Positions 1 to 64,000 of a DNA stretch of 64,000 nt are shown piece after piece. The notes under the pieces are model-generated. The model made no database searches. It worked only from the letters and a program-made list of their open reading frames with translations, and had not been told where the DNA came from. Location: assembly GCA_028688415.1 (NCBI GenBank), contig JAQTYF010000001.1:400627-464626 (forward strand), in the 5' to 3' direction. This DNA comes from Candidatus Moraniibacteriota bacterium. GTDB lineage: Bacteria > Patescibacteriota > Minisyncoccia > Moranbacterales > UBA1568. How positions within the stretch are numbered: the stretch's first letter is position 1; the number at the start of each line of letters is the position of its first letter. The position numbers were made by a program, and so were the translations under genes.

Positions 1-1
1 T

Positions 2-1528
2 CGACTGTTCGCCAAAGCTGTCAATTGTTCTCAAAGGAACGGTACCGCCGAACCATGCAATAAATGCGAACATTGTCTCCTCTTTTCTGAAGGTCGCTCA
101 CTCGATGTCATTGAGATTGATGCGGCTTCGCATAATAGCGTCGATAATATTCGAGAATTAAGAGAAACTGTTGCCCTCCCTCCAACACTCGGTTCGCACA
201 AAATCTACATCATCGACGAAGTCCATATGCTTTCGACGAGCGCTTTCAATGCTCTCCTCAAAACTATTGAGGAGCCACCAGTACATGTCATATTCATCCT
301 CGCTACCACTGCCCTTCACAAGATTCCTGACACTATCATCTCTCGTTGTCAACGGTTTGATCTTTCTCGTTTTCCAGTCAAGAGCATTGTCGAAAAATTG
401 GAAAGAATCGCGAAAGAAGAAAAATTGAATATTGATCGAGGAGCACTTGAAATGATCGCTCTCACTGCCGAAGGAGGGATGCGTGATGCAGAATCACTCC
501 TCATGCAAATCCTTTCTCTTGAGGCGTCTCCGATTACCGAAGAAAAGGTGATGGAAGTGCTCGGAACAACTAAAAAAGAAAACATCGTCACGCTCCTGCG
601 TCTCATTGCCACAAACGAACTCTACCCAAGCCTCAATTTTGTAAGCAAGCTCTCCATTGATGGCGCAGACCTCTCTGTCTTCTGCGGTGTCTTTCTCCAC
701 TACTTGAGGGATCTCCTGCTCGTCTCTGCTGATTCTGTCAATGGAATCCAAGAACTCGATACATTCACCGATGAACAAAAAGAAAGTCTCGTTTCTCTCG
801 CACAGAGTTTCTCTCCGATACAGGTAGTAAGTATGCTCGAATACGTACAAATTGCACAAATTGCTAGCAAAACATCGGTCATTCCAGAATTACCACTACA
901 GATTGCTGTCGTAAAAATCCTCTCAGAGAAAACACCTCTTTCAGAACAAACACCTCAAATAACCTCCTCGGAGACAAAACAGCCGACAACACAATCAAAA
1001 GAAACTACAGCTATTCCTGCCGTTACATCAACACCAATCTCAAGTGATTCTTCTGTACTCACAGAACAAAAACACACGACAATACCAGCAAGAGAAGAAG
1101 TGTCGGAACAGAATAATGAGGTACTCACAAAAAAAGAAAATACCTTTCCTCAAATCACTCTCGAAACCGTTCAGAAAAATTGGCACGAAGTGCTCACTAC
1201 AGCCAAAAAGCTCAATGCCTCTCTCACACTCGCTCTCACAACCGCTCGTCCTATCGAAACAACTGGCAATATCATAACCATTGCTGTCAAATATCCTTTT
1301 CACAAAGAACGGCTCGATGAAGCTGGAAATCAATTGACACTTGCTACCGCCTTTGATACGATACTGAAGTCAAAAACACGGATAAAAATCATGTTGGAAA
1401 CAAGTACTATCACACCAACAGAGAATCACACAGCTACACAAGAACAAGTATCGACAATCGACAATCCTCTCATCAATCAGGCAATGGAAATGCTTGGAGG
1501 AAAACTCGTGGGAACAGAGAACAGTTGA
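2..1528 (+). CDS. dnaX: DNA polymerase III subunit gamma/tau, 5'-truncated at window edge
   Basis: Frame open from nt 2. The translation gives a Cys-x2-Cys...Cys-x2-Cys zinc module, then 'IDEVHMLS' and 'SRCQRFDL' clamp-loader motifs, then a long S/T/Q-rich linker and a C-terminal domain. ORF-track entry 227..1528 is the same frame. Confidence 0.85.
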   Translation, partial: RLFAKAVNCSQRNGTAEPCNKCEHCLLFSEGRSLDVIEIDAASHNSVDNIRELRETVALPPTLGSHKIYIIDEVHMLSTSAFNALLKTIEEPPVHVIFILATTALHKIPDTIISRCQRFDLSRFPVKSIVEKLERIAKEEKLNIDRGALEMIALTAEGGMRDAESLLMQILSLEASPITEEKVMEVLGTTKKENIVTLLRLIATNELYPSLNFVSKLSIDGADLSVFCGVFLHYLRDLLLVSADSVNGIQELDTFTDEQKESLVSLAQSFSPIQVVSMLEYVQIAQIASKTSVIPELPLQIAVVKILSEKTPLSEQTPQITSSETKQPTTQSKETTAIPAVTSTPISSDSSVLTEQKHTTIPAREEVSEQNNEVLTKKENTFPQITLETVQKNWHEVLTTAKKLNASLTLALTTARPIETTGNIITIAVKYPFHKERLDEAGNQLTLATAFDTILKSKTRIKIMLETSTITPTENHTATQEQVSTIDNPLINQAMEMLGGKLVGTENS

Positions 1529-1637
1529 CAATAAGCAAGTAACACAAAACATGAAACAAGTAACAGCTAGCAATTAACAGAAAAGACTCGATCCGTGAAT
1601 TTTTGTTTTTTGTTACATGTTAGCTGTTAATTGATAT

Positions 1638-1709
1638 TGGGGAGTAGCCAAGTGGTAAGGCAGGGGCCTTTGAAGCCTCCATTCGTAGGTTCGATCCCTA
1701 CCTCCCCAG
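1638..1709 (+). tRNA. tRNA-Gln (anticodon UUG)
   Basis: Hand-folded cloverleaf. Acceptor stem TGGGGAG/CTCCCCA with U1-A72 as in bacterial tRNA-Gln. 3-bp D stem. Anticodon stem GGGGC/GCCTC with loop CTTTGAA. T arm GTAGG-TTCGATC-CCTAC. No encoded CCA. Confidence 0.85.
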
Positions 1710-1716
1710 CATTAAA

Positions 1717-1768
1717 TAAAACTTAAAGAGGTATCCGTCGTCTGGATACCTCTTTAAGTTTTATTTGT
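1717..1768 (+). terminator. Rho-independent terminator after tRNA-Gln
   Basis: Perfect ~19-bp inverted repeat aaaacttaaagaggtatcc / ggatacctctttaagtttt with a 6-nt loop, followed by a T-run. Confidence 0.6.
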
Positions 1769-1893
1769 TGTAGGAGGAATGGAGCGAACAGTAAAAGGGA
1801 AAAGGGTCGGAAAAACGGGAGTTTTTCCGTTGCGGAGAGCAGGACTTTAGTCCGCTGAGAACCGAGGGGTTCTTAGAGCGCACAAAGTGCGCT

Positions 1894-1912
1894 GTTCGAT
1901 CCCTACCTCCCC
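1894..1912. repeat. 19-nt direct repeat of the tRNA-Gln T-arm/acceptor 3' end (gttcgatccctacctcccc)
   Basis: Identical to 1689..1707 inside tRNA-Gln. Upstream context cannot form a T stem, so this is a fragment, not a second tRNA. Confidence 0.7.
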
Positions 1913-2003
1913 CTCTTATAAAATCCCTGCTCGCAACGATATAGAGCGCATCCGCTTCCCTGCCTCCCCAGCCATCGTCGCTCGCGAGCAACGTGGTCAG
2001 CAT

Positions 2004-2044
2004 AAAAAAATCCGCGCCTGAAATAAATTAGGTGCGGATTTTAT
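2004..2044 (-). terminator. Hairpin terminator downstream of the antiporter gene (bidirectional look)
   Basis: Hairpin aatccgcgcc...ggtgcggatt flanked by an A-run on plus and a T-run on minus, immediately after the stop of the minus-strand gene ending at 2048. Confidence 0.5.
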
Positions 2045-2047
2045 ATT

Positions 2048-4171
2048 CTACGATATTGTGATCAGATCTTCTTGTGTACTATTTTTCTTGTACGCCTTGT
2101 GCCTGAACTCTTCGTAGAGCATCGATGCGATTTTCTGAGGCAACATCTCACGTTCTACTATTTCATCCAAGAAATGTTCTTCTGCCTTAAAGAATCCTCT
2201 CCTTCCTACCTTTTCATTTTCCCAACGAAGCTCTTCTTTCATTTTTTCTCCTGATTGAAGCATCTTTTCATGAGCATCTTGTTCGAATTGCACATACAGC
2301 GCAATAACCTTTTTTACGATAATATCATCACCAAACACTCCGCAATAATGTTCCGTCAGTGTATGGAGACGATGAAGGACTTTGGATGCAATGATTTTCT
2401 GAGCACGATAATAATGATATTCGTTGATTGTTTTCTTCCGGTCGTTCATCGGTATCAAAAAATCTCGAAAGAAAGATACTGTTCGTTCGAACCAATCTGG
2501 CGAAAAAACTTCATTAATATCTTGTATTTGATGTTCTTCTCTCTCGACACGAGCCATCTGCATTTCGATTTTGTTGAGCACTTTCTTGTATACTGGTTCA
2601 GAGATTTCACGGTACATGAAAAGCTTCAGGAGAAAACGCTTCTCGGTACCGAGAGCATACATACTCAGTGCTGATTCGAGAGAATAACCATTTTTACGAA
2701 AATCATCACGTAGTACTAATAAAGAAGTTTCATATTCTGCGCTATATTCAGCATTGAGTTTCGTATATACTTCTTCATCGACAAATTCCTTTGTTCGATA
2801 ATCTTTCAATTTTTCAAGCGTCTGAGCATAGACGAGAGCTCGACTCTCGTGGTATTCAACCATCTCGAGTGGGGTCAATTGATCGAGTTTCATTTTTTTG
2901 ATCATACTTCCAATGCTGGTCGCTTTTACTAGAAGTGTAAAATAAACACAACCAATAGTCAGAGCTGAAATAAACTCTTTGATTGAGAAAGAGTATTCCC
3001 ATCCAGCAAGCGTCAGATCATTAGGGATAAGAAGTACCATCGTCACTGCAAGTGCGCCTCGGAGACTTCCCCATGAGAGCAAGTGTTGCCAAGAAAGAGG
3101 AATATGTTCTTCTTTTTTTGTTCTATTCAAGAAACCAATGACAGGGTAAATAGAGAGAGCTCTCCCGATCATAACCACGAGTACCGTCACCATGATAGGC
3201 CACACAAATTGAGAAAAATGTATAGGAAGTCCAGCAAAGAGCAATCCCATCAATATGAAAACAAGAGAATTCGCAATGAAAGCAAAGTATCCCCAGAATT
3301 TTTCCATATATTCTTCGACTCGTGGAGAGATTTTACATCTTCCATAATTCCCGATAACCATTGATGCCATTACTGTCGCAATAACAGAGGAAAGATAAAT
3401 ATGCTGCCCTCCAATAATGAGATGACGAGAGAGGAGTTCTGAGAGTATAAAAGTGAGATGCGCCATAAGCATCGTCAGTGTAATCTCGATATTTTCGTTA
3501 TCGTGTACTTTTTGTATCAGTTTGGCAAAGACAAATCCCATCAAAAGTCCAAATCCGATACCACCAACAACCATCGTCGAAAACATAAATATACCCTGTG
3601 CGACAGATTCTATCCCATGGAATCCTTTCAAAGCGATATCAATGACGATAAGGAACAATGCAATAGCGGTACCATCATTGAAAAGACTCTCCCCTTCAAA
3701 AATAAGAGAGAGTCGTTTTGGTGCTCCAAATTGCTTGAAAAGAGCGAGTACAGCAACTGGATCGGTCGCTGAAATCAGTGCTCCAAAAATAAGTGTCACA
3801 AAAAATGGCACCGGGAAATGAATCCACTGGAGTGCAAAAAACAGTACAAACGCAATAAAAAATGTCGAGAGGAGGAGACTGACTATTGAGAGAAGTGAAA
3901 TCGATCGAACATTGTCCGTCAGATCTCGGAACTTCATATTGTACGCCGATTCAAATATGAGTATTGGGAGAAAAACAAAAAAAAGAAGCTCCGGGGTAAG
4001 CTGAAAACTCTGAATGAAATGAAAGAGTGGTATATGAGAAATCGGGATCAAGAGTGTCCCAACAAGTACAAGCAGAAGCGTGTAAGGAATATGCAAACGC
4101 TCTGCAAAAAAATAGGTACCGACCGAAATAAAAATAAGTACAAAAAGAGCGAGAATTATTTCGATCGCCAT
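2048..4171 (-). CDS. Na+/H+ antiporter, CPA1 (NhaP-type) with a long C-terminal cytoplasmic domain
   Basis: 707-aa polytopic N-terminal half with 'ATDPVAV' and 'FEGESLFND' motifs typical of NhaP/NHE exchangers. Hydrophilic ~300-aa tail. Confidence 0.7.
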   Translation of the reverse strand: MAIEIILALFVLIFISVGTYFFAERLHIPYTLLLVLVGTLLIPISHIPLFHFIQSFQLTPELLFFVFLPILIFESAYNMKFRDLTDNVRSISLLSIVSLLLSTFFIAFVLFFALQWIHFPVPFFVTLIFGALISATDPVAVLALFKQFGAPKRLSLIFEGESLFNDGTAIALFLIVIDIALKGFHGIESVAQGIFMFSTMVVGGIGFGLLMGFVFAKLIQKVHDNENIEITLTMLMAHLTFILSELLSRHLIIGGQHIYLSSVIATVMASMVIGNYGRCKISPRVEEYMEKFWGYFAFIANSLVFILMGLLFAGLPIHFSQFVWPIMVTVLVVMIGRALSIYPVIGFLNRTKKEEHIPLSWQHLLSWGSLRGALAVTMVLLIPNDLTLAGWEYSFSIKEFISALTIGCVYFTLLVKATSIGSMIKKMKLDQLTPLEMVEYHESRALVYAQTLEKLKDYRTKEFVDEEVYTKLNAEYSAEYETSLLVLRDDFRKNGYSLESALSMYALGTEKRFLLKLFMYREISEPVYKKVLNKIEMQMARVEREEHQIQDINEVFSPDWFERTVSFFRDFLIPMNDRKKTINEYHYYRAQKIIASKVLHRLHTLTEHYCGVFGDDIIVKKVIALYVQFEQDAHEKMLQSGEKMKEELRWENEKVGRRGFFKAEEHFLDEIVEREMLPQKIASMLYEEFRHKAYKKNSTQEDLITIS

Positions 4172-4251
4172 ACGTTTTTCTTTAAAAGATTGATTTCAAA
4201 AACACCATGTTATTCTATGCCTTCTTCCCATAACTGTCAAAAGAAAGGCTA

Positions 4252-5301
4252 TCAAAGGATAAGCATACTGTCTCCGAAAGAATAGAAAGTAAACTCATTT
4301 GCTATAGCTATCTGATACAATTCGACAATACTTTTTTTTGCTTTTTTATCTTGCAAAAATGCATCTACAAGAAGCATGAGTGATGTTTTTGGAAGATGGA
4401 AATTGGTCACGAGAATATCCACTACACGAAACTCGTACGGTGGATAAATAAATATTTCTGTTTTTCCATTCTGTGGCAAAATTCTCTGATCACACATCGA
4501 GGATTCAAGGGTACGAAGAGCTGTTGTTCCGACAGCAATAATATTCTTCTTCTCATCCATTGCAGCATCAATATGTTGCGCTGTTTCGAGAGAAATATTT
4601 ATAAATTCTGTGTGAAGTTTTTTGGTTATGAAGTTTTCATCTGCAAGCGGTGCGAATGTCCCAAGTCCCACATTCAGTGTCAAAAAATCAGTTTCAATAT
4701 TTTTCTCTTCCAGAGACTGAAATACTTCATCGGTAAAATGAAGCGATGCTGTCGGCGCGGCAACCGATGCTCCATCTCTAGCAAACACCGTTTGGTATCG
4801 TTTTCGCAATACATCTTCTGATATATTTGCTCCCTCAAGATAGTGTGGGAGTGGTGTTTCGCCGTATGTCTCGAGTAATATTTGAAGAGAAATATTTTCT
4901 TGACTCACAAGTCTCACAAAAAAGAGATTCTCTTTCTGATCAATCACTTCCAAAAAATCTCCATTCGTGAAAAAGAGTTTTTGACCCTTCTCCGTCTTAC
5001 GATCGACGAGTACCGGAATACATTTTTCATCTTCTATCTCATTGGCAAGGACGAATACTTCTATCTTTCCGCCAGTTTCTTTCTTGAGCCAGAGTCGTGC
5101 AGGCAATACCGTCGTATTATTGAGCATCACAAGAGACTGTCTTGGGAGATACTTCGCTATATGACGAAAGGTATCAAAAGTAATCGCATCCGTCTTCGTA
5201 TCATAAACAAACAATCGTGCACTATCACGTGGCTCAATACCTTGCTTCCTGATCAAATAATCAGGAAGCGTGTAATCATATTTCTTGAGATCAATCATTT
5301 T
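4252..5301 (-). CDS. queA: S-adenosylmethionine:tRNA ribosyltransferase-isomerase
   Basis: N-terminal 'DYTLPDYLIRKQGIEPRDSARLFV' matches the QueA signature 'dYeLPeeLIAq.P.e.RD.SRLlv'. The ORF in the track extends 20 codons upstream; start chosen at MKMIDL. Confidence 0.8.
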   Translation of the reverse strand, partial: KMIDLKKYDYTLPDYLIRKQGIEPRDSARLFVYDTKTDAITFDTFRHIAKYLPRQSLVMLNNTTVLPARLWLKKETGGKIEVFVLANEIEDEKCIPVLVDRKTEKGQKLFFTNGDFLEVIDQKENLFFVRLVSQENISLQILLETYGETPLPHYLEGANISEDVLRKRYQTVFARDGASVAAPTASLHFTDEVFQSLEEKNIETDFLTLNVGLGTFAPLADENFITKKLHTEFINISLETAQHIDAAMDEKKNIIAVGTTALRTLESSMCDQRILPQNGKTEIFIYPPYEFRVVDILVTNFHLPKTSLMLLVDAFLQDKKAKKSIVELYQIAIANEFTFYSFGDSMLIL

Positions 5302-5375
5302 CATAAAAAATTTTCGAAAGAAAAAAGGTTCAATGCAGTACACTAAACCTTTCTCGATCATTATTCACTTCTCGT

Positions 5376-5876
5376 TCAGAGAGGTGCATCACTCTTTTTT
5401 CGATTTTCGACTATTTGTAGAGATTGGCGTATCTGGGATTCTAGTCTTGCGACCGTGAATTCAAAATACTGATAAACTTCTCGTCGCGCTTCTTTGAAGC
5501 AATTTTCGAAACGTGCATCCACCAGTGGTGCATGGGGTCGCAAGCCCTTCTCGAGAAGATCGATATAGTATTCATCCAATTCATACAGTAAACTGTGACG
5601 AATAATATCAATACTCGCTATTTTCTGTTGTAATTGTTCGATATAAAGGGAAGCAACAGATTCATATTCCGCTGATTCGCGGAGCAACTTGATTGTTTTT
5701 GTATGGTATTCAGGAACGACAGTTTGCATGATACACTCCTCGAATGGTGAAAAAGTACTTTGTAAAAACTCTACCAGAAAAAAACTCTTCTGTCTATACA
5801 AACTCTTCTGTACAAATAACGATAAAATATTTTGTGGTATTATTTTTTCATTTTCATAACTCCATATATTTTTCAA
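5376..5876 (-). CDS. Hypothetical protein (166 aa)
   Basis: Intact ORF packed between queA and the acyltransferase gene on the same strand. No recognisable motif. Confidence 0.4.
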   Translation of the reverse strand: MKNIWSYENEKIIPQNILSLFVQKSLYRQKSFFLVEFLQSTFSPFEECIMQTVVPEYHTKTIKLLRESAEYESVASLYIEQLQQKIASIDIIRHSLLYELDEYYIDLLEKGLRPHAPLVDARFENCFKEARREVYQYFEFTVARLESQIRQSLQIVENRKKSDAPL

Positions 5877-5879
5877 TCC

Positions 5880-6509
5880 TTAGATTTTTTCGAAGAGCAT
5901 TCTGATTTCTCGACAACCTATCGGATGAGTATCAAAACTATATATCTGACTGAATTTCATCGTTGGCTTCTTTCGTGTGAGTATATCCCAATACGATCCG
6001 AAACCATCCATACGAACGAAAATAACGCCATTACTACTTTGCATAAAAAATTCTATACCACGCTGGAAATCTCCTATCGATTCTTTGTTAATTTTTCCTT
6101 CTGGAAAAAGGAAAATCGTTCTACCTCGTTTGAGAAAATCACGTGTTCTCATAAGACCGATGAGTTTTTCTTTTTTTGTCTCTCCGATATCATACCCACC
6201 AAGCACTTTCAAAAATGGCTTAAAATAGAACCGATTGTATTCTTTGTTATCAACAGGGAAATAGAGAGGCACGAGTTTCAAAAAAGATCGGAAAGGAATA
6301 TGGCTCAAAACAACGAAGGGATCTGCCATTGATTGGTGATTCGAAACAACGAGCACTCCTCTGTTGAGTATATTGAGATTTTCTGGCAATGTCCTATTCG
6401 TACCGTACAAAATCCGTACTGGGTATGACATCACAATATGTAAGAATATTTGGACGAGCGAACGACCATATTCGATGAGTGTATATTTCTGAACCTGTTT
6501 CATAGTCAT
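5880..6509 (-). CDS. PlsC/LPLAT-family acyltransferase (1-acylglycerol-3-phosphate O-acyltransferase-like)
   Basis: 'VVSNHQSMADPFVV' carries the HX4D catalytic box. 'FLFPEGKIN' carries the FPEG box of glycerolipid acyltransferases. Confidence 0.7.
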   Translation of the reverse strand: MTMKQVQKYTLIEYGRSLVQIFLHIVMSYPVRILYGTNRTLPENLNILNRGVLVVSNHQSMADPFVVLSHIPFRSFLKLVPLYFPVDNKEYNRFYFKPFLKVLGGYDIGETKKEKLIGLMRTRDFLKRGRTIFLFPEGKINKESIGDFQRGIEFFMQSSNGVIFVRMDGFGSYWDILTRKKPTMKFSQIYSFDTHPIGCREIRMLFEKI

Positions 6510-6524
6510 ACTCTACAAAAAGTA

Positions 6525-7439
6525 TTAAATACGTCCTTTTGATTTCAAAATTTGAAGAGCGACAAAAAGTTTGAGTTTCTGCCATGGATTTCTATTTCCG
6601 AAAGGAATATAGACTTTCTTCAGTGTTCGCAGATACGGATCAAAATGAAGAGAGTGCGGTACAGGGTATACTTTCTGATGAAAAAGTATCTTCAGAACCT
6701 CTGTTGAAACAAGATTGGCACAGAGGAGTGTCCCTGTCACGAGTGAAGGAGCCTTCTTTTCTTTCCAATCGACGCCTTCGGGTTTGAAATAACGTCGTTG
6801 AAGCAGTGTCGGCGTCAGACCAAGTCCAAAACGAAGCAATTGCATTTCTTTTGTTTGTTCATCACAAATATCGAAATACTCATCAAAACTCATTCCATGA
6901 GGATCAAAAACAAGCATAGAAGAGCCAAAACCAACTGGCCCTGCTGATACCGCAAAAACAGCCTGTTCCCGAGCAGATAAAAAAAGCATCCGACGAGTCT
7001 CAATAGCGAAAAAATCAAGGGCATCAACAACAACATCAACACCAGAGAGAAAAGAATCGATATTTTCAGTATGTATTCCTTGAGGGAAAGTCGTCACTTT
7101 TGCATACGGATTGATAGAATGAATCATTTTTTCCACCGCTTCTACTTTCGGTGTACCAACGGTATCCATTGTTGCCGATTGCTGTCTATTGATATTCACC
7201 ACTTCATACGTATCAAGATCAGCAATATGAAATTTTCCAAATCCGAGACGTGCGAAAGTACTGGCATAAAGAGCTCCTACACCCCCGAGTCCAGGTATCG
7301 CTATCGTCATATTTCTCAATTGCGCCTGTTGTTCCGGTGTCAACAATCCATTATTTCTCGAAAATGCCTCTGCATAAAACTCATTTTCGTTCAACATAAG
7401 ATTTTTACTTTTAATAAAAAATGGGTGTCCTACATACAA
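6525..7439 (-). CDS. ThiF/MoeB/E1-like adenylyltransferase
   Basis: 'IAIPGLGGVGALYA' Gly-rich nucleotide loop followed by 'DLDTYEVVNINRQ'. These match the ThiF family G-x-G-x-x-G and D.D.v..SNLnRQ boxes. No N-terminal peptide-clamp extension. Confidence 0.7.
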   Translation of the reverse strand: MYVGHPFFIKSKNLMLNENEFYAEAFSRNNGLLTPEQQAQLRNMTIAIPGLGGVGALYASTFARLGFGKFHIADLDTYEVVNINRQQSATMDTVGTPKVEAVEKMIHSINPYAKVTTFPQGIHTENIDSFLSGVDVVVDALDFFAIETRRMLFLSAREQAVFAVSAGPVGFGSSMLVFDPHGMSFDEYFDICDEQTKEMQLLRFGLGLTPTLLQRRYFKPEGVDWKEKKAPSLVTGTLLCANLVSTEVLKILFHQKVYPVPHSLHFDPYLRTLKKVYIPFGNRNPWQKLKLFVALQILKSKGRI

Positions 7440-7449
7440 ATAAATGCAC

Positions 7450-8115
7450 TCAATCTGAATGTCTGGATTGGCTCATACTCGACTGTAGAGGTACTTTCTG
7501 AATCAGTTCTCCTCTTGCATACGATTCGAGAATAGAAGATATTTTCTCTTTTTTGAGATCTCTCACCTGAACATTGGTAATAATCAATGCGACATAACGA
7601 AGGAACCAACGACCACTCCACTCTTGCAACAGCACGTCGTATGGCATTTCCATATTTCCAATAGGAAGACGATTATCGAAAGAATCTGATCCAATACGAG
7701 AATCATAAATATAGAACACTTTCTTTACATCGCTGTATCCTCCAACAGCTATCCAGTGAAGCGTGTTTGCTCGAATCAAAAGCACGGGAGGCCTCTTCTT
7801 GAGAGCTATCTCCGTGCGAATCCATTCGAGACGTTCTTCATTTGTTATAGCGTCGAGTCGGATCTCGAGAGTCGTCATATTATGAGCTTTGAATAGCTCT
7901 TTCATATCACGGGGAAAAACAGGACGAAACAAATCAAACCACACCGGACCTCGAAGCAATTTATTCGAAGAAAGAGAGCGGACACCTACAGCTTTGGCAA
8001 CCCATTCAGCTGTATACGATCCACAACGAATATGTGACCAATGGTCAATGAGAGGATTAGAGACAAGATCGACATATGCTTCTGCTGGTAACAGTTCTCT
8101 CGCTTCAGATTTCAT
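7450..8115 (-). CDS. Papain-fold Cys-His-Asp protein, C39 peptidase-like / BtrH-like
   Basis: Cys in 'HIRCGSYTAEW' near residue 31. His in 'LHWIAVGGY' near residue 120. Asp in 'YIYDS' about 18 residues later. The spacing resembles C39/BtrH_N domains. Assignment by pattern only. Confidence 0.4.
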   Translation of the reverse strand: MKSEARELLPAEAYVDLVSNPLIDHWSHIRCGSYTAEWVAKAVGVRSLSSNKLLRGPVWFDLFRPVFPRDMKELFKAHNMTTLEIRLDAITNEERLEWIRTEIALKKRPPVLLIRANTLHWIAVGGYSDVKKVFYIYDSRIGSDSFDNRLPIGNMEMPYDVLLQEWSGRWFLRYVALIITNVQVRDLKKEKISSILESYARGELIQKVPLQSSMSQSRHSD

Positions 8116-8136
8116 AAAAATATATTCACCGTTTTA

Positions 8137-8388
8137 TCAGTGTTTTATTTGCGATTTTTTCAAATACGTCACTATGTCACCGAGCGTTTCAATATTGATG
8201 AGGTCGATATAATTCGCTTCAAGATGGAAAGCTTCTTCAAATGCTGTGATGAGACTGAACATCGCAATCGAATCTTCTGCCAAGTCATCGATTCGCAAAG
8301 AAAAATCTAGATCTTTCAATGGTTTATTAAAAACACGCGAAACAATTGCGAGTACCCTTGATTCGGTTGTTTCGTCATTATTCTCCAT
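8137..8388 (-). CDS. Acyl carrier protein-like (83 aa)
   Basis: 'IDDLAEDSIAMFSLITAFEEAF' matches the ACP helix-II phosphopantetheine site (D-S-L/I followed by an acidic helix). Size fits a four-helix ACP. Overlaps the PPTase gene by 11 nt. Confidence 0.65.
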   Translation of the reverse strand: MENNDETTESRVLAIVSRVFNKPLKDLDFSLRIDDLAEDSIAMFSLITAFEEAFHLEANYIDLINIETLGDIVTYLKKSQIKH

Positions 8389-9037
8389 ACGGTTCTACAT
8401 AAAGTATAGCACCAAATGGACATCCTGGAAAACTCAGTTTCTCTGGCCGTATCCTTCTTTCCTGACCATCTTGTATCAAAGAAAGAAGTTCTCCTCGATT
8501 ATTTATGGTTGTTTCTATGGCATGGGGATGGAGAGCGAGTCCTGCTCCAATTGCCTTCAGGAAAGCTTCTTTGTAACACCATATCTGAAGAAATGGAATA
8601 TGATAACGGATACAAGAATCATATTCCTTAGGAGTCAAGAATGATCGCGAAAATGCCTCTGTACACTCTCGATCGTGTTCTATATCCACTCCGACATACC
8701 CTGTTTCTTCTATAAGAGACAATCCAGCGATTGCTTTTCCTTTCGTATGACTGAGAGACAGAGAATATTCTGAGTGAAAAACAATATCATCATGATGAAG
8801 AATACGGAAATCTGGCCTCGTATGAGAATCACTGATAATTTCTATGTCGATTGGCGCAACCTCTCTATGCCACTGATTCCGAATCATCTGCGAGATGATG
8901 TGTTTGGCAGCTATCCGTCCAGCAAGCCAGTCAGGCTGTTTTTTTTCTGACAATTGCTCGTACTGACTCTGTTCTTTCGGAGACAGACTTTGTTTCATCA
9001 ATACCGAAGATATTTCTTCTTCCCAAAAATAGAACAT
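8378..9037 (-). CDS. 4'-phosphopantetheinyl transferase, Sfp-type
   Basis: PPTase motifs 'GVDIEHDRE' (G-x-D-x-E) and 'WCYKEAFLKAIG' (W/F-x-x-KEA-x-x-K). 219 aa is Sfp-length rather than AcpS-length. Confidence 0.75.
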   Translation of the reverse strand: MFYFWEEEISSVLMKQSLSPKEQSQYEQLSEKKQPDWLAGRIAAKHIISQMIRNQWHREVAPIDIEIISDSHTRPDFRILHHDDIVFHSEYSLSLSHTKGKAIAGLSLIEETGYVGVDIEHDRECTEAFSRSFLTPKEYDSCIRYHIPFLQIWCYKEAFLKAIGAGLALHPHAIETTINNRGELLSLIQDGQERRIRPEKLSFPGCPFGAILYVEPYGE

Positions 9038-9167
9038 ATTCTATATAAAAAATAAATAAAAATAAGCGGTATCACTACTCTTTCTTTCTTCTCCATCTTC
9101 AGTATATGATAAGAACGGAAATCAATGCAAAAGGACAGGAAATATGCTAATATAATGGGTAGATATT

Positions 9168-10355
9168 ATGCGTTATCTTCTTCTCGTCATCATTTTTGTC
9201 CTTCGTGATTTCAGCAAAGCTCGCGCTATTTTTACTATGGTTGTTATCAGTCTCGCTATTGCTTCTACATCGGTACTCGCAACCAATAGCATCCTCGCTG
9301 GGTTTCAAGAGATGCTCAGTAAAGGAGTAAAGGGCTGGATAGGAGATATATTCATTATACCAACGGAAGAGAAGCCATCTATTGATCATGCTGAAGACAT
9401 CATATCAGATATCAAGACACTTCAGTATGTAGAAGCAGTGAGTGTGCGTGCGTCAGCTGATGGAACATTTAAATACAAAGACAAAATCAGTGCACCTTTT
9501 TCACTTATTGGTGTTGATACGGGAGCAGAGGCCTACACTACCGGACTCCCCTCTACCGTCATCCAAGGCCAATTCCTCGATATTACAATGGATTCAGAAA
9601 GTATCATACTGGGTCTCAATTTTGCTGATAGCTTCATAGGAGGTCCGTATGATGGATCAAGTCTTTCTGTAGGAGAAAAGCTCCAGTTCATTCGTAACGA
9701 CGGCAGTGTCAAAGAATATCGTATCAAAGGTATCATTGATGGAAAAAACTTCCTTGCTAATTTCTCTGCAATGCTCCAAAAAGATGAGGTGGAGAGAATA
9801 TCTGTCGAACGTCGCAACAGTTCTATTGTTGTCAAAGTTTCAGAGGAAGAAAAGATAGAATCAGTCAAAAAAACGATTGCCGAAAGACATCCTGATGTTA
9901 TCGTCCATAATTGGATCGAGGAATCAGGCTATGTCGAAGGCATTATGCAAACCGTATATTACATCACGTTTCTCATCTCATCTCTTCTGATTTTCTCAGT
10001 TTTCTTTATCATCGCCATCGTCATATTTATCAATATTTCTCAGAAAAAACGTCAAATCGGAATCATGAAATCAATGGGTGCTACCACTCGTTTTATTGTC
10101 TCCATTTACGTCTTGGAATCGGTCCTATACTTCGTCTTCTCCTATCTCCTTGGTATTCTCCTCTTTCTCGTTATTCATTCTTATTCTGTTTCACACTCAG
10201 TGCCACTTTTGATTGGTGACTTCCATACCGTACTTGATTGGCAGAAAAATATTCTTTATTTCTTCATTCTCCTCCTTTCGGCTTTCCTCGGCGGACTTAT
10301 CCCTTCCTTTTTTGCTTCGAAACAAAAAATTATTGATACACTCCGTAGCACCTAA
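9168..10355 (+). CDS. ABC transporter permease, FtsX/MacB-like
   Basis: N-terminal TM helix, ~230-aa extracytoplasmic domain, then three C-terminal TM helices with 'MKSMGATTRFIV'. This is the typical MacB/LolE permease topology. Confidence 0.75.
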   Translation: MRYLLLVIIFVLRDFSKARAIFTMVVISLAIASTSVLATNSILAGFQEMLSKGVKGWIGDIFIIPTEEKPSIDHAEDIISDIKTLQYVEAVSVRASADGTFKYKDKISAPFSLIGVDTGAEAYTTGLPSTVIQGQFLDITMDSESIILGLNFADSFIGGPYDGSSLSVGEKLQFIRNDGSVKEYRIKGIIDGKNFLANFSAMLQKDEVERISVERRNSSIVVKVSEEEKIESVKKTIAERHPDVIVHNWIEESGYVEGIMQTVYYITFLISSLLIFSVFFIIAIVIFINISQKKRQIGIMKSMGATTRFIVSIYVLESVLYFVFSYLLGILLFLVIHSYSVSHSVPLLIGDFHTVLDWQKNILYFFILLLSAFLGGLIPSFFASKQKIIDTLRST

Positions 10356-10359
10356 ATCT

Positions 10360-11061
10360 ATGCAAAAACCCATTATTCAATTCAAAGATGTCACCAAGAT
10401 CTATTCTGGAGCAGGCGTATCTTCGACAATGGCCTTGAATGGTATCAACCTCGAGATTTATGAGAATGAATTCGTCGCAATCACAGGAAGTTCTGGATCA
10501 GGAAAAAGTACCATCCTCAATCTCATTGGCCTCCTCGATGATCCAACCTCTGGCGAGATACTTTTCAATGGAAAAAATGTTCATCAATTAAACGAGAAGG
10601 AGAAAAATACTTTCCGTCTCCAGTCTATTGGATTTATTTTCCAATTTTTCAATCTCATCGACAACTACACAGCTCTCGAAAATATCGTCTTTCAACTCGA
10701 ACTCCAAGGAAAAAGCTACGAAAAAGCCAAAGCGGATGGTCTCGAAATACTCAAATATCTCCACCTCGAAAATCGTGCGCATCTTTACCCGAAAAATCTC
10801 TCTGGTGGCGAACAGCAACGAGTCGCTATTGGACGAGCTCTCGCCAAAGAATCCCCTTTCATTATTGCTGATGAACCAACCGCTCATCTCGACTCAAAGA
10901 ATTCACAGGATGTTATGGATATACTGCACCATATACAGACCACATTCCATCGGACACTCATCCTCGTGACTCACGAACCTTTCCAAGCAGAACAAGCTGA
11001 TCGACAAATCATTATTCGTGATGGAAAAGTAGCAGAAATAATTACAAAAAAAATCGCCTAA
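10360..11061 (+). CDS. ABC transporter ATP-binding protein (MacB/LolD-type)
   Basis: Walker A 'GSSGSGKST', Q-loop, signature 'LSGGEQQRVAIGRAL', Walker B 'IIADEPT'. Start reassigned to ATG 10360, directly after the permease stop 10353..10355. The track ORF from 10213 is an upstream extension of the same frame. Confidence 0.85.
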   Translation: MQKPIIQFKDVTKIYSGAGVSSTMALNGINLEIYENEFVAITGSSGSGKSTILNLIGLLDDPTSGEILFNGKNVHQLNEKEKNTFRLQSIGFIFQFFNLIDNYTALENIVFQLELQGKSYEKAKADGLEILKYLHLENRAHLYPKNLSGGEQQRVAIGRALAKESPFIIADEPTAHLDSKNSQDVMDILHHIQTTFHRTLILVTHEPFQAEQADRQIIIRDGKVAEIITKKIA

Positions 11062-11104
11062 TTCCTCTTGATGTTGTATACTGTAGGTATACTATTTCCT
11101 TACA

Positions 11105-12676
11105 ATGAAACTTTCTCTCATTATTTTTAGTATCCTCTTTACTTGCCTTGTTCTCATTTTAGGAACATTTTTCTTGGTTCCAGATTTTTCATTCTTTGGA
11201 TTACGAGGACAACCCACTGAAGACAAAAATATTGTCGCTATAGAACGTGGTGAGCTCACAAAAATAATTACTATCAACAATGCCAAACTCGTTGCTTTAG
11301 ATGATTTCGAACTGTCATTTCCTTTTCCTGGTCGAGTAGAATCCATTTCTGTTCAAGAAGGACTCGTCGTATCTGCTCAAAGCACTCTCCTCGAACTCGA
11401 CACGACAGAGCTCGAACTCGAACGACAAAAAGCTCTCGCTCTCGTACACCAAAGCACCACCAATCTTGCTCAAGCCAGGGCTGGAGTACGAAGTGGTGAG
11501 ATTGCTGTTTTTTCCGACAAAGTGAAAGGTGCCAAAACCTCTCTTTCTGGGAGCAAAAAAAATCTCGTCGATGCACTACAAAATGCTTACGTCACCACTG
11601 ATGACGCACTGCACAATCTCTCGGATCGGACACTGGTCGATCCTACGGGTGATGCTCCTCAAATCAATTTTATCCTCAGTGATACCGATCTCGAAAATGA
11701 AATAGAGACTGATCGCAAGTCTCTCGAAGGAGAACTCTCGGATTTCAAAAACGATGTAGATGGTCTGGATACATCAGACAATCTCACCAAAGCGCATACC
11801 TCTGCAGAAAAAAAAGTTGAAAATATCAGAAAATATCTCGATAATCTCGCATCTGGACTCAATAAAACAACTGCTTCAGGATCACTTACCGAAGAACTGC
11901 TCACCGACTGGCGATCAGCACTGACGCTCGCTCGTACCAATGTCAGTACTGCGAAAAGCAATCTCTCTGCCATGTTCAATGCCTATCAGAATGCAGGACA
12001 AAGTCTCACGCTGGTCAAAAGTGAACTTGATGTACAAGGATCAGGCAACGTCGTTTATGACATCGATATGAGTCGATTCCAGCTTGAAGAAGCAGAACGA
12101 ATGCTCGATATTGCGAACGAAAAACTCCTCCAAGCAACTCTCGTTTCTCCACAGGATAACCTCATTGTGAAGAAAATCTATCCCAATACGGGTGAACGAC
12201 TGAGTGCTCACCAACCAGCCGTCTATCTCGCTACTGGTGCGCTTCAGATACAGATTGATATTCCAGAAGAAGATATTGCTGGAGTCACTACTGGCAATAT
12301 CGTACACCTAACACTTGGCGCTTTTCCAAACCATCCTCCTATCGAAGGGGTGATCGATACTATCGAGCCCAATGAACTCTCAAAAAATGAAAGTATCTAT
12401 TATCGAGCTTTCGCTACACTCAAAAAACAAGAGCCTGAGTGGCGTACAGGTATGACAGGAGAAGTAGAGATTCGTGTTGGTGCTACCACCGCTCTCCAGG
12501 TCCCGAAAAGTGCTGTTTACAAAAAAAATGGAAAACAATACATCCAGAAAGTGTCTACCACAGGCACAGAAGAGCAGGAGGTGACTACGGGATTGTCAGG
12601 AGAAAATACCTTGGAAATCACTGGTGCCTCGATCAAACAAGGAGATACTGTGCTTCGTTATCCGAAACTTCCTTAA
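11105..12676 (+). CDS. HlyD-family periplasmic adaptor (membrane fusion protein)
   Basis: N-terminal signal anchor, lipoyl-like 'GRVESISVQEGLVV', a very long coiled-coil middle, and a C-terminal beta-barrel region. Confidence 0.7.
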   Translation: MKLSLIIFSILFTCLVLILGTFFLVPDFSFFGLRGQPTEDKNIVAIERGELTKIITINNAKLVALDDFELSFPFPGRVESISVQEGLVVSAQSTLLELDTTELELERQKALALVHQSTTNLAQARAGVRSGEIAVFSDKVKGAKTSLSGSKKNLVDALQNAYVTTDDALHNLSDRTLVDPTGDAPQINFILSDTDLENEIETDRKSLEGELSDFKNDVDGLDTSDNLTKAHTSAEKKVENIRKYLDNLASGLNKTTASGSLTEELLTDWRSALTLARTNVSTAKSNLSAMFNAYQNAGQSLTLVKSELDVQGSGNVVYDIDMSRFQLEEAERMLDIANEKLLQATLVSPQDNLIVKKIYPNTGERLSAHQPAVYLATGALQIQIDIPEEDIAGVTTGNIVHLTLGAFPNHPPIEGVIDTIEPNELSKNESIYYRAFATLKKQEPEWRTGMTGEVEIRVGATTALQVPKSAVYKKNGKQYIQKVSTTGTEEQEVTTGLSGENTLEITGASIKQGDTVLRYPKLP

Positions 12677-12684
12677 CCATCTCT

Positions 12685-13365
12685 ATGAATATCGTCTACT
12701 CCCGTGCACTCACAACGACTGACCGACAGATTGCATCACAAATCATCAAGCGACAATACGCTGAAAGCGGATATACTGTTTCCGAAGCAGACATCGATGA
12801 CAAGATGGTACATTTTCTTGATCAAAAAACTGCACAAGTATATCTCGCTCAATACGAAAATACTCCTCTTGCCACTATTTCTCTTATCGGAGATTCATCC
12901 GCTGGTCTCCCTCTCGATGAGCTCTACAAAACAGAAATAGACTCTCTTCGTGCGCAAGGTTTCCGACTCGCAGAGGTCTCACAACTCGCTGTCGATACGA
13001 AGCACGCTCTCGAATTTCTTCCAGAAAAAATCCTCAAAAGAAATCTTCTTCTCTTCCCCTTCTTCCAAATCATTCTTCAATCTGCAATACAAAAAAAAAT
13101 CGATGCTCTCTGCATCGCTATCAATCCCAAGCATGATTTCTTTTATACGACATTGGGCTTCGAAACAATCGGGGAGCTCAAATACTATACGTCATTCAAC
13201 AATGCTCCAGCATTTGCCAAAATATTGAGGCTCGATACTCTGACAAAGAAAAAAGAAGAAACAAATTTCCTCTCTCGAATGATGTCTGATATTTCCCCGA
13301 TCGATCCGCTCGTATTCACCGGTGAACAAAAACTGATTTTTCCTCTTGAAATATCTCAGAAATGA
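12685..13365 (+). CDS. GNAT-superfamily N-acyltransferase, LuxI/FeeM/OlsB-like (putative N-acyl amino acid synthase)
   Basis: 'FRLAEVSQLAVD' resembles the R..E.SR.AV box of acyl-ACP-dependent N-acyltransferases. Start set at ATG 12685 (MNIVYS), after the adaptor stop. The track ORF from 12439 is an out-of-context extension overlapping the adaptor gene. Confidence 0.4.
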   Translation: MNIVYSRALTTTDRQIASQIIKRQYAESGYTVSEADIDDKMVHFLDQKTAQVYLAQYENTPLATISLIGDSSAGLPLDELYKTEIDSLRAQGFRLAEVSQLAVDTKHALEFLPEKILKRNLLLFPFFQIILQSAIQKKIDALCIAINPKHDFFYTTLGFETIGELKYYTSFNNAPAFAKILRLDTLTKKKEETNFLSRMMSDISPIDPLVFTGEQKLIFPLEISQK

Positions 13366-13479
13366 GATATTTTTTATTTTTTAGTGGACTACATCCTATT
13401 CAGTTGGAACTCTATCATAGCAGAATTACGGAGTTGGCGGGAACTCGGGATGACTCTTGAGCAAGGTTCAGGCAATATA

Positions 13480-13947
13480 TTAGATTAAAGATAGATCGCC
13501 GCTGATGATCTGGGGATGCATTCCAAGAATCTCTTGTTTGTAGGACAGCTCAGACGATACTGGATTTAAAATGTAAATCTTTTTCTTGAGATAGAATGCA
13601 ACACCTATTTCAATCAAAGTATTACCACCGACATAGCCGTTAATACCTCTTTTTTCCTGATTGACGACTAAAATTCCATCGCACCAGTCAATTTTTTCAT
13701 AATGGTCATTAATCGCTCCTTCTTTCATATTCCAAATCTCGTGTCCTGCTGGGAATGCATCAATGCCCCCGTTCTGTTCAATGTATTGACCGAAATAAAC
13801 CTTCTTGCCACCGCCAAATTCTTTTGGCACTTCGAGAGCAAGTTCTGGAATTTTGACTTCGTGACCTTGTTTTACCAGCTCATCTCTAGCTGATTCCATT
13901 TCTTTATAAAATCCAATGCTACCGCAAATTGTTATTTTCATAATCAA
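13480..13947 (-). CDS. Nucleoside 2-deoxyribosyltransferase-like protein (NDT/Rcl fold)
   Basis: Rossmann-like 'KITICGS' start and C-terminal 'GNTLIEIGVAF', similar to the NDT catalytic Glu box 'dsGTaFEiG'. Confidence 0.5.
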   Translation of the reverse strand: MIMKITICGSIGFYKEMESARDELVKQGHEVKIPELALEVPKEFGGGKKVYFGQYIEQNGGIDAFPAGHEIWNMKEGAINDHYEKIDWCDGILVVNQEKRGINGYVGGNTLIEIGVAFYLKKKIYILNPVSSELSYKQEILGMHPQIISGDLSLI

Positions 13948-14369
13948 ATAATTTTAAGTTCTTTTAACCATTCGTACCAAACTGGCTCAATCCCAGGCGA
14001 TTTTTCCCAATCATCTTGGCTGATATCTCCACGAACGTATTTTTCAGTTTTACTCGCGAGTAATAATAAATCATCTTTTTTATAAAAAATCGCCCGCTTT
14101 GTTTCATCTTCACTTCTTTTTATTTCGCCCGTAGCTTCAATCTGATAGATTTTCCAATAGTGCCAGCTTCCGCCTTCACGCCTACAAGAATTTTCTTTTC
14201 GTCCTTCAATTAAAAGTTTTATATTTTGCGCCTCTAATCCGACCTCCTCCTTTAACTCTCTTTTGGCTGATTCCTCAAAAGAATTATCTCCGTCCATATG
14301 ACCAGCTGGAGGCGCAAAACCAAATGGGGGTTTTTTCTTTCTATAAGCAATAAATTGCCGTCTCTCCAA
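13944..14369 (-). CDS. NUDIX hydrolase
   Basis: Nudix box 'GHMDGDNSFEESAKRELKEEVGL' (G-x5-E-x7-REUxEExGU). 4-nt overlap (ATGA) with the NDT-like gene downstream. Confidence 0.75.
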   Translation of the reverse strand: MERRQFIAYRKKKPPFGFAPPAGHMDGDNSFEESAKRELKEEVGLEAQNIKLLIEGRKENSCRREGGSWHYWKIYQIEATGEIKRSEDETKRAIFYKKDDLLLLASKTEKYVRGDISQDDWEKSPGIEPVWYEWLKELKII

Positions 14370-14424
14370 ACTAACATTCCTAAACTGGTATGATCACATT
14401 TCATAAGGAGACTTAATGATTTTG

Positions 14425-14495
14425 TGGACCTGGGCAGAATCGGACTGCCGCCTCTGCAATGCGAATGCAGCGTTGTACCACTTAACTACAGGCCC
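14425..14495 (-). tRNA. Probable tRNA-Ala (anticodon CGC) with a non-canonical T loop
   Basis: Minus-strand fold: acceptor GGGCCTG/CAGGTCC, giving the G3:U70 Ala identity pair. Anticodon stem CTGCA/TGCAG with loop TTCGCAT. T stem GGCAG/CTGCC with loop TCCGATT (C at position 55). D stem is only 3 bp. Local GC is elevated. Confidence 0.55.
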
Positions 14496-14581
14496 TTGAT
14501 ATTTCTTGGCTCAAACAGATGTAGTATAGAAAGATTCCGAAAGAAATGCAAGAAAAAATCCATAGTCTAAGCACTCCCAGA

Positions 14582-14610
14582 TTGACAAAGCGCAACTTTA
14601 AATATATGAT
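14582..14610 (+). promoter_or_regulatory. Near-consensus sigma70-type promoter for the 14702 gene
   Basis: TTGACA (14582..14587), 17-nt spacer, TATGAT (14605..14610). A hairpin gggctcacgtcgagccc follows. AGGAGG lies 7 nt before the ATG at 14702. Confidence 0.45.
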
Positions 14611-14701
14611 GCATCGTTGTAAAATTTGAAGGCTTTGTACAACAAACATCTCGTTCTTTAATAAGGGCTCACGTCGAGCCCGCTCAACCCAGGAGGCCAT
14701 C

Positions 14702-15436
14702 ATGGCAAAAATTGCTTATTTCATCGACGTGCCAAAAAAAGGAGAACGACGAGAGGAATTCCAGTGGTTTCTCACGAGAATGATGAGACAGCATCCGTTC
14801 GTGTTCTCGATATCCAAGGGCAGATCTCCCGAGACAACTCATTTTTTTGAAGAACATGGGATCGTGGTACAAGACTTCTGGACGGCTCGCGAGCGGGGAA
14901 TATTCGAATTCCCCGGAGACCAGCGCTACTTCCTGAACGACATGGTTAAAAGTTTACCTGGTAAAGGATTACTCGAAGTGCTCTACCATCAAAAGATACT
15001 CTACCACGGGAATTTCTTTGGGAAACCGTACACCGGCGATCTGATACTGTTTCGACCGATAACTCGCGAGGAGGGCGACGAGCTTTCTACCGCGCTCACC
15101 ATTGCCGGTCTCCAATCTCTTGGGTTTATAGTGCTCGAGGATGTGTGCGAAGTCACTCCCGACTCAATTACACCCCATGAAGTCATCAAGATTACTGGGC
15201 GGCCAGGACAAGCGGAGCACCAAGGAAGGAATGCGGAACAAATTACAGCAGAAGAAGAACAGATCAGAAATGAAGAGCGTATCCGGGCGGTGATGAGAAA
15301 ACAGCAAGAACATGATGCAGCATTATTCAGCATCGCCAGAACGCGTTGGAATATCAGAGAAAACGCTCGTGTCGATGAAGCCTGGAACCGAGGCATCTAC
15401 CTTTTCAAAAAGCCTTTTACTTCAAAATATCCCTAA
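14702..15436 (+). CDS. Hypothetical protein (244 aa), GC-shifted
   Basis: Intact ORF with a strong SD and promoter. Visibly higher G+C than neighbours. No recognisable motif. Confidence 0.5.
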   Translation: MAKIAYFIDVPKKGERREEFQWFLTRMMRQHPFVFSISKGRSPETTHFFEEHGIVVQDFWTARERGIFEFPGDQRYFLNDMVKSLPGKGLLEVLYHQKILYHGNFFGKPYTGDLILFRPITREEGDELSTALTIAGLQSLGFIVLEDVCEVTPDSITPHEVIKITGRPGQAEHQGRNAEQITAEEEQIRNEERIRAVMRKQQEHDAALFSIARTRWNIRENARVDEAWNRGIYLFKKPFTSKYP

Positions 15437-15492
15437 ACCGAAATTGGGGCGAATTCACCCAATCCGAAAGGGCTGTCACCCACCGACGAATG

Positions 15493-15993
15493 TCAGTGGG
15501 TGTTTTTCTTTTCTGTAGAGTCATCAAGCGCAGCCACTTCTTCAACGTGATTCTCAAGTACCGAGTCACCCTCACCAAAGAGGAATTTTGTTCGGAATTT
15601 TTTACCAGCGAGAAACACTGGTAGCCAGTGAATATCATCCGGCCACATTTCATCATAAGGAATAGCGTCGATGGTGAACCACTGCGGTCGCATTTCTTCG
15701 GTTTCGACAGGCTCTCCATCCCAACTATCAATCCGAAAAACGTGTACCTCTAGAATATCGCCTCTGCTCGTCACAAATTCAAATTCATGAATACCGACTT
15801 TTTCCATCTTGGTGATCATGATCCCACACTCTTCCCGCGTCTCACGCTTGGCAGCATCTTCGATAGATTCTCCATCATGCAATTTTCCACCAAACCCGTT
15901 CCATCGTCCCTCTCCGAATCCACGTTTCTTCATGCCAAGCAAAATCTTTTCTTCCTTCACGATGAAACAGAGTGTCATTATTTTCTTTGTCAT
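15493..15993 (-). CDS. NUDIX hydrolase, MutT-like
   Basis: Nudix box 'GGKLHDGESIEDAAKRETREECGI'. Confidence 0.75.
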   Translation of the reverse strand: MTKKIMTLCFIVKEEKILLGMKKRGFGEGRWNGFGGKLHDGESIEDAAKRETREECGIMITKMEKVGIHEFEFVTSRGDILEVHVFRIDSWDGEPVETEEMRPQWFTIDAIPYDEMWPDDIHWLPVFLAGKKFRTKFLFGEGDSVLENHVEEVAALDDSTEKKNTH

Positions 15994-15995
15994 AG

Positions 15996-16298
15996 TTATG
16001 ATTCTTCGAGGATAATCCGCTTCTCGAAACCTCCGCGCTTCTCATATTTTTCCTTCTGTAGCAGAACGATTTCTTCATCACTCCATCCATTCAGTTTCAG
16101 TAGAGATGCAATCACCTCATATATATCAGCCATTTCTTCTTTGTTCTTATCGACGAGAAATTCATTCACCTCTTCGAGCAATTTTTCATTCAGCTTCTGT
16201 CGATATTCTTCGTCTGTAGCGGTGTGATACGTTGCTTTTTCTCCTTTTCCTTCAATAATCTCAATTATTTTATCGCGTACTAGTTTATTGTATTTCAT
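15996..16298 (-). CDS. MazG-like NTP pyrophosphohydrolase (small all-alpha type)
   Basis: 'KLVRDKIIEII' start and EExxE acidic helices typical of MazG/HisE-like house-cleaning pyrophosphatases. 100 aa. Confidence 0.6.
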   Translation of the reverse strand: MKYNKLVRDKIIEIIEGKGEKATYHTATDEEYRQKLNEKLLEEVNEFLVDKNKEEMADIYEVIASLLKLNGWSDEEIVLLQKEKYEKRGGFEKRIILEES

Positions 16299-16382
16299 AG
16301 TATTTTTGCTTTATTTAAGACTTTATTTTGAGAAAATTCTAAAAGGTTTTTTGGACTCTTTTCAAAATATCGACTTCTGTGA

Positions 16383-16455
16383 TATACCCCCACACCAACT
16401 TCTAGTCGCATATACCATAAAAACTAAGTTGCAAAAAAGTTGGTGTGGGGGTATA
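16383..16455. repeat. Perfect 18-bp inverted repeat with a 37-nt spacer
   Basis: tatacccccacaccaact (16383..16400) and agttggtgtgggggtata (16438..16455). A ~50-nt polypyrimidine tract follows at about 16540..16600. Confidence 0.7.
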
Positions 16456-16673
16456 CTTTAGGTGCGAGGATGGAGGACATATTGGAAGGGACGTTTGGTA
16501 TCACGTAGATACTACAACAATAAAAACAACGTTTTTTACCCACCCCACCCAATATCCCCTCCCCTCGCTCTCCCTTCCTCTTCATACATTGATGAGGATT
16601 TTTCTTTACCTCAATATTATACATTGTAATCCCGCTCCCTACACATCGTATCACTCCTTCGAAGTATACCTTC

Positions 16674-17285
16674 TCACTTCTTACGTGCGATTATCTGAAG
16701 CCATCGGGTCTTGCCAGCCAAGTGGACATCCGAGAGTTCAATATCCAAACCCAATTTCCTGAGAACATCCTCCAATTCCTGTTTCGAAAAATAACTGAAA
16801 AATCGTTCATACTCATACCCATAATCATTTTCTATTTCTACTTCCTCCTCTGATTGACCTTCCCGTGGTTCTTTGACAGAAAGAAAGAGGATACCATTTG
16901 GTTTAATTTTGGTAATGGTATTCCTGAGAATACCCGTGATTTCCTTTTTAGGAAAATGAAGGAGTACCGCCTGCATCACAACCCCATCGAATTCTTTTTC
17001 CATTGAAGCGATATCCCTGATATCAAGAACGTGAAACTCTGCTTCAGGAACCTCTCTTTTGGCGATTTCGATAAAATTCGGAGCAAAATCGATTCCAGTC
17101 ACCCGAAATCCCCTCTCAGCAAGAAACTTTGATTTGACCCCGCCTGCGCATCCAGCATCCAGGACGACAGCTCCCACAGAAAGCAAAGCCGCGAATTTTT
17201 CCATGCCATTGATCCACCAATCATCGGTGAGGTGATCCTTGTGCCAATCTACGGCTATTGTATCGTATGTGTCTTTGAGATTCAT
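16674..17285 (-). CDS. Class I SAM-dependent methyltransferase
   Basis: Motif I 'VVLDAGCAGGVKS'. Acidic motif II 'FHVLDIRD'. 203 aa. Confidence 0.75.
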   Translation of the reverse strand: MNLKDTYDTIAVDWHKDHLTDDWWINGMEKFAALLSVGAVVLDAGCAGGVKSKFLAERGFRVTGIDFAPNFIEIAKREVPEAEFHVLDIRDIASMEKEFDGVVMQAVLLHFPKKEITGILRNTITKIKPNGILFLSVKEPREGQSEEEVEIENDYGYEYERFFSYFSKQELEDVLRKLGLDIELSDVHLAGKTRWLQIIARKK

Positions 17286-17296
17286 AAATCTCTGTA

Positions 17297-17698
17297 TTAT
17301 TTTACTTCCAGTTCTTTGAAGCCAGTATTCTCATCAAAAACACGTTCGTACGATACATCGTCAAAGATTCCTATGACGATTTCTGCTGTATATTTTATTT
17401 CACAACCATCCTTGAGGTGACCTCCAATCACCTTTCCTTGCTTATCAGAAACAGAAATATGGATGTGACACCCCTCTTTTGATATCGTGCCCGTGCCAGA
17501 AACTATTTCAAATGGTTCATCCCATTCTTTTACAATCTGGTTATCTGGTTCTGATGCTGCCATTCTCAATATGGCATTCTCTAAGCCCCCGACAATCGAC
17601 AGAAGTACACCAGCTTTTATTTCTTTCTCAACAGCGATTTTTTCAATCTCTTCTTTGAGATATTGTCCTGGTTTTAGTCTGAATGTAAGTTGCTTCAT
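17297..17698 (-). CDS. PPC/DUF296 domain protein
   Basis: 133 aa with the 'GxxxxHxHxxxxxxxGxxxGGHL' pattern ('GCHIHISVSDKQGKVIGGHL') characteristic of the PPC (PD1-like) fold. Confidence 0.5.
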   Translation of the reverse strand: MKQLTFRLKPGQYLKEEIEKIAVEKEIKAGVLLSIVGGLENAILRMAASEPDNQIVKEWDEPFEIVSGTGTISKEGCHIHISVSDKQGKVIGGHLKDGCEIKYTAEIVIGIFDDVSYERVFDENTGFKELEVK

Positions 17699-17788
17699 AA
17701 TTTTTTATATCTATCTCAAGCCTTATCAGCCTGTACTCTGACATTTCTCACCTCTATTTTTTGTACCCGTTCTTCCAATGTATCCATA

Positions 17789-20437
17789 TTATTTCCCATG
17801 GCACTTCTTGTATTTCTTTCCTGAACCACACGGACAAGGATCATTACGATTGGTAACGTTCTGATTGATGATTGGTTTTTGTATCACTTCCGATTCTTGT
17901 TGGTTATTATTTGTTATTTGTTTGCTGTTTTGAAATTGTTCAATACTTTCATTGGCTCCAGAAAATCGTATTTCACGAGGCGATACTTTCTGAGCCATAT
18001 TCTCTCCCGAACCGATTTTGAGAATGGTCAAGAGATACGTCTTTCTCACGGTGTCCATCAGTCCGAGGAAGAGATCATACGCTTCACGTTTGTACTCGAT
18101 AAGCGGATCACGCTGACCGTAGCCACGCAGTCCGATACCCTGACGGAGATAATCTATCTCATCGAGATGATTCATCCACAGCGTATCGAGCGAACGGAGA
18201 TAGAGTGCTTTCTGTATACCATTCCATGTTTCTTTTCCGAGTGCTGATTCTTTCAGGCTATAGACTTTCTTGGCCTCACCCATGAGATATTCGAGGATGA
18301 GACTTTTCTTCTCGAGCTCATCTTTGGAACGATCATCTCGAATACTCTCGAGATGTTTCACTGTTTCTTTCTCATCGAGCGTCGGGAACATACCATTTGC
18401 TTCCACGGCAACTTCAGAGACATTCCATACCGCTTCCTCACTCGCTGTATGAAAACTGATGATATGATCGAGTTCTTCGGAGAGGAGATTGAGCGTCTCA
18501 TCACGGAATGCTTCAAGTTCGAGTACATTTTTTCTTTTTCGATAAACCACTTCACGTTGTTTGTTCATCACATCATCATATTCGAGAACGTGTTTACGCA
18601 TATCAAAGTTAAATCCTTCGATTTTTGATTGAGCACTTTCGATTGTTTTGGAGATCAGTCCATTCTGAATAGGCTCATCCTCAGGGAGTCCGAGCGTTGT
18701 CATCATACTTTTCATCTTCTCCCCACCAAATCGTCGCATAAGCTCATCTTCGAGTGACACATAGAATTGCGATGCGCCAGGATCACCCTGACGTCCTGCA
18801 CGACCACGAAGCTGATTGTCGATACGACGCGCTTCGTGACGCTCAGTACCGATGATGAAGAGTCCTCCAACTTCTCGTACACCATCACCAAGCTTGATAT
18901 CCGTACCACGACCAGCCATATTGGTAGCGATAGTGACAGAGCCCAGATGTCCGGCATTGGCGACGATAGAAGCTTCACGTTCATGATTCTTGGCATTGAG
19001 CACTTCGTGTGGCACACCTTCACGTGTCAGAAGAGCACTCAGATGTTCAGATTTTTCGATAGCGATAGTACCGATGAGTGCTGGCTGTCCAAGAGCATGG
19101 ATTTCTTTCACCCGGTTGGCTATGGCACGATATTTTGCTTCTTCTGTTTTGTAGATGATATCAGGCAGATCCTTACGGATGAGTATTTTGTTCGTTGGAA
19201 TTTCCACGACATCGAGCTTATACACCTTGGCAAACTCCTCTGCTGAAGTGAGGGCTGTACCCGTCATCCCTGATAATTTATTGTAGAGACGGAAATAGTT
19301 TTGAAATGTAATCGTAGCAAGCGTCCGAGATTCACGTTGCACCGGAACACCTTCTTTGGCCTCGATAGCCTGATGAAGCCCCTCACTATATCGACGTCCT
19401 GGCATGAGGCGTCCAGTAAAATCATCTACAATAATCACTTCTCCATCCTTCACGACATAATCTCGGTCAAGACTAAAAATAATTTGGGCTTTGAGCGATT
19501 GTTCGAGATGATGGACGTACTCAATATTTCCTGATGTATAGATATTCCCCATTCCAAGAAGCTTCTCCACATGATTCATTCCTTCATCAGTCAGTGTCAC
19601 TACTTTCATTTTTTCATCCACGATATAGTCTTTTTCTTTACTCAGTTGTGGAACAATACGGGCAAAACGCTCATACATCTTGGTGGATTCACTGTCTGGA
19701 GCAGAAATAATAAGTGGCGTACGTGCTTCATCGATAAGAATCGAATCGACTTCATCAACGACCGCAAAGTTGAGTTCTCTTTGTGTCATCTCAGCACGAT
19801 CCGCGACCATATTGTCACGCAGATAATCAAAACCAAATTCATTATTCGTACCATAAGTAATATCTGACACATAAGCTTCTCGACGCGTCACAGGAATAAG
19901 ATTGGCCATCTCTACACTCACACTGTCTGTATCAGAAATATTTGATTCATAACGATAAGAAGTATTTTGTCCGACAATACAACCCGTCGTGAGACCGAGT
20001 GCTTCATAGACTTGTCCCATCCAATTACAGTCACGCTTGGCGAGATAATCATTGACGGTCACAACATGAACACCTTTGCCTGAAAGAGCATTCAAATAAA
20101 TAGGAAGCGTCGAAGTGAGTGTTTTTCCTTCGCCCGTCTTCATCTCAGCGATTCTTCCATGATGGAGAGCAATACCTCCGAGCATCTGTACGTCATAATG
20201 ACGCTCACCAATGACTCGTCCTGCCACTTCTCGAACAACCGCAAATGCTTCCGGGAGAATATCATCGAGTGTTTCTCCTTGGGTCAATCGTTCTCGAAAT
20301 AACTGCGCCTTTCCTTTCAAATCCTCCTCTGAGAGAAGACGAAGAGGTTCATCGAAAACATTAATTTTTGCAATAAGCGGACGGAATTTGTTGACTTCTC
20401 GTTCGTTAGAACCGAACAATTTCTCTAAAAATGACAT
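17789..20437 (-). CDS. secA: Preprotein translocase ATPase SecA
   Basis: 882 aa with DEAD-like motor motifs, preprotein cross-linking domain, and a C-terminal zinc finger 'CPCGSGKKYKKCHG'. Confidence 0.95.
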   Translation of the reverse strand: MSFLEKLFGSNEREVNKFRPLIAKINVFDEPLRLLSEEDLKGKAQLFRERLTQGETLDDILPEAFAVVREVAGRVIGERHYDVQMLGGIALHHGRIAEMKTGEGKTLTSTLPIYLNALSGKGVHVVTVNDYLAKRDCNWMGQVYEALGLTTGCIVGQNTSYRYESNISDTDSVSVEMANLIPVTRREAYVSDITYGTNNEFGFDYLRDNMVADRAEMTQRELNFAVVDEVDSILIDEARTPLIISAPDSESTKMYERFARIVPQLSKEKDYIVDEKMKVVTLTDEGMNHVEKLLGMGNIYTSGNIEYVHHLEQSLKAQIIFSLDRDYVVKDGEVIIVDDFTGRLMPGRRYSEGLHQAIEAKEGVPVQRESRTLATITFQNYFRLYNKLSGMTGTALTSAEEFAKVYKLDVVEIPTNKILIRKDLPDIIYKTEEAKYRAIANRVKEIHALGQPALIGTIAIEKSEHLSALLTREGVPHEVLNAKNHEREASIVANAGHLGSVTIATNMAGRGTDIKLGDGVREVGGLFIIGTERHEARRIDNQLRGRAGRQGDPGASQFYVSLEDELMRRFGGEKMKSMMTTLGLPEDEPIQNGLISKTIESAQSKIEGFNFDMRKHVLEYDDVMNKQREVVYRKRKNVLELEAFRDETLNLLSEELDHIISFHTASEEAVWNVSEVAVEANGMFPTLDEKETVKHLESIRDDRSKDELEKKSLILEYLMGEAKKVYSLKESALGKETWNGIQKALYLRSLDTLWMNHLDEIDYLRQGIGLRGYGQRDPLIEYKREAYDLFLGLMDTVRKTYLLTILKIGSGENMAQKVSPREIRFSGANESIEQFQNSKQITNNNQQESEVIQKPIINQNVTNRNDPCPCGSGKKYKKCHGK

Positions 20438-20522
20438 AGTTTATGGCTTTAAAAAAGGAAAATATACCACTCTATTCTAGCAGAAATACACGATGTCGTC
20501 AAAAGCATTTTTTGTGTTTTAT

Positions 20523-21257
20523 TCACGAACGAGTCAGATAATAATCGAGGGTGTAGATCCAATTTTCATCATTTTCTCCCCCATTCTCTCTCGTCATAAT
20601 CTTCTGGTTGAGCATCCAACTGATATAAGGAGCATCTTCCACTGCTATCTCGCTCACTTTTCTTCCGGTATATTTTCCGAAGGTAAACGTATTAAAAAGA
20701 ATCGGTCGCGACGAAATCTCGATCATTGTTTCGAGTATTTTCTCTTCGTCCTCGATTGTTCCAGACATTTTCTGAAAGAAAAAATCGAACAGTTTTTGCA
20801 AGACACGGACATCTCCGAGAGCGCTATGAGCGAGAGCATCATCGACGTCGAGATCATAATAATACCGCAGATACTGAAGACTCTTTCTCGGCACTGTTTC
20901 CTCTGGATCAAGGTGATGTGCGAGTTTGAACGTATCAATGAAGCGTTCAATCACAAGACCTTCTCGCGTGAGCATCGATATATCGAATGGAGCGTTGTGA
21001 GCTACCACTATATTTCCTACCGAAAAAATATCATGAAGATCTGTATGCATTTGAGAAGACGCAAATGGTTCACAGTTTATCACTGTCTTGTTTGTAATAT
21101 GTGTCACGACCATCGCATCGATAGTAATAGGAATTGGTGGCTTGAAAAGTGATTCATGTTCACTGCCATCAAAAGCATATGCTATTTGACAGAGCCTATC
21201 TTCCCTTCCGGTTCCAGTTGTTTCCGTATCGAGAAAAATGAGATTGTTTCTGTTCAT
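20523..21257 (-). CDS. DEDDh 3'-5' exonuclease (DnaQ-like) with a C-terminal DUF3820-like domain
   Basis: Exo I 'FLDTETTG', Exo II 'VAHNAPFDISML', Exo III 'HSALGDV'. C-terminal 'KYTGRKVSEIAVEDAPYISWMLNQ'. Start set at MNRNN so as not to overlap the DUF1294 gene. Confidence 0.65.
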   Translation of the reverse strand: MNRNNLIFLDTETTGTGREDRLCQIAYAFDGSEHESLFKPPIPITIDAMVVTHITNKTVINCEPFASSQMHTDLHDIFSVGNIVVAHNAPFDISMLTREGLVIERFIDTFKLAHHLDPEETVPRKSLQYLRYYYDLDVDDALAHSALGDVRVLQKLFDFFFQKMSGTIEDEEKILETMIEISSRPILFNTFTFGKYTGRKVSEIAVEDAPYISWMLNQKIMTRENGGENDENWIYTLDYYLTRS

Positions 21258-21270
21258 AACTTGAGTAATA

Positions 21271-21561
21271 TTACGGATGAGAAATATGGGTGTAAAGTAG
21301 ATAAAGCACAGCGCTGTTTTCAAAAATAAGCATCGGAATACCGATCAGAAAATACCATTTACGTGTCTTGTGTCGGAATACGAACATCCCTGCATAGACC
21401 CCAATGCTCCCAAACATCGTGGCAAGAAAAAAGAGTATTCCTTCAGAAATTCGTTCCGCTCCTGTTTTTTTCGAACGTGATTTATCCCAAAACATACAAA
21501 GAAAAGCTCCGAGATTTATGAGAGAAAAAACAATAAGGATGGAAGGTAATGGTGAATACAT
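21271..21561 (-). CDS. DUF1294 small membrane protein
   Basis: 'CMFWDKSRSKK...RISE' signature between two TM helices. Confidence 0.6.
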   Translation of the reverse strand: MYSPLPSILIVFSLINLGAFLCMFWDKSRSKKTGAERISEGILFFLATMFGSIGVYAGMFVFRHKTRKWYFLIGIPMLIFENSAVLYLLYTHISHP

Positions 21562-21566
21562 TATTT

Positions 21567-21839
21567 TTATAATTCTTTTACTCTCTTTTTTTGTATCATA
21601 TCAAGCTTCTCCAATCGAGAACATTTCTTGATACGATATTCTTCTTTAGATGCGAGGGATCGATCAGAAAATATGTGTGAAAAAATGAGTTTCACTGGCC
21701 TCCGACTCCTCGTATATTTTGCTCCCAGTGTCGAACTATTATGCTCATCAACTCTTCGAATAAGATCCGTTGTAATACCCGTGTAGAATGTATCGTCTGA
21801 ACATTTCAGAATATAGAGATAATAACATATTTTTTTCAT
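21567..21839 (-). CDS. GIY-YIG nuclease superfamily protein (UPF0213-like)
   Basis: 'YYLYILKCSDDTFYTGITTDLIRRVDEHN' and 'GAKYTRSRRPVKL'. Start taken at MKKICYYLY. Confidence 0.65.
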   Translation of the reverse strand: MKKICYYLYILKCSDDTFYTGITTDLIRRVDEHNSSTLGAKYTRSRRPVKLIFSHIFSDRSLASKEEYRIKKCSRLEKLDMIQKKRVKEL

Positions 21840-21912
21840 CCCATTTATCATCAATATTCTAAAAGTATAGCACGGTCTCGCTTGCTCTGAAAAATATTGT
21901 AATAAAGAAACG

Positions 21913-21958
21913 AGTCTCCCGTGCAAAAGAAGACTCGTTTCTGTTTGTATTTTTTGAT
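21913..21958 (-). terminator. Hairpin terminator downstream of hpf
   Basis: 11-bp stem gaaacgagtct/agactcgtttc with a 14-nt loop directly after the hpf stop, flanked by T-rich sequence. Confidence 0.45.
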
Positions 21959-21967
21959 CGTCTCTAT

Positions 21968-22318
21968 CTAGAAACGAGCGGCAGCATCGACGACAAGCTT
22001 CTTCTTGATAGAACGTTTCCCACGTAATTTCAAATCATGAAGTTTATTTTTTTTCTTGACAATTTGTGCTTCGAGTTCATCAATGACGGTATCAGTCGAA
22101 CCTTCGATACTTTCTGTCACTTCTTCTGCGCGATACATTTGATGAGGAGTCTTGACCATCACTTCGACACGAAACTTTCCTTTCTTGTCCTGACTCACTT
22201 CGATTTCAAACAATGTGACTGCATCAACGAATTTTTCTATTCTTCCGATGCGTTTGATAATATATTTCCTCATCTTTTCATTCACCTCTATGCCCTTGAA
22301 CAAAAATCGCATATTCAT
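21968..22318 (-). CDS. hpf: Ribosome hibernation promoting factor (RaiA/HPF short form)
   Basis: 116 aa. 'KGIEVNEKMRKYIIKRIGRIEKF' and 'FRVEVMVK' match the beta-alpha-beta-beta-beta-alpha fold of sigma-54 modulation protein/YfiA. Confidence 0.75.
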   Translation of the reverse strand: MNMRFLFKGIEVNEKMRKYIIKRIGRIEKFVDAVTLFEIEVSQDKKGKFRVEVMVKTPHQMYRAEEVTESIEGSTDTVIDELEAQIVKKKNKLHDLKLRGKRSIKKKLVVDAAARF

Positions 22319-22362
22319 ATCTTTGTGTCTTAAAGGATTATACCTCTAGTATATCACACTCT

Positions 22363-22560
22363 CTAGAGACCATAAGCACTTGAAAGAGAGCTCAGAAAAT
22401 ACGGTATGACAAACATCAGTCCGATGAGGGGAAGAAAAAATGTTATAACAGTACCAATGAGTGTCCACAAAAAATATTTTCGCGTTTTTTCAACCGATAT
22501 ATAGATACGGTCTAATTTCTCATCTTGCATTCGCAATTTTTGATTGATTTCCTCGTCCAT
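22363..22560 (-). CDS. Small membrane protein (65 aa), hypothetical
   Basis: Charged N-terminus followed by one strongly hydrophobic helix. Tightly placed between hpf and murB. Confidence 0.3.
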   Translation of the reverse strand: MDEEINQKLRMQDEKLDRIYISVEKTRKYFLWTLIGTVITFFLPLIGLMFVIPYFLSSLSSAYGL

Positions 22561-22580
22561 ATTCGTACTCTTTAAAAAAA

Positions 22581-23510
22581 TTAGAGACCAATAAATTGTA
22601 CTTCTTCCTTGAGACGTACACCAAGTTCATCGCGTACCCGAGTTTTGATGAGACTCGCAAGCATCAGCACATCTTCTGCTGTTGCGCTTCCCGTATTGAC
22701 GAGATAATTCGGATGTTGTTTGCTCACCATTGCGCCACCGATTTTCTTTCCACGAAGACCAGCATGATCGATGAGCCATCCAGCTGGCAATTTCCCATCT
22801 TTGGAAGGACTACCCGTATCTTTTTCAAATTCCTGTAACAGATGTGTATCTCTGATGAGAGGATTCATGAAAAATGATCCGGCACACTGAGCTTTCTGTG
22901 AGTGTTTTGCTTCACGTGAGGCGATAGTTTCGTTTGCAGTTTTCATCAGATGTTCCGCGTTGCCACATTCTAGACGAAGATCAGCAGAAATAATAATAAG
23001 ACTCGGATTTTTTTTGAAGATACTGGTGCGATATCCGAAAGCACATTTCTCTCGTGGATATTCTTGAAGCATACCGCTCGTCATCGAATAAACTTTGACT
23101 GAGTGTACAACACTACCAATTTCGACACCAAATGCCCCCGCATTCCCACGAATAGCTCCACCAAGTGATCCAGGTATACCAGCAAGTTTCTCCATACCCG
23201 ACAGACCAGCGCTACACGCCGTATGTACCACATCGAGAAGCGACACACCAGCACCACAGAGTATCTTTTCTCCAGAGATTTTTATCGTCTTATCAGTCAT
23301 CTGAATGACCATCCCATCGAATCCTTTGTCTGAGAAAAGTATATTACTTCCTCCACTAAAGATACAGAGAGAAAGGCCATTATTCTCAGCATATTCAACT
23401 GCCGAAGCGAGTTCGAGTGCTCCATTCACTTTCGTGAAATAGTTTGCTTTTCCTCCGATATGGAATGTGGTGAACGGTGCAAGAGCGACATTTCTTTGTA
23501 CGGTGAACAT
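22581..23510 (-). CDS. murB: UDP-N-acetylenolpyruvoylglucosamine reductase
   Basis: FAD-binding 'FTTFHIGGKANYF'. Catalytic-region similarity throughout. 309 aa. Confidence 0.85.
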   Translation of the reverse strand: MFTVQRNVALAPFTTFHIGGKANYFTKVNGALELASAVEYAENNGLSLCIFSGGSNILFSDKGFDGMVIQMTDKTIKISGEKILCGAGVSLLDVVHTACSAGLSGMEKLAGIPGSLGGAIRGNAGAFGVEIGSVVHSVKVYSMTSGMLQEYPREKCAFGYRTSIFKKNPSLIIISADLRLECGNAEHLMKTANETIASREAKHSQKAQCAGSFFMNPLIRDTHLLQEFEKDTGSPSKDGKLPAGWLIDHAGLRGKKIGGAMVSKQHPNYLVNTGSATAEDVLMLASLIKTRVRDELGVRLKEEVQFIGL

Positions 23511-23742
23511 ATATTTGAAAAAGATAGTAGATGAGTGATAAGAGATAATTGATGAAAGAGAAAATACAAACTACTTCGTTGGGAATTCTCTACTGATTTT
23601 GTAAACAAGTAGTGCTCGCTGATGTGCCTCTTGCCAAGCGAATAGATCTTGAAATTTTTTTATCCTCTCTTCCATATTTTTTCTATTTTTCTTTTTTGTC
23701 CATCTTTTTTATTCTCTCTCATCCTGCATCCTGCATCATGTA

Positions 23743-25188
23743 TCACTTATCACCTACTCTCGCCAAATGATGAGAGATTTCCCAGACATTCCCAGCTCCT
23801 AGTGTTATGATAACATCTTGTCGTCCCATTGTCTCTTCCAAATGTTCGATCACTGCTTCTTGTGATGGAACATATGTCGCTTTCCCGGGAACAAACTGGT
23901 TGATACGTGATACGAGTTCAAGAGATGATACGCCTCCTTGTTCTTCTCGTGCACTTCCATAAATATCGAGAATGTATACTTCATCAGCTGAATCAAAACT
24001 CTGCGAAAACTCTGCAAGGAGCGCTTTGGTACGAGTGAATGTATGTGGATGAAAAACAACTCTCAATCGGCGTTTTGGGTAGAGTTCGCGAAAAGCTCGG
24101 AGTGTCACGATGATTTCCTCCGGATGATGAGCATAGTCATCGTAGAGAAGTGTTCCATACCGTTCACCGATATATTCGAAACGTCGTTCCGTTCCTGAAA
24201 ATTTCTCGAATGCTCTGCGAATTCGCTCGATGTCTTGTTTGAGATACGAGCAAAGTGCCAATACCGCGACTGCATTCTCAGTATTATGAGCACCAGCAAG
24301 CTGAAGAGAAAATTGGCCCAGTGATTGATTTTTTGTCGTAACGGTAAACGTTTGTTTCGGCATATTCTTCTCAAAGACAAATCCCATCTGTGCTGGTGTA
24401 AATTGATCGATATGAAAATCTGCTCCTGGGAGGAATCCGTAAGAAATTTTCTGACAGGTAGCAACCTCTGCAACATTCACTACTGATGACAAATCATTGC
24501 AATATACAAGAACGCCATGCTTTGGAATACGAGCCACAAAGTCCTTAAATACCTGTTCGTATTGTTCCTTCGTTGCAAAAAAATCAGGATGATCAAAATC
24601 GACACTCGTCAGAATGACACAGAATGGCGTATATTCTGCAAGCTTGTTTTGATATTCATCTGCTTCAAGTACAAGAAATTCTCCACTCCCCGCAAGTGCA
24701 TTGCCTTCCCAATTCAAAATTCGACTTCCGACAATAGCCGAAGGGTCGGATCCAGTCATCTTGAGCGTTTCTGCAAGGAGAGCACTTGTTGTTGTTTTTC
24801 CGTGTGTTCCACATACTGCGAGTGTCATTTTCTCTCGAGTCAGCATTCCGAGTGCTTGCGGATAACTGAGCACCGGAACACCCAGAGTGAAAGCAAAAGC
24901 CAGTTCAGAATTCTTTTCTTTTGAATATGCGGTGGAATAAATAACAGCTTCGACATTCGATGGAATATTCTTGGCATCGAATTGCTCTGCATACTGTATC
25001 TGCCATTTCTGTAACAATGCATCAGTAAAAAATACTTCTGATGTATCTGATCCCGTCACGATTATTCCTTGCTTCGTGAGCAATTCGGCCAAAGCTGTCA
25101 TACCGGCACCTTTGATGCCGATCATATGTATCTTTCTGAAATGAGAGAGTCGTTCTGTCATAACCAGTGTTGAGGATTTCTCCTTCAT
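23743..25188 (-). CDS. murC: UDP-N-acetylmuramate--L-alanine ligase
   Basis: 'IHMIGIKGAGMTALAELL' Mur ligase N-domain. 'CGTHGKTTT' P-loop. Confidence 0.9.
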   Translation of the reverse strand: MKEKSSTLVMTERLSHFRKIHMIGIKGAGMTALAELLTKQGIIVTGSDTSEVFFTDALLQKWQIQYAEQFDAKNIPSNVEAVIYSTAYSKEKNSELAFAFTLGVPVLSYPQALGMLTREKMTLAVCGTHGKTTTSALLAETLKMTGSDPSAIVGSRILNWEGNALAGSGEFLVLEADEYQNKLAEYTPFCVILTSVDFDHPDFFATKEQYEQVFKDFVARIPKHGVLVYCNDLSSVVNVAEVATCQKISYGFLPGADFHIDQFTPAQMGFVFEKNMPKQTFTVTTKNQSLGQFSLQLAGAHNTENAVAVLALCSYLKQDIERIRRAFEKFSGTERRFEYIGERYGTLLYDDYAHHPEEIIVTLRAFRELYPKRRLRVVFHPHTFTRTKALLAEFSQSFDSADEVYILDIYGSAREEQGGVSSLELVSRINQFVPGKATYVPSQEAVIEHLEETMGRQDVIITLGAGNVWEISHHLARVGDK

Positions 25189-26324
25189 TTATTCATTGCG
25201 ATTTCATAGATACCAGACACGATAGTTTCTGTAGCGTCAGCGTGATAAAACGGTGCTAATTTTTTTCCCATAGATTCGCGAAGTTCTGGTGAGGATAAAA
25301 GTTTCTCTATATTTTCCAACAAGATATTCTCTCCGATATTGTCCTCTTCCAACACAAGCGCTCCACCGAGGGCCGCAACATCATACGCATTCATCCTTTG
25401 TTCATCATTTGCGGCTCCCAAAAGAGGAATAAGAATTGATGCTTTCTCTGTAGCAGCCAATTCAGAAATAGAACCAGCTCCCGATCGAGAAAGAACAAGT
25501 GTTGCTCCCTTGAGAGCATCTGCCAATTCCAATACCGAAAGAAAAGCTCTCGGCACATATCCCGATACACCAATTTTGATACCATATGCTTCGACAGAAG
25601 CAACAATACTCTCGTAATTTTTTGTTCCAGTCTGATGAATGACTTGGATATTCTTCTCAAGAAGTTTTGGTAAGATACGAAGCAATGCAATATTGATCGC
25701 TTGAGCTCCTTGACTCCCTCCAAAAATAAGTATTGTCGGTTTCTCAAGCGAGAGTGAAAATGTCGATACAAATCGATTGGCATCACCTAAAAGAATTTCT
25801 TCTCGAATAGGATTGCCTGTGAGCACTGTTTTATGTGCCGGGAAAAAATCATGAGCACTCGGATATGCGATAGCGATACGTGTCGCAAACGTAGACAAGA
25901 ATCGATTGGCGCGACCAGCAACGGCATCGGAATCATGAAGCAAAATCGGTATTCTATAGACCCACGCAGCGAGCACTACTGGTACAGAAGCTGCACCTCC
26001 TTTGGAAAAAACTGCGTCCGGCATAAAAATCCATAGATGCCACAATGCCTGCACAAATCCGACAGGTATTTTGAAAGGATCAATCAAGTTCTGCAAAGAA
26101 AAATACCGACGATATTTTCCTGTCCAGACAGATTTCATCGGAATCCCCTCCTGCTTCATAGCATCATTTTCAAAACTCCCTTCCGAACCGATAAAGAGAA
26201 GTTCTACACCGTTTCCCAAGTCAGATGGGAATTTATTACGGAGAGCACGAGCGACGGCAATCAAAGGAAATGTATGGCCTCCAGAAAGCCCTCCTGTCAA
26301 AACGATGCGTGGAATATCGTTCAT
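25185..26324 (-). CDS. murG: Undecaprenyldiphospho-muramoylpentapeptide beta-N-acetylglucosaminyltransferase
   Basis: 'IVLTGGLSGGHTFPLIAVARAL' G-loop. C-terminal 'GGSQGA'. 4-nt overlap with murC. Start chosen at MNDIPRIVL; the track ORF extends to 26444. Confidence 0.85.
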   Translation of the reverse strand: MNDIPRIVLTGGLSGGHTFPLIAVARALRNKFPSDLGNGVELLFIGSEGSFENDAMKQEGIPMKSVWTGKYRRYFSLQNLIDPFKIPVGFVQALWHLWIFMPDAVFSKGGAASVPVVLAAWVYRIPILLHDSDAVAGRANRFLSTFATRIAIAYPSAHDFFPAHKTVLTGNPIREEILLGDANRFVSTFSLSLEKPTILIFGGSQGAQAINIALLRILPKLLEKNIQVIHQTGTKNYESIVASVEAYGIKIGVSGYVPRAFLSVLELADALKGATLVLSRSGAGSISELAATEKASILIPLLGAANDEQRMNAYDVAALGGALVLEEDNIGENILLENIEKLLSSPELRESMGKKLAPFYHADATETIVSGIYEIAMNK

Positions 26325-26445
26325 AAAAAAGATAATTGAAACAAATAATCGATGTGTGATATAAGAAAAAATATGCTTTGCTTTTCTTGTTTTCTGCCTG
26401 CTTCGACTAAGATTTTCTATCACAAGATGGGTCACTTCTCCCACA

Positions 26446-27546
26446 TCATCTTGTACTTAGTGTAGAATGTTTGGATATATTAAGCAAGATTCCTATTGAT
26501 GCAAGAAGTACCACAAGTGATGTTCCCCCATAGCTGATAAATGGAAGAGAAATACCCGTCAGAGGTATGAGTCCGCTAATCGCTGACATGTTGATGAAAG
26601 CCTGCAACACAACCCAAGAAACGATACCGACAGCGAGCAGCTTTCCAAACTCATCTGGTGCAGAAAGGGCAATACGTATCCCTCTCCAAGCGATAAAAAG
26701 AAAGAGAGAGATCACTATCGTTGTTCCGAGAAAACCAAATTCTTCTCCAAGCACAGCAAAAATAGAGTCTGTTACTGGTTCAGGAAGGTAGTTGAATTTC
26801 TGACGACTCTGACCCAACCCTGCCCCAAAAAATCCACCGGACCCAAGGGCAAGAAGTGCCTGCATCATTTGATAGCCGGCTCCTTGCGAATCATATTCTG
26901 GATTGAGAAAAACCAAGAAGCGCTCCATCCGATAAGGGGCAATACGAATGAGAACAAAAAGAGAGAACAGACCGAGTAAGAAAAGGGAAACAATATGTTT
27001 CATATTCGCTCCTGATGCAAAAAAAATCGAAAGGGCGATAAGAAAGATAAGTCCGAGTGTTCCCGTATCTGGTTGTTTGATAATAAGGAATCCGACAAGG
27101 GAAAGAATAGCAAGAAAAGGTACGAAACCTTCAAAAAGATCTGCCGTCTTTTTTTGTGTCCTTTGTGAGAGCCAAGCCGCGAGATAGAGAATGATAGAAA
27201 GTTTCATCACTTCTGAAGGCTGAAAAGATATGGGTCCGATCTCCACCCAACGCGTTGCTCCATACACCGAGGTACCAAATCCTGGAATAAAAACCAATAT
27301 AAGCAGTCCGAGTGCCACAACAAATATAGGAACAACAAATCGTCTCCACACTCGATAATCGATACGCGAGAAAATATACAAAAGAATAAGTCCGATACCC
27401 AGTCCGAATAATTGCTCTTTAAAAAAATAGTAGGCATCCCCAAAACGCGTCCTGCCATAGAGCACACCTGCACTCGCGATCATGAGCAGTCCAATACCGA
27501 GAAGAATGAGGACAGCAATTAAGAGTGATCGATCGAGAGACTTCAT
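26446..27546 (-). CDS. ftsW: SEDS-family peptidoglycan glycosyltransferase FtsW (dcw context)
   Basis: 366 aa, ~10 TM helices. SEDS motifs ('GFGTSVYGATRWVEIGPISFQPSE'). Adjacent to murG. Confidence 0.8.
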   Translation of the reverse strand: MKSLDRSLLIAVLILLGIGLLMIASAGVLYGRTRFGDAYYFFKEQLFGLGIGLILLYIFSRIDYRVWRRFVVPIFVVALGLLILVFIPGFGTSVYGATRWVEIGPISFQPSEVMKLSIILYLAAWLSQRTQKKTADLFEGFVPFLAILSLVGFLIIKQPDTGTLGLIFLIALSIFFASGANMKHIVSLFLLGLFSLFVLIRIAPYRMERFLVFLNPEYDSQGAGYQMMQALLALGSGGFFGAGLGQSRQKFNYLPEPVTDSIFAVLGEEFGFLGTTIVISLFLFIAWRGIRIALSAPDEFGKLLAVGIVSWVVLQAFINMSAISGLIPLTGISLPFISYGGTSLVVLLASIGILLNISKHSTLSTR

Positions 27547-28250
27547 ATCGTTTGTGTATTTTTTTTCTCACTCATCTTGTGTGATTGTTCTGCTCTCCAT
27601 TTTTCTATTGCTCCATGATTCCCTGAAAGAAGTACCTCCGGCACCCTGTGTTCACGAAAAATTTCTGGCTTCGTATACTGAGGATATTCTACGACACCCT
27701 CTATCGAATGAGATTCTGTTTTTGAACTTTCTTCATTACCCAGTACTCCAGGTAAGAGTCGAGAAACAGCATCCACGACTACCATAGCAGGTATTTCTCC
27801 CCCGGTCAGCACATAGTTCCCAATAGAGAATTCTTCATCAATAAAATTTTCCACCACTCGTTCATCCACTCCCTCATATCGTCCACAAATCAGAATGAGT
27901 CGATTATACCCTGTAAGACGTTTGGCATCAGCTTGTGTAAAGGTTTTCCCCTTGGCAGAAAAAAGTATTGTCCTTGTTTTCTGTTGACTGTTATCTGTTT
28001 GTTGTTGATTGACAATGGTCTCAATAGCTTCTGCGATCGGTTCTACCTTCAGAAGCATCCCCGCTCCACCACCATACGGTGTATCATCAACTGTCTTATG
28101 CTTATCATGAGTATAGTCACGTATATTATGCGTATGGATAGTGATGAGACCATCTTCCTGCGCCCGTTTCAAAATAGACACACCAAAATACGATGTGAAG
28201 CTTTCGGGAAAAAGTGAGAGAATATCGAAATGCATTTTACTAAAAAACAC
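27543..28250 (-). CDS. trmD: tRNA (guanine37-N1)-methyltransferase
   Basis: 'MHFDILSLFPESF' N-terminus. 'DDTPYGGGAGMLLK' SPOUT knot motif. 4-nt overlap with ftsW. Confidence 0.85.
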   Translation of the reverse strand: MFFSKMHFDILSLFPESFTSYFGVSILKRAQEDGLITIHTHNIRDYTHDKHKTVDDTPYGGGAGMLLKVEPIAEAIETIVNQQQTDNSQQKTRTILFSAKGKTFTQADAKRLTGYNRLILICGRYEGVDERVVENFIDEEFSIGNYVLTGGEIPAMVVVDAVSRLLPGVLGNEESSKTESHSIEGVVEYPQYTKPEIFREHRVPEVLLSGNHGAIEKWRAEQSHKMSEKKNTQTI

Positions 28251-28389
28251 AAGTTATAATAAAAGAGGGTTGTTCCTGAAAATTATTTTTTCTTGCTCCT
28301 ATTTCTCTGTCGGTAACTTTTGCGATGAAAGTGTCGTTAGAAACGGAGCGTGACCCGGCCTCGCTCTCGCTCGTCGAGGCGGGCGGATG

Positions 28390-28409
28390 CCTGCCTGTCG
28401 GCAGACAGG
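28390..28409. repeat. 20-nt GC-rich hairpin motif cctgcctgtcggcagacagg (copy 1 of 3)
   Basis: Exact copies at 48680..48699 (same orientation) and 47024..47043 (reverse complement). Internal inverted repeat cctgtc/gacagg. Confidence 0.8.
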
Positions 28410-28543
28410 GTCTCGACAGGACAGTGACGTTTATCGACAACTGAGTCGGAAAAGTTCGACGGAGAAAGAAGGGAGAGAAAAGATAATTTTCAGAAACAAC
28501 AAACACTTTTACTTTATTGTACCACAAAAAGTCTTGTTTGAAA

Positions 28544-28572
28544 GCAAAAATGCCCGAATCGGGCATTTTTAC
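28544..28572 (-). terminator. Rho-independent terminator downstream of the DUF4012 gene (bidirectional)
   Basis: Perfect hairpin aaaaatgcccgaatcgggcattttt with flanking A/T runs on both strands. Confidence 0.65.
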
Positions 28573-28602
28573 AACGGTGCACATGCAGGAACAACGTTTT
28601 CT

Positions 28603-29973
28603 CTATTCACTTTCACTCAACACTTGATCTTGGTTGAGTATCATATTTTTCTCTTCTTTCGATCCATCTTTCTTGATCACCGTTACAGATATTGGCACAT
28701 CGCTCAGTCCTGATTGTTTTTGTATTTTGAGATCATACCATTCACGATTGAAATCTGATGGCAGTGTATACTCGAACGTTACTGTCTTCTCTGAAAGGAT
28801 CGGGATATGCACGATGACACCCACATATTTTTTGTTGAAGTCTTCTCCATACACCGGTGCTTTCGATGCCCCCTGTACTGTCTTTATATAACTCCCCTGT
28901 GGAATGTACACACGGAGGAATGTTTGATAATCCTTCGCAAACCAATCTTTTATTTTTGCCGTGTTTTTATAGGTGACAGCAAGTGATGCCTGAGGTATTT
29001 CAGAGGAAAGATCGATTGTGTATGCATACGAACGCTTCATATAATAATCACTCTTAAAAGAGTTCAAATTCGCATCCACCAAAAGAAGATAATCATTCCT
29101 CCACTTCTCATCTACTTTCCCGTCCCATCCAGAGAAAGCAATTTCTTCTTGTAACAATTCATCCTTAAATGCAAGTTGGATATCTTTGCTTCGAAGGTCA
29201 TCAAGTATCACTTGAAACAATTCGTATTTCTTTGAAAATGAGAGCTCTTTCACTTGTTTGAGAATTTCAAAACCGAGAATACTCATCACCGACTTACGAT
29301 CACCGAAAGCAATATCCTGTCTCAAATACCCTTGTTCCACTTGATATTCGAGGTCCAAGACTGCATTGTCAGCACCATACGTCCCTGGAAACCCCTCGAG
29401 TGTTACTGGTCCAGTCACGCGGAGGAATGACGAGAGAACATTGGTCGTAATAGCAACCACTCCGTCAAATTGTTCTTGTCCTTGTCCCATCTGATAAAAC
29501 AATTCTGCTTGTTTCGCATTGAGAGGAAAATCTGGAGAATAGTTTGAGTCACGGAATTTCCAAGAATTGATTCCGAGAGTTTCTTTCATCGGATACGGAG
29601 GAAGTACTGTACTCGGGATACGCCCATCGAAATTACCGGTATCATGAATAGCGAGATCAGTTACTGTACCGTCTTTTATCTTCAGTATGCCAAATGAACC
29701 GATGAACCCACCTCCTGGTCGAAGTTCGAGATTATTCTGAAAAAGAATAAGGAAAACTTTTTCTTGTCCTTGGGTAGAGAGGACGGCATCAGCGAGCGAG
29801 ATGACGGTCTCGAGATCAGCTCTTGTTTCTTGTGAAATTGGTACAAGTCCGAGCATGCGTTTGAGACTACCGAATCCCTGATTCTTCACTTCCCAAAAAA
29901 TAAACCAGCCTGTCAAAGAAATGACCGACACGATAACGAATGATACCCAGAATTGAGTCGAATATTTTTTCAT
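28603..29973 (-). CDS. DUF4012 domain protein (membrane-anchored)
   Basis: N-terminal TM helix. 'ELRPGGGFIGS' DUF4012 signature. 456 aa. Confidence 0.7.
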   Translation of the reverse strand: MKKYSTQFWVSFVIVSVISLTGWFIFWEVKNQGFGSLKRMLGLVPISQETRADLETVISLADAVLSTQGQEKVFLILFQNNLELRPGGGFIGSFGILKIKDGTVTDLAIHDTGNFDGRIPSTVLPPYPMKETLGINSWKFRDSNYSPDFPLNAKQAELFYQMGQGQEQFDGVVAITTNVLSSFLRVTGPVTLEGFPGTYGADNAVLDLEYQVEQGYLRQDIAFGDRKSVMSILGFEILKQVKELSFSKKYELFQVILDDLRSKDIQLAFKDELLQEEIAFSGWDGKVDEKWRNDYLLLVDANLNSFKSDYYMKRSYAYTIDLSSEIPQASLAVTYKNTAKIKDWFAKDYQTFLRVYIPQGSYIKTVQGASKAPVYGEDFNKKYVGVIVHIPILSEKTVTFEYTLPSDFNREWYDLKIQKQSGLSDVPISVTVIKKDGSKEEKNMILNQDQVLSESE

Positions 29974-29975
29974 AG

Positions 29976-31106
29976 TTATTTCTCTATATGAGCGAGTAAC
30001 GCATTCAAACGACGACGATATTCTTCTTGTGTTGGTTCGCTTGGTTCTGTTGGTTCAAGGGAAATGGTCGGGGCTATTCGTTCTTCTTGCGTTTGTTTCT
30101 CATGATTTGTATCGGACTTTAGAGTTTCAAATGGCACTGCCTCAGACGGCACTGTCATTTCTGTATGAACAACATCTTCTTCTGATACTGTTTCAAAGGT
30201 AAATGGCAAAGCATCTTCATCGGCAACTGGAAGATTTCTCTCATCGAGAGATCCCCCTTCGGCTTGAAGGCTTTTTTCTTGCCACTCTTCGTCTTTTGAT
30301 TTCTCTTGAACGAGGTTTTCTGAAAGTTCCTGTTTCCATTGTTGTTCTTCAAACGAAAGTGTATGCGGTTTTTCTGGAATGAATTTTTTCGGATCAATAA
30401 AAACATCCATAGTGTCCGTATCAAACTCTGGATACGCACGTCTTGCAAGATATTCATTTTCAGATGAAGTTTCGAGCGAAGGAATTGTTTCTCGTCCTTT
30501 CGTCCTCATCCCCATCCATTCAGGAAGGATTCGCAGAAGAAAAAAGAAGCATGTGGTCAAGGATATACTGGTCAGAAGACTAATACCGATGAATGACCAT
30601 GGTGTATCCATAGAATACGAAACAATCGGTCCATCGACGACACGCATGTCAACACCTGTTTTCACATCATAGTAGAGACCGGCGACAGAAAACAGTGTTT
30701 GTGCTGTTTGCGAAGCGAGACGTTTTGATTTTTCTGGCGTATCACCCTGCGCACGAATAATGAGCATTCCACCTCCATCTTGCAAAGTAAGAGAAACGAG
30801 CTGTTGCCATTTCTCCTTACGTGCATCTGGTGCATACCCGACGAAATCATCATCGATCAAATCATTATCGGCAAGGAGACGATTATAGAAAGAAAGTGTC
30901 TGCGAAAGTCCTCGCATCGTTTGAGCTATCTCTGATGGTTGCTCCACTGTAGACTGAGCAATGACTACAATGGTCACTTCCGCATTGTAACTACGAAAGA
31001 AATCCAACCAAAAAAGACCCGAAGCAAACGTCACAAAAAAAAGTGTGACGGCAAAAGCTCTCCAAAATGATGAGTGGTGCCATTTATTTGGTACGGTATG
31101 AGGCAT
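29976..31106 (-). CDS. Two-TM envelope protein with an acidic C-terminal tail (Wzz-like topology), hypothetical
   Basis: TM1 near the N-terminus, a ~150-aa loop, TM2 ('FIGISLLTSISLTTCFFFLLRIL'), then an E/D/P/T-rich tail. Start ambiguous (overlaps the GT4 gene end). Confidence 0.4.
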   Translation of the reverse strand: MPHTVPNKWHHSSFWRAFAVTLFFVTFASGLFWLDFFRSYNAEVTIVVIAQSTVEQPSEIAQTMRGLSQTLSFYNRLLADNDLIDDDFVGYAPDARKEKWQQLVSLTLQDGGGMLIIRAQGDTPEKSKRLASQTAQTLFSVAGLYYDVKTGVDMRVVDGPIVSYSMDTPWSFIGISLLTSISLTTCFFFLLRILPEWMGMRTKGRETIPSLETSSENEYLARRAYPEFDTDTMDVFIDPKKFIPEKPHTLSFEEQQWKQELSENLVQEKSKDEEWQEKSLQAEGGSLDERNLPVADEDALPFTFETVSEEDVVHTEMTVPSEAVPFETLKSDTNHEKQTQEERIAPTISLEPTEPSEPTQEEYRRRLNALLAHIEK

Positions 31107-32259
31107 AGTGTTCTTTCGCATTATGATATCCGTGCAGAGCATCCTCATACACTTCGAGTGTTTTACGCGCTATCGCTTCCCAACTATAATTGTCCAAAAT
31201 ACGCTCTTTGGCTATCTTGCCTAGAGCTCTGACTTCATCAGGTCGGTTGATGAAATACGCCAATTCTTTTTTCAAACTCTCCACATCTTTATTCGGAAAC
31301 AAAACACCCGTATTGGCTACTGCCTCACGATTCGCAGGGATATCACTGACGATTGGCATGAGTCCGTGTCCCATTGCTTCGAGGAGTGCGATAGACAGTC
31401 CTTCATCTTCAGATGGCTGCACAAAAAGATACGCATGTGAAAACAACTCATCGAGCGCTTTGCCTGTCTGTTCTCCAGTAAAGATAACATTACGACGATT
31501 ATGCGCTATTACCTTGAGAAACGTCTCGTATTCTTCCGTATGTGCAGGTGCACCAACAATCACAAGCTTGAAATTATTTGGGAGTTTATTTGTATCTTCC
31601 AATTCATTGAACGCTTTGATGAGATAGTGAATACCTTTGTGCGCTATCAATCGACTGACTGACAATATATATCGGTTCGGACGAATATTCCATTTGTTCA
31701 ACATTTCCGTCTCTGATTCATATGACACATCTGCACCATTTGGCACACAAACGAACGTACGCTTATACGTTGCTTCGACATATTTCTGCAGTGTTTCACT
31801 GATGACAATCGTTTTATCAGGAATCGTACAAATCATTTTTTCTGAAAAATGCAAAAAGGCTCGCGCAAATACATTCCATTTTTGATGAAAATAATCACGA
31901 CTATGAAACGTCGCTATCACTGACATATCAGGACGAAGAAGTTTCGGGATAAAAGAAAGAATACTCGGCCCGATAGAATGATAGTGCACGACATCATAAT
32001 TCTGAAACAAGGCATGCACAGTCGCAATAAATGTGTGCGTAATCGCATCGAGATGTTTCGTCTTGATGCTCGGAAGCGAGATGAGTTTCACTCCTTTGTA
32101 CATCTTCAGTGTTTTATCGGTATAGGACGGTCTGGTATAGACCACGACTTCGTGACCAAGGAGTGCCAGTTGCACCACTAATTTCTCGACGTGTTTTTCA
32201 ACACCGCCCGAGAGACTTGGTATTCCTTTTTGACCGATAAAAGCTATTCTCATACTCAA
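31084..32259 (-). CDS. Glycosyltransferase family 4 (GT-B)
   Basis: 'GGVEKHVEKLVVQLALLGHEV' N-domain and C-terminal E-x7-E region ('EGLSIALLEAMGHGLMPI'). Confidence 0.75.
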   Translation of the reverse strand: MSMRIAFIGQKGIPSLSGGVEKHVEKLVVQLALLGHEVVVYTRPSYTDKTLKMYKGVKLISLPSIKTKHLDAITHTFIATVHALFQNYDVVHYHSIGPSILSFIPKLLRPDMSVIATFHSRDYFHQKWNVFARAFLHFSEKMICTIPDKTIVISETLQKYVEATYKRTFVCVPNGADVSYESETEMLNKWNIRPNRYILSVSRLIAHKGIHYLIKAFNELEDTNKLPNNFKLVIVGAPAHTEEYETFLKVIAHNRRNVIFTGEQTGKALDELFSHAYLFVQPSEDEGLSIALLEAMGHGLMPIVSDIPANREAVANTGVLFPNKDVESLKKELAYFINRPDEVRALGKIAKERILDNYSWEAIARKTLEVYEDALHGYHNAKEHYASYRTK

Positions 32260-32285
32260 ATTTTTTGATCTACCAAAAATTGTTC

Positions 32286-33269
32286 CTAAAAACCACGGAC
32301 GATTGGGGAAAAAGAACCGAGAATATTCCCTTCAATATGATCCACATTCACTCCTGTTCCGTATTGCAGTCCTCCAAAAGTATTGACACCAGCTGGTGTA
32401 CGGGCGATGCGAGCGATACCATAGTGACCATTGTTGAAAAGAGTCGCTTTCTTGAAACCGATAGTACCAGCTGCTCCATAAGCATTTACCTCTACTCCTT
32501 CACGGCCATTGTTTCGGATGTTATTTTTCTTACTCCAGATTTCAGATTCATCCAATACGAGTTTCAGACCACTGCCTTTGTTTCCGCTGAAACTATTTTT
32601 CTCGAGCCAAGCTTCGGTTCCCATCGCAAAGTCAACACCGTCACTTTTATTCGAAGTAACGTAACTATTCGTAAGCACGATGAAGCGTTTCTCTGCGAAA
32701 ATACCCGCACGATCGTTTTGAGTGATTTCCACGGTATCAAGAAGGACACGATGTTGCTTGTCAGTTTTTGCAGAATCGATATGGATACCATCACGATTAC
32801 TGTTTTTGACAACGACGTTATAGAGATGAGCTTTCGCGTCCGTCACGATACGTACACCGTGTCGTCCACCTTTGACAGTCACATAACTCAATTTAGATTG
32901 ATCTTTCATGGTCACGGCCGGACGATCTTCATTCTTCGCTTTGATCACGACTTTTTCTCGCTTATTGCTGTCGCCGACAACTTTCACGTCTTTCGGAATG
33001 GTGATATTTTCTTTGTACTCACCATTTTTGACTCGTACTTCTGTGCCTTTTTTCACATGATCAAGTGCCTGAGAGATACTGTGATACGGATGAGTGGCTG
33101 TACCTTCTTCAGAGCCACTCGCATCTTTATCAACAAAAACTATTTTTGAACCACCAAAAACAACCACTGGAATGATGACGATGAGCGCGAGTATCAAACC
33201 AATAAAAACCTCTTTCGAAAGCCAAAAATTGCGATTGAACATAGAAATAGAGTGATAGTTCTTAAACAT
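32286..33269 (-). CDS. Right-handed parallel beta-helix repeat protein, membrane-anchored
   Basis: N-terminal TM anchor followed by repeated ~22-aa segments rich in 'N.GI.I', 'G..V..N' and 'NNG.EGV' typical of pectin-lyase-fold repeats. Confidence 0.55.
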   Translation of the reverse strand: MFKNYHSISMFNRNFWLSKEVFIGLILALIVIIPVVVFGGSKIVFVDKDASGSEEGTATHPYHSISQALDHVKKGTEVRVKNGEYKENITIPKDVKVVGDSNKREKVVIKAKNEDRPAVTMKDQSKLSYVTVKGGRHGVRIVTDAKAHLYNVVVKNSNRDGIHIDSAKTDKQHRVLLDTVEITQNDRAGIFAEKRFIVLTNSYVTSNKSDGVDFAMGTEAWLEKNSFSGNKGSGLKLVLDESEIWSKKNNIRNNGREGVEVNAYGAAGTIGFKKATLFNNGHYGIARIARTPAGVNTFGGLQYGTGVNVDHIEGNILGSFSPIVRGF

Positions 33270-33357
33270 AACATATTAGCAAATTTTGACCATTTTGTCA
33301 AGGGTAGATTTTTCAGCTATACTAGAAAGCATTCGGCTTTATATAAAACAAAAAACT

Positions 33358-35469
33358 ATGCAATTTGAAACACTTTTTTCTCCAAAATCTATCGCAGTCA
33401 TCGGAGCATCCACACAGGTTGGCACGGTCGGCTACACCCTCACCGAAAACCTTCTCCAAAACGGATACACTGGGAAGGTCTATCCGGTCAATCCAAAAAC
33501 GGATACACTCTTCAATCTCCCTTGTTATGCAAACATTTCTCTTATTCCCTACGACATCGAACTCGCTATCATTATTGTTCCAGCACATATCGTCCCTGTC
33601 GTTCTTCGCGAAGTCGCTGCCAAAGGCATAGCCTCCGCGATCATCATCTCTGCCGGGTTCAAAGAAACAGGTGAAGCCGGAGAGAAGCTCGAAATGGAAA
33701 TAACAACTATTGCACGAGAAAATAATATCGCTCTTCTCGGACCGAATTGTCTCGGATTTCTCCGCCCTTCTCTCGGGCTCAATGCTTCTTTTGCAAAAAT
33801 TCTTCCGAGTGATGGACACATCGCTTTCTTCTCTCAGAGCGGTGCTCTTTGTACAGCCCTCCTCGATCTCACCACGACGTCACTTGGCTTCTCACATTTT
33901 GTGAGCATCGGTAACAAAGCTATCATCGATGAGAACACCCTTCTTCAATTTTTCTCTGCCGATAAAAATGTTTCTGTCATCAGTTGTTATACCGAAGGCG
34001 TCACTGATGCCAACAAAATGATAGAAACGGGTCGTGCTATACTCGCGAGATCCGATGCCAAACCAATCATCGCTCTTAAATCAGGAACGACCACTGCCGG
34101 CACGCAGGCATCAAGCTCTCATACGGGTGCTCTCGCCGGGAGCGATGCAGCTTACATCGCACTCTTCAAACAATCTCGCATCATCCGTGCGGAGAGTCTC
34201 GAAAATCTGATCGATCTCCTCACAGTTTTTTCTCACAACACCCTTCCAGAAGACAACCGCGTCGCTATTATTACGAATGCTGGAGGACTCGGTGTTCTCG
34301 CTACGGATGCTGCCATCGAGAGCGGTCTCCGTATTGCGCCCCTCAGTAATGTGACCAAGTCACGGCTACGTGATGTCCTCCCTCCGTCTGCCAGCGTGAA
34401 CAATCCAGTTGATGTACTCGGTGATGCACTCGCAGAACGTTATGAACACGCACTCGAAGTAGTAGTCAGAGATGAATCCGTCGATATGATACTTGTCATC
34501 GTCACCCCACAGACCATGACGGAAGATGTGAAGACTGCCGAAGCACTCATTGCTATAAAAAAGCACTACAACAAACCAATTGTTGCTGTGTTTGCTGGTC
34601 AAGAATCATTCCGTGCTGGGAGCGACCTCCTGAAATCTCATGGTGTGGCCGTCCTCACCTATCCAGAATCCGGTATGCGAGCACTCGGATCACTCGCTCA
34701 GGTTACCAAGTGGCGTAAACAGCTCATTGTTCCAGAGATAACTCTCAGTAATATCGACAAGGAAAAGGCTCGAAAAATACTCGATGATGTACAAAAAAAT
34801 GGTCGCGCGACGCCGACTGAAAAAGAAACGAGCGAAATCCTCAGTGCTTATGGATTCCCCTTCTTTGCTACCTATGAAGTACAAACGAGAGAAGAGGCTA
34901 TTTCTGCAGGACAGAAAATCGGCAAAAAAGTCGCTCTCAAAATCGTCTCGCCAGACATCATTCACAAATCCGATGCGGGCGGAGTAATACTTGGTATCGA
35001 TTCAAGCGACGTCGGAGAGGCCTACGATCGGCTGATGGTCACGGTCAAGAAAAATGTTCCTGACGCACATATCACTGGTGCACTCGTCGTCGAAATGGCA
35101 GAATCGGGTGGTAAAGAACTCCTCCTCGGACTCAAGAAAGAACCCGGACTCGGTACCCTCCTTGTTTTCGGTCTCGGTGGTATCTATGTCGAAACACTCA
35201 AAGATGTCACGATGCGTTTTGTTCCAACCAATGAAACTGATATCGATGAAATGATCCGAGAAATAAAAAGTTTTGCCATTCTCTCCGGAGTACGAGGTGA
35301 ATCGGGTATCGATATGTCCTATCTGAGAGAAGTCTTGATGCGTCTGACACAGTTTGCAATAGATTTCCCGGAAGTCGCTGAGCTCGATATCAACCCTCTC
35401 CTTTCCTTTCCTCAAAAAGAAAATTTCCGTGTTCTCGATGCGCGTATCCGTCTCGAAAAAACGCTCTGA
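33358..35469 (+). CDS. ADP-forming acyl-CoA synthetase, fused alpha/beta (CoA-binding + ATP-grasp)
   Basis: 'SIAVIGASTQVGTVGY' CoA-binding Rossmann start, ligase-CoA domain, and a C-terminal ATP-grasp ('DIIHKSDAGGV'). Start taken at MQFETL 33358. Confidence 0.7.
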   Translation: MQFETLFSPKSIAVIGASTQVGTVGYTLTENLLQNGYTGKVYPVNPKTDTLFNLPCYANISLIPYDIELAIIIVPAHIVPVVLREVAAKGIASAIIISAGFKETGEAGEKLEMEITTIARENNIALLGPNCLGFLRPSLGLNASFAKILPSDGHIAFFSQSGALCTALLDLTTTSLGFSHFVSIGNKAIIDENTLLQFFSADKNVSVISCYTEGVTDANKMIETGRAILARSDAKPIIALKSGTTTAGTQASSSHTGALAGSDAAYIALFKQSRIIRAESLENLIDLLTVFSHNTLPEDNRVAIITNAGGLGVLATDAAIESGLRIAPLSNVTKSRLRDVLPPSASVNNPVDVLGDALAERYEHALEVVVRDESVDMILVIVTPQTMTEDVKTAEALIAIKKHYNKPIVAVFAGQESFRAGSDLLKSHGVAVLTYPESGMRALGSLAQVTKWRKQLIVPEITLSNIDKEKARKILDDVQKNGRATPTEKETSEILSAYGFPFFATYEVQTREEAISAGQKIGKKVALKIVSPDIIHKSDAGGVILGIDSSDVGEAYDRLMVTVKKNVPDAHITGALVVEMAESGGKELLLGLKKEPGLGTLLVFGLGGIYVETLKDVTMRFVPTNETDIDEMIREIKSFAILSGVRGESGIDMSYLREVLMRLTQFAIDFPEVAELDINPLLSFPQKENFRVLDARIRLEKTL

Positions 35470-35637
35470 TATTTCCTCGAGAAAATGAAAAAGGCAGGGA
35501 AGAAAGATTTCTTCTCTGCCTTTTATATCTCGTACTCCATCACATATGACGGAGCATCGGCATTCCGATCAGCGCCAGCACCAAAAGCACGGCAATCACG
35601 ATGCCCACAGTGAATTTGTCTTCAGGCTTCAGATTCA

Positions 35638-36036
35638 TCACGCCTCCCGTTTCTTGGAGAAGGTACTGATGAAATTGAGCACGTCTGGAATCGTTTTCAC
35701 GACTCCTCGCGATTCTCTCACCCTCGGATTCTTCTCCGAGGGTGAGAGCCAGCACCAGATGTCGAAACCTAGGGGAAGCACTTTCACGGTACACTTCCCC
35801 GGGTTGTACGGCGACCCTTCGAAAGAAATCACCGGACGCCAGTCGTTTGCCATCACACTCTGCTCGAGCGTGCGGTACCGATCGGCATACTGCGCCGAGG
35901 TGAGAAGCTCAACCGCCACGAGCTTCTCTGCCTTTATCGAGACAGGGAAGAACGTGACGGCCACTCCATCTTCGATCCCCTGCGCCCACACCGGTCCGAT
36001 AAAAAAAGAAAGAAAAAAAAGAAAATATTTGATCAT
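35638..36036 (-). CDS. Small secreted protein, hypothetical
   Basis: Start at MIKYFLFFLSFFIGPVWAQG (signal peptide). SD 'ggagg' upstream. The track ORF extends further to 36210. Confidence 0.4.
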   Translation of the reverse strand: MIKYFLFFLSFFIGPVWAQGIEDGVAVTFFPVSIKAEKLVAVELLTSAQYADRYRTLEQSVMANDWRPVISFEGSPYNPGKCTVKVLPLGFDIWCWLSPSEKNPRVRESRGVVKTIPDVLNFISTFSKKREA

Positions 36037-36435
36037 TTCTGACCTCCATTTTTTGTTGAAGAACGCGAGAAAAAAAACAAAAATGCCAATGCTCGACCCA
36101 TACTTTTCACTCCTTTTGTTGTTAAAAAACCATCCTAAACACGAATTACTATTATAGCACTTTTTACCCATCTTGTAAAGGGCACTCACTTCAATCCAAT
36201 TCTGAAACACAACATCTAAATATAGGAAATGTTTCTATCCAATACCCAAAAGAATTTTTTGTTGGTTGCTCCACTTGTTTGAGACGGCTTTCTTTGATCG
36301 AAAAATTTCCTATGGATGCCGTAGAGTGAGGGAATATTTTTCGCAAGCAAAGAAAGTCGGTGAGGCTGGAGCAGAGACAAAAAATTACTTTTGGGTATTG
36401 AAAGAAGTTGCATTTGAGAATGAAATGAAAGAAAT

Positions 36436-37626
36436 TTATTTCTCTTTTTTCAACGAATGAAGAAGTGCTTCAAAATGCTTCAGATAGGATTTTTCTCCAA
36501 ATCGCTCTTCTATTTGCTTCTGTATTGCAGGACCATCAAACATCTGTTTCCTGGCAAAGAAATCACCAAGCGCTCTCGCAAGTGCGTTCGTATCAGATGC
36601 AAGAAAACCATTTACTCCATTCACAATGATTTCACTCAGTGCTCCAGCCCGAAGTCCGAAGAATGGTTTACCAAAACTTCCTGCTTCGAGAGCAAGCAGG
36701 CCAAAGGTTTCTGGAAGAGATGAAGCGCTGACGACACACGAAGCGCTATGCATCAGCACCGCCATTTGCTCCCGTGTTTGCTTACCGAGATACGTCACCA
36801 TCTCACTCGAACGTATGGCAAAACCATTCTCACACGTACCCGCGAGCACAAACGGAATACGTACCCGCTCACAGATATCAACAAGTATGTCGACTCCTTT
36901 TTCCTTGGAGAGACTGCCTCCATAAAGTGCGTATTCTCTAGGTATTTTAGCGAGAGATATTCTCTGTATCTCTTTCACTTCTTGTTTCATTACGAAATGC
37001 GGTATGATAGTGATCTTCTCGATCGACATACCCGCCTCCACCAAAATATTTTTCACATACTGACTCGGTACGATATAGGCATCGATATTTTTTTCATAGA
37101 AACCCATACTATCTTCCCAATATTTTTTGAGGACAAGAAGGAATCTTTTCCCAAAACTATACTTCTTCATAAAAAGAAATTTGTAATAGTGTTTCCCTAC
37201 TTGAGGATAGTATGCGTCTTTATCCGGAGAGACGAGATTGTAGTCGTGTATGGTCATGATCATCGGTATTCCGAGCGATTTGATCGGTCCGAGTATTGAA
37301 GGCGATAACTGATGATAGATATTGTGGAGATGCACCACATCAGGTTTGAAATCATCGAGCAGTCGCTTCATTTTGCTTCGCGCTTCGAAAGACCAGAAGA
37401 GCCTCCCTATTCCGATCACTCTCTGAAGTAATGTCGAATCATATGTGTTGTATCCGACATAGTTCACTTGATACGGTGCGCTTTCGGGATCGCTCTCTTG
37501 TTTGTAATCGAGAGCGAGCGTCATAACTTCGTGCCCATTTCTTCGCAGAAGATCTCTGACATCGAGAAAATGCCGTTCCGCACCACGACGCATATACGCA
37601 TATTTATTGACTTCGAGAATTTTCAT
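36436..37626 (-). CDS. Glycosyltransferase family 4 (GT-B)
   Basis: 'MKILEVNKYAYMRRGAERHFLDV' N-domain. C-terminal 'ETFGLLALEAGSFGKP' E-x7-E motif. Confidence 0.75.
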   Translation of the reverse strand: MKILEVNKYAYMRRGAERHFLDVRDLLRRNGHEVMTLALDYKQESDPESAPYQVNYVGYNTYDSTLLQRVIGIGRLFWSFEARSKMKRLLDDFKPDVVHLHNIYHQLSPSILGPIKSLGIPMIMTIHDYNLVSPDKDAYYPQVGKHYYKFLFMKKYSFGKRFLLVLKKYWEDSMGFYEKNIDAYIVPSQYVKNILVEAGMSIEKITIIPHFVMKQEVKEIQRISLAKIPREYALYGGSLSKEKGVDILVDICERVRIPFVLAGTCENGFAIRSSEMVTYLGKQTREQMAVLMHSASCVVSASSLPETFGLLALEAGSFGKPFFGLRAGALSEIIVNGVNGFLASDTNALARALGDFFARKQMFDGPAIQKQIEERFGEKSYLKHFEALLHSLKKEK

Positions 37627-37632
37627 AGAATT

Positions 37633-39189
37633 CTATAATGAAACAGCCTTGTTCTTTTTCACGAGAGTAAGCAATGTTTGTATGAGACCAAGCGTCAACC
37701 AAAAGAAAATGCTCGTGAGATTGGTTTCCAAATACGGTTGAGCGAGGAATACAACACCCTGATAACAGACAAGGGTGAGCAAAGCCATACGAAGCGCTTC
37801 GAGAAATGGGGATAAAAAAGATATCCGCCATATACGAGAAATCAAATCAAATAAAAATATACTAAGCACAACATATCCGAGTACTCCCATCTGAACAAGA
37901 AGTGCCAACCATGAATTGTGAATATTTCGTATCTCGACGAAATCTCGATACTCCCCTGATTCGACAGGTATCCGCACGCCAAATCCAGTACCAAAGAGCG
38001 GGTTCTCTGACAAAGCAGAAAAAGCACTGCTCCAAGTAGATCCACGCCATGAGATACTAGTATCCGCTGTGCTCCCGATAGACGTGAGACGCAGAGATAC
38101 GGTCTCTACAATAGACTGTACCCGGTGACCGATCGTACTTGTCGGTACGATAAGTGTCAGGAAGAATGCAGAGAACAATAAGACTGATGAAGAAATAAAC
38201 ACAACAAGAAACATTCTCTTCGTTCGTATTCGAAGTGTTCTATCAAACAAAAACACATACGAAAAGATGAGCGATACAAACATGCCGATCCACATATGAC
38301 GCATGAGTGACCCTACGATACCAAATATCCACAAAGCGAGTGCTATCCATAGGACCGCACGATACCGATACTGTTCCCAGAATGTCCCTGTGACAATCAT
38401 TCCGAGTACTGCGAGAGAAAAATAAAAGGCATGAGGAAAAGAGAGAAGACGAACACCTTCTGTCGAGAGCGGTGTGAATTCCGTCCACAACCCTTCCCCT
38501 CGTATCACACCGATGATGATGAATATAATACCAAGCACCACTGCGAACAAGAAATATTTCACCACTTGTTTGATATCAGATTCATTCTCTAGTATCAGTG
38601 GTAAAACGAAGAAAAGCACTCCATAAAACACATAGTTTTTCCATGTACTGAATGCTACTGAAATATCCTCTGTATTAAAACCAATGACGCTCTCAATAAA
38701 ATATATCGATGCCAAAACGAAGAAAAGAATGAGAAATACTGACACTCTGTCGAGAAAAAATCGAGCCTTGCCATATATCATTTTCGCCAACACTCCCACG
38801 TAAACTCCGAACAGAACAATATCGAGAGGGTACAGCTTGATCATCGATGTACCGAATTGAAATGATTCGAGTGTGAAGAAACGTTCAAAGAGAACAGTGA
38901 GGACAATAAGTGACAGCACTCCTGCTTTAGGACGGAGAAGCGAAAGAAAGAACAGTGGTATGGTCGCAAGAAGCATCAATCCTGGTACAAATCCGAATAC
39001 CCATCGTGTCAGAGCAATGAGAGAAAACGAAAGAATAATCAAAAACACCGATCGATCCGTATCAGTTATTTTTTCTTTGATAGTGCGGATGATAAGAGCA
39101 AAATCCATAGAGCAAGTATAATGTATTCTCTTCCATTCTTCTAGAAGAGAAAAAATGAGAAGAGAGACTGACCATTCGTATTGATACAA
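37633..39189 (-). CDS. O-antigen ligase/polymerase-like (Wzy_C) membrane protein
   Basis: 518 aa, >10 TM helices. Large loop with 'IHNSWLALLVQMGVLG' typical of the Wzy_C/WaaL family. Confidence 0.65.
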   Translation of the reverse strand: MYQYEWSVSLLIFSLLEEWKRIHYTCSMDFALIIRTIKEKITDTDRSVFLIILSFSLIALTRWVFGFVPGLMLLATIPLFFLSLLRPKAGVLSLIVLTVLFERFFTLESFQFGTSMIKLYPLDIVLFGVYVGVLAKMIYGKARFFLDRVSVFLILFFVLASIYFIESVIGFNTEDISVAFSTWKNYVFYGVLFFVLPLILENESDIKQVVKYFLFAVVLGIIFIIIGVIRGEGLWTEFTPLSTEGVRLLSFPHAFYFSLAVLGMIVTGTFWEQYRYRAVLWIALALWIFGIVGSLMRHMWIGMFVSLIFSYVFLFDRTLRIRTKRMFLVVFISSSVLLFSAFFLTLIVPTSTIGHRVQSIVETVSLRLTSIGSTADTSISWRGSTWSSAFSALSENPLFGTGFGVRIPVESGEYRDFVEIRNIHNSWLALLVQMGVLGYVVLSIFLFDLISRIWRISFLSPFLEALRMALLTLVCYQGVVFLAQPYLETNLTSIFFWLTLGLIQTLLTLVKKNKAVSL

Positions 39190-39245
39190 ATATTATTCTT
39201 CCACGCTGGTGAAATACTAGTATCTATTCACTACGCTACTCTCCG

Positions 39246-39291
39246 AGAAAAAAGTGTGGCGGATTCTTCTGTTGTTCCAGAAAAATCCGCC
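39246..39291 (-). terminator. Rho-independent terminator downstream of the lipoprotein gene
   Basis: Hairpin ggcggatt...aatccgcc, followed on the minus strand by a U-run (A-run 39248..39253 on plus). Confidence 0.55.
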
Positions 39292-39299
39292 GACTTCGT

Positions 39300-40192
39300 T
39301 TAGTACGGGACAGTCTGTTTTTTTCCACACAGCATCCCGTTTTTGATCGCCCCTTCGTACTGCATTTTCACGATACGGGCAATCATACCCTGGTACCCCC
39401 GCTTGAGTTCAGACTGTTCGTCCCAACCTTTGTCAGAAGCACCGGCAGACATGAGCACGTCAGAGGCTGCGCCCATCGCTGATGAGAACCAGTCGAGTGT
39501 TATCCCGAAGTGACCGTTGCCGATCAATTTCTCAGAAAAACTGAGCTCGGGGTTTTCACGAGCCACACCACGGACGAATTGCTCCGCAAGCGGTGTACGG
39601 ATGTCATACGGCAGTGCTTTCGTACGCACCGTATTCCATCCCGCGAATACTGACGAGAGTCCGCTCTTACCCTCTGTCGCGATTTTCTTCAGTCGCGAGA
39701 TGTCGGTACCACCAGCACGCACCATATCTCTCCGATAGGCGCTATCGGAAGTGAGTTTTTCTGGTCTCTCGAGAGTGATCTCATCACCGTAGAGGCTCCA
39801 GAGTCTCGTCATCCGCGTGTCGGCAAATGCTCCCACCACTGGTTCGTCAATATTTCCTTCGACGATGAATACCAAACGGAGAGCACACTCGGCATAGCCG
39901 GTGTAGAGCGCCTGAGCCGGATACTCTTTTCCAGTCGTCACGCCAAACGCAATTGCGTTGTAGCGCATCCGCAGTGGGTGCATTTCTGCCATCAGTGCAT
40001 CAGGGAAATTCCCGAGCACAGCAGAGAACCGTCCAGAACGGATAGCTTCTGTTTCCCTAATCCCAATAAAACTAATCGGGTCGAGGGAGACTTCCGTTTT
40101 CGCTCCGAATTCATTCGCGACTGCCATGGTGTTACCACCGAGCGTCGCACAGCCTGTCAGCAGAAGTGCCAACAAGAAAAGTATGATTCGCA
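39300..40192 (-). CDS. Lipoprotein, hypothetical (GC-rich island)
   Basis: Signal peptide with lipobox 'LLTGC' after start MMRIILFLL. High G+C. No recognisable domain. Confidence 0.5.
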
Positions 40193-40428
40193 TCATGTGA
40201 TAACTCCTGTAAAATTGAAAGGTACTCTCTGTTTTCGGGATCATTTCTGATACCGCGGGTAGAAGAATGAATCATCACTGTTCCGCCCGCCGTACCACAA
40301 AATCCTGTTTTTTCTCTCCTTTGATAACTGTATATTATACTCTATTTCAACAGAAAAGTCAAGAGCCCACAGATTCCAGTTGGAAAATGTGGGCTCTTTT
40401 TTGGCGATGTTTCTCGCCCATTGTGGGG

Positions 40429-40797
40429 TTACTGCGATTCGAGAGCGCAGCCGTTTTTATTGGTGCATTCGGTCACCACACCTGACAATGTGTAGGGATT
40501 GCCAGCCGGGGTAATCAGTAACCAACGACCACTGGCGTCCTTGACCTGGAACCGGCCACCGTTCTCGGAGACCTTGGACAAGACGCCGACGCCGTCCTTC
40601 ATGGCGATCGGCCGTATTCCTTGGTTCTGGAAATGGACCAAGGTTTTTGCTGGAATACCCGCGACCGTGATGGTCACGTCGTCGCCCGCTTTCGTGGCCG
40701 TGATCGTACCCCCCGAAACGGCGAAGGTTTTGGCAGAAGTCAGGCCAGCGAATGCAACCAAGGCGGTTGCGAGGGAGAGGGAAAGAACTTTGTGCAT
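40429..40797 (-). CDS. Small secreted protein, hypothetical (GC-rich island)
   Basis: Signal peptide 'MHKVLSLSLATALVAFAGLTSA'. SD 'aggagg'. 122 aa. Confidence 0.45.
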   Translation of the reverse strand: MHKVLSLSLATALVAFAGLTSAKTFAVSGGTITATKAGDDVTITVAGIPAKTLVHFQNQGIRPIAMKDGVGVLSKVSENGGRFQVKDASGRWLLITPAGNPYTLSGVVTECTNKNGCALESQ

Positions 40798-40877
40798 GGT
40801 AACCTCCTAGGTTGCACGTTTTGATTCATTGAGTGTGGACACTCAACGGCCCGCAAAACAATTTTTGAGGACTTTCC

Positions 40878-40906
40878 ATATTACACCAAAACAAACGTTT
40901 TGTCAA
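40878..40906 (-). promoter_or_regulatory. Consensus-like sigma70 promoter for the 40797 gene
   Basis: On minus: TTGACA, 17-nt spacer, TAATAT. Followed by a 7-bp perfect inverted repeat ttgagtg-tgga-cactcaa (about 40827..40844) ahead of the RBS. Confidence 0.45.
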
Positions 40907-41127
40907 TAGCTAAAAAATGCCTTAGTATCAGCCTTCTTTTCTCTACAACAAGTAAATGAAAATAAATAAAGCAAAAGGGACGGTCACACATTGTGTAAAC
41001 GTCCCTTGTTGTCATTTTCGAAGCACACTTTTTCTTCACGCCAGGCCTGATATCTCGTATGTTTTCACATTGACGGATACACTTTTTATACACCTTGGAT
41101 CAGAATCAAAAGTTTTGCCAAACCACC

Positions 41128-42636
41128 TTATTCGGGTGGACTAGAGGAAGCTTCCATTATGGCAGAGATGAAGTCAAGTTGACCATCCCTGCTCTTGGCA
41201 TCAGCTTCGCGGACCTTGCCACCGAGCTCAACACGTACGAACGCGCCGACAGTGGTCAGGTCTCCGGAAGTGAGTGGCTGATTCAGATGGCTGATGCCCA
41301 AAGGTACACTCAGCTGTGGACCAAACATCAGCCACTTGTCGTACCGTACTTCGTACGTCGCCTTGAGCCAATGCTGTTCGTCCCAGTTGGTGAACGCCCA
41401 ACCGCCGATCAACCGTTGACGCCACTTGTCATCATCTGAGAGCTTCGTTTCATAGAAGCCAGACAGACTGACGGAGCCACGGTCTTGGACGGGTTGTCCT
41501 GCCCAGGTCGAGCTGACGCTCTGACCGAAGGACTTCCAATATTCACCTACGATACCAGCGAGGTCGCCCTCTTTGTTCAACCGTTCGGTGTAGCCCGCGT
41601 ACGCACCCAACTTGTACCCATTCTGAGTAAAGCTGTAACCTGACTCAGGATTTTCACCCCAAGACTTGTCACGGAGCAAACGGAGTTTCAGATCGAATGT
41701 CGTGAGACGGTTCCGATCGTTCACCCAATTTTTCTGGGCACCAAATTGAACGCCGTAACCGAGTTCCTGCCCGTGGTAAGCAGAGGTGAGTGAATCGCCA
41801 CTGCCATACATAGCGTAGAGCCCGGGACCGGCTTGCCATTCACCATTCTGCCAGATGTAGCAAATGGTTTCGCCGTAGAGCCACTGGCCTTGATAGACCT
41901 GATTGGCATGGACGCCGGCACCGGCTTGAGCCTCACAACGTGGCTTGCCTGCTACTTCTGCAGGGGTCACATGAAACGGAGCAATAATCTCCGGCTCTGC
42001 AACAGGCACTTCTTTGGGAGGTACCATGATCACTGGTGGAGTCGACACTACGGGAGTATCGAGCACCCAGTTGTTGCAGTTCCTCACCCAGTGAAGTTTC
42101 CTTCCTGTAGTGAGGACATACGTCCGAGCCAGTACGACCACCGAGCCAGGAGCCCATGCAGTGATGACATTGTGCTTGAACGACACGGAGCCATTCTTGC
42201 AAAATGCCACTGCCTCATAACGTTCCCCTGGTTGGATGAACGTGTTGCGATGTTCACGACGAGTGATCATCGCATGGAGGTCCTGTTTCTCACTCTCTGT
42301 GAGACCCAGACTCATCCACGCCTCTTCGTTTAGAACGTTTGCGGATTTGCCACCACAATTTGTGAGTGGAGCACCGCCGACATGTGTCCAGCGAAACTCT
42401 GCTGGCGACTTGTTCACAGTTTTGACACTGCGCACAGGTACGCTGAGCTCGAGGCGTTGTCCGACAAAAATCTTGGAGCAGTCTCGCAGGCTATTCGCCA
42501 GACAGACCGCTTTCCAATTTTTTCCAGCCACCTTGCTCAATGTATCACCGGCTTTCACCGTATACACTTCCGCATTCGCCGTTCCGAAGAAGGCAAACAG
42601 TACCACCAAGAAGGTGGCGATCATTTTAATGATCAT
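41128..42636 (-). CDS. Secreted LysM-domain protein with a large Gly/aromatic-rich C-terminal domain (GC-rich island)
   Basis: Start MIIKMIATFLVVLFAFFGTANA (signal peptide), then 'YTVKAGDTLSKVAGK...' LysM. ~400-aa C-terminal region with alternating aromatic/Gly residues. Confidence 0.55.
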   Translation of the reverse strand: MIIKMIATFLVVLFAFFGTANAEVYTVKAGDTLSKVAGKNWKAVCLANSLRDCSKIFVGQRLELSVPVRSVKTVNKSPAEFRWTHVGGAPLTNCGGKSANVLNEEAWMSLGLTESEKQDLHAMITRREHRNTFIQPGERYEAVAFCKNGSVSFKHNVITAWAPGSVVVLARTYVLTTGRKLHWVRNCNNWVLDTPVVSTPPVIMVPPKEVPVAEPEIIAPFHVTPAEVAGKPRCEAQAGAGVHANQVYQGQWLYGETICYIWQNGEWQAGPGLYAMYGSGDSLTSAYHGQELGYGVQFGAQKNWVNDRNRLTTFDLKLRLLRDKSWGENPESGYSFTQNGYKLGAYAGYTERLNKEGDLAGIVGEYWKSFGQSVSSTWAGQPVQDRGSVSLSGFYETKLSDDDKWRQRLIGGWAFTNWDEQHWLKATYEVRYDKWLMFGPQLSVPLGISHLNQPLTSGDLTTVGAFVRVELGGKVREADAKSRDGQLDFISAIMEASSSPPE

Positions 42637-42804
42637 GATGCACTCCTTTGTTGGTTGATTGAAAAATAGGTCACCGCAAGGCGACCCGACCTGAGTTGCT
42701 TCACGGCACACCTCCTGTTGTTAAAAAACCACCTTGATAATCCGAAATAGACTATCTCAACTGCTTTTGATTTCTTATTTCAAAAACAGCATGACATATT
42801 CCAT

Positions 42805-43443
42805 TTACTGAAGAGAATTTCCAGAACGAAATTCTTCTTCGATGAGACGCACAGTAAGAGTAAGAAAGAATCCAAGTACGAGTCCAACAAGGGCAATAAG
42901 AGAAAGTTTATATGCTGAAGGATTGGCCTCAATGATCGGTCCAGAAAGTAACCTCACACTCACCTTGTCACTACCAACTCCGAAAAGACTCTCACTTTTT
43001 TCCGTAAGAACAATCGTAATTGCTTGAGATACTCTGGAAACTTCGCGTTCACTCGATCCCGAAAGAACAACCTTCATAAAACCAAGTTCTGGATTTTTCT
43101 TCACTTCAAGCATTTTGGACCATTTTTCGAGACGATTTTTCTTATCTTTTGGCAAGAGATTTGCATCAATGCCTCCTGTCTCAACGACTGCATCGATGAA
43201 ACTTTCAGCATACAAAATCTCGCCTAAGACACGACTCATATATTCCGCGGAACGTGTCGCAGTATAATAATCCTGACCGTCCTGTGTCGATGAAATCATA
43301 AAATCGGCACTCGATTGATATGGGGCCTGCAAAACAAATGTTCCAACAATGCCAACCAAAGCAAAAAGTGTACCAAGAAACAACCCTCGAGAGAGGCTTT
43401 CTTTGACAAGTGTCCACAATCCTTTTTTTCGAAGAAAATTCAT
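42805..43443 (-). CDS. Wzz/PCP-like polysaccharide chain-length determinant (small form)
   Basis: Start at MNFLRKKGLW. TM1, a ~150-aa extracytoplasmic region, and C-terminal TM2 'LIALVGLVLGFFLTLTV'. Confidence 0.45.
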   Translation of the reverse strand: MNFLRKKGLWTLVKESLSRGLFLGTLFALVGIVGTFVLQAPYQSSADFMISSTQDGQDYYTATRSAEYMSRVLGEILYAESFIDAVVETGGIDANLLPKDKKNRLEKWSKMLEVKKNPELGFMKVVLSGSSEREVSRVSQAITIVLTEKSESLFGVGSDKVSVRLLSGPIIEANPSAYKLSLIALVGLVLGFFLTLTVRLIEEEFRSGNSLQ

Positions 43444-43571
43444 ACTATGAAATATATCTTTTAATAACTGCTTATTGTACCAAGAAATATCGAAAATGTC
43501 AAGTCTATAAAACAAATAAACCCTCTGCTAAAGGGTTTATTGCATCAATAAAGGTATTCTTCAGATGACTT

Positions 43572-44723
43572 CTACGAGAAAAGAGCACCAATTTTCTCTA
43601 AAATACGAAAGTTGGAGAAATCTTTGATAGTGATGAAGAGCATAAGAAGGAGGAGGAGAATAAATCCCACTTGATGAATCATCCCTTCTGTCCGACGACT
43701 CACAGGCGTTCCTTTCAATTTTTCGATGAGAACAAAAAGTATTCGTCCGCCATCGAGAGCAGGAATAGGCAGGATGTTTATAATACCGAGATTGATAGAG
43801 AGAAGCGCTGCAAACTGGAGTAGGTAAGAAATACCGAGATCGCTCATCTGTTTCGTCAGATATACGATACCTACTGGACCAGTCACATCAACTGGAGCAC
43901 CCGTCTGCTCACCGAAAAGTCCCGCTATCATTGTACCAAACGCCTGCAAGATAGCGACGGTTATATTGTATGTTGCTTCAAGTCCGTGCCAGAAAGCGAG
44001 GTACCACGGATAAGCAATGACTGCTGTTTCTGAAAAAGAAATACCGAGACTCCCTTCGGTAGGAGGGTAATCCGTCCGAGGCGTTCCTGAAAGAGTCATA
44101 TCTGTACCGAGACGATTGATCGTCATCTCAATATTTTTTCCTTTATTTTTTTGGATGATATCAGTCACTTGCGCAAGCGATGAGATATGCTCCCCTGCAA
44201 TCGAAAGTACTTCATCTCCGAGTTGGAGTCCCATTGCTTCTGCTGGTGTCCCTTTCTTTACTTCAAGAATCTGAATTTTAGCATCCGGATATTGCGTACG
44301 ATCTGAAGGATCGATAGGCTGTGCCGATCCGAGCATAAACACGATAGAAATCAGTACCCACGCAAGAACAAAGTTCATGAAAACTCCTGCGCCAAGTACC
44401 TTCACGCGTATCCATGCTGGCTTGGAACCAAAACTGTCTTGTTCTTGATTCTGACCATCTTCGCCCTTGATTTTCACAAAACCACCAAGCGGTAGCCAAT
44501 TGAAAGAGTAGACGGTATGAGGGCTCTCCACTTCCTTGCTTCCCCAAATTATTTTGTAGCGTCCTGTGGCATCATCCTTCACTACTCCAAACATCCGTGG
44601 AGGGAAACCGAAACCAAACTCATCAGCTTTGATACCATTACGACGAGCCACAATGAAATGACCAAGTTCATGAACAAGCACGAGAGATCCGAGTACAACG
44701 AGAAAAATGAGGGCGGTAAGCAT
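43572..44723 (-). CDS. rseP: Site-2 protease (RseP-type zinc metalloprotease)
   Basis: 'HELGHFIVAR' HExxH in TM1. PDZ domain. C-terminal 'LNxxP' region ('INILPIPALDGG'). Confidence 0.85.
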   Translation of the reverse strand: MLTALIFLVVLGSLVLVHELGHFIVARRNGIKADEFGFGFPPRMFGVVKDDATGRYKIIWGSKEVESPHTVYSFNWLPLGGFVKIKGEDGQNQEQDSFGSKPAWIRVKVLGAGVFMNFVLAWVLISIVFMLGSAQPIDPSDRTQYPDAKIQILEVKKGTPAEAMGLQLGDEVLSIAGEHISSLAQVTDIIQKNKGKNIEMTINRLGTDMTLSGTPRTDYPPTEGSLGISFSETAVIAYPWYLAFWHGLEATYNITVAILQAFGTMIAGLFGEQTGAPVDVTGPVGIVYLTKQMSDLGISYLLQFAALLSINLGIINILPIPALDGGRILFVLIEKLKGTPVSRRTEGMIHQVGFILLLLLMLFITIKDFSNFRILEKIGALFS

Positions 44724-44764
44724 AAATAAATTAATTAAAAAAATTTGAAATTTATATTTTAAAA

Positions 44765-45322
44765 TTATACTGTGAGTATGTCTTTCTCTTTTTTCTCACG
44801 GATGTCTTCGAGTTTCTGATTATATTCATCCACCACTTTCTGTAATTCATCTTTTCCTTGAAATTTATCATCCTCAGATATTTCACCAGATTTTTCTTTA
44901 TCCTGGATATCTTTCCAGATACCCTCACGAACGGTACGGATAGCAATACGACCTTCTTCGGCTTTGGCGTTGAGCGTTTTGACAAAATCATGACGACGAT
45001 CTTCGGTGAGTGCAGGAAGGGTGATACGGAGGGCGACGCCATCGTTATTTGGATTGAGTCCGAGATCAGACTCACGGAAAGCAGCCTCAATCAGTGCCAA
45101 ACTTCCTTTGTCCCACGGCTGAATGAGGATTTGTCTCGCCTCTGGTATCATAATATTTGCTATTTGCTTGAGAGGTGTCTTTGTACCATAATAATCCACC
45201 ATCAGATTTTCGACGAGACTCGGCTGAGCTCTGCCGGTGCGGATCTTGGATGATTCATTAGCAAAATGTTCGACAGCATTTTCGAAATTCGGTATTTCCA
45301 CAGCAATCAATTCTTTGATCAT
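44765..45322 (-). CDS. frr: Ribosome recycling factor
   Basis: 185 aa, full-length similarity ('IRTGRAQPSLVENLMVDYYG', 'EDRRHDFVKTLNAKAEEGRIAIR'). Confidence 0.9.
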   Translation of the reverse strand: MIKELIAVEIPNFENAVEHFANESSKIRTGRAQPSLVENLMVDYYGTKTPLKQIANIMIPEARQILIQPWDKGSLALIEAAFRESDLGLNPNNDGVALRITLPALTEDRRHDFVKTLNAKAEEGRIAIRTVREGIWKDIQDKEKSGEISEDDKFQGKDELQKVVDEYNQKLEDIREKKEKDILTV

Positions 45323-45343
45323 AGTTATATGGATAAAAAATAA

Positions 45344-46561
45344 TTATTTGAAATTACGAAGACCCAGAAATAAATACTGCGAATCAAATGGATCGTATGT
45401 GACAAACGATGCTCCTCGATCGACATTGAGTCCTGTCGTCATCCATGTTGCTCCATCGTCGACAGATTTATAGAATGCTTTTCCTGCAACAAAGACAATT
45501 TCTTTCGAATTCTTCGGATTGACAGCAATCGAACGAATTGAAAACTTTTTTGCACTTTCAATAATATTGATTTCGTCCCAATATTTCCCGAACGTTGTAC
45601 TGCGGAAAAATCCTCTGCTCGTACCAGCATAAATGACACCTGATCGTGTCGGATCGGGCATGATAGAAACAATACCACTCGGAACTTTATTTTTCTGATT
45701 ACGTTCATTCAAGGTGGATATCTGCTTCTGTAATCGCGTCACTTCTGCTTTATTATCACTTATTTGTGCTTTACGCATTTTTTCTTGGAGAACATCTACT
45801 TCTTTTCGTTTCAGATCTTCCCAATCATTCCACTTGATACCTCCATCGGAAGAATAATAGAGTGTTTTCCCAAAAACGAGCAGATATGTCGTGAAGTTTT
45901 GTTCTGCATCAAAAGCGATATCTGCTACCAAACCGTTGATAGCGTTTCCGACATTCTTCCAGGTCTCTCCACTATCCACACTCTTCACCACTGTTCCAGC
46001 TGCCGTTCCAGCAAAGATGACGTTTCGATCACGAAAATGCTGAGAAAGAGCAGTGACCGCGGTCTGTTGTCCTGGTTCAGTATAGACATCTTTCCATGTC
46101 GTACCTCCATCGTCTGTACGAAATATCTTCCCCCAATCATTGACCATACCAGAAGCAAACATTCGATTATCAGGGTCATTCTTATCGAGAATGAAACTAT
46201 AGATTCTCTTCGGAGGAAAAGGAATGTTCATCCATTGCTCACCATTATTTTCTGTTTTGAAAATACCATTATCGACAGAACTCACATAGATTGTCCCTGG
46301 TTGTCGTGGATGATAGGCGATAGAAAGGATATCAGATTTCGTGATACTTGTTTTCTCATCAATCTGTGATTTGGGAACAAAGTTTTTTCCTCCATCCTCT
46401 GTCTTCCAGAGACTCCCTGGAAGGGCTTTGGTGACAAACGCACTATCCTCTGTGACGACAGGCTCAGTATTGGTATTCGGAGCTGGTCTATTCATACTCG
46501 GAAGCGAACAACCAGACAAAAATATTGAACTTATAAGCACTCCAAAAATCCTTTTTTTCAT
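45344..46561 (-). CDS. BNR/Asp-box repeat beta-propeller lipoprotein
   Basis: Lipobox 'LSGCS'. Repeated S-x-D-x-G-x-T-W boxes ('TDDGGTTW', 'SVDSGETW', 'SSDGGIKW', 'SVDDGATW'). Confidence 0.6.
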   Translation of the reverse strand: MKKRIFGVLISSIFLSGCSLPSMNRPAPNTNTEPVVTEDSAFVTKALPGSLWKTEDGGKNFVPKSQIDEKTSITKSDILSIAYHPRQPGTIYVSSVDNGIFKTENNGEQWMNIPFPPKRIYSFILDKNDPDNRMFASGMVNDWGKIFRTDDGGTTWKDVYTEPGQQTAVTALSQHFRDRNVIFAGTAAGTVVKSVDSGETWKNVGNAINGLVADIAFDAEQNFTTYLLVFGKTLYYSSDGGIKWNDWEDLKRKEVDVLQEKMRKAQISDNKAEVTRLQKQISTLNERNQKNKVPSGIVSIMPDPTRSGVIYAGTSRGFFRSTTFGKYWDEINIIESAKKFSIRSIAVNPKNSKEIVFVAGKAFYKSVDDGATWMTTGLNVDRGASFVTYDPFDSQYLFLGLRNFK

Positions 46562-46620
46562 AATATAAAGAGAAAGATAATACCCATTCAGTATAGCATA
46601 TTTTCTCTCAGACGTATTTT

Positions 46621-46683
46621 CTCAAAAAAAATCAAACTCCTGATGAAAGAGTTTGATATGTGTTGGTGGGTGCGGGGGGAATC
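46621..46683. repeat. 63-nt direct repeat of the tRNA-Lys 3' end plus its downstream hairpin (copy 1)
   Basis: Identical to 46779..46841. Contains the CCA end and 3' acceptor/T-arm part (minus strand) plus the caaactc/gagtttg hairpin. The intervening ~95 nt holds a diverged T-arm-like fragment. Confidence 0.8.
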
Positions 46684-46821
46684 CTCATCGCTCCGACTCA
46701 GAGCCGGGGCGCTACACACAGAATGCTCGCTCGCTCACATTCTACTCACGCCCTTCGATTCCCCTATAAGAAAAAAGTCTCAAAAAAAATCAAACTCCTG
46801 ATGAAAGAGTTTGATATGTGT

Positions 46822-46897
46822 TGGTGGGTGCGGGGGGAATCGAACCCTCGACCGTTGGCTTAAAAGGCCACTGCTCTACCGACTGAGCTACGCACCC
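46822..46897 (-). tRNA. tRNA-Lys (anticodon UUU), CCA encoded
   Basis: Minus-strand fold GGGTGCG...CGCACCC-A-CCA. Anticodon loop CTTTTAA. T arm GAGGG-TTCGATT-CCCCC. Confidence 0.85.
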
Positions 46898-46993
46898 ATT
46901 CATAAAAAGACGTTCTATAAAACGCAATACGATTGTAACAAGGAAAATCTTTATCGTCAACAAGAGATCCTTTCATCTTATTGCCAAATCATC

Positions 46994-47166
46994 AAAAGCC
47001 AATTTTTCATCATCGTTCCACCTCCTGTCTGCCGACAGGCAGGCTCACAAGAGCTCTCAGTAAAACGAAAAAAGAAGCCTCCAATCAACACACTCTTAGC
47101 TTCTTTTTTCGATCTGAGAGCTCTTGCTCAGTCAGTGTGGAAAGGATGTTGAAAAAATTCTTTTGA
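46994..47166. repeat. ~150-nt hairpin repeat, copy A (carries the 20-nt motif as an insertion)
   Basis: Nearly identical to 57943..58087 (two substitutions and one small indel seen by eye), apart from a 20-nt insert at 47024..47043. Internal imperfect ~24-bp stem around a 20-nt loop. Confidence 0.8.
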
Positions 47167-47227
47167 TAAATTGGCCAGATCCACTACAAAGAATTTATAC
47201 TTCAAAATGGGATTGGAGAAACAATTA

Positions 47228-48556
47228 TCACCCTTTCTTCGCTTCTATCACTGCTTTTCCAACAAATGGTTGCAGGACTTCTGGAACAGAAACACTCCCG
47301 TCGGCATTCTGATAATTTTCGAGGATAGCGATGAGAATACGCGGACTCGGAAGCGCAGTGTTATTGAGCATAAAAGCGTATTTTCGTTCCCCTGTCGTAG
47401 CATCTTTGTATTTCACATTGAGACGACGAGACTGCCAATCAAGAAAATTGGATGCAGAACCTGTCTCACCATAGCGATTCATTCCCGGCATCCAGGCTTC
47501 GAGATCAAATGCTCGATATTTCCCAGCACTCATATCACCACTACAGATTTGTATCTTACGATATGGCAGGCCGAGTTCCTGATGCATTTCTTCGGAGATC
47601 GCTATCATTTCATCCTGCAAAGCATCGACAGATGACATATCGGCGGTAGTAATAACTACTTGTTCTACTTTCATAAACTCGTGCACGCGATACATTCCTT
47701 TGGTATCCTTGCCATAACTCCCGATTTCACTACGGTAACACTGACTGAAACCAGCAAATTTGACTGGGAGATTTTTTTCCTCCAAGACTTCTCCGGAATA
47801 GTATGCGAGAAGCGATGGCTCGGCAGTGCCTACCAAAAATTTTTCTTCTTTAGCAAGGCTCCCATCAGCCTCCTTGTCTGAGGTCGCCACCTGATAAATC
47901 TCATCAATAGCACCATCATACTGTGCGCCCTTGAAATATCCACTGCCAAAAAGAGGGAATCCTTTCACGAGTGTTGGGGGAATCATTGGTGTGTATCCCT
48001 TGGAAACGAGTTTTTGCACAGCATACATCATGAGTCCCATCACAAGAAGCATGCCTTCATTCTTCAGATAATATCCACGATACCCAGACACTTTCGTTCC
48101 GCGCTCAAAGTCGATAATATCGAGCATCATACCGAGTTCTATATGTGTACGTGGGATAAAATCAAATGTAGGCACTGCTCCAGAATTGAAGGTTTCGACA
48201 TTCTGTTCCTCACTCGTTCCGATCGGTGTATCTCCTGAAATAATATTTGGCACCTGTGCCATGAGCTCATCATATTCTTTCTTCACTTCTTCAAAGAGAG
48301 GCTCTTTCTCATCGAGTTTCATCTTGATATCTTTTCCTTTGGCAATGATTTCGACACGCTCCTCTTCTGATTTTGCTTGATGAATCAGATCATTGATATC
48401 ATTCTTGAGTGATTTTAATTCTTCAATATCTTGGATAAGAAGTACTCGCTCTTCTGATTTCGCGAGAAGTACCGTCAGATCAAGTGAGCTGTGTTTCGCT
48501 TGAATCGCTTTCTCTACTTCTTCTCTATTATTTTTGATGAATTGAATATCGAGCAT
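47228..48556 (-). CDS. serS: Seryl-tRNA synthetase
   Basis: N-terminal coiled-coil arm. Class II motifs ('FRAEIGSYGKDTKGMYRVHEF', 'GSASNFLDWQSRRL'). Confidence 0.9.
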   Translation of the reverse strand: MLDIQFIKNNREEVEKAIQAKHSSLDLTVLLAKSEERVLLIQDIEELKSLKNDINDLIHQAKSEEERVEIIAKGKDIKMKLDEKEPLFEEVKKEYDELMAQVPNIISGDTPIGTSEEQNVETFNSGAVPTFDFIPRTHIELGMMLDIIDFERGTKVSGYRGYYLKNEGMLLVMGLMMYAVQKLVSKGYTPMIPPTLVKGFPLFGSGYFKGAQYDGAIDEIYQVATSDKEADGSLAKEEKFLVGTAEPSLLAYYSGEVLEEKNLPVKFAGFSQCYRSEIGSYGKDTKGMYRVHEFMKVEQVVITTADMSSVDALQDEMIAISEEMHQELGLPYRKIQICSGDMSAGKYRAFDLEAWMPGMNRYGETGSASNFLDWQSRRLNVKYKDATTGERKYAFMLNNTALPSPRILIAILENYQNADGSVSVPEVLQPFVGKAVIEAKKG

Positions 48557-48660
48557 ATTTTTAGCTTCTTAGCTTCATTAGCTTTTTAGATTTCAAATGA
48601 ATAGGTGGTCGCACTTGGACTCGTCCGATATTCATCGGACGCCCCGCGCATGCGGGGCGA

Positions 48661-48722
48661 ACTAGTGACCCCTGAGCAACCTGCCTGTCGGCAGACAGGT
48701 GTGAATGCAATACTCTAAACCT
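48661..48722 (-). pseudogene. tRNA-Val pseudo-fragment (D loop to T loop) with the 20-nt motif inserted at position 37/38
   Basis: Minus-strand sense reads ggtttagagtattgcattcaca-[cctgtctgccgacaggcagg]-ttgctcaggggtcactagt. The adjacent intact gene reads ggttagagcattgcattcaca-ttgcaggggtcactggt. Confidence 0.65.
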
Positions 48723-48739
48723 CACCCCGTTAGAATTGT

Positions 48740-48812
48740 GGACAACACTGGATTCGAACCAGTGACCCCTGCAATGTGAATGCAATGCTCTAACCAACTG
48801 AGCTAGTTGTCC
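48740..48812 (-). tRNA. tRNA-Val (anticodon CAC)
   Basis: Minus-strand fold GGACAAC/GTTGTCC acceptor. D arm GCTC-AGTTGGTT-AGAGC. Anticodon loop TTCACAT. T arm ACTGG-TTCGAAT-CCAGT. Flanked by a 15- to 17-bp complementary leader/trailer pair. Confidence 0.8.
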
Positions 48813-48853
48813 TCCACAATTCTAACGGGGCAAGCCTGAGCTATAACCTTTTT

Positions 48854-50338
48854 TTATTCTTCTTTTGTTTTCACTGGAGGAAAAATAACGGTCTCTCGTA
48901 CAGAACGATCCATAAGAATGGCAAACAATCGCTCGCTCAAACCAAAACCACACGCCGGAGGCATACCATATTCCAGTGCCTGAAGGAAGTCTTCATCAAA
49001 CATCATACCTTCGGCATCACCAGCATCACGGAGCTTCATCTGTTCTTCAAATCGTAGACGTTGATCGATTGGATCATTCAGTTCTGCAAAACCGTTTCCC
49101 ACCTCACTCTTCACCACTACTGGCTGAAAACGAAGTGCCTTTCTCGGATCACTTGGATCTTTCTTGGCAAGCGGTGAAACTTCTATCGGCTGACCCACGA
49201 GGAAACACGGCTGGATCAATTTCTGTCGCACCGTTTTCTTGTAGATCGTATCAATCATTCGACCTTTGCCAGCTGATGGTTCGTATTTGATATGAAGTTC
49301 ATCCGCTTTTTCTCGGAGTGTCTCGAGGCTGATATCTGAGGAAAGGTCGAGGCCTGTTTCTTTCTGAAACTCCGTAAAATAATCCACTCGAGGAAAGGGT
49401 TTACTCCAATCAATTACGTTACCTTCATGCGTCGATTGCATCGTGTCACCACACACGGCACGAGCGACGTTTTGATATAGCTTCTCTGTCAGTGCCATCC
49501 CCTGTTCCATATTCATATAGGCGGCATAAAACTCCATGTGATCGAATTCTTGCAAGTGTTCTCGGTCAATACCCTCATTACGGAAAACTCGTCCGATCTC
49601 GAATACTCGCTCATACCCACCGACGAGCAATCGTTTTAGAGCCAATTCGAGAGAGATACGCAAATAGAAATCTTGATCGAGAGCGTTGTGATGAGTGATG
49701 AATGGTTCTGCTTCTGCGCCTCCTGGGATGTGTTCGAGTACGGGTGTCTGCACCTCGAGGAATTTCTCCTCGGCGAGTGTTGTACGAATTGTTTGCCAAA
49801 AAATATTTTTCTTCACAAAAAGATCTCTCGTCTCTTGGTTTGCGAGCAAATCGAGATAACGACGACGGAGAAGCTCTTCTTCATCTTTCAATCCATAAAA
49901 TTCTGTCGGGATGGGACGAAGTGATTTCGAGAGCATTTGCCATGATTCGACACGCACACTTTTCTCATTTTGTTTCGTCAAAAAAACTGTGCCTGTTACA
50001 GACAAAAAATCTCCCATTTCTACTGATTTCTTGAACAGCTGAAACATATCTTCTCCGAGAGTTTCGAGAGAAAAGAATCCTTGTACTTGTCCGAAACCAT
50101 CTTCGAGATGACAAAAAGCGATTTTTCCCATCACACGAAGTGACCGCACGCGTCCCACTACCGATACTTTTTGTTCGGTATTTGAGAGACTCTCAAACTG
50201 ATCAACTATCTCCTGACTCGTATGAGTGCGAAATACTGTCTCCGGATATGCGGTACCGAATGATTTTATCAATTGAGTCAGTTTCTCTTTTTTTGTCGCA
50301 ACAATATCTTCACGCATAAGAAAATGGTTTTGAACCAA
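48854..50338 (-). CDS. lysS: Lysyl-tRNA synthetase, class II
   Basis: N-terminal OB anticodon-binding domain. Class II motifs ('FRNEGIDREHLQEFDHMEFY', 'GFGLSERLFAIL'). Confidence 0.9.
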   Translation of the reverse strand: MVQNHFLMREDIVATKKEKLTQLIKSFGTAYPETVFRTHTSQEIVDQFESLSNTEQKVSVVGRVRSLRVMGKIAFCHLEDGFGQVQGFFSLETLGEDMFQLFKKSVEMGDFLSVTGTVFLTKQNEKSVRVESWQMLSKSLRPIPTEFYGLKDEEELLRRRYLDLLANQETRDLFVKKNIFWQTIRTTLAEEKFLEVQTPVLEHIPGGAEAEPFITHHNALDQDFYLRISLELALKRLLVGGYERVFEIGRVFRNEGIDREHLQEFDHMEFYAAYMNMEQGMALTEKLYQNVARAVCGDTMQSTHEGNVIDWSKPFPRVDYFTEFQKETGLDLSSDISLETLREKADELHIKYEPSAGKGRMIDTIYKKTVRQKLIQPCFLVGQPIEVSPLAKKDPSDPRKALRFQPVVVKSEVGNGFAELNDPIDQRLRFEEQMKLRDAGDAEGMMFDEDFLQALEYGMPPACGFGLSERLFAILMDRSVRETVIFPPVKTKEE

Positions 50339-50421
50339 TGTGTGTATTACAAAGACATTCTACCCCAATACAAAGGAAAAGACAAGAAACAAAAACCCGA
50401 GATTTCTCTCGGGCATACACA

Positions 50422-50877
50422 TTATTCGATGGAGATAATCTTGTAACTGATCACACCTGCTGGGACCTTTACTTCTATCGTATCCCCTTTCTCTTTTCCG
50501 ATAAATTCTTTCCCGAGAGGAGATTCGTTGGAAATTTTACCGTTTGCCGGATCAACTTCATTGGAACCGACTATCTCGAAAAAAAGAGTCTTACTACTTA
50601 CCTTGACCTCTATTTTTGAACCAATGCCAACCGTAGAGGAGCTTTTCTGCTTTTTGGTCACGATAGAATCCTTGAGCATTGCTTCAAGCTCTGCAATACG
50701 AGCCTCATTTTCATTCTGACTATGTTTTGCTTCACTGTATTCTGCGTTTTCAGAGAGATCACCCTGCTCTTTCGCTTCTTTGATAGCAGTAGCAATTTCA
50801 TGACGAATTTTGAGTTTGCGCTCATCAAGTTCCGTATTCAATTTTTTCAGACCTTCTTCAGTAAAAATCCTTGCCAT
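50422..50877 (-). CDS. greA: Transcription elongation factor GreA
   Basis: Start at MARIFTEEGLKKL. Coiled-coil with 'GDLSENAEY' acidic tip. C-terminal FKBP-like domain. Confidence 0.85.
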   Translation of the reverse strand: MARIFTEEGLKKLNTELDERKLKIRHEIATAIKEAKEQGDLSENAEYSEAKHSQNENEARIAELEAMLKDSIVTKKQKSSSTVGIGSKIEVKVSSKTLFFEIVGSNEVDPANGKISNESPLGKEFIGKEKGDTIEVKVPAGVISYKIISIE

Positions 50878-51169
50878 AGTATATATCCTTACAATAAATA
50901 AAAGTTTATTTTTTGAACGAAGAATATTCTTTCGAATCATCTTCTTTCTCTCCTCTCAACAATAGACATTCTTCTTCGTTGTGTATTGCCTTGTGTAACA
51001 AAAACTTCTTTCCATGAGGAGAGAAGATGGTACAGAGTTTATATATAGTATCAAAAATGAAATAAATGTCAACCACGTCGCTCGCGAGCGATGTGGTCAA
51101 TCCCATCTTTCTCTTCGCAAGTGACAATACAAATCGTGATGAATGCTATTTTTAGGCTCAATATAAGCA

Positions 51170-53065
51170 TTATTCATGCGAATTAGATTGAGAAAAATAC
51201 CAATCATAGACTGATTGGGTCAGAGGTACTGCATTGTACCCTTCTTCTCCCTGTCCCTCTACAAGGACAATCATCGACAGTGTCGGCTGTTCAAATGGAG
51301 CAAATGACACAAACCATCCGTGTGTTTTTTCCTCATTACCGAATTGCGCTGTCCCTGTTTTGCCAGCAACCTCTATCGGCAAAGTCTGAAGTGACTGAGC
51401 AGTTCCCTCTGTGACCGTCTTCCTCATTCCTTCACGAACAATGCGTAAAATATTCGTATCCATAAAATCTTTTCGCACTATTTCTGGAAGAATAGGGGTC
51501 ACAACACCATTAGCAGAACGTATCTGAGCGACAACCTTCGGTACATACAACGTACCATTATTTGCAATCGCAGAGATAGAGTTGAGTATTTGGAGAGGAG
51601 TGGCGGTAATAAATCCCTGACCAATAGAAGCATGATAGTCATCACCAATATACCAACGTTCACCGATAACATCTTTCTTCCATTGTGGATCAGGAATGAA
51701 TCCGTCAGCCTCACCTGGTATATCGATATTTGTCTTGCTTCCATACCCAAAAAGGTTTTCATATTTTTTCATCCGATCCATTCCGAGACCAGATACTCCT
51801 CCATATCCACCACCGATCGCATAAAAGAAAACGTCGCTTGAGACAGCAATCGCTCTTCTGATATCGGTAAAACCGTTGACTCTCCAATCACCGAAGAAAA
51901 ATTTTCCAATACTGATACCTCCACGACTTTCTATTTCTCTGTGTTCATTGACGACACCTTCTTTCAGGGCAGCAGCAGCGACCACGGGCTTGATCGTCGA
52001 TCCAGGAGGATACTCTCCCGAAATCGCACGGTTAAACAACGGGAGAGCGGGGTCATCGATAAGCATTTTGTATTCTTTGGATGAGATCCCTCCTACAAAA
52101 AGATTATTGTCATAACTCGGGAAACTAACAAGAGCACGAACAGCGCCATCTCTTGGATCCATAGCAATCACAGCAGCTTGTTTCAAATTTTTCTTTTCGA
52201 GCCATGTTTGCAGATCATCAAAAATCTTTTTCTGTAATTCTGCATCAATATTGAGAATGAGGTCACTCCCTAAAAGAGGCTGGACTATTCCAAGTTCCTT
52301 CTTGATATGACCCAGAGAATCTACTTCGGCTTGCTGAAATCCGTTAGTGCCATGAAGCGAGGTCTCATAACTTTTTTCAATACCTTGTTTACCAAGAGAA
52401 TCTGTCACGAGATACCCCGGATGCGAAATCAGATCTTCTTTCCGAATTTTTCCTTCGTACCCGAGGATATGAGAGAAAATGAGACTGTCTGCATATTGTC
52501 GTTTGGTTGTTTTGTAGAGATTGATACCTGGAAGTTCTCGGGCTCGACTCAAAAACAAAATCGTTTCTTCTTGATCTATTTGTTCCTTCAAAATGATTGG
52601 TTCGAGAGATCGTCGATCCAGTTTCTGAAAAATGTCATCCAGCACTGCGTGATCGAGAGAAAAAGTTGCAAGAAGCACACTTTTGATTCTCTCCTGTTCT
52701 ACCTGATCTTTCGGTATATCGAGAGGAATCAGTACGATGTCCATACTCGGAATATTTGATACGAGCTGTTTTCCAAAACGATCATAGATGATACCACGAG
52801 GAGCAGGTATGACGATTTTTCGTAGACTGTTGTTTTCAGCGATTCCCTGATATTCTGCCCCTTTGATAACATTGAGATAGAAAACACGTCCTCCAAAACC
52901 AATAAAAACAAAAATGATAAGAAACCAAAAAAACGTCAGAAGAGAACGATTGAGTGGCCATTCGATTTTGTCAGCATCACCTTCCGTAATCGTCAAAACG
53001 GCATCGTCTATTTCCATTCCATGTTTCTGTATTTTGTATTCATTTCTGTTGATAAAAAGTGGCAT
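51170..53065 (-). CDS. mrdA: Penicillin-binding protein 2 (peptidoglycan D,D-transpeptidase)
   Basis: N-terminal anchor. PBP dimerisation domain. Transpeptidase SxxK 'GSTIKPV', SxN and 'KTGTA' boxes. Upstream of mreDCB on the same strand. Confidence 0.8.
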   Translation of the reverse strand: MPLFINRNEYKIQKHGMEIDDAVLTITEGDADKIEWPLNRSLLTFFWFLIIFVFIGFGGRVFYLNVIKGAEYQGIAENNSLRKIVIPAPRGIIYDRFGKQLVSNIPSMDIVLIPLDIPKDQVEQERIKSVLLATFSLDHAVLDDIFQKLDRRSLEPIILKEQIDQEETILFLSRARELPGINLYKTTKRQYADSLIFSHILGYEGKIRKEDLISHPGYLVTDSLGKQGIEKSYETSLHGTNGFQQAEVDSLGHIKKELGIVQPLLGSDLILNIDAELQKKIFDDLQTWLEKKNLKQAAVIAMDPRDGAVRALVSFPSYDNNLFVGGISSKEYKMLIDDPALPLFNRAISGEYPPGSTIKPVVAAAALKEGVVNEHREIESRGGISIGKFFFGDWRVNGFTDIRRAIAVSSDVFFYAIGGGYGGVSGLGMDRMKKYENLFGYGSKTNIDIPGEADGFIPDPQWKKDVIGERWYIGDDYHASIGQGFITATPLQILNSISAIANNGTLYVPKVVAQIRSANGVVTPILPEIVRKDFMDTNILRIVREGMRKTVTEGTAQSLQTLPIEVAGKTGTAQFGNEEKTHGWFVSFAPFEQPTLSMIVLVEGQGEEGYNAVPLTQSVYDWYFSQSNSHE

Positions 53066-53078
53066 AGAGAAAAAACTA

Positions 53079-53615
53079 TTATTTTATTCTTGAAAATTCT
53101 CTTGTGGAAAGAAGGGTCATATATCGTTCAAATCGAGTGATGATTGAAGAGACAACAAGAAATGTCGGGATGCAGAGGAGCATAGAAAACAATACGTCTT
53201 TCGAAAAAAGGAACGAAAGAAAAAAATCAATTGTAAAATATTCTTTTCCAGAAAACAGAAAAGAAAATATTCTAAATCCCACAAGAGCAGAGGCAGAGAG
53301 GGCAAGGGAAAGAGTAATACCGATAGTGCTCTGTTCGATAGAGAGTCGTCGTGAGAGGAAACTTGTCGCATAAACGAGACAAATAGCATACAGCGAGAAA
53401 ATACCTGGTGTGCCAGAAGAAATAATATCAAGTAGCATAGTCGTCGGTATCACTCGCATAAAAACCTGCGGGAAAGGTATCAGAAGAGACCAAACAATAA
53501 GGGCGACAAAAATCGCTATTGGGACCGTCATCCACGGGAACAAAATATCAAAAAAAGAAATCTGAAAAGAAACAAGTGCGAGAATGAATAAAAGTCGAAA
53601 GAAAAAAAGTCTCAT
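53079..53615 (-). CDS. mreD: Rod shape-determining protein MreD
   Basis: 178-aa polytopic membrane protein immediately downstream of mreC. Call rests on position and hydrophobicity. Confidence 0.5.
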   Translation of the reverse strand: MRLFFFRLLFILALVSFQISFFDILFPWMTVPIAIFVALIVWSLLIPFPQVFMRVIPTTMLLDIISSGTPGIFSLYAICLVYATSFLSRRLSIEQSTIGITLSLALSASALVGFRIFSFLFSGKEYFTIDFFLSFLFSKDVLFSMLLCIPTFLVVSSIITRFERYMTLLSTREFSRIK

Positions 53616-53618
53616 ATG

Positions 53619-54437
53619 TTAAAAGACATTCTGTATAACAAAGACATATCGCATTTGATCAAATCGAAGAGGAGGTACAATCGTTGCTTTTTGAAATAGC
53701 TTGTCGCTCGAGAGATGAATATTCTGCAAGGTCCCTATCACCAATCCTCTTGGCACATCACCACCGAGTCCTGATGTGATGATAGTATCACCGACTTTGA
53801 TAGTATCCTTTTGCAACACCATATCGAGTATAAGACCGAGTCCATATTCTCCCTTCACAATTCCTTTTGCTTCACTTTCGACAGAGACACCGCTAATAAG
53901 ACTCTCTCCATTCGAGAGAAGCATCACTCGTGCACTGGCTGGAAATACTTCTACTATTCTCCCAACAAATATACCCTTGTCGACAATAACGGACATTCCT
54001 TCTTTCATGCCAGTATTTGCGCCCTTATCAATAGAGATCCAATTTCCCATACCAGAGACGTCTCGACCAATCACTGTGGCTGCGCGAAGATCAAATTTCT
54101 CTCTCGGGAGTAATCCTATTTCTTTTCGTAACTCATCATTTTCTCTCTGTACATCAGCATATTGTGCATTCTCTACTACTAACGATAGACGCTCTTTCTC
54201 GAGGCGTATATTCTCATCTTTGAGTTCACCGATGGAGCCAAAAAAAGTATAGAGAGCACTGAATTCAAAAGCCATCACCGAAAATACTTTCTGTACAGGA
54301 TAGATTACTGTCATTACCACACTCTGTACAGGAGCAAATATCCATGCCGGACTCATTTCAACAGAGACCCATACTATACAAAACAGAATCAATGCTCGAA
54401 AAAACTTTGTTTCAGTAAATTTTCTCTGTACGATCAT
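53619..54437 (-). CDS. mreC: Rod shape-determining protein MreC
   Basis: N-terminal anchor, coiled coil ('ENAQYADVQRENDELRKEIGL'), then beta-rich domain with 'GxxVxTSGLGG'. Confidence 0.7.
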   Translation of the reverse strand: MIVQRKFTETKFFRALILFCIVWVSVEMSPAWIFAPVQSVVMTVIYPVQKVFSVMAFEFSALYTFFGSIGELKDENIRLEKERLSLVVENAQYADVQRENDELRKEIGLLPREKFDLRAATVIGRDVSGMGNWISIDKGANTGMKEGMSVIVDKGIFVGRIVEVFPASARVMLLSNGESLISGVSVESEAKGIVKGEYGLGLILDMVLQKDTIKVGDTIITSGLGGDVPRGLVIGTLQNIHLSSDKLFQKATIVPPLRFDQMRYVFVIQNVF

Positions 54438-54460
54438 AAGACATAATCAAAAAACTGATA

Positions 54461-55555
54461 CTATCCGATTGGCCTGTTTTCGGATTCTTCGACAAGCACT
54501 TCCTGCAAATGTTCCATATCATCAAGAACAATACCCGTACCACGCACCACTGCGGTCAGAGGATCTTCCATGAGACGCACAGGAATACCCGTTTGATTGG
54601 CGATAAGTTTATCAAGACCTTTGATAAGGCTCCCTCCTCCTGCAAGAATGATGCCTCGATACATGATGTCTGAGAGCAACTCTGGAGGAGTTTCTTCAAC
54701 AATCGTTTTGATACTATTGACGATGATACGTGTCGATCGAGAAAGAGCTTCTCTGATATGTTCGTCTGTAGCAATCACCTCTTTTGGTAATCCAGAAACG
54801 AGATCGCGACCACGGAGAGGAAACGTCAATCGTTCCTGTTGTGGATACGCATTACCAATAGCAATCTTCACTTCTTCAGCAGTTTTCTCGCCGATCAAAA
54901 TATTGAATTCATCACGACTGTATCTGACGATATCTTCATTCATCTCATCTCCTGCGATACGGAGACTCCGTGAGAGCACAACACCTCCCAATGAAATCAC
55001 TGCGATTTCTGTTGTCCCACCACCGATATCTACTACCATATTTCCTGTAGCGTTGATCACTGGGAGACGAGCGCCGATGGCTGCTGCCATAGGTTCATCT
55101 ATGAGAAATACCTGACGAGCGCCTGCATTCAGTCCCGCCTCAATAACAGCACGCTTTTCTACTTGCGTCACTCCTGACGGTATACCAATCAGTACTCGTG
55201 GTCGACGCAGAAAAGAAAAGTTTTCAGCTGTTACTTTGTTGATGAAATAACGAAGCATCTGCTGAGTCACTTCGAAATCACTCACGACGCCATCAACAAG
55301 AGGACGTGTGGCAACAATATGGCTTGGTGTTTTTCCTACCATCTTCTTGGCTTCACGTCCAATAGCAAGAATCTGTCCTGTGCGCTGATTCACTGCTACT
55401 ACAGACGGCTCGTTGATCATGATACCTTTCCCTTTGACATAGACCAAAATATTGGCTGTACCGAGGTCAATACCGATATCTTGAGTCAAATGACTGAAAA
55501 AACGATCAATAACTGTTTTCTGAAAATTCTTGAAAAAACGATCAAATTGAAACAT
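54461..55555 (-). CDS. mreB: Actin-like rod shape-determining protein MreB
   Basis: 'DIGIDLGTANILVY' phosphate-1. 'VVDIGGGTTEIAVI' phosphate-2. 'ILAGGGSL' adenosine motif. Confidence 0.9.
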   Translation of the reverse strand: MFQFDRFFKNFQKTVIDRFFSHLTQDIGIDLGTANILVYVKGKGIMINEPSVVAVNQRTGQILAIGREAKKMVGKTPSHIVATRPLVDGVVSDFEVTQQMLRYFINKVTAENFSFLRRPRVLIGIPSGVTQVEKRAVIEAGLNAGARQVFLIDEPMAAAIGARLPVINATGNMVVDIGGGTTEIAVISLGGVVLSRSLRIAGDEMNEDIVRYSRDEFNILIGEKTAEEVKIAIGNAYPQQERLTFPLRGRDLVSGLPKEVIATDEHIREALSRSTRIIVNSIKTIVEETPPELLSDIMYRGIILAGGGSLIKGLDKLIANQTGIPVRLMEDPLTAVVRGTGIVLDDMEHLQEVLVEESENRPIG

Positions 55556-55657
55556 AAAAAAAGAGAATAAAATAGGGTATTCCCCATTCTATATCATTTC
55601 TCCGAAATACTCCAGTATTCTCAAAAAAACAGTTTTTTGGTGTTTTTTACACAGTTT

Positions 55658-56920
55658 CTAAAGGTGTTTTTTTAGAGAAGTACCGGCGACATATCCCGTA
55701 GTCCAGCAGAGCTGGAGGCTATATCCTCCCGAAGGACGATCGATGTTCAATATGTCACCGACACAATACAGATTTGGATAGAGACGGGAACGCATCGTCC
55801 GAAAATCTACTTCCGAGAGAGCAACGCCTCCGCTCGTCACAATTGCTTTCTCTGCACCCAAAAGTCCCGTAACTGTCATCGACATTTCTTTTGCTCCACG
55901 ACCGAGAGAAAACCGTTCTTCTCGACTCAGAGCATTCACTGCTTTTTCTCCATCTATCTTCGCACGTTCCAGAAGCGCAGGAACGAAAGATGTAGGAATG
56001 ATTTCATCGAGAACATTCTTGATCTTTTTATTTTTATTTTCTTCAAATATTTCTTGCAGTTTTTTATCGATCATTCCATAGTCCATCTGTGGCAAGAGGT
56101 CGAGAGCAAGAGTGACTGGTCCGTATTGCAGGAACTCGCTGATGGATTTACTCATATTGAGGACGAGCGGTCCGCTCAATCCGAAATGTGTGAACAATAT
56201 TTTTCCTATCTTTTGAGGTAATATTTTTTTTCTTTTTCCTGATGCATCATTCTGAAAGAAAGAGAGTTTTGCCTCGGCGAGACTCACTCCTGACAGATCA
56301 TGTACCCATTTTTCTTTCGTAATAACGGGTACCAATATTGCTTGTGATTCGATGATGGTATGTCCTATTTCCCTGAGCCACGTAAATCCATCACCTGTCG
56401 ATCCTGTTTCCGGATGAGATTTTCCTCCAGTCGCGAGGATATATGCATGCGCCCGGAGACATTCGCCATTTCCAAGAAGTACACCTTCTATTATTCCATC
56501 ACCCATAGCAAATCCCGTTACTGTGACACCGAGATGCATCTCGACATTCCCCTCTGTCATATATTTCGTGAGCACATCAAAGACAGATTGGGATTTATCC
56601 GTTACTGGGAAGACTCGTTTTTCTGCTTCGATTTTCGTCGGCATATCATAGGAATGGAAAAAATCGAGTGTTTTCTCTACGCCAAATTGTGCGAAAGGAG
56701 AATAGAGAAACTTTGCAGAACCTTTGAATTTCGCAAGAAAAAGATGAATGTCGAACTCCGCATTGGTTACATTACAACGCCCACCACCAGTGATGAGAAG
56801 TTTCTGACCAAGCGAGGAATTCTTCTCCAAAAGCAAAACACGTGCACCACACTGTGCAGCTCGTCCAGCAGCCATCATACCAGCCGGTCCACCTCCGATT
56901 ACTATCACATCGTATTCCAT
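55658..56920 (-). CDS. FAD-dependent oxidoreductase, HI0933/BaiN-like flavoprotein
   Basis: Start at MEYDVIVIGGGPAGMMAA (dinucleotide-binding GxGxxG). 'RCNVTN' and C-terminal 'CVGDILNIDRPSGGY'. Confidence 0.65.
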   Translation of the reverse strand: MEYDVIVIGGGPAGMMAAGRAAQCGARVLLLEKNSSLGQKLLITGGGRCNVTNAEFDIHLFLAKFKGSAKFLYSPFAQFGVEKTLDFFHSYDMPTKIEAEKRVFPVTDKSQSVFDVLTKYMTEGNVEMHLGVTVTGFAMGDGIIEGVLLGNGECLRAHAYILATGGKSHPETGSTGDGFTWLREIGHTIIESQAILVPVITKEKWVHDLSGVSLAEAKLSFFQNDASGKRKKILPQKIGKILFTHFGLSGPLVLNMSKSISEFLQYGPVTLALDLLPQMDYGMIDKKLQEIFEENKNKKIKNVLDEIIPTSFVPALLERAKIDGEKAVNALSREERFSLGRGAKEMSMTVTGLLGAEKAIVTSGGVALSEVDFRTMRSRLYPNLYCVGDILNIDRPSGGYSLQLCWTTGYVAGTSLKKHL

Positions 56921-56996
56921 AATATTACTACTCCAGATCATTGCATGAGATACACCACATATTCCCACAACCGTACTGGTCCGTCAAGCGAAAAAA

Positions 56997-57836
56997 GTGT
57001 ATACTGAATACTATAAAAAACTATTCAACTCTATGCACAAGCCATCCAGTTTCAATGATTATATCATCGCATTTGCCACCGCATTGTTTCTCACTATCTT
57101 TCTCGGTGTGTATCTCTTCATTCGTCGCGGATTTATGATTGATGCTCCGGCCGGTATAGATGTGATGTATATGCCGAACAAGATCCTGGCTAATGTCGGC
57201 ATGATGATCATTGCTCTCTCATTTCTTTTCGGACCTATTACACGTTATTTCAATCGATTCGATACATTTATCGGCTGTCGCAAAGAAATAGGTATCGTCG
57301 GGGCATTCATCGCACTTTCTCATGGTATCATTTCCTATTTCTTTCTCCCCAAGAGGTATCCGAGCGAATATATTGATTTCTTGTCATTGGAATTTTTTTC
57401 CGCTCTCGTCGGGGCATTCTTTCTCTTTTTTCTTTTCATCATCTCTTTCAAAAAAGCCATCGAATTGATCGGGGCGGGTCGGTGGTGGTTCTGGCAACGG
57501 TTTGGTCTCCGTATTGTCGTCATACTCACCCTCGTTCATGTCGTGTTTCTCAAATGGGAGAGTTGGATGAGATGGTTCGTAGAAGACCTCCCTGTCTCGA
57601 AAGAACTTGTTTTCACCTGGTTACCAGCCGTCAATCTCCTCACAACACTTTTCATCGTTTGGGTCGTCCTCATACGAATCTATGAATCGATTTTCCTCTT
57701 CCAGGATTTCGGTTGGAAAACCAAAGAAATTTCCATGGATCCCGTACTTCACGCTCGTGGGAGACGATTCTTCATCGGTAGTTTCTGGGTACTCGTCCTC
57801 CTCTATATTATTGTCTTCACACGTTTTCTTTTTTAA
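56997..57836 (+). CDS. Polytopic membrane protein, hypothetical (possibly ferric-reductase-like TM domain)
   Basis: 279 aa with ~6 hydrophobic helices and conserved His in helices. No firm family assignment. Confidence 0.35.
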   Translation: MYTEYYKKLFNSMHKPSSFNDYIIAFATALFLTIFLGVYLFIRRGFMIDAPAGIDVMYMPNKILANVGMMIIALSFLFGPITRYFNRFDTFIGCRKEIGIVGAFIALSHGIISYFFLPKRYPSEYIDFLSLEFFSALVGAFFLFFLFIISFKKAIELIGAGRWWFWQRFGLRIVVILTLVHVVFLKWESWMRWFVEDLPVSKELVFTWLPAVNLLTTLFIVWVVLIRIYESIFLFQDFGWKTKEISMDPVLHARGRRFFIGSFWVLVLLYIIVFTRFLF

Positions 57837-57942
57837 AACGAGAAGTATAATCTTCGTAGTAAAAATCCCCTCTCTCAGAGAAGGGATTTTTTATAGTTGC
57901 AGAATTTTATTACAGAACTCTCTATATTCTTCTTAAAAGCCA

Positions 57943-58087
57943 ATTTTTCATCATCGTTCCACCTCTCACAAGAGCTCTCAGTAAAACGAAAAAAGAAGCC
58001 TCCAATCAACACACTCTTAGCTTCTTTTTTCGATCTGAGAGCTCTTGCTCAGTCAGAGTGGAAAGGATGATGAAAAATTCTTTTGAG
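57943..58087. repeat. ~150-nt hairpin repeat, copy B
   Basis: See copy A (46994..47166). Lies between convergent gene ends 57836 (+) and 58107 (-). Confidence 0.8.
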
Positions 58088-58106
58088 AAGAATAATACAA
58101 ATATAA

Positions 58107-58760
58107 CTATTCCTGTCTCCGTTTTTCTCGGATATATGCTGTGATGGCTGGCAAAAACGAGAGGGAAATAATCACAAGAATGATTGGCAAGAGATATTTG
58201 TCGACATCGATCACATTCCCGAGGAAATAGCCCAGGAGTACCAAACCAATTACCCAGAGGAATGCCCCGATAACATTGTAGAGAAAAAAGACCGAGTATT
58301 TCATATTTGCTACGCCAGCGATGATCGGTGCGAACGTTCTCACAATCGGCATAAATCGTGCAAGAAGAATCATCTTGGGCCCGTGCTGTTCGTAAAAATA
58401 TTGTGCTTTGAGGGCGTGTGCTTTTTTGAAAATGAGCGAATCTTCTCGACTGAAGATTTTCGGTCCGATGCGTCTACCAAATTCATAACCGAGCATATTG
58501 CCAAGTACCGCAGAAAGAAACAATCCAATCAAGAGTACGGGGAGCGAAAAGAAACCACCCGCAGTGAGGAATCCAGCGACAAAGAGCAGACTGTCCCCTG
58601 GGAGGAAAAATCCCAAGAAAAGACCAGTTTCCGCAAAAACAATACCGAAAAGTCCGGTATAACCGACGGCTTTGATAAGACCGATGAGATCGCCTCGGAA
58701 AACACCATCGACAAACGTCTGGATAAAATCCATACAAGCAATATTCATAAAATTACTCAT
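58107..58760 (-). CDS. DedA/VTT-family membrane protein
   Basis: 'GLFGIVFAETGLFLGFFLPGDSLLFVAGFL' DedA signature. Confidence 0.75.
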   Translation of the reverse strand: MSNFMNIACMDFIQTFVDGVFRGDLIGLIKAVGYTGLFGIVFAETGLFLGFFLPGDSLLFVAGFLTAGGFFSLPVLLIGLFLSAVLGNMLGYEFGRRIGPKIFSREDSLIFKKAHALKAQYFYEQHGPKMILLARFMPIVRTFAPIIAGVANMKYSVFFLYNVIGAFLWVIGLVLLGYFLGNVIDVDKYLLPIILVIISLSFLPAITAYIREKRRQE

Positions 58761-58837
58761 TCATTATACCCGAGAAAAAGACAAAAGAAAAACCCCGACA
58801 CGAGGTCGAGGTTTTTGAAACAAGAGACAAACAATGA

Positions 58838-59239
58838 CTATTTCAATGTTACGGTTGCACCAGCTTCTTCGAGTTTCTTCTTGATGGTTTCAGCATCAGC
58901 TTTGGAAACTTTTTCTTTGATAGCTTTTGGAGCAGCATCTACCAAATCCTTGGCTTCTTTGAGTCCGAGACCAGTGATTTCACGAACAGCTTTGATCACG
59001 TTGATTTTCTGTGCACCAGCAGCAGTCAATTCAACATCGAATTCGCTCTTCTCTTCTGCAGCAGCAGCTTCAGCGACTGGAGCAGCACCCATCATCATAG
59101 GAGCAGCAGCAGAGACACCAAACTTGTCTTCGAGAACTTTGACGAGTTCTGAGAGATCGAGCACGCTCATCTTCTCAATTTCAGCAACGAGTTTTTCGAA
59201 CTTTGCTGGCACTACCACTTCTTTCTTTTCTTCTGTCAT
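58838..59239 (-). CDS. rplL: 50S ribosomal protein L7/L12
   Basis: Alanine-rich hinge '[20 protein letters not shown]' and a C-terminal domain ending 'GATVTLK'. Confidence 0.9.
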
Positions 59240-59275
59240 ATGATTATATTATATTACTTATATTAACAAAAAATA

Positions 59276-59797
59276 TTACGCTTTCTTTTCTTCAATAGCC
59301 TTGAGTACTCGCACCAGTCCATTCAAATTGCCATTCAACACTCGTACGAAACTTGATATTGGAGCTTGGAGAGTACCGACCAACTGTGCTCGCATCTCGT
59401 CTCTGCTTGGCAATTTGGCGAGAGCCTTGACCTCTTCTATCGACAATTCCTTGATCCCGAGCGATCCACCTTCAATAGTGAAAGGAATATCTCTGTTGGC
59501 CTTGGCAAATGCGGCGAGGACTTTGGCAGCGGTCACTTCATCAGAAGAGAATGCGACACCGATCTGACCATCGAGCTTCCGTACATCCACTACCACACCA
59601 GCTTCTTTGAGTGCGAGATTGAGCAGTGTCTTCTTGAGCACTTGCCAACCAGAACCATTTGCATTCAGTTCTTTGCGTACTGCAGAGACGTTCTTCACTG
59701 ATACGCCTTTGAAGTTTGCGAAAACCAAAGCTTTCGATTCTTTGATTTTGTTCGACACCTCAGTAATGAGGATTTCTTTCTGTTGTTTCGTTTGCAT
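59276..59797 (-). CDS. rplJ: 50S ribosomal protein L10
   Basis: 173 aa with full-length L10 similarity, directly upstream of rplL. Confidence 0.85.
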   Translation of the reverse strand: MQTKQQKEILITEVSNKIKESKALVFANFKGVSVKNVSAVRKELNANGSGWQVLKKTLLNLALKEAGVVVDVRKLDGQIGVAFSSDEVTAAKVLAAFAKANRDIPFTIEGGSLGIKELSIEEVKALAKLPSRDEMRAQLVGTLQAPISSFVRVLNGNLNGLVRVLKAIEEKKA

Positions 59798-59994
59798 ACA
59801 GTTTTATGATAAAAAAATCTACGGTTTATGGCCGTAGAATTGAAAAAACATCTTTCCAATCATTCTTGATGCTATCTTTTAAAACATCATCGAGAACGTT
59901 CCTCGTAAGGATTTATGTGTTACACGTCACACCTTAGGTCTACGGATATTTGATTGTACTCTTATACTACAGGAATTATCGTGATCAGTCAAGA

Positions 59995-60408
59995 CTACGC
60001 CTTTGCTTCTGGTTCTACTGGAGTGACGACTTCTGGAGTAGCAACAGGGGTTTCGGCAACCGTTTCAGTAGCAACAGGAGTCTCTTCTACGACTGGAGTA
60101 GCTTCGGCAGGAGCTTCGACAACTGGTACTTCTTTCACAACTGGACGAGGCATTTTCTTGGCGATTTTCTTGGCTTCGATCACTCCTTCACGAACGAGTG
60201 TGTTGTGCACAGCAGGAGATACTTGAGCTCCTTGTCCGATCCAATAGAGGATTCGTTCTTTCTTCAAGATAGTCGTTTTCTGATGAGGATTGTAGCTTCC
60301 GAGGATTTCGATATGACGCTTTCCTGGAGCCTTGGTATGTTCTTGAAGAACAACACGAAACTGAGCCTGATTCTTCTTTCCTGTGCGATTGAGACGTATT
60401 ACTAACAT
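59995..60408 (-). CDS. rpsP: 30S ribosomal protein S16 with a low-complexity C-terminal extension
   Basis: 'MLVIRLNRTGKKNQAQFRVV' S16 N-terminus. ~45-aa P/E/T/V/A-rich tail. Confidence 0.85.
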   Translation of the reverse strand: MLVIRLNRTGKKNQAQFRVVLQEHTKAPGKRHIEILGSYNPHQKTTILKKERILYWIGQGAQVSPAVHNTLVREGVIEAKKIAKKMPRPVVKEVPVVEAPAEATPVVEETPVATETVAETPVATPEVVTPVEPEAKA

Positions 60409-60549
60409 AACGGATATACAAAAATTAAGATAGAGTTTCTATACAGGTTCCACTCTACCGCATTTTTCAAACCCTGTCAACCAAACCATTGGGATTTTTC
60501 TTCATTTTTCAATCCTTCTCTTCATCAATGGCTCAATAAAACTCAGTTT

Positions 60550-62850
60550 TTACGATAATTTAGCAATCTCACTGTTTGTAATCTGGTCGAGGCGGATAGA
60601 GAGAAGCTGGGAGACGCCATCAGCGCCCATCGTAACGCCGTAGATGATACCAGCCTGTGACATTGTCTCGCGGTTGTGAGTAATAGCGATGAACTGAGTA
60701 TCGAGCGAGAGTCCGCCGAGCATCGAGCTGAATCGTCTAGAGTTGGCTTCATCGAGAGCGGCCTCTACTTCATCGAGGACAGCAAATGGTGGTGGATTGT
60801 GAGAGATGATAGCAAAGAGGAGTGCGAGCGAAGTGAGTGATCGTTCCCCTCCAGAGAGCATCGAGAGGTTGGTGATTTTCTTTCCTGGTGGGCACGCAAA
60901 AATCTCGATACCGAGTTCGTATGGCGTCGAAATTCCTTCTTCGGACATATCTTCTGAAGCATTCTCACTCTCATCACTTTCTCGACGACGAGAAGGGATT
61001 TTCACAATTTCGATTTCCGCTTTTCCTCCACCAAAAATGATTTTGAAATATTCTTCAAATTTTTTCTTGATTTCTTTGAAAGCATCGTGGAATTCTTTGT
61101 CGATTTTCTGTTCCATTTCTTTGGTGACTGCACGGAGAGATTCTCCTGCTTGCTTGAGATCAGTCGATTCACGGGTCAAAAATTCGAAACGTTTTTCTGT
61201 TTCCTGATATTCTTCGACGATAAGCGGATCGATCGTGCCGATATGTTCCACCTCTACTTTGAGGCGAGAAATCTCGTGTTCCATACGCTCACGCTCGACT
61301 GGAGTATTGTCATAACGGAGTTCTGTAACAGGGATGCCGAGCTCTTCTCGAACGAGGTTCGTGATATCTTCTTCGCGTACTTCGACACGAGCCAAGCGAA
61401 CTTTTACTTCATTTAATTGATCTTTGAGACGAGTCAAGAGATATTCTTTCTGACGCCATTCTTTTTCTTTCAAGAAGAACGTCTCTCTCCCGACACGAGT
61501 ACGTTCCTGCATCGCACAGAGAACAGATTCTTTTTCATTCAATGACTGGAGAAGGATTTCTGAACGCTTGTTGAGAGATTCTTTTTCCTTCGTAAACGTC
61601 GCGATTTTTTCATCGCTGATTTTTTTCTCTGCTTCTGGAAGCGTGATGATTTTCTTTTCTTTGACACTGCCTACACCCGCCTTCTCTTGGAGGTCATAGA
61701 GCTTCTGCTTGATAACCTGCGCGAATTCACGAATGTCTTGCAGGTCTTCAAGTTTCTCTACATTCTGGATACGTTTGATAAGTTCTTCTTGATGCGTACG
61801 GATTTCATCAAGTGCTTTTTTCACATAATTCAGATCGACAGGGATGACACGGATCACTTCTTCCGATTTCTGTTTCTCTTTTTCGATTTCGATTTTTCCA
61901 TCAAGAATACTCCTGTCTCGGAGCAGTGTATTGGACTCATCTCGGAGTGTCATCATCTCTCGATTGATCGTCTCTTCTTCTGTCTGATCCCCCATTTGTT
62001 CTCCAGCCTGAGCGACCTCGCGCGACAACGTATTGGTCTCTACATCGAGATCGAATACTTGCTTCTGCATACCGTCACGTTCTGAGAGGAGAGTACCTCG
62101 TTCTTTCTGAAAATTATTCCAGAGAAAACTATAGAGGAGGAATTGTTTGGAACGGAGTTTTTCGGCGATGTCTTTCCCTTGTGAAGCCTTCTCTGCCTGA
62201 CGACGGAGATTTTTCAAATGTGGTTCTATTTCGAGAAGGAGACTATCGACACGGACGAGATTCTCTCGTGTACTTTCCAATTTTCGGAGTGCCCGCTCTT
62301 TCTCTATCTGATACTGTTTCACGCCCGCTGCGTCCTCGAATATCGAGCGTCGTTCAGTCGGAGTAGCATTCAGCACGGCATCGGACATACCCTGAGTGAT
62401 GACACAGTAGCTGTCTTTGCCGATTCCCGCTTTGGCGAGGAGATCGACGATGTCGAGGAGACGCACACGCGCACCATTGATGAGATATTCGCTTTCTCCA
62501 CTCCGATATATTTTTCGAGTGATCGATACTTCAGCAAACTCTACCGGGATTTTTTTATCAGAGTTGTCGAAATACAGAGTAACAGAGGCGGTACCGAGTC
62601 GGGCTTTCTTATCGGTTCCTGCAAAAATGACGTCTTCTGATTTTTTCCCACGGAGGTTCTTGAGCGACTGTTCTCCGATGGCCCAACGAATAGCATCAGC
62701 GACGTTTGATTTACCAGAACCGTTTGGTCCGACGATAGCCGTGATGCCACATTTGGTATTCTGTACGATGTCGCAGTCAGGCAAAAAATCCAATGCCGTC
62801 TTATTGGCAAAGGATTTGAATCCGCTCATTTCAAGTTTCTTGAGATACAT
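60550..62850 (-). CDS. smc: SMC-family chromosome-partition ATPase (short, 766 aa)
   Basis: N-terminal Walker A 'GPNGSGKSNVADAIRWAIGEQS'. Long coiled coils. C-terminal 'LSGGERSLTSLALLFAI' signature and Walker B 'LDEVEAALD'. No obvious hinge domain. Confidence 0.7.
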   Translation of the reverse strand: MYLKKLEMSGFKSFANKTALDFLPDCDIVQNTKCGITAIVGPNGSGKSNVADAIRWAIGEQSLKNLRGKKSEDVIFAGTDKKARLGTASVTLYFDNSDKKIPVEFAEVSITRKIYRSGESEYLINGARVRLLDIVDLLAKAGIGKDSYCVITQGMSDAVLNATPTERRSIFEDAAGVKQYQIEKERALRKLESTRENLVRVDSLLLEIEPHLKNLRRQAEKASQGKDIAEKLRSKQFLLYSFLWNNFQKERGTLLSERDGMQKQVFDLDVETNTLSREVAQAGEQMGDQTEEETINREMMTLRDESNTLLRDRSILDGKIEIEKEKQKSEEVIRVIPVDLNYVKKALDEIRTHQEELIKRIQNVEKLEDLQDIREFAQVIKQKLYDLQEKAGVGSVKEKKIITLPEAEKKISDEKIATFTKEKESLNKRSEILLQSLNEKESVLCAMQERTRVGRETFFLKEKEWRQKEYLLTRLKDQLNEVKVRLARVEVREEDITNLVREELGIPVTELRYDNTPVERERMEHEISRLKVEVEHIGTIDPLIVEEYQETEKRFEFLTRESTDLKQAGESLRAVTKEMEQKIDKEFHDAFKEIKKKFEEYFKIIFGGGKAEIEIVKIPSRRRESDESENASEDMSEEGISTPYELGIEIFACPPGKKITNLSMLSGGERSLTSLALLFAIISHNPPPFAVLDEVEAALDEANSRRFSSMLGGLSLDTQFIAITHNRETMSQAGIIYGVTMGADGVSQLLSIRLDQITNSEIAKLS

Positions 62851-63029
62851 TGATACAATTTCAAATTTTAAATTTCAAATTTTGAAACAAAGACCAAAAC
62901 ATCAAAAAGAGGATATTTTGAAATTTAGAATTTATAATTTGAAATTACCTCCAGTATACCCCATTTCTCCCAAAAAGAAAAAACGTGCTTTCACACGTTC
63001 TTTTGGATTTTGGTATCGAATGAAGTCTC

Positions 63030-63734
63030 TTATTCCCAGCCCTTGATGATGAGTCCTTGACGAGCGGCTTCACGCTGAGCATCCTGCTTGGAAATACCCT
63101 CACCTTCAGCTATGAGTTCTTCAGCAAGAAATACTCCTGCGATAAAATGTCGATCATGATCTGGTCCCCATTCTTTCAAAACACGGTAATTTGGCGTGAT
63201 ACCTACTTTTTCTTGAGCCAATTCCTGGAAACGACTCTTCGGGTCAGTGTAGAGTCCTTCTGTCAGGACTTCACTCATATGCGCTGTGATAATATATTTT
63301 TCGACAAATTGTTTCGATGCATCATATCCCTGATCCATATAGAGCGCCCCGATGATGGATTCCATCGCATTGGCGACGAGGTACGTGCGAGCACGTCCCG
63401 TATCTTTCGATTCCCCACGACTCATAAGAAGAAAATCTTGCAATCCCAACTCATGACCGATTTTCCCGAGCATATCGCCATTGACGAGGGCGGCACGAAA
63501 ACTCGTGAGTTCCCCTTCTGGGTTTTTGAAGTTATCAAACAGATACCGCGTGACGATAAGTTCGAGCACAGCATCTCCGAGAAATTCTAATCGTTCATTG
63601 TGAGGATGAGAATATTCTTTGTGTTCATTGAGATAGGACCGATGTGTCAGAGCTTCCTGAAAGAGATCGACATTCACGATATCGATTCCAAGTGTTTTTT
63701 TCAGTTGTACCAAATCTATTTTCTTTTCTGACAT
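63030..63734 (-). CDS. rnc: Ribonuclease III
   Basis: 'ERLEFLGDAVLELIVTRYLF' RNase III signature. C-terminal dsRBD. Confidence 0.9.
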   Translation of the reverse strand: MSEKKIDLVQLKKTLGIDIVNVDLFQEALTHRSYLNEHKEYSHPHNERLEFLGDAVLELIVTRYLFDNFKNPEGELTSFRAALVNGDMLGKIGHELGLQDFLLMSRGESKDTGRARTYLVANAMESIIGALYMDQGYDASKQFVEKYIITAHMSEVLTEGLYTDPKSRFQELAQEKVGITPNYRVLKEWGPDHDRHFIAGVFLAEELIAEGEGISKQDAQREAARQGLIIKGWE

Positions 63735-63776
63735 AAAATCACACGTTATTTGAAGAAAAAAGCTTCAGACGAAGCT

Positions 63777-64000
63777 TTACTTTGAGATTTTTTTCGCAAC
63801 AGGTTTTTTCTCTTTTTTCTGTTCTGCTTGTTTGGCATCTTTCTCGAGATTTTTCTTGTGATTCTCTGAGATATCATTTTTCATCGGCTCACCCATCTCA
63901 CGATAGATAGTTCCGAGTACTCCATTGACGAAACGTGCGCTCGCATCACTGCCAAATGTTTTTGCGAGTTCAATAGCTTCATTGATAGCGACTTTTGGAG
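63777..64000 (-). CDS. nusB: Transcription antitermination protein NusB, 3' part only (5' end beyond window)
   Basis: Minus-strand translation '...[36 protein letters not shown]...' matches the NusB C-terminus. Stop at 63777..63779. Not in the ORF track because the start lies outside the window. Confidence 0.55.

Follow-up and report, generated by a model that had tools for sequence, protein, structure and literature searches.

A GC-rich gene module of Moranbacteria, probably vertically inherited, that encodes a LysM protein with a predicted outer-membrane-type β-barrel

Introduction

Must a block of genes whose composition departs sharply from its surroundings be foreign? The question is raised by three minus-strand genes, encoding a lipoprotein, a small secreted protein, and a LysM protein, in a genome of a Candidatus Moraniibacteriota bacterium. 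They lie in a stretch of 64,000 nucleotides, referred to here as the window. An initial annotation placed the three genes in a surface-glycan locus of a reduced genome and read them as horizontally acquired cargo. The setting is borne out, as the genome is a reduced CPR (Patescibacteria) genome and the flanking genes encode a GT4 glycosyltransferase, a Wzy_C protein, and a Wzz-like protein (weak GNVR). The proposed origin is not supported. We argue instead that the three genes are probably a vertically inherited cell-envelope module specific to Moranbacteria, not a recently acquired island.

Organization of the Module

The genes, their transcription signals, and the domains of the LysM protein are listed in Table 1.

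Table 1. Coordinates (positions in the window) of the features of the module.
Feature	Position	Strand	Basis
CDS, LysM/β-barrel protein, 502 aa	41128..42636	-	ORF; AF2 mean pLDDT 83
Signal peptide, aa 1-22, ...FFGTANA/EVY (cleavage at slash)	42571..42636	-	read from sequence
LysM peptidoglycan-binding domain, aa 25-62	42451..42564	-	PF01476, 25.9 bits (cut-off 20.9)
Conserved α/β middle domain with conserved Cys, aa 80-195	42052..42399	-	AF2, alignment
Proline-rich disordered linker, aa 196-229	41950..42051	-	pLDDT below 50 for aa 197-220
Predicted 12-stranded OMP-type β-barrel, aa 233-470	41227..41940	-	AF2, Foldseek
C-terminal tail after the barrel, aa 471-502, helix and conserved Q-x-EF-I-P-A motif	41131..41226	-	AF2, alignment
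Hairpin and U-run in the leader between the Wzz-like stop and LysM start codons	42668..42687	-	terminator-like site
Terminator hairpin after the LysM/barrel gene, then T-rich run	40975..41007	-	RNA fold z -3.4
Promoter-like site, small-protein gene, TTGACA-17-TAATAT	40878..40906	-	10/12 matches
CDS, small secreted protein, 122 aa	40429..40797	-	ORF
Terminator hairpin after the small-protein gene, overlapping the next promoter	40361..40398	-	inverted repeat I1; RNA fold z -5.35
Promoter-like site, lipoprotein gene, TTGACT-17-TATAAT	40334..40362	-	11/12 matches
CDS, conserved lipoprotein, 298 aa, lipobox LLTGC, Cys16	39300..40196	-	ORF; start at 40196
Terminator after the lipoprotein gene, 14-bp stem and U6	39258..39291	-	RNA fold z -6.2

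The LysM/barrel coding sequence is 100% identical to a 502-aa database entry, 'LysM domain-containing protein [Candidatus Moranbacteria bacterium]' (P0001), whose gene is on a Moranbacteria contig of 939 kb. In agreement with that entry, its start is most likely the ATG at 42636 and not the GTG at 42711. Taken as a whole, the leader upstream of this start has no significant RNA fold (z -0.6).

The three genes are separate predicted transcription units, each with its own putative terminator, as indicated by three strong hairpins (z -3.4 to -6.2). Two of them, the genes for the lipoprotein and the small protein, also carry promoter-like sites close to consensus and strong ribosome-binding sites, the Shine-Dalgarno sequence of the small-protein gene reading AGGAGG. 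The earlier assignment of a promoter and a terminator to the small-protein gene thus stands, as does the description of all three products as secreted or surface proteins: the lipoprotein has a lipobox, the small protein a signal peptide, and the third protein a signal peptide and a LysM domain.

Composition and Codon Usage

The GC content had been judged by eye to be well above that of the surroundings, and a compositional and codon-usage analysis had been called for. Quantitatively, the composition is strongly atypical. Region 39246-42760 has a GC content of 0.511 and the remainder of the window one of 0.419; relative to 1069 other 3.5-kb stretches, none of which exceeds 0.468, the region stands at z = 5.5. 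In tetranucleotide usage, its L1 distance to the window is 0.398, while other chunks have distances of 0.174 +/- 0.019 (maximum 0.201). GC and GC3 are 0.52 and 0.57 for the lipoprotein gene, 0.57 and 0.68 for the small-protein gene, and 0.53 and 0.58 for the LysM gene; for the 48 other ORFs of the window the means are 0.422 (sd 0.026) and 0.389 (sd 0.057). The module genes are therefore displaced by z values of 3.7-5.6 for GC and 3.1-5.2 for GC3.

The excess is found only in the ORFs. The four spacers of the module have a GC content of 0.38-0.42 (pooled, 0.400), close to the 0.378 of the pooled other intergenic DNA, and no GC enrichment is seen in the neighbouring Wzy, GT4, and Wzz-like genes. 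About 40% of the excess is due to a Gly/Ala/Trp-rich amino-acid composition and the rest to synonymous codon choice, as is partly shown by the GC expected from amino-acid composition alone, 0.471, set against 0.540 observed in the module and 0.427 in the background.

The same excess recurs in relatives. The GC of the module exceeds that of its flanks in 15 of 18 genomes and falls below it in the three genomes of highest GC; the excess thus diminishes with increasing genome GC, to the point of changing sign. Across the 18 genomes, the module spans 0.47-0.61 and the flanks 0.38-0.57, with a GC3 slope of 0.35.

Particular codons are favoured by the module throughout these genomes, namely CTG in 17/18 and TTC, TAC, and AAG in 16/18 each, and GGA, enriched in only 1/18, is avoided. 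The preference for C-ending two-fold codons and AAG and the avoidance of GGA, ACA, and GTA are conserved across the relatives whatever the genomic GC, and they are common to the ribosomal-protein genes. When 45 genes are ranked by a two-fold C/AAG index, the first seven places go to the three module genes, ORF4, and the three ribosomal-protein genes. Since these choices are common to the module and the ribosomal-protein genes, they fit high expression of the module genes, as far as codon usage can indicate it. There is precedent for such native genes: genes can diverge sharply from their own genome in tetranucleotide and codon usage (PMC9723686), as do the ribosomal-protein genes that are lost from metagenome bins. 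Unlike ribosomal-protein genes, however, the module genes have a low CAI (0.48-0.56 against three ribosomal-protein genes, below the median), and their shift extends to four-fold codons ending in G or C. The ribosomal-protein genes favour GCT/GGT/ACT/GAT and the module favours GCG/GGC/CGG/GAC; the four-fold G/C enrichment therefore lies outside the expression argument.

The LysM/Barrel Protein

The LysM assignment follows from a PF01476 score above the Pfam gathering cut-off. The domain is present in 33 of 36 family members, and PDB LysM chains match the region with E values down to 1e-13. In some homologues, the alignment shows an N-terminal membrane anchor in place of the signal peptide. The middle domain is predicted with confidence, with pLDDT mostly 91-95 per 10-residue block and one block at 80. 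Its conserved motifs include VGGAPL..CG and NCGNW, and Pfam and PDB sequence searches with it gave no match. The linker, VSTPPVIMVPPKEVPVAEPEIIAPF, varies in length among homologues.

The large Gly/aromatic-rich domain pointed out in the initial annotation is real, with G+W+Y+F making up 28% of it versus 15.5% in the background, and it is predicted by AlphaFold2 (AF2) to be a barrel of twelve long strands (pLDDT means of 84-98 per 10-residue block, mostly above 90). In Foldseek searches of the PDB, it resembles the barrels of Hbp (3aeh, E 1.6e-8, TM 0.50), EspP, BrkA, and NalP (1uyo, TM 0.54). For 3aeh, 2qom, 3qq2, and 1uyo the Foldseek probability is 1.00 at TM 0.50-0.54, a likeness to 12-stranded translocators that holds at the level of the predicted fold only. 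The intimin barrel 4e1s also matches (E 1.4e-4, TM 0.42, probability 1.00). The strands have alternating apolar and polar faces, with charge-free apolar faces on β1, β5, and β7-β12; this candidate lipid-facing belt was assessed by strand periodicity alone, on a model built from a 36-sequence alignment. After the barrel, a helix (472-496) is predicted at low confidence, and the homologues retain the tail motif, in some cases in two copies.

Sequence searches gave no corresponding relationship. None of the 36 members matches the Pfam OMP, autotransporter, or IAT families at E <= 1, the barrel profile has no match among PDB chain sequences, and the family members do not match the S-layer families in Pfam. 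PHROGs offers no viral sequence-family match beyond the LysM domain, and the barrel's matches among predicted viral structures are limited to generic barrels of the autotransporter/OMP type, none of them a specific viral homologue.

The protein can be compared with three known groups, as follows. The best structural matches are the classical autotransporters (type Va: Hbp, EspP, BrkA, NalP, AIDA-I), whose barrels likewise have 12 strands and are of equal size (E 1.6e-8 to 4e-5, TM 0.43-0.54 normalised to the target, identity 10-13%). In contrast to these, the N-terminal part of the module protein is a wall anchor made of LysM, the α/β domain, and the linker, not a secreted passenger, and its predicted helix follows the barrel instead of preceding it. 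Closer in layout are the inverse autotransporters (type Ve, intimin/invasin, IAT_beta), in which signal peptide, LysM, 12-stranded barrel, and C-terminal segment follow each other in the same order. Those proteins, however, carry a large C-terminal passenger (Ig-like/lectin) exported through the barrel, whereas the module protein has a tail of 32 residues (about 30-60 aa in homologues); it also has the α/β domain and Pro-rich linker as extra parts, it belongs to a family that lacks sequence similarity to IAT_beta, and its host lineage is reported to be without an outer membrane and hence without BAM machinery. Finally, the outer membrane-peptidoglycan tethers (OmpM and SlpA, SLH plus barrel; OmpA, barrel plus OmpA_C) likewise join a wall-binder, a spacer, and a barrel in one polypeptide, although the wall-binder here is LysM instead of SLH or OmpA_C and the barrel has 12 strands. 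This arrangement has been discussed as an ancestral tether in Terrabacteria, and the CPR have been described as having lost OmpM/OmpA-type tethers together with the outer membrane (10.1101/2021.05.31.446380).

Distribution and Origin

In all 18 related genome loci, the module sits between the Wzz-like and Wzy genes, in the order PBP2-GreA-LysRS-SerRS-BNR-frr-RseP-Wzz-like / module / Wzy-GT4-ACS. Sixteen genome loci were located, each assigned to Moranbacteria from its title or its synteny. When loci were collected independently, with the Wzz-like gene as anchor, a LysM-family gene lay downstream of it in 23/23 metagenome loci, and the barrel HMM matches 20 of these. Searched with a profile, 1.84 billion representatives yielded 234 matches, and every named one is from Moranbacteria. 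The homology searches that had been proposed as a check of taxonomic distribution thus return, for all three families, named relatives from Moranbacteria and none named otherwise. Barrel identities between the window and three related loci (L001, L002, and L003) are 0.75, 0.54, and 0.43, against 0.80, 0.80, and 0.67 for housekeeping genes; the barrel and lipoprotein identities never exceed the housekeeping identities between genomes.

These observations bear on where the module came from. The idea that a foreign, GC-richer block with surface cargo was inserted into the glycan locus, in this genome or its immediate ancestors, agrees with the atypical GC, GC3, and tetranucleotide usage, which is a criterion for acquired islands, and with the nature of the genes as lineage-restricted ORFans for secreted proteins. 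We nevertheless regard it as highly improbable. Orthologues at the same position, which the initial annotation had itself named as evidence that would speak against acquisition, are present throughout the 18 genomes and the 23 anchored loci, with neither patchy presence nor an empty site. The divergence of the module tracks or exceeds that of housekeeping genes, the spacers are compositionally native, no homologue named from a different phylum points to a donor lineage, and mobility hallmarks are absent at the module, which has no att-like repeats, no integrase, and no flanking tRNA (the nearest is 4 kb away). An older event, in which an autotransporter- or intimin-like LysM-barrel protein passed from a diderm donor to the ancestor of Moranbacteria and was then inherited vertically with its composition under selection, is unlikely as well. 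The OMP-type 12-stranded fold and the LysM-then-barrel order, typical of intimin/invasin, have their other known examples in type V secretion proteins of diderms, and CPR are regarded as lacking outer membranes, all of which favours a diderm source. Yet the 36 members have no sequence similarity to the Pfam families named above at E <= 1, nor does the barrel profile to any PDB chain, the family's named members are confined to Moranbacteria, and the GC signal would be left unaccounted for, since amelioration should erase donor GC well before protein identity falls to 30-40%. It is also quite unlikely that the GC excess arose, instead of through selection on expression, from GC-biased gene conversion or from frequent homologous exchange at a hot spot for surface antigens. 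Surface loci are classic recombination hot spots, the four-fold families are enriched in G/C-ending codons (GCG, GGC, CGG), unlike those of ribosomal-protein genes, and the module GC is buffered at ~0.5-0.6 over genomes of very different GC. However, conversion is at odds with the lack of enrichment in the module spacers and in the adjoining Wzy, GT4, and Wzz-like genes; the module is not excessively similar in any pair of genomes, and the two-fold C-ending preference persists where module GC3 is no higher than that of the flanks.

Vertical inheritance within Moranbacteria is thus the reading that we favour. A region can depart by 5 sd in GC and in tetranucleotide usage and yet be entirely native: here the departure is limited to ORFs and is found again in the orthologues of genomes of 38% to 57% GC, so that composition alone would have miscalled an island.

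Proposed Envelope Role

The module protein is predicted to be a wall-anchored OMP-type barrel in a group considered to be without an outer membrane. From its domain order and model we infer a function, and the working arrangement is probably as follows. Through LysM, the N-terminal half would be attached to the peptidoglycan of the cell itself; the Pro-rich linker would cross the wall, and the barrel would be a pore or anchor located in the outermost layer, giving a topology like that of an inverse autotransporter or an OmpM/OmpA-type tether. The protein may have a part in handling the Wzy-dependent surface glycan, whose genes flank the module on either side, or in host-cell contact. The flanking synteny includes unrelated housekeeping genes (frr, RseP), so position alone is weak evidence for a glycan role. 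The link to Wzy-dependent export comes from gene neighbourhood only, as the Wza, Wzi, and GfcD families have no Pfam match, and the PgaA and AlgE barrels are weak, poorly superposed Foldseek matches (TM 0.2-0.3).

What layer would hold such a barrel? By cryo-TEM, CPR cells have an S-layer and no outer membrane (10.1101/2020.05.14.094862), and CPR have been treated as monoderms that lost porins (10.1101/2021.05.31.446380); the embedding layer and the assembly of the barrel are therefore a difficulty for the barrel reading. The domain might accordingly lie outside any membrane, as an S-layer building block or a soluble wall-associated lectin or scaffold that is LysM-anchored and merely barrel-shaped. 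We consider this possible but not probable. It suits the periodic S-layer of CPR cells, the strong promoters and terminators of the genes, and the many strand faces that bear Gly, Tyr, or Trp in place of long aliphatic residues, and the S-layer proteins of Deinococcus/Thermus are wall-anchored barrels. The best structural matches, however, are all integral outer-membrane barrels, several strands have clean charge-free apolar faces, and the Pfam S-layer families do not match. A bolder proposal, and an unlikely one, is that Moranbacteria, within a radiation regarded as monoderm, hold a peptidoglycan-tethered 12-stranded barrel in a lipid layer outside the wall. That layer could be a hitherto unrecognised outer lipid or S-layer composite of their own, or the outer membrane of an attached host, in which case the protein would be a mechanical tether and feeding pore assembled without BAM.

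With any of these arrangements, a conserved family (234 clusters at 50% identity) joins a LysM wall anchor to a predicted outer-membrane-type barrel in a CPR order. CPR envelopes are almost uncharacterised and considered to lack an outer membrane, and the family offers a clonable candidate for probing the make-up of the outer layer. It bears on CPR-host contact and on whether barrels exist and are assembled without BAM, and is thus relevant to the diderm/monoderm debate.

The Lipoprotein and the Small Protein

The barrel protein probably works with the membrane-anchored lipoprotein. The pairing of the two is kept down to 33% identity and with the gene order reversed (hhalign E 1.8e-40). The lipoprotein family is detectable in 11 of the 23 Wzz-anchored loci, and in one locus (L009) a non-homologous lipoprotein takes its place. 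Lipoboxes have the consensus [LVI][ASTVI][GAS]C, and the signal peptide and lipobox of the module lipoprotein, MMRIILFLLALLLTGC, conform to it; Cys16 is nearly invariant (90% or more of the sequences in a 35-sequence alignment). There are 36 homologues at 52-100% identity, with a mean column identity of 62% and 44 invariant residues. In the AF2 model, residues 21-210 have 10-residue block means of 70-93 and the C-terminal third is poorly predicted; the PDB has no match by fold or sequence.

The small protein has no Pfam, PHROG, or PDB match. It has a signal peptide and is β-rich, and the alignment shows a conserved C-terminal Cys-x5-Cys loop. Its 14 homologues are 49-100% identical, and all the named ones are from Moranbacteria.

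The LysM Protein and Its Predicted Barrel

The LysM protein of the module is predicted to join a peptidoglycan-binding domain to an outer-membrane-protein (OMP)-type β-barrel through a proline-rich spacer. The AlphaFold2 model, built from a 36-sequence family alignment, has a mean pLDDT of 83, and its domains are listed in the table. Pfam recognizes the LysM domain, and the C-terminal half consists of 28% G+W+Y+F, versus 15.5% in other proteins, which agrees with the large Gly/aromatic-rich domain described in the initial annotation.

Coordinates of the module genes, predicted domains, and other features of the window.
Feature	Position (strand)	Details	Basis
LysM protein start	ATG 42636 (-)	502 aa, exactly equal to database entry	
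LysM domain	residues 21-64		AlphaFold2
Alpha/beta domain	residues 80-195	confident	AlphaFold2
Pro-rich linker	residues 197-220	disordered	AlphaFold2
Barrel	residues 233-470	twelve long antiparallel strands; 10-residue block pLDDT 84-98, mostly >90	AlphaFold2
C-terminal helix	after barrel	low confidence	AlphaFold2
GC-rich hairpin, then U-run	42668-42687 (-)	168-nt leader between Wzz-like stop and LysM start	
Lipoprotein start	ATG 40196 (-)	298 aa, exactly equal to database entry	
Lipoprotein-gene promoter	40362-40334 (-)	TTGACT-17-TATAAT	sigma-70-like, near-consensus
Small-protein-gene promoter	40906-40878 (-)	TTGACA-17-TAATAT	sigma-70-like, near-consensus
Fourth small secreted ORF	35638-36036 (-)	132 aa, MIKYFLFFLSFFIGPVWAQ...	
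Promoter-like site	36179-36151	ahead of fourth small secreted ORF	11/12 match
ADP-forming acetyl-CoA synthetase gene	33286-35469 (+)	GC 0.47, GC3 0.44	
Candidate lipo-amino acid cluster	5880-13365		
FeeM-like N-acyl amino acid synthase	12439-13365		

In a Foldseek search of the PDB, the top matches of the barrel are the 12-stranded translocators of autotransporters, as follows: Hbp 3aeh (E 1.6e-8), EspP, BrkA, NalP, and AIDA-I, with TM-scores of up to 0.54 when normalized to the target. FadL, OmpG, the intimin barrel (E 1.4e-4), and OpcA come next. A viral structure library returned only generic autotransporter-like barrels, as in the PDB. Most strands of the model have an apolar/aromatic face alternating with a polar/Gly face, a pattern compatible with a membrane-type barrel though no proof of one.

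In sequence, the barrel is new. Among the 36 family members, no Pfam barrel family scored better than E 0.08, the sole matches being OMP_b-brl_3 (two members, E 0.081) and DUF3575 (one member, E 0.14), and a PDB profile search with the barrel matched no chain. Pfam, PHROGs, and PDB profile searches with the middle, alpha/beta domain were also empty. A barrel-only profile run against 1.84 billion representatives collected 234 clusters (50% identity), nearly all of them proteins of 500-650 aa whose C-terminal part is the barrel, and the few named members are Moranbacteria. The literature on Moranbacteria and LysM, and on β-barrels and porins of CPR, yielded no description of such proteins. They form a new family of LysM-tethered, OMP-like barrels that, in the genomes sampled to date, is confined to Moranbacteria. 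The most conserved stretch of the family is the last strand, DLTT-x-GAFVRVELG. It resembles the outer-membrane-protein "β-signal", polar-x-G-x-x-hydrophobic-x-hydrophobic, and we offer this likeness only as a lead.

Inverse autotransporters have the same order of domains as that modeled here, LysM and then a 12-stranded barrel, and OmpM, SlpA, and OmpA are likewise wall-to-barrel connectors. Unlike inverse autotransporters, the Moranbacteria protein is without a passenger, and unlike OmpM, SlpA, and OmpA, it is without an SLH or OmpA_C domain. Sequence models of these families do not match the protein, which belongs to none of them.

The Lipoprotein and the Small Secreted Protein

The proposal that all three genes encode secreted or surface proteins is supported by the lipobox, LLTGC, of the lipoprotein and by the signal peptides evident in the sequences of the module proteins. 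The lipoprotein is far more conserved than the barrel, with a mean column identity of 62% and 44 invariant residues, two of them Cys. The barrel and lipoprotein genes remain paired down to 33% identity and where their order is reversed, and the lipoprotein is a conserved partner. Its model has a β-rich N-terminal part followed by helices, with the conserved C-terminal third poorly predicted. The PDB holds no sequence or structural relative (best Foldseek E 0.44), and Pfam and PHROGs searches were empty. In a divergent subgroup of related loci, L007 and L009, another lipoprotein takes its place, and comparison ruled out homology between the two.

The small protein, of ~100 residues, has a signal peptide and a conserved E-C-x5-C-A-L-E loop. 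Pfam, PHROGs, and PDB profile searches detected no relatives outside its own family. The slot that it occupies is variable in related loci L002 (12121-13222), L005 (12191-12661), and L007 (12027-12668), with one or two differing small secreted proteins of 129-213 aa whose GC3, up to 0.90, is the highest in the respective locus. L007 also has extra genes inserted, a PaaX-like regulator among them, and Wzy is missing. A fourth small secreted ORF of the window, flanked by GT4 and the acetyl-CoA synthetase gene, behaves in composition like the three module genes (GC 0.53, GC3 0.66). Homologues are found in L001, L012, and L018, and there is no Pfam or PHROG match.

Conservation of the Locus

Proteins exactly matching those of the module are carried by a Candidatus Moranbacteria MAG, on a contig of 939 kb, and this CPR/Patescibacteria assignment is consistent with the reduced genome supposed initially. 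The neighborhoods of six homologues, of 34-75% identity, were compared. In all six loci, the order upstream of the module is PBP2, GreA, LysRS, SerRS, BNR lipoprotein, frr, RseP, and Wzz-like, and the order past it is Wzy, GT4, and ADP-forming acetyl-CoA synthetase. Inside the module the order is variable: the lipoprotein gene precedes or follows the LysM gene, and some loci have two copies of the small protein or a different protein in its place. A presence/absence test independent of the module used a metagenome scan anchored on the Wzz-like gene, with the loci then searched by HMM. All 23 anchored loci with at least 3.5 kb downstream of the Wzz-like gene have a LysM-family gene there; the barrel HMM matched 20 of them and the lipoprotein family 11.

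Horizontal acquisition, as proposed in the initial annotation, is not borne out by these comparisons. Orthologues sit at the same place in relatives, the very observation named at the outset as counting against acquisition. The module proteins are as divergent as their housekeeping neighbors or more so, and no genome pair was found in which the module is more similar than frr, RseP, and LysRS, ruling out recent exchange among Moranbacteria lineages. Hallmarks of mobility are lacking as well: the nearest tRNA is 4 kb off, no integrase was found at the locus, and no flanking direct (att-like) repeats surround the module. A phage or other mobile origin is rejected on the absence of such repeats, on a PHROGs search that matched the LysM part alone, and on the generic character of the viral folds. 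We therefore reject the transfer interpretation; the region is a native, conserved envelope module.

A one-genome-per-species scan gave 16 loci, which, L026 aside, are Moranbacteria by title or synteny. Three MAG records, L021, L025, and L026, bear the title "uncultured Bdellovibrionales". L021 is the same contig as L003 and has Moranbacteria synteny, and L025 also has the frr-RseP-Wzz-like-LysM/barrel order; thus, the titles of these two are probably taxonomic mislabels. L026, a 3-kb contig, has a partial barrel match alone. In L002, SerRS (4098-5414) is 46% identical to that of the window, versus 68-78% in other relatives and 70-82% for the adjoining genes, which suggests that this genome has had its seryl-tRNA synthetase replaced by a xenologue. 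The acetyl-CoA synthetase gene, the sole large plus-strand gene of this stretch, is moderately GC-enriched, and its position beside the glycan locus is kept in relatives.

Origin of the Compositional Anomaly

The much higher G+C first seen by eye holds up quantitatively, as GC, GC3, and tetranucleotide usage all deviate. The GC of segment 39246-42760 is 0.511 versus 0.419 in the rest of the window, 5.5 sd above the distribution of the other 3.5-kb windows of the stretch (maximum 0.468). Its tetranucleotide distance to the window average is 0.398 versus 0.174 +/- 0.019 for other chunks, about twice that of any other chunk. The three ORFs have GC of 0.52, 0.57, and 0.53 and GC3 of 0.57, 0.68, and 0.58 (z 3.1 to 5.6), against means of 0.422 and 0.389 for the 48 other ORFs. 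The four spacers within or bordering the module have a pooled GC of 0.400 versus 0.378 in other intergenic DNA of the window. The anomaly therefore belongs to the coding sequences and not to the region, which counts against a foreign block and weakens the case for biased gene conversion (gBGC) or another mutational process acting on the region.

The excess can be split into two parts. Module amino acids combined with background codon usage predict a GC of 0.471, compared with 0.540 observed and a background of 0.427, so that amino-acid composition (Trp x2.8, Ala x1.45, and Gly x1.42, with Ile, Phe, Glu, and Lys depleted) accounts for ~40% of the excess and synonymous choice for ~60%. Module genes favor TTC, TAC, AAC, GAC, ATC, AAG, and CTG in 15-17 of 18 genomes and, across the 18, shun GGA, ACA, GTA, CTT, GCT, and TCT at any genomic GC. 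The preference for TTC, ATC, AAG, and AAC is shared with the window's ribosomal-protein genes L7/L12, L10, and S16; when 45 genes are ranked by a two-fold C/AAG index, the three module genes, the fourth small secreted ORF, and these three take the first seven places. The module genes are probably highly expressed. Translational selection as the sole cause is nevertheless ruled out by a low CAI, below the median with L7/L12, L10, and S16 as reference, and it is kept only as a partial explanation. The low CAI arises because the ribosomal-protein genes prefer T/A-ending four-fold codons.

In the 18 genomes, flank GC runs from 0.38 to 0.57 and flank GC3 from 0.29 to 0.72, with barrel-gene GC at 0.47-0.61. 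Barrel-gene GC3 regressed on flank GC3 has a slope of 0.35. The barrel gene exceeds its flanks in GC in 15 of the 18 and falls below them in the three GC-richest; in more distant low-GC lineages the offset is smaller, +0.03 to +0.05. The enrichment of G/C-ending four-fold codons switches sign with genomic GC. We conclude that amino-acid composition and expression-like codon bias account for much, though not the whole, of the GC signal; what they do not explain is the four-fold G/C enrichment of low-GC genomes. Native genes with deviant tetranucleotide usage through codon bias have a documented precedent (PMC9723686).

Expression Signals

Strong hairpin terminators end all three module genes, and the lipoprotein and small-protein genes have strong ribosome-binding sites as well as their own promoters (see table), in keeping with the consensus promoter and terminator initially assigned to the small protein. 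The three genes are predicted to be independent transcription units. The leader of the LysM gene contains a hairpin and then a U-run, and no good promoter match was found for this gene; its transcription might enter from the Wzz-like gene, subject to attenuation.

Proposed Role in the Cell Envelope

LysM would fasten the N-terminal half of the LysM protein to the cell's own wall, the linker would span that wall, and the barrel, acting as a pore or anchor, would occupy the outermost layer. Since the number of strands is even, both barrel ends would face the wall side and the tail could re-enter the lumen, where this conserved segment may act as a plug or mini-passenger. The module might serve the surrounding Wzy-type glycan, or host contact. 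The glycan context noted earlier is confirmed by Pfam, which finds GT4 and Wzy_C beyond one end of the module and, beyond the opposite end, a Wzz-like protein (weak GNVR match). We hold the glycan link weakly, since its sole basis is a neighborhood that includes unrelated housekeeping genes. Of the surface or host-interaction cargo proposed in the initial annotation, the surface protein is retained and sharpened, and the horizontal acquisition is dropped.

[quoted passage not shown] Given these reports, the barrel could have one of three settings: it could be a component of a proteinaceous surface layer, be embedded in an as yet unrecognized lipid layer, or be inserted into a host membrane. 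The family would be of greater interest if this supposedly monoderm lineage has a lipid layer and the barrel sits in it.

Another Cluster in the Window

Elsewhere in the window, a cluster encodes an acyltransferase, a ThiF-like enzyme, a 4'-phosphopantetheinyl transferase, a MacB/ABC/HlyD-type pump, and a FeeM-like synthase. Together these genes may form a small system that makes lipo-amino acids and exports them; if true, this would be unusual in a CPR genome that is otherwise reduced.

Follow-up and report, generated by a model that had tools for sequence, protein, structure and literature searches.

How does a complete tRNA gene come to lie inside another tRNA gene, and are the short hairpins that interrupt the surrounding copy introns, processing signals or traces of mobile DNA? 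The question is raised by a tRNA-Val(CAC) locus in a Candidatus Moranbacteria (CPR) genome, within a stretch of 64,000 nt that was analysed as a whole (hereafter, the window). A reading made from the letters alone (the sequence-only reading) had described an intact tRNA-Val gene between complementary arms, next to a fragment of the same tRNA that carries a 20-nt GC-rich hairpin at the canonical intron position. The features that it described are present where it placed them and lie far above chance expectation. Its view that both are unusual for bacteria was supported; in the literature, no nested or palindrome-interrupted bacterial tRNA genes could be found, the literal 20-mer being included in the search, and the only introns that a meeting report mentioned for CPR were rRNA introns.

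One tRNA gene nested in another

The locus consists of one tRNA gene nested in another. An older tRNA-Val(CAC) gene with a GGTCGC acceptor is broken in its D-loop, after A14-G15-G16, by a small palindromic cassette with the termini CTTGCCCCGTTA...TAACGGGGTGA, and a complete tRNA-Val(CAC) occupies the cassette loop. The outer gene also holds GC-rich palindromes without cargo, a 20-mer at 37/38 and others after G57. The features of the locus are as follows.

48848..48606, minus strand: outer, decayed tRNA-Val(CAC), full-length, interrupted by the cassette and the small palindromes
48835..48848, minus strand: 5' fragment of the outer gene, GGTTATAGCTCAGG, upstream of the intact gene
48814..48834, minus strand: left end of the cassette, terminus CTTGCCCCGTTA followed by the variable arm GAATTGTGG (the 'leader' arm of the sequence-only reading)
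48812..48739, minus strand: inner, intact tRNA-Val(CAC) (ARAGORN; Rfam RF00005, 67.7 bits, model positions 1-71)
48722..48741, minus strand: right end of the cassette, arm CCACAATTC followed by terminus TAACGGGGTGA (the 'trailer' arm of the same reading)
48700..48721, minus strand: outer gene, remainder of the D-loop to A37, GGTTTAGAGTATTGCATTCACA, 18 of 19 positions as in the inner tRNA
48680..48699, minus strand: 20-mer palindrome CCTGTCTGCCGACAGGCAGG, between nt 37 (A37) and 38 (T38) of the outer gene
48658..48679, minus strand: outer gene, nt 38 to G57, TTGCTCAGGGGTCACTAGTTCG, 19 of 20 aligned positions as in the inner tRNA, plus a 2-nt insertion
48642..48657, minus strand: T-loop palindrome CCCCGCATGCGCGGGG, after G57 of the outer gene, unique in the window
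48622..48641, minus strand: second T-loop palindrome CGTCCGATGAATATCGGACG, with an 8-bp stem, unique in the window
48606..48621, minus strand: 3' end of the outer gene, AGTCCAAGTGCGACCA, after the two T-loop palindromes

The pieces of the outer gene add up to a tRNA. Its 5' fragment reads GGTTAT-A-GCTC-AGG, that is, the acceptor 5' strand, position 8-9, the D-stem 5' strand and the start of the D-loop; it includes the near-universal TAGCTCAG box, and homologous fragments were found at the equivalent place in the relative L009 and in the metagenome nests described below. The piece at 48700..48721 covers the rest of the D-loop, the D-stem 3' strand, position 26, the anticodon-stem 5' strand and the anticodon loop through A37, and that at 48658..48679 covers nt 38, the anticodon-stem 3' strand with an extra CT, the variable loop, the T-stem 5' strand and the T-loop through G57. 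The remainder of the T-loop, the T-stem 3' strand (with one extra A), the acceptor 3' strand and the discriminator follow at 48606..48621. The acceptor type of the outer gene, GGTCGC/GCGACC, is intact at the same locus in two relatives (L005 and L023). Alignment of the downstream copy with the inner tRNA gave 37 identities in 39 positions (BLAST E = 8e-5 and 1e-3 in a 1.4-kb search), a similarity far beyond chance, and it was broken by the CT insertion in the anticodon-stem 3' strand and by a 20-nt gap directly after A37, which places the 20-mer exactly between nt 37 and 38, as had been claimed. The reported tRNA-Val pseudo-copy does exist, but it is a complete, decayed gene enclosing the intact one, and not a D-to-T fragment beside it. 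It should be noted that simple duplications of 3' fragments occur at other tRNA genes of the window: at tRNA-Lys, a direct repeat of 62 nt contains the terminator as well, and 3' fragments of tRNA-Gln lie downstream of that gene.

The inner tRNA-Val(CAC), which does not encode CCA, is presumably the functional gene and is the cargo of the cassette. When all inserts were removed in silico, ARAGORN called the outer sequence as tRNA-Val(CAC) at a relaxed threshold only, and in the resulting cloverleaf GGTTAT met the distal GCGACC as GC, GC, UA, UG, A x C and UG. The transitions in the acceptor 5' strand, the additional CT in the anticodon stem and the additional A in the T stem show the outer gene, as judged from its sequence, to be a pseudogene. 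After excision its D-loop reads AGT/AGTTA (the slash marks the excision point) instead of AGTTGGTTA, and both G18 and G19 are missing. This suggests that either the insertion was not a simple, clean one, or some of the flanking D-arm travels with the element.

The D-loop cassette in the window and in other genomes

The bracketing of the intact gene could be confirmed as a perfect 17-nt inverted repeat, CCCCGTTAGAATTGTGG (48830..48814) and CCACAATTCTAACGGGG (48741..48725) on the minus strand, whose 3' arm begins within the inner tRNA, its first three bases being C71, C72 and A73. Folding of the precursor, which had been proposed as a check, predicted ~20 consecutive pairs with a minimum free energy of -61.5 kcal/mol (z = -6.8; none of 200 shuffles was as good). 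A long predicted helix thus encloses the tRNA, as the sequence-only reading had it; on the other hand, the arms belong to a palindromic cassette in the D-loop of an older gene, and the idea of a dedicated leader and trailer is not supported: the conserved termini also occur with non-tRNA filler or a small loop between them (L015, L094 and L085). The terminus CTTGCCCYGTTA is common to the window, L009, L015 and ~14 metagenome contigs, and TAACRGGGTGA(AG) was kept in all 12 cassettes compared. As in MITEs, the terminal inverted repeats are conserved while the interior varies (a tRNA, AT-rich filler or a loop of 4-12 nt). The terminus sequences recorded were CTTGCCCY..., ...RGGGTGAA, CNCGCCCCGCA...TGCGGGGTGAA and CCTGCCYGCC...GGCRGGCAGG.

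Alignment of the relatives' loci, another of the proposed checks, revealed that 10-11 of 21 lysS-linked tRNA-Val(CAC) loci of Moranbacteria combine an intact gene with fragments of another allele, and these fragments are interrupted by GC-rich inserts whose positions in the D-loop, at 37/38 and in the T-loop are fixed. In one relative (L009), the D-loop nest recurs, but its arms and its inner allele differ from those of the window; another (L015) has the same cassette with no tRNA, and in ten relatives the tRNA is present and the helix is absent.

These comparisons bear on the possibility that the pairing of leader and trailer has been kept by selection for processing or regulation of the inner pre-tRNA, like the RNase III stems of rRNAs, with the tRNA fragments being incidental. 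The predicted helix is strong, and across 12 cassettes its complementarity was kept through double changes: 92.9% of the arm cells were paired (40-48% in slid registers), none of 500 shuffles reached the score, and two-sided changes were seen in 6 of 14 pairs (27 cells). In addition, pairing extends into the tRNA ends in three cases (CCA/TGG in the window, GGGC/GCCC in L101 and GGGCG/CGCCC in L094). However, a single G-U pair occurred among ~156 paired arm cells. Template-switch correction of quasi-palindromes is a known mutational mechanism that yields strictly Watson-Crick covariation, and arms of this strictly Watson-Crick kind fit a DNA palindrome better than a selected RNA helix. The predicted arm pairing also competes with the acceptor stem, the termini and arms persist where no tRNA is enclosed, and the ten relatives without the helix retain the tRNA. 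We consider a selected processing helix improbable.

Metagenomes were scanned with the junction GCTCAGKCTTGCCCYGTTA, and ~14 unrelated contigs were judged genuine. All of them follow the same order: 5' part of an outer gene, terminus and arm, a complete tRNA of the same anticodon, arm and terminus, and remainder of the outer gene. The nests involve Val(CAC), Val(GAC) and Val(UAC), with related cases in Ile(GAT) and Ala(UGC). The junctions GCTCAGK/CTTGCCCY... and ...RGGGTGA/AGTTAGAGC (slashes mark the boundary), together with the 12-nt termini, recur across tRNA species and across contigs of 30-49% G+C. After in-silico excision, 5 of 12 outer genes were called as tRNA-Val at the default threshold of ARAGORN, some of them with perfectly complementary acceptor stems (L095b, L101 and L098), and the other seven were decayed, which suggests a series of ages. 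One contig (L095) contains two nests 4.2 kb apart, in a Val(GAC) and a Val(UAC) gene, which are identical from TAGCTCAGT through GTTAG except for two single bases and the anticodon arm; in each nest the anticodon arm matches that of its own outer gene. This points to copying of the cassette between the two genes, and copying between sites, as expected of a MITE-like element, is also indicated by the occurrence of one junction in Val, Ile and Ala genes. In two further contigs (L086 and L091), the same two tRNA types are nested reciprocally, and nesting three deep was seen in L097 and L095. With respect to the termini, the cargo may also lie the other way round (L095), and this, with arms that sometimes reach into the cargo, would allow that the tRNA was placed into a pre-existing palindrome, or that local recombination took place.

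An assembly artefact of repeated tRNA k-mers, as might arise in a metagenome-assembled genome, has next to no probability in our view. The region is repeat-rich. A comparison of L087 with L100 yielded the sole, suggestive candidate for a filled/empty polymorphism, but repeats at the end of a contig confound it, and it could reflect an alternative assembly path. However, the spacer is identical in two independent assemblies (NCBI GCA_028699965.1 and the Logan assembly of SRR22315503), more than 20 assemblies, produced in different studies and with different assemblers, show the architecture, and the inserts break tRNA sequence that is otherwise continuous and collinear. A search for empty sites in near-identical strains gave no record for the lysS protein, and with serS only two contigs were retrieved, the source contig, with 1 SNP, and a Logan contig that is identical.

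No gene for an integrase, a transposase or an HUH enzyme could be identified near the window locus, in the relatives' spacers or beside the metagenome nests. The neighbouring genes of the locus are housekeeping genes, and the spacers of L009 and L063 contain small unrelated ORFs. A scar of an integrase or prophage was rejected on the basis of these absences, and an integrase att duplication was rejected because the 5' end and the D arm are part of the copy, which surrounds the intact gene and is separated from it by cassette arms only. Terminus pairs lay 40-330 nt apart throughout the 870 kb examined, no autonomous version of the cassette being found among them, and no clean target-site duplication was found for the D-loop cassette. 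Phage delivery of the cassette was rejected, as IMG/VR contained no match for the widespread GGTCGCA-type tRNA-Val, for either cassette junction or for the T-loop 20-mer described below.

Small palindromes and the intron question

The 20-mer CCTGTCTGCCGACAGGCAGG has three exact copies in the 64-kb window (0.00 expected), with unrelated flanks. Besides the copy in the outer gene, these are:

28390..28409, minus strand: second exact copy, at the centre of a ~230-nt imperfect inverted repeat (28269..28500) between trmD and a DUF4012 gene
47024..47043, plus strand: third exact copy, inside an inverted-repeat nest (46998..47175) between serS and tRNA-Lys

All three copies lie in loops of larger hairpin-forming DNA. 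Related inserts occupy 37/38 in L004, L086, L091 and L098, and variants of the 20-mer were found in L004, L045, L059 and L067. In IMG/VR, the family has 94 copies on 76 stretches, with the exact 20-mer in 23 loci; a single one of the 94 viral copies is inside a tRNA, a phage tRNA-Met (L146) that is otherwise intact and has the copy in its variable loop. The exact 20-mer is conserved over contigs of 38-59% G+C. It is a cosmopolitan dispersed palindrome that also resides in non-tRNA DNA, and its near-identical, self-complementary copies with unrelated flanks resemble those of REP and MITE sequences. The three copies in the window show no target-site duplication. When 90 distinct sites were examined, 14% had direct repeats of at least 6 nt in their flanks, compared with 4% in controls, and abutting direct repeats of 7, 8 and 14 nt were present at three of them. 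A sequencing adaptor or artefact was ruled out as the source of the 20-mer, which interrupts a collinear tRNA, has degenerate variants and occurs several times within contigs.

Of the two T-loop inserts, the first, CCCCGCATGCGCGGGG, resembles an empty T-loop cassette, its halves CCCCGCA and TGCG(C)GGGG matching the termini of tRNA-carrying T-loop cassettes in L087 (CACGCCCCGCACC...GGTGCGGGGTGAAA) and L094; for the second, CGTCCGATGAATATCGGACG, no family match was found. A T-loop 20-mer, CCTGCCCGCCTTGGGAGGGG, has five copies, all of which lie within tRNA remnants, at the same T-loop position and in different alleles. Palindromes are also present in a protein gene: in lysS of L073, a palindrome doublet forms an in-frame insertion of ~10 residues relative to the close relative L074. 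These insertions, together with the dispersed copies of the 20-mer, speak for mobility of the small palindromes. A census of GC-rich perfect hairpins showed a 2.2-fold enrichment near tRNAs (p = 0.08), but it was too strict, imperfect stems being missed, and is not used as support here.

A rival view is that no dedicated tRNA-targeting cassette exists and that the nests are passive scars: ordinary recombination events (duplications, gene conversion, old integrase events or DNA taken up from relatives) would have struck a hot locus, and unrelated REP-like palindromes would have accumulated in non-functional DNA. In its favour, the 20-mer is not tRNA-specific, and no transposase, target-site duplication or autonomous element was found. 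In addition, the other tRNAs of the window bear plain 3'-fragment duplications, and inner and outer genes usually share their centre and differ in the acceptor and T stems, a pattern that gene conversion would give. What makes such passive scarring unlikely is the recurrence of the same 12-nt termini and junctions in different tRNA species and base compositions, the identical cassette backbone in two genes of one contig and the fixed T-loop position of CCTGCCCGCCTTGGGAGGGG in different alleles; random recombination would not be expected to put a new gene between perfectly complementary arms each time.

The position of the inserts could also suggest that they act at the RNA level, either as a new bacterial tRNA intron or as parts of a split outer tRNA, in which the cassette arms would keep the two halves joined once RNase P and RNase Z have freed the inner tRNA; the outer gene would then be functional. 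The 20-mer at A37/T38 occupies the position of protein-spliced introns, and the other inserts are in the D-loop and after G57; the sites 37/38, D-loop and 56/57-57/58 are among the positions of canonical and non-canonical introns in archaea, whose median length is 12-25 nt (PMC4090602). The five callable outer genes regain a cloverleaf on excision, perfect acceptor stems among them, and one copy of the 20-mer lies in the otherwise intact phage tRNA-Met. However, a bulge-helix-bulge (a 4-bp helix with two 3-nt bulges) could not be drawn at any junction on inspection, including the fold of the outer anticodon arm and the T-loop and D-loop inserts of relatives. The 20-mer instead folds as a plain hairpin of 8-9 bp that stacks on the anticodon stem without bulges, and on inspection no sequence complementary to the exon bases UUCACA, which precede the 5' junction, was seen close to the 3' end of the insert. 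The core of a group I intron ribozyme comprises P1-P9 and usually exceeds 200 nt; the insert measures 20 nt, and Rfam reported no intron at the gathering threshold or at E <= 10. A 26-bit Rfam hit to plastid ycf2 was spurious, being the antisense of the tRNA.

Moreover, removal of the insert does not yield the functional tRNA that an intron requires: the A x C mismatch, the additional CT and the additional A remain, the outer gene is called at the relaxed threshold only, and its excised D-loop is without G18 and G19. Since each nest holds an intact copy with the same anticodon, the outer gene is redundant; truncation or a chimeric structure is seen in many outer genes, and the arms have almost no G-U pairs. 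No splicing endonuclease (EndA/Sen) or ligase was found among the ~24 of ~60 long window ORFs that were covered by a protein-family scan or by recorded Pfam hits (including lysS, serS, a glycosylhydrolase-like protein, mrdA, mreB, mreC, trmD, greA, frr and an M50 peptidase), and no cognate transposase (RAYT or IS) was found among the scanned window ORFs. The intron hint of the sequence-only reading is therefore not borne out, since the bulge-helix-bulge is absent, the insert is too small for group I, Rfam finds none and the interrupted copy is lesioned and redundant. A function of the inserts at the RNA level appears improbable.

Proposed explanation and comparison with known systems

The reading that we prefer, with a probability of roughly 60%, is that palindromic cassettes carrying a replacement tRNA serially invade the loops of tRNA genes, after which the outer gene decays. 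Cassettes and mini-palindromes would be non-autonomous mobile DNA that preferentially enters tRNA genes where these encode loops or, in a broader sense, any loop of hairpin-forming DNA. A cell in which a cassette with a replacement tRNA lands in an essential single-copy tRNA gene could remain viable. Palindromes without cargo would persist only in dead copies, spacers or tolerant protein loops, and this would explain why they pile up in the outer gene. Repeated invasion would produce Russian-doll nests with decaying outer layers. Once transcribed, the arms would form a helix of ~20 bp around the inner pre-tRNA. Opening or cleavage of this helix, for instance by RNase III, would be needed to give access to RNase P and to 3' trimming; the helix would be a by-product of the DNA palindrome and not the reason for its existence.

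The Russian-doll layout, which is repeated across many uncultured bacteria, looks like an undescribed route by which selfish DNA invades and replaces tRNA genes. A wider proposal, to which we would give somewhat less than even odds, is that Patescibacteria (CPR) harbour undescribed miniature mobile palindromic cassettes, which home to defined tRNA loop positions (D-loop 16/17, 37/38 and T-loop 56-58, of the kind that archaeal tRNA introns and split tRNA genes also occupy) and neutralise their own damage with a complete replacement tRNA whose anticodon arm is matched, leading to serial replacement of tRNA genes.

tRNA genes are classic landing sites for selfish DNA, being conserved and found in all hosts. 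Invaders described so far preserve the tRNA by self-splicing (group I introns), through host splicing enzymes (archaeal introns) or by bringing a copy of the 3' part (integrative elements). The apparent solution here differs and is minimal: a non-coding palindrome of 100-145 nt with a whole spare tRNA. If true, this would represent a new kind of mobile element without a gene of its own, would imply rapid turnover of tRNA alleles in very small genomes, and would explain odd tRNA fragments in MAGs of these organisms and genes that tRNA finders under-call or mis-call there. It would also bear on an old question, namely why 37/38 and the D and T loops are where tRNA introns and split sites cluster, as the same positions would be hit at the DNA level in these bacteria, which are not known to have a tRNA-splicing endonuclease. 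On the wider proposal, the system would be a living bacterial model for the origin and spread of tRNA-loop insertions before, or without, a splicing machinery. The 20-mer that is exactly conserved in contigs of such different G+C content would be a separate puzzle.

Among known systems, the tRNA fragments left by integrative elements (att duplications of tyrosine integrases, located in the anticodon loop, the T-loop or the 3' end) also consist of a partial copy beside an intact gene, with a loop-coding target and a functional tRNA kept. In contrast, the nest has no integrase or element body, contains a complete tRNA instead of a 3' part, is nested and not tandem, uses the D-loop as the target and has an insert bounded by a perfect palindrome. 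Integrative-element fragments have been mis-called as tRNAs (PMC9897764).

Archaeal tRNA introns, both canonical and non-canonical, share with the inserts their short length (~15-20 nt here, median 12-25 nt there), their sites at 37/38 and in the D- and T-loops, the occurrence of near-identical inserts in different tRNAs and the ability to nest another RNA gene (a box C/D RNA in a tRNA-Trp intron). The nest differs from them in that it lacks a bulge-helix-bulge, is found in a bacterial host and has interrupted copies that are redundant and decaying, and its inserts are self-complementary hairpins, not exon-pairing sequences. Transposition has been proposed for archaeal tRNA introns in Thermoproteales, according to the summary in PMC4090602 (Fujishima 2010).

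Group I introns in the anticodon loops of bacterial tRNAs are likewise selfish insertions in tRNA genes that keep the supply of functional tRNA, whereas the cassette brings a second gene, with no self-splicing and no ribozyme, in an insert of 20-145 nt. As in the RNase III leader-trailer stems of rRNA operons and the intervening sequences of 23S rRNA, a flank helix encloses a stable RNA in the precursor, but the cassette helix (a predicted one) is optional among close relatives, is present without cargo, competes with the acceptor stem and covaries as DNA does.

Finally, small palindromic repeats are known as REP/BIME sequences, MITEs, Rickettsia palindromic elements and the GC clusters of yeast mitochondria. 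Like the palindromes here, they are dispersed non-coding GC-rich palindromes in the spacers of AT-richer genomes, and Rickettsia palindromic elements are also found in frame in proteins (compare lysS of L073), palindromes being present in RNA genes as well. To our knowledge, there is no cognate transposase for the palindromes reported here. They differ from the known repeats in being much shorter (15-20 nt), in that some families are tied to one tRNA-loop position and some carry a tRNA as cargo, and in the exact conservation of one 20-mer across contigs of 38-59% G+C.

Anatomy of the tRNA-Val locus

The tRNA-Val region of this bacterial genome is flanked by lysS and serS, and the closest relatives of its lysS (82% identity or less) belong to MAGs of Candidatus Moranbacteria/Moraniibacteriota, Patescibacteria (CPR). 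A second assembly, GCA_028699965.1 (contig JAQVTP010000003.1), differs from the window by one SNP, and the spacer is identical in an independent Logan assembly of SRR22315503.

48854..50338, minus strand: lysS (NCBIfam)
48812..48739, minus strand: inner tRNA-Val(CAC), the sole tRNA-Val called (ARAGORN and Rfam, 67.7 bits)
47228..48556, minus strand: serS (NCBIfam)

An Rfam match to 'Plastid-ycf2 5'UTR' at 48738..48812 on the plus strand (26.4 bits, below the gathering score of 65.7) was dismissed as the antisense strand of this tRNA.

The 17-nt inverted repeat described around the intact gene in the sequence-only reading was found as stated, and its flanks do enclose the precursor in a helix of ∼20 bp in the predicted fold (z = -6.8). 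The neighboring pseudo-copy is also present. It matches the inner tRNA at 37 of 39 aligned positions, the gaps being the 20-mer, which enters immediately past A37 as claimed, and then an extra CT. However, it does not end at the T-loop. Past the T-loop TTCG, the minus strand contains the palindromes CCCCGCATGCGCGGGG and CGTCCGATGAATATCGGACG, beyond which AGTCC-AAGTG-CGACC-A represents the remaining T-loop, the T stem and the acceptor 3' strand. Upstream of the 5' arm and immediately past the lysS stop, GGTTATAGCTCAGG corresponds to the acceptor 5' strand and the TAGCTCAG box. Joined in silico, the four exon-like pieces were called tRNA-Val(CAC) by ARAGORN at a relaxed threshold; the GGTTAT/GCGACC pairing of this cloverleaf includes two G-U pairs and one mismatch. 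The intact gene thus sits within the D-loop of an older gene that has a GGTCGC-type acceptor and is complete, though decayed. This type is intact at the same locus in two relatives (L005 and L023). We refer to the palindromic element in the outer D-loop as the cassette and to the inner tRNA as its cargo; in-silico excision leaves an outer D-loop of AGT joined to AGTTA.

Other tRNA genes of the window showed comparable debris. The tRNA-Lys(UUU) gene (46622..46897, minus strand) is followed by a ∼62-nt direct repeat of its 3' end from the T-loop (ATTCCCCCCGCACCCACCA) plus a terminator hairpin, the units being separated by ∼95 nt of GC-rich filler with degenerate tRNA-Lys pieces. Similar fragments occur in the relatives L001, L007, L009 (with a palindrome in the D arm), L010 and L014. 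Near tRNA-Gln(UUG) (1638..1972, plus strand), a 19-nt exact copy from T-loop to 3' end (1894..1912) is abutted on its 5' side by the GC palindrome AGCGCACAAAGTGCGCT (1877..1893), and a second fragment of 16 nt lies at 1957..1972. Thus, of the window's four tRNA genes, three (tRNA-Val included) adjoin decayed partial copies.

Recurrence in relatives and metagenomes

An intact gene accompanied by remnants of another allele was observed in 10–11 of the 21 readable lysS-linked tRNA-Val(CAC) loci, and the GC-rich palindromes in these remnants occupy fixed places.

Palindromes at the lysS-linked locus of relatives (L handles, lysS-serS spacers)
D-loop, after AGTT: TCCGCCCAAGGCGGACAGG and relatives
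Between GGTTA and GAGC: 35-nt hairpin (L001, L007)
Position 37/38: GCCTGCCTGCCGTAGGCAGG (L004)
T-loop, after TTC: CCTGCCCGCCTTGGGAGGGG (L001, L007, L012, L014)

The fragments hosting the T-loop insert differ in acceptor allele, and all five of its matches in 725 kb were within tRNA remnants, one of them a tRNA-Lys. L009 has the design of the window (GGACGACTAGCTCAGG, then CTTGCCCCGTTACAACTG, aa, the intact tRNA and CAGTTGTAACGGGGTGA, then AGTTAGAGC), with arms and an inner allele differing from those of the window. In L015, these termini enclose only a 12-nt loop, with no tRNA. The cassette termini are conserved and the interior is variable.

Among L001-L028, the acceptor-stem alleles of tRNA-Val(CAC) (GGATGAT; GGACGAC/GGACAAC/GGACAAT; GGTCGCA; GGTCGCT) showed very fast turnover between close relatives, GGTCGCA being near-identical in at least 11 MAGs with 20-30% LysRS difference; CCA was encoded in some copies and not in others. 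In some relatives, small extra ORFs separate the tRNA-Val locus from serS: a NUDIX-like one in L009 (5650..6231) and L010, and an unrelated one of 185 aa in L063 (5634..6191). Small genes are thus also gained in this spacer.

When metagenome contigs were scanned for the junction GCTCAGKCTTGCCCYGTTA, 20 matched, six of them by chance in coding regions of unrelated, mostly G+C-rich DNA. The same nest was present in ∼14.

Nests in metagenome contigs
Val(CAC): L088/L096/L102, L091, L097, L087/L100
Val(GAC): L095, L098
Val(UAC): L095, L101
Ile(GAT): L094, a cargo-less D-loop cassette plus a tRNA-carrying T-loop cassette
Ala(UGC), partial: L083

The inner anticodon was identical to the outer one in every metagenome nest. 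After in-silico excision of the cassette, 5 of 12 outer genes were called tRNA-Val at the default threshold, and outer acceptor stems were perfectly complementary in L095b, L101 and L098, the remaining outer genes being chimeric or decayed; together the outer genes form a graded decay series. Three-level nesting was found in L097, L086 and L095, and one pair of tRNA types is nested in opposite order in L086 and L091. The two nests of L095 lie 4.2 kb apart; over their whole length the two cassettes differ only at two bases and in the anticodon arm, and each anticodon arm is that of its own outer gene. This is direct evidence for the copying of a cassette between genes, with its anticodon arm converted either during copying or afterwards. 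Immediately downstream of the Val(UAC) nest of L095, an ORF (8940..9599) matched a 2H phosphoesterase domain weakly and below threshold (PF22547, E = 4.5e-4). RNA ligase/CPDase enzymes that repair tRNA belong to this superfamily; the match may well be coincidental.

Arm helix and small palindromes

When 12 cassettes were aligned by their termini, 92.9% of arm cells were paired, compared with 40-48% in slid registers; both sides had changed in 6 of 14 arm pairs (27 cells), and none of 500 shuffles matched the observed arm score. Arm position 8/33 was CG in seven cassettes and UA in five, with no intermediates, and only one G-U occurred among ∼156 paired cells. In selected RNA helices, G-U intermediates are the norm. 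Covariation of this strictly Watson-Crick kind is what a DNA palindrome would give, and could reflect either what the element requires structurally or the known mutational process in which template switching corrects quasi-palindromes. A dedicated processing stem, to which the predicted helix might point, is the less likely reading because G-U pairs are nearly absent, cargo-less cassettes exist and ten relatives have no such helix around the tRNA. Nevertheless, the arms would still pair once transcribed, and the resulting RNA helix would need to be handled.

The suggestion of an intron with precursor processing was only partly supported. Protein-spliced introns need a 4-bp helix between two 3-nt bulges (PMC4090602), and no bulge-helix-bulge could be drawn at any junction by folding and inspection. 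Introns in the tRNAs of bacteria are ribozymes of group I (PMC4090602); Rfam detected none at the locus.

The 20-mer has three exact copies in 64 kb (0.00 expected), whose flanks are unrelated, yet all lie in loops of larger hairpin-forming DNA.

48680..48699, minus strand: anticodon loop of the dead tRNA
28269..28500: centre of a ∼230-nt imperfect inverted repeat between trmD and a DUF4012 gene
46998..47175: nest of inverted repeats between serS and tRNA-Lys

The arms of the second structure are 44 nt (82%) and 25 nt (72%) around a GC-rich centre; an overlapping ORF of 114 aa (28240..28584), for which Pfam gave no match, is unlikely to be a gene. The third contains four nested inverted repeats, in which perfect 13-nt arms (CAAGAGCTCTCAG/CTGAGAGCTCTTG) enclose a hairpin resembling a terminator (AAAAAAGAAGC/GCTTCTTTTTT), and the 20-mer is in the 5' internal loop of this structure.

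Variants of the 20-mer occur in distant Moranbacteria. In IMG/VR, the family CCTGYCTGCCGNNAGGCAGG has 94 copies in 76 viral or putative-viral stretches of 33-70% G+C (L103-L178, e.g. L141, L113, L104, L175), often several and up to four per contig. Three exact variants dominate, and the exact window 20-mer occurs at 23 loci (38-59% G+C). Since the family is so widespread and only one IMG/VR copy interrupts a tRNA (the tRNA-Met variable loop of L146), the 20-mer is a cosmopolitan palindromic mini-insertion and not a tRNA intron. Direct repeats of at least 6 nt flank 14% of family sites versus 4% of controls, a modest enrichment, and perfect abutting ones of 7, 8 and 14 nt were found at three sites (L136, L109, L117). 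Unlike this family, the cassette junctions and the T-loop 20-mer had no match in IMG/VR.

The viral L146 insert is a perfect palindrome, CCTGCCTGCCGGCAGGCAGG (2284..2303), at 45/46 of an otherwise intact tRNA-Met(CAU), with a damaged homologue in L106 (8616..8635); it may be tolerated because it would resemble a long extra arm. The 20-mer core CTGCCGACAGGCAG may resemble the type I-F CRISPR repeat stem-loop, CTGCCG(C/T)A(C/T)AGGCAG; solitary repeat units carried by phages are known as RNA anti-CRISPRs.

Mobility of small palindromes is also indicated by the lysS of one MAG (L073, 4139..4168), where a related 15-mer doublet, TCCGCCAAAGGCGGA-TCCGCCTCTGGCGGA(GG), absent from the near-identical L074, adds in frame ∼10 residues (a SAKGGSASGG-like stretch) to lysyl-tRNA synthetase, a housekeeping protein. 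It behaves like the Rickettsia palindromic elements, which insert in frame into proteins. L033 has a single 15-mer at this site.

Proposed mechanism and known systems

The original observation is confirmed and extended: the architecture is real and recurrent. We propose that cassettes are non-autonomous mobile DNA entering loop-coding sites of tRNA genes. A cargo tRNA would turn an otherwise lethal hit viable and later make the cassette indispensable; cargo-less palindromes would persist only in dead copies and would thus accumulate in them. Conversion between inner and outer genes would give the shared central parts and matched anticodon arms. Cargo might enter together with the arms or enter a pre-existing palindrome, and its orientation can differ (L095).

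No integrase or transposase was found among the ORFs scanned in the window neighborhood or beside other nests, and no autonomous cassette version in the 870 kb searched. tRNA-gene fragments of the integrase-scar kind are known (PMC9897764); those are tandem 3' fragments flanking an integrase-bearing element, whereas the present copy is a whole gene that encloses the intact one. Our literature search found no description of nested or palindrome-interrupted tRNA genes in bacteria. The architecture combines known themes, namely the targeting of tRNA genes, small palindromic elements and insertions that compensate for their own damage, and the probability that a new class of mobile element is involved is substantial.
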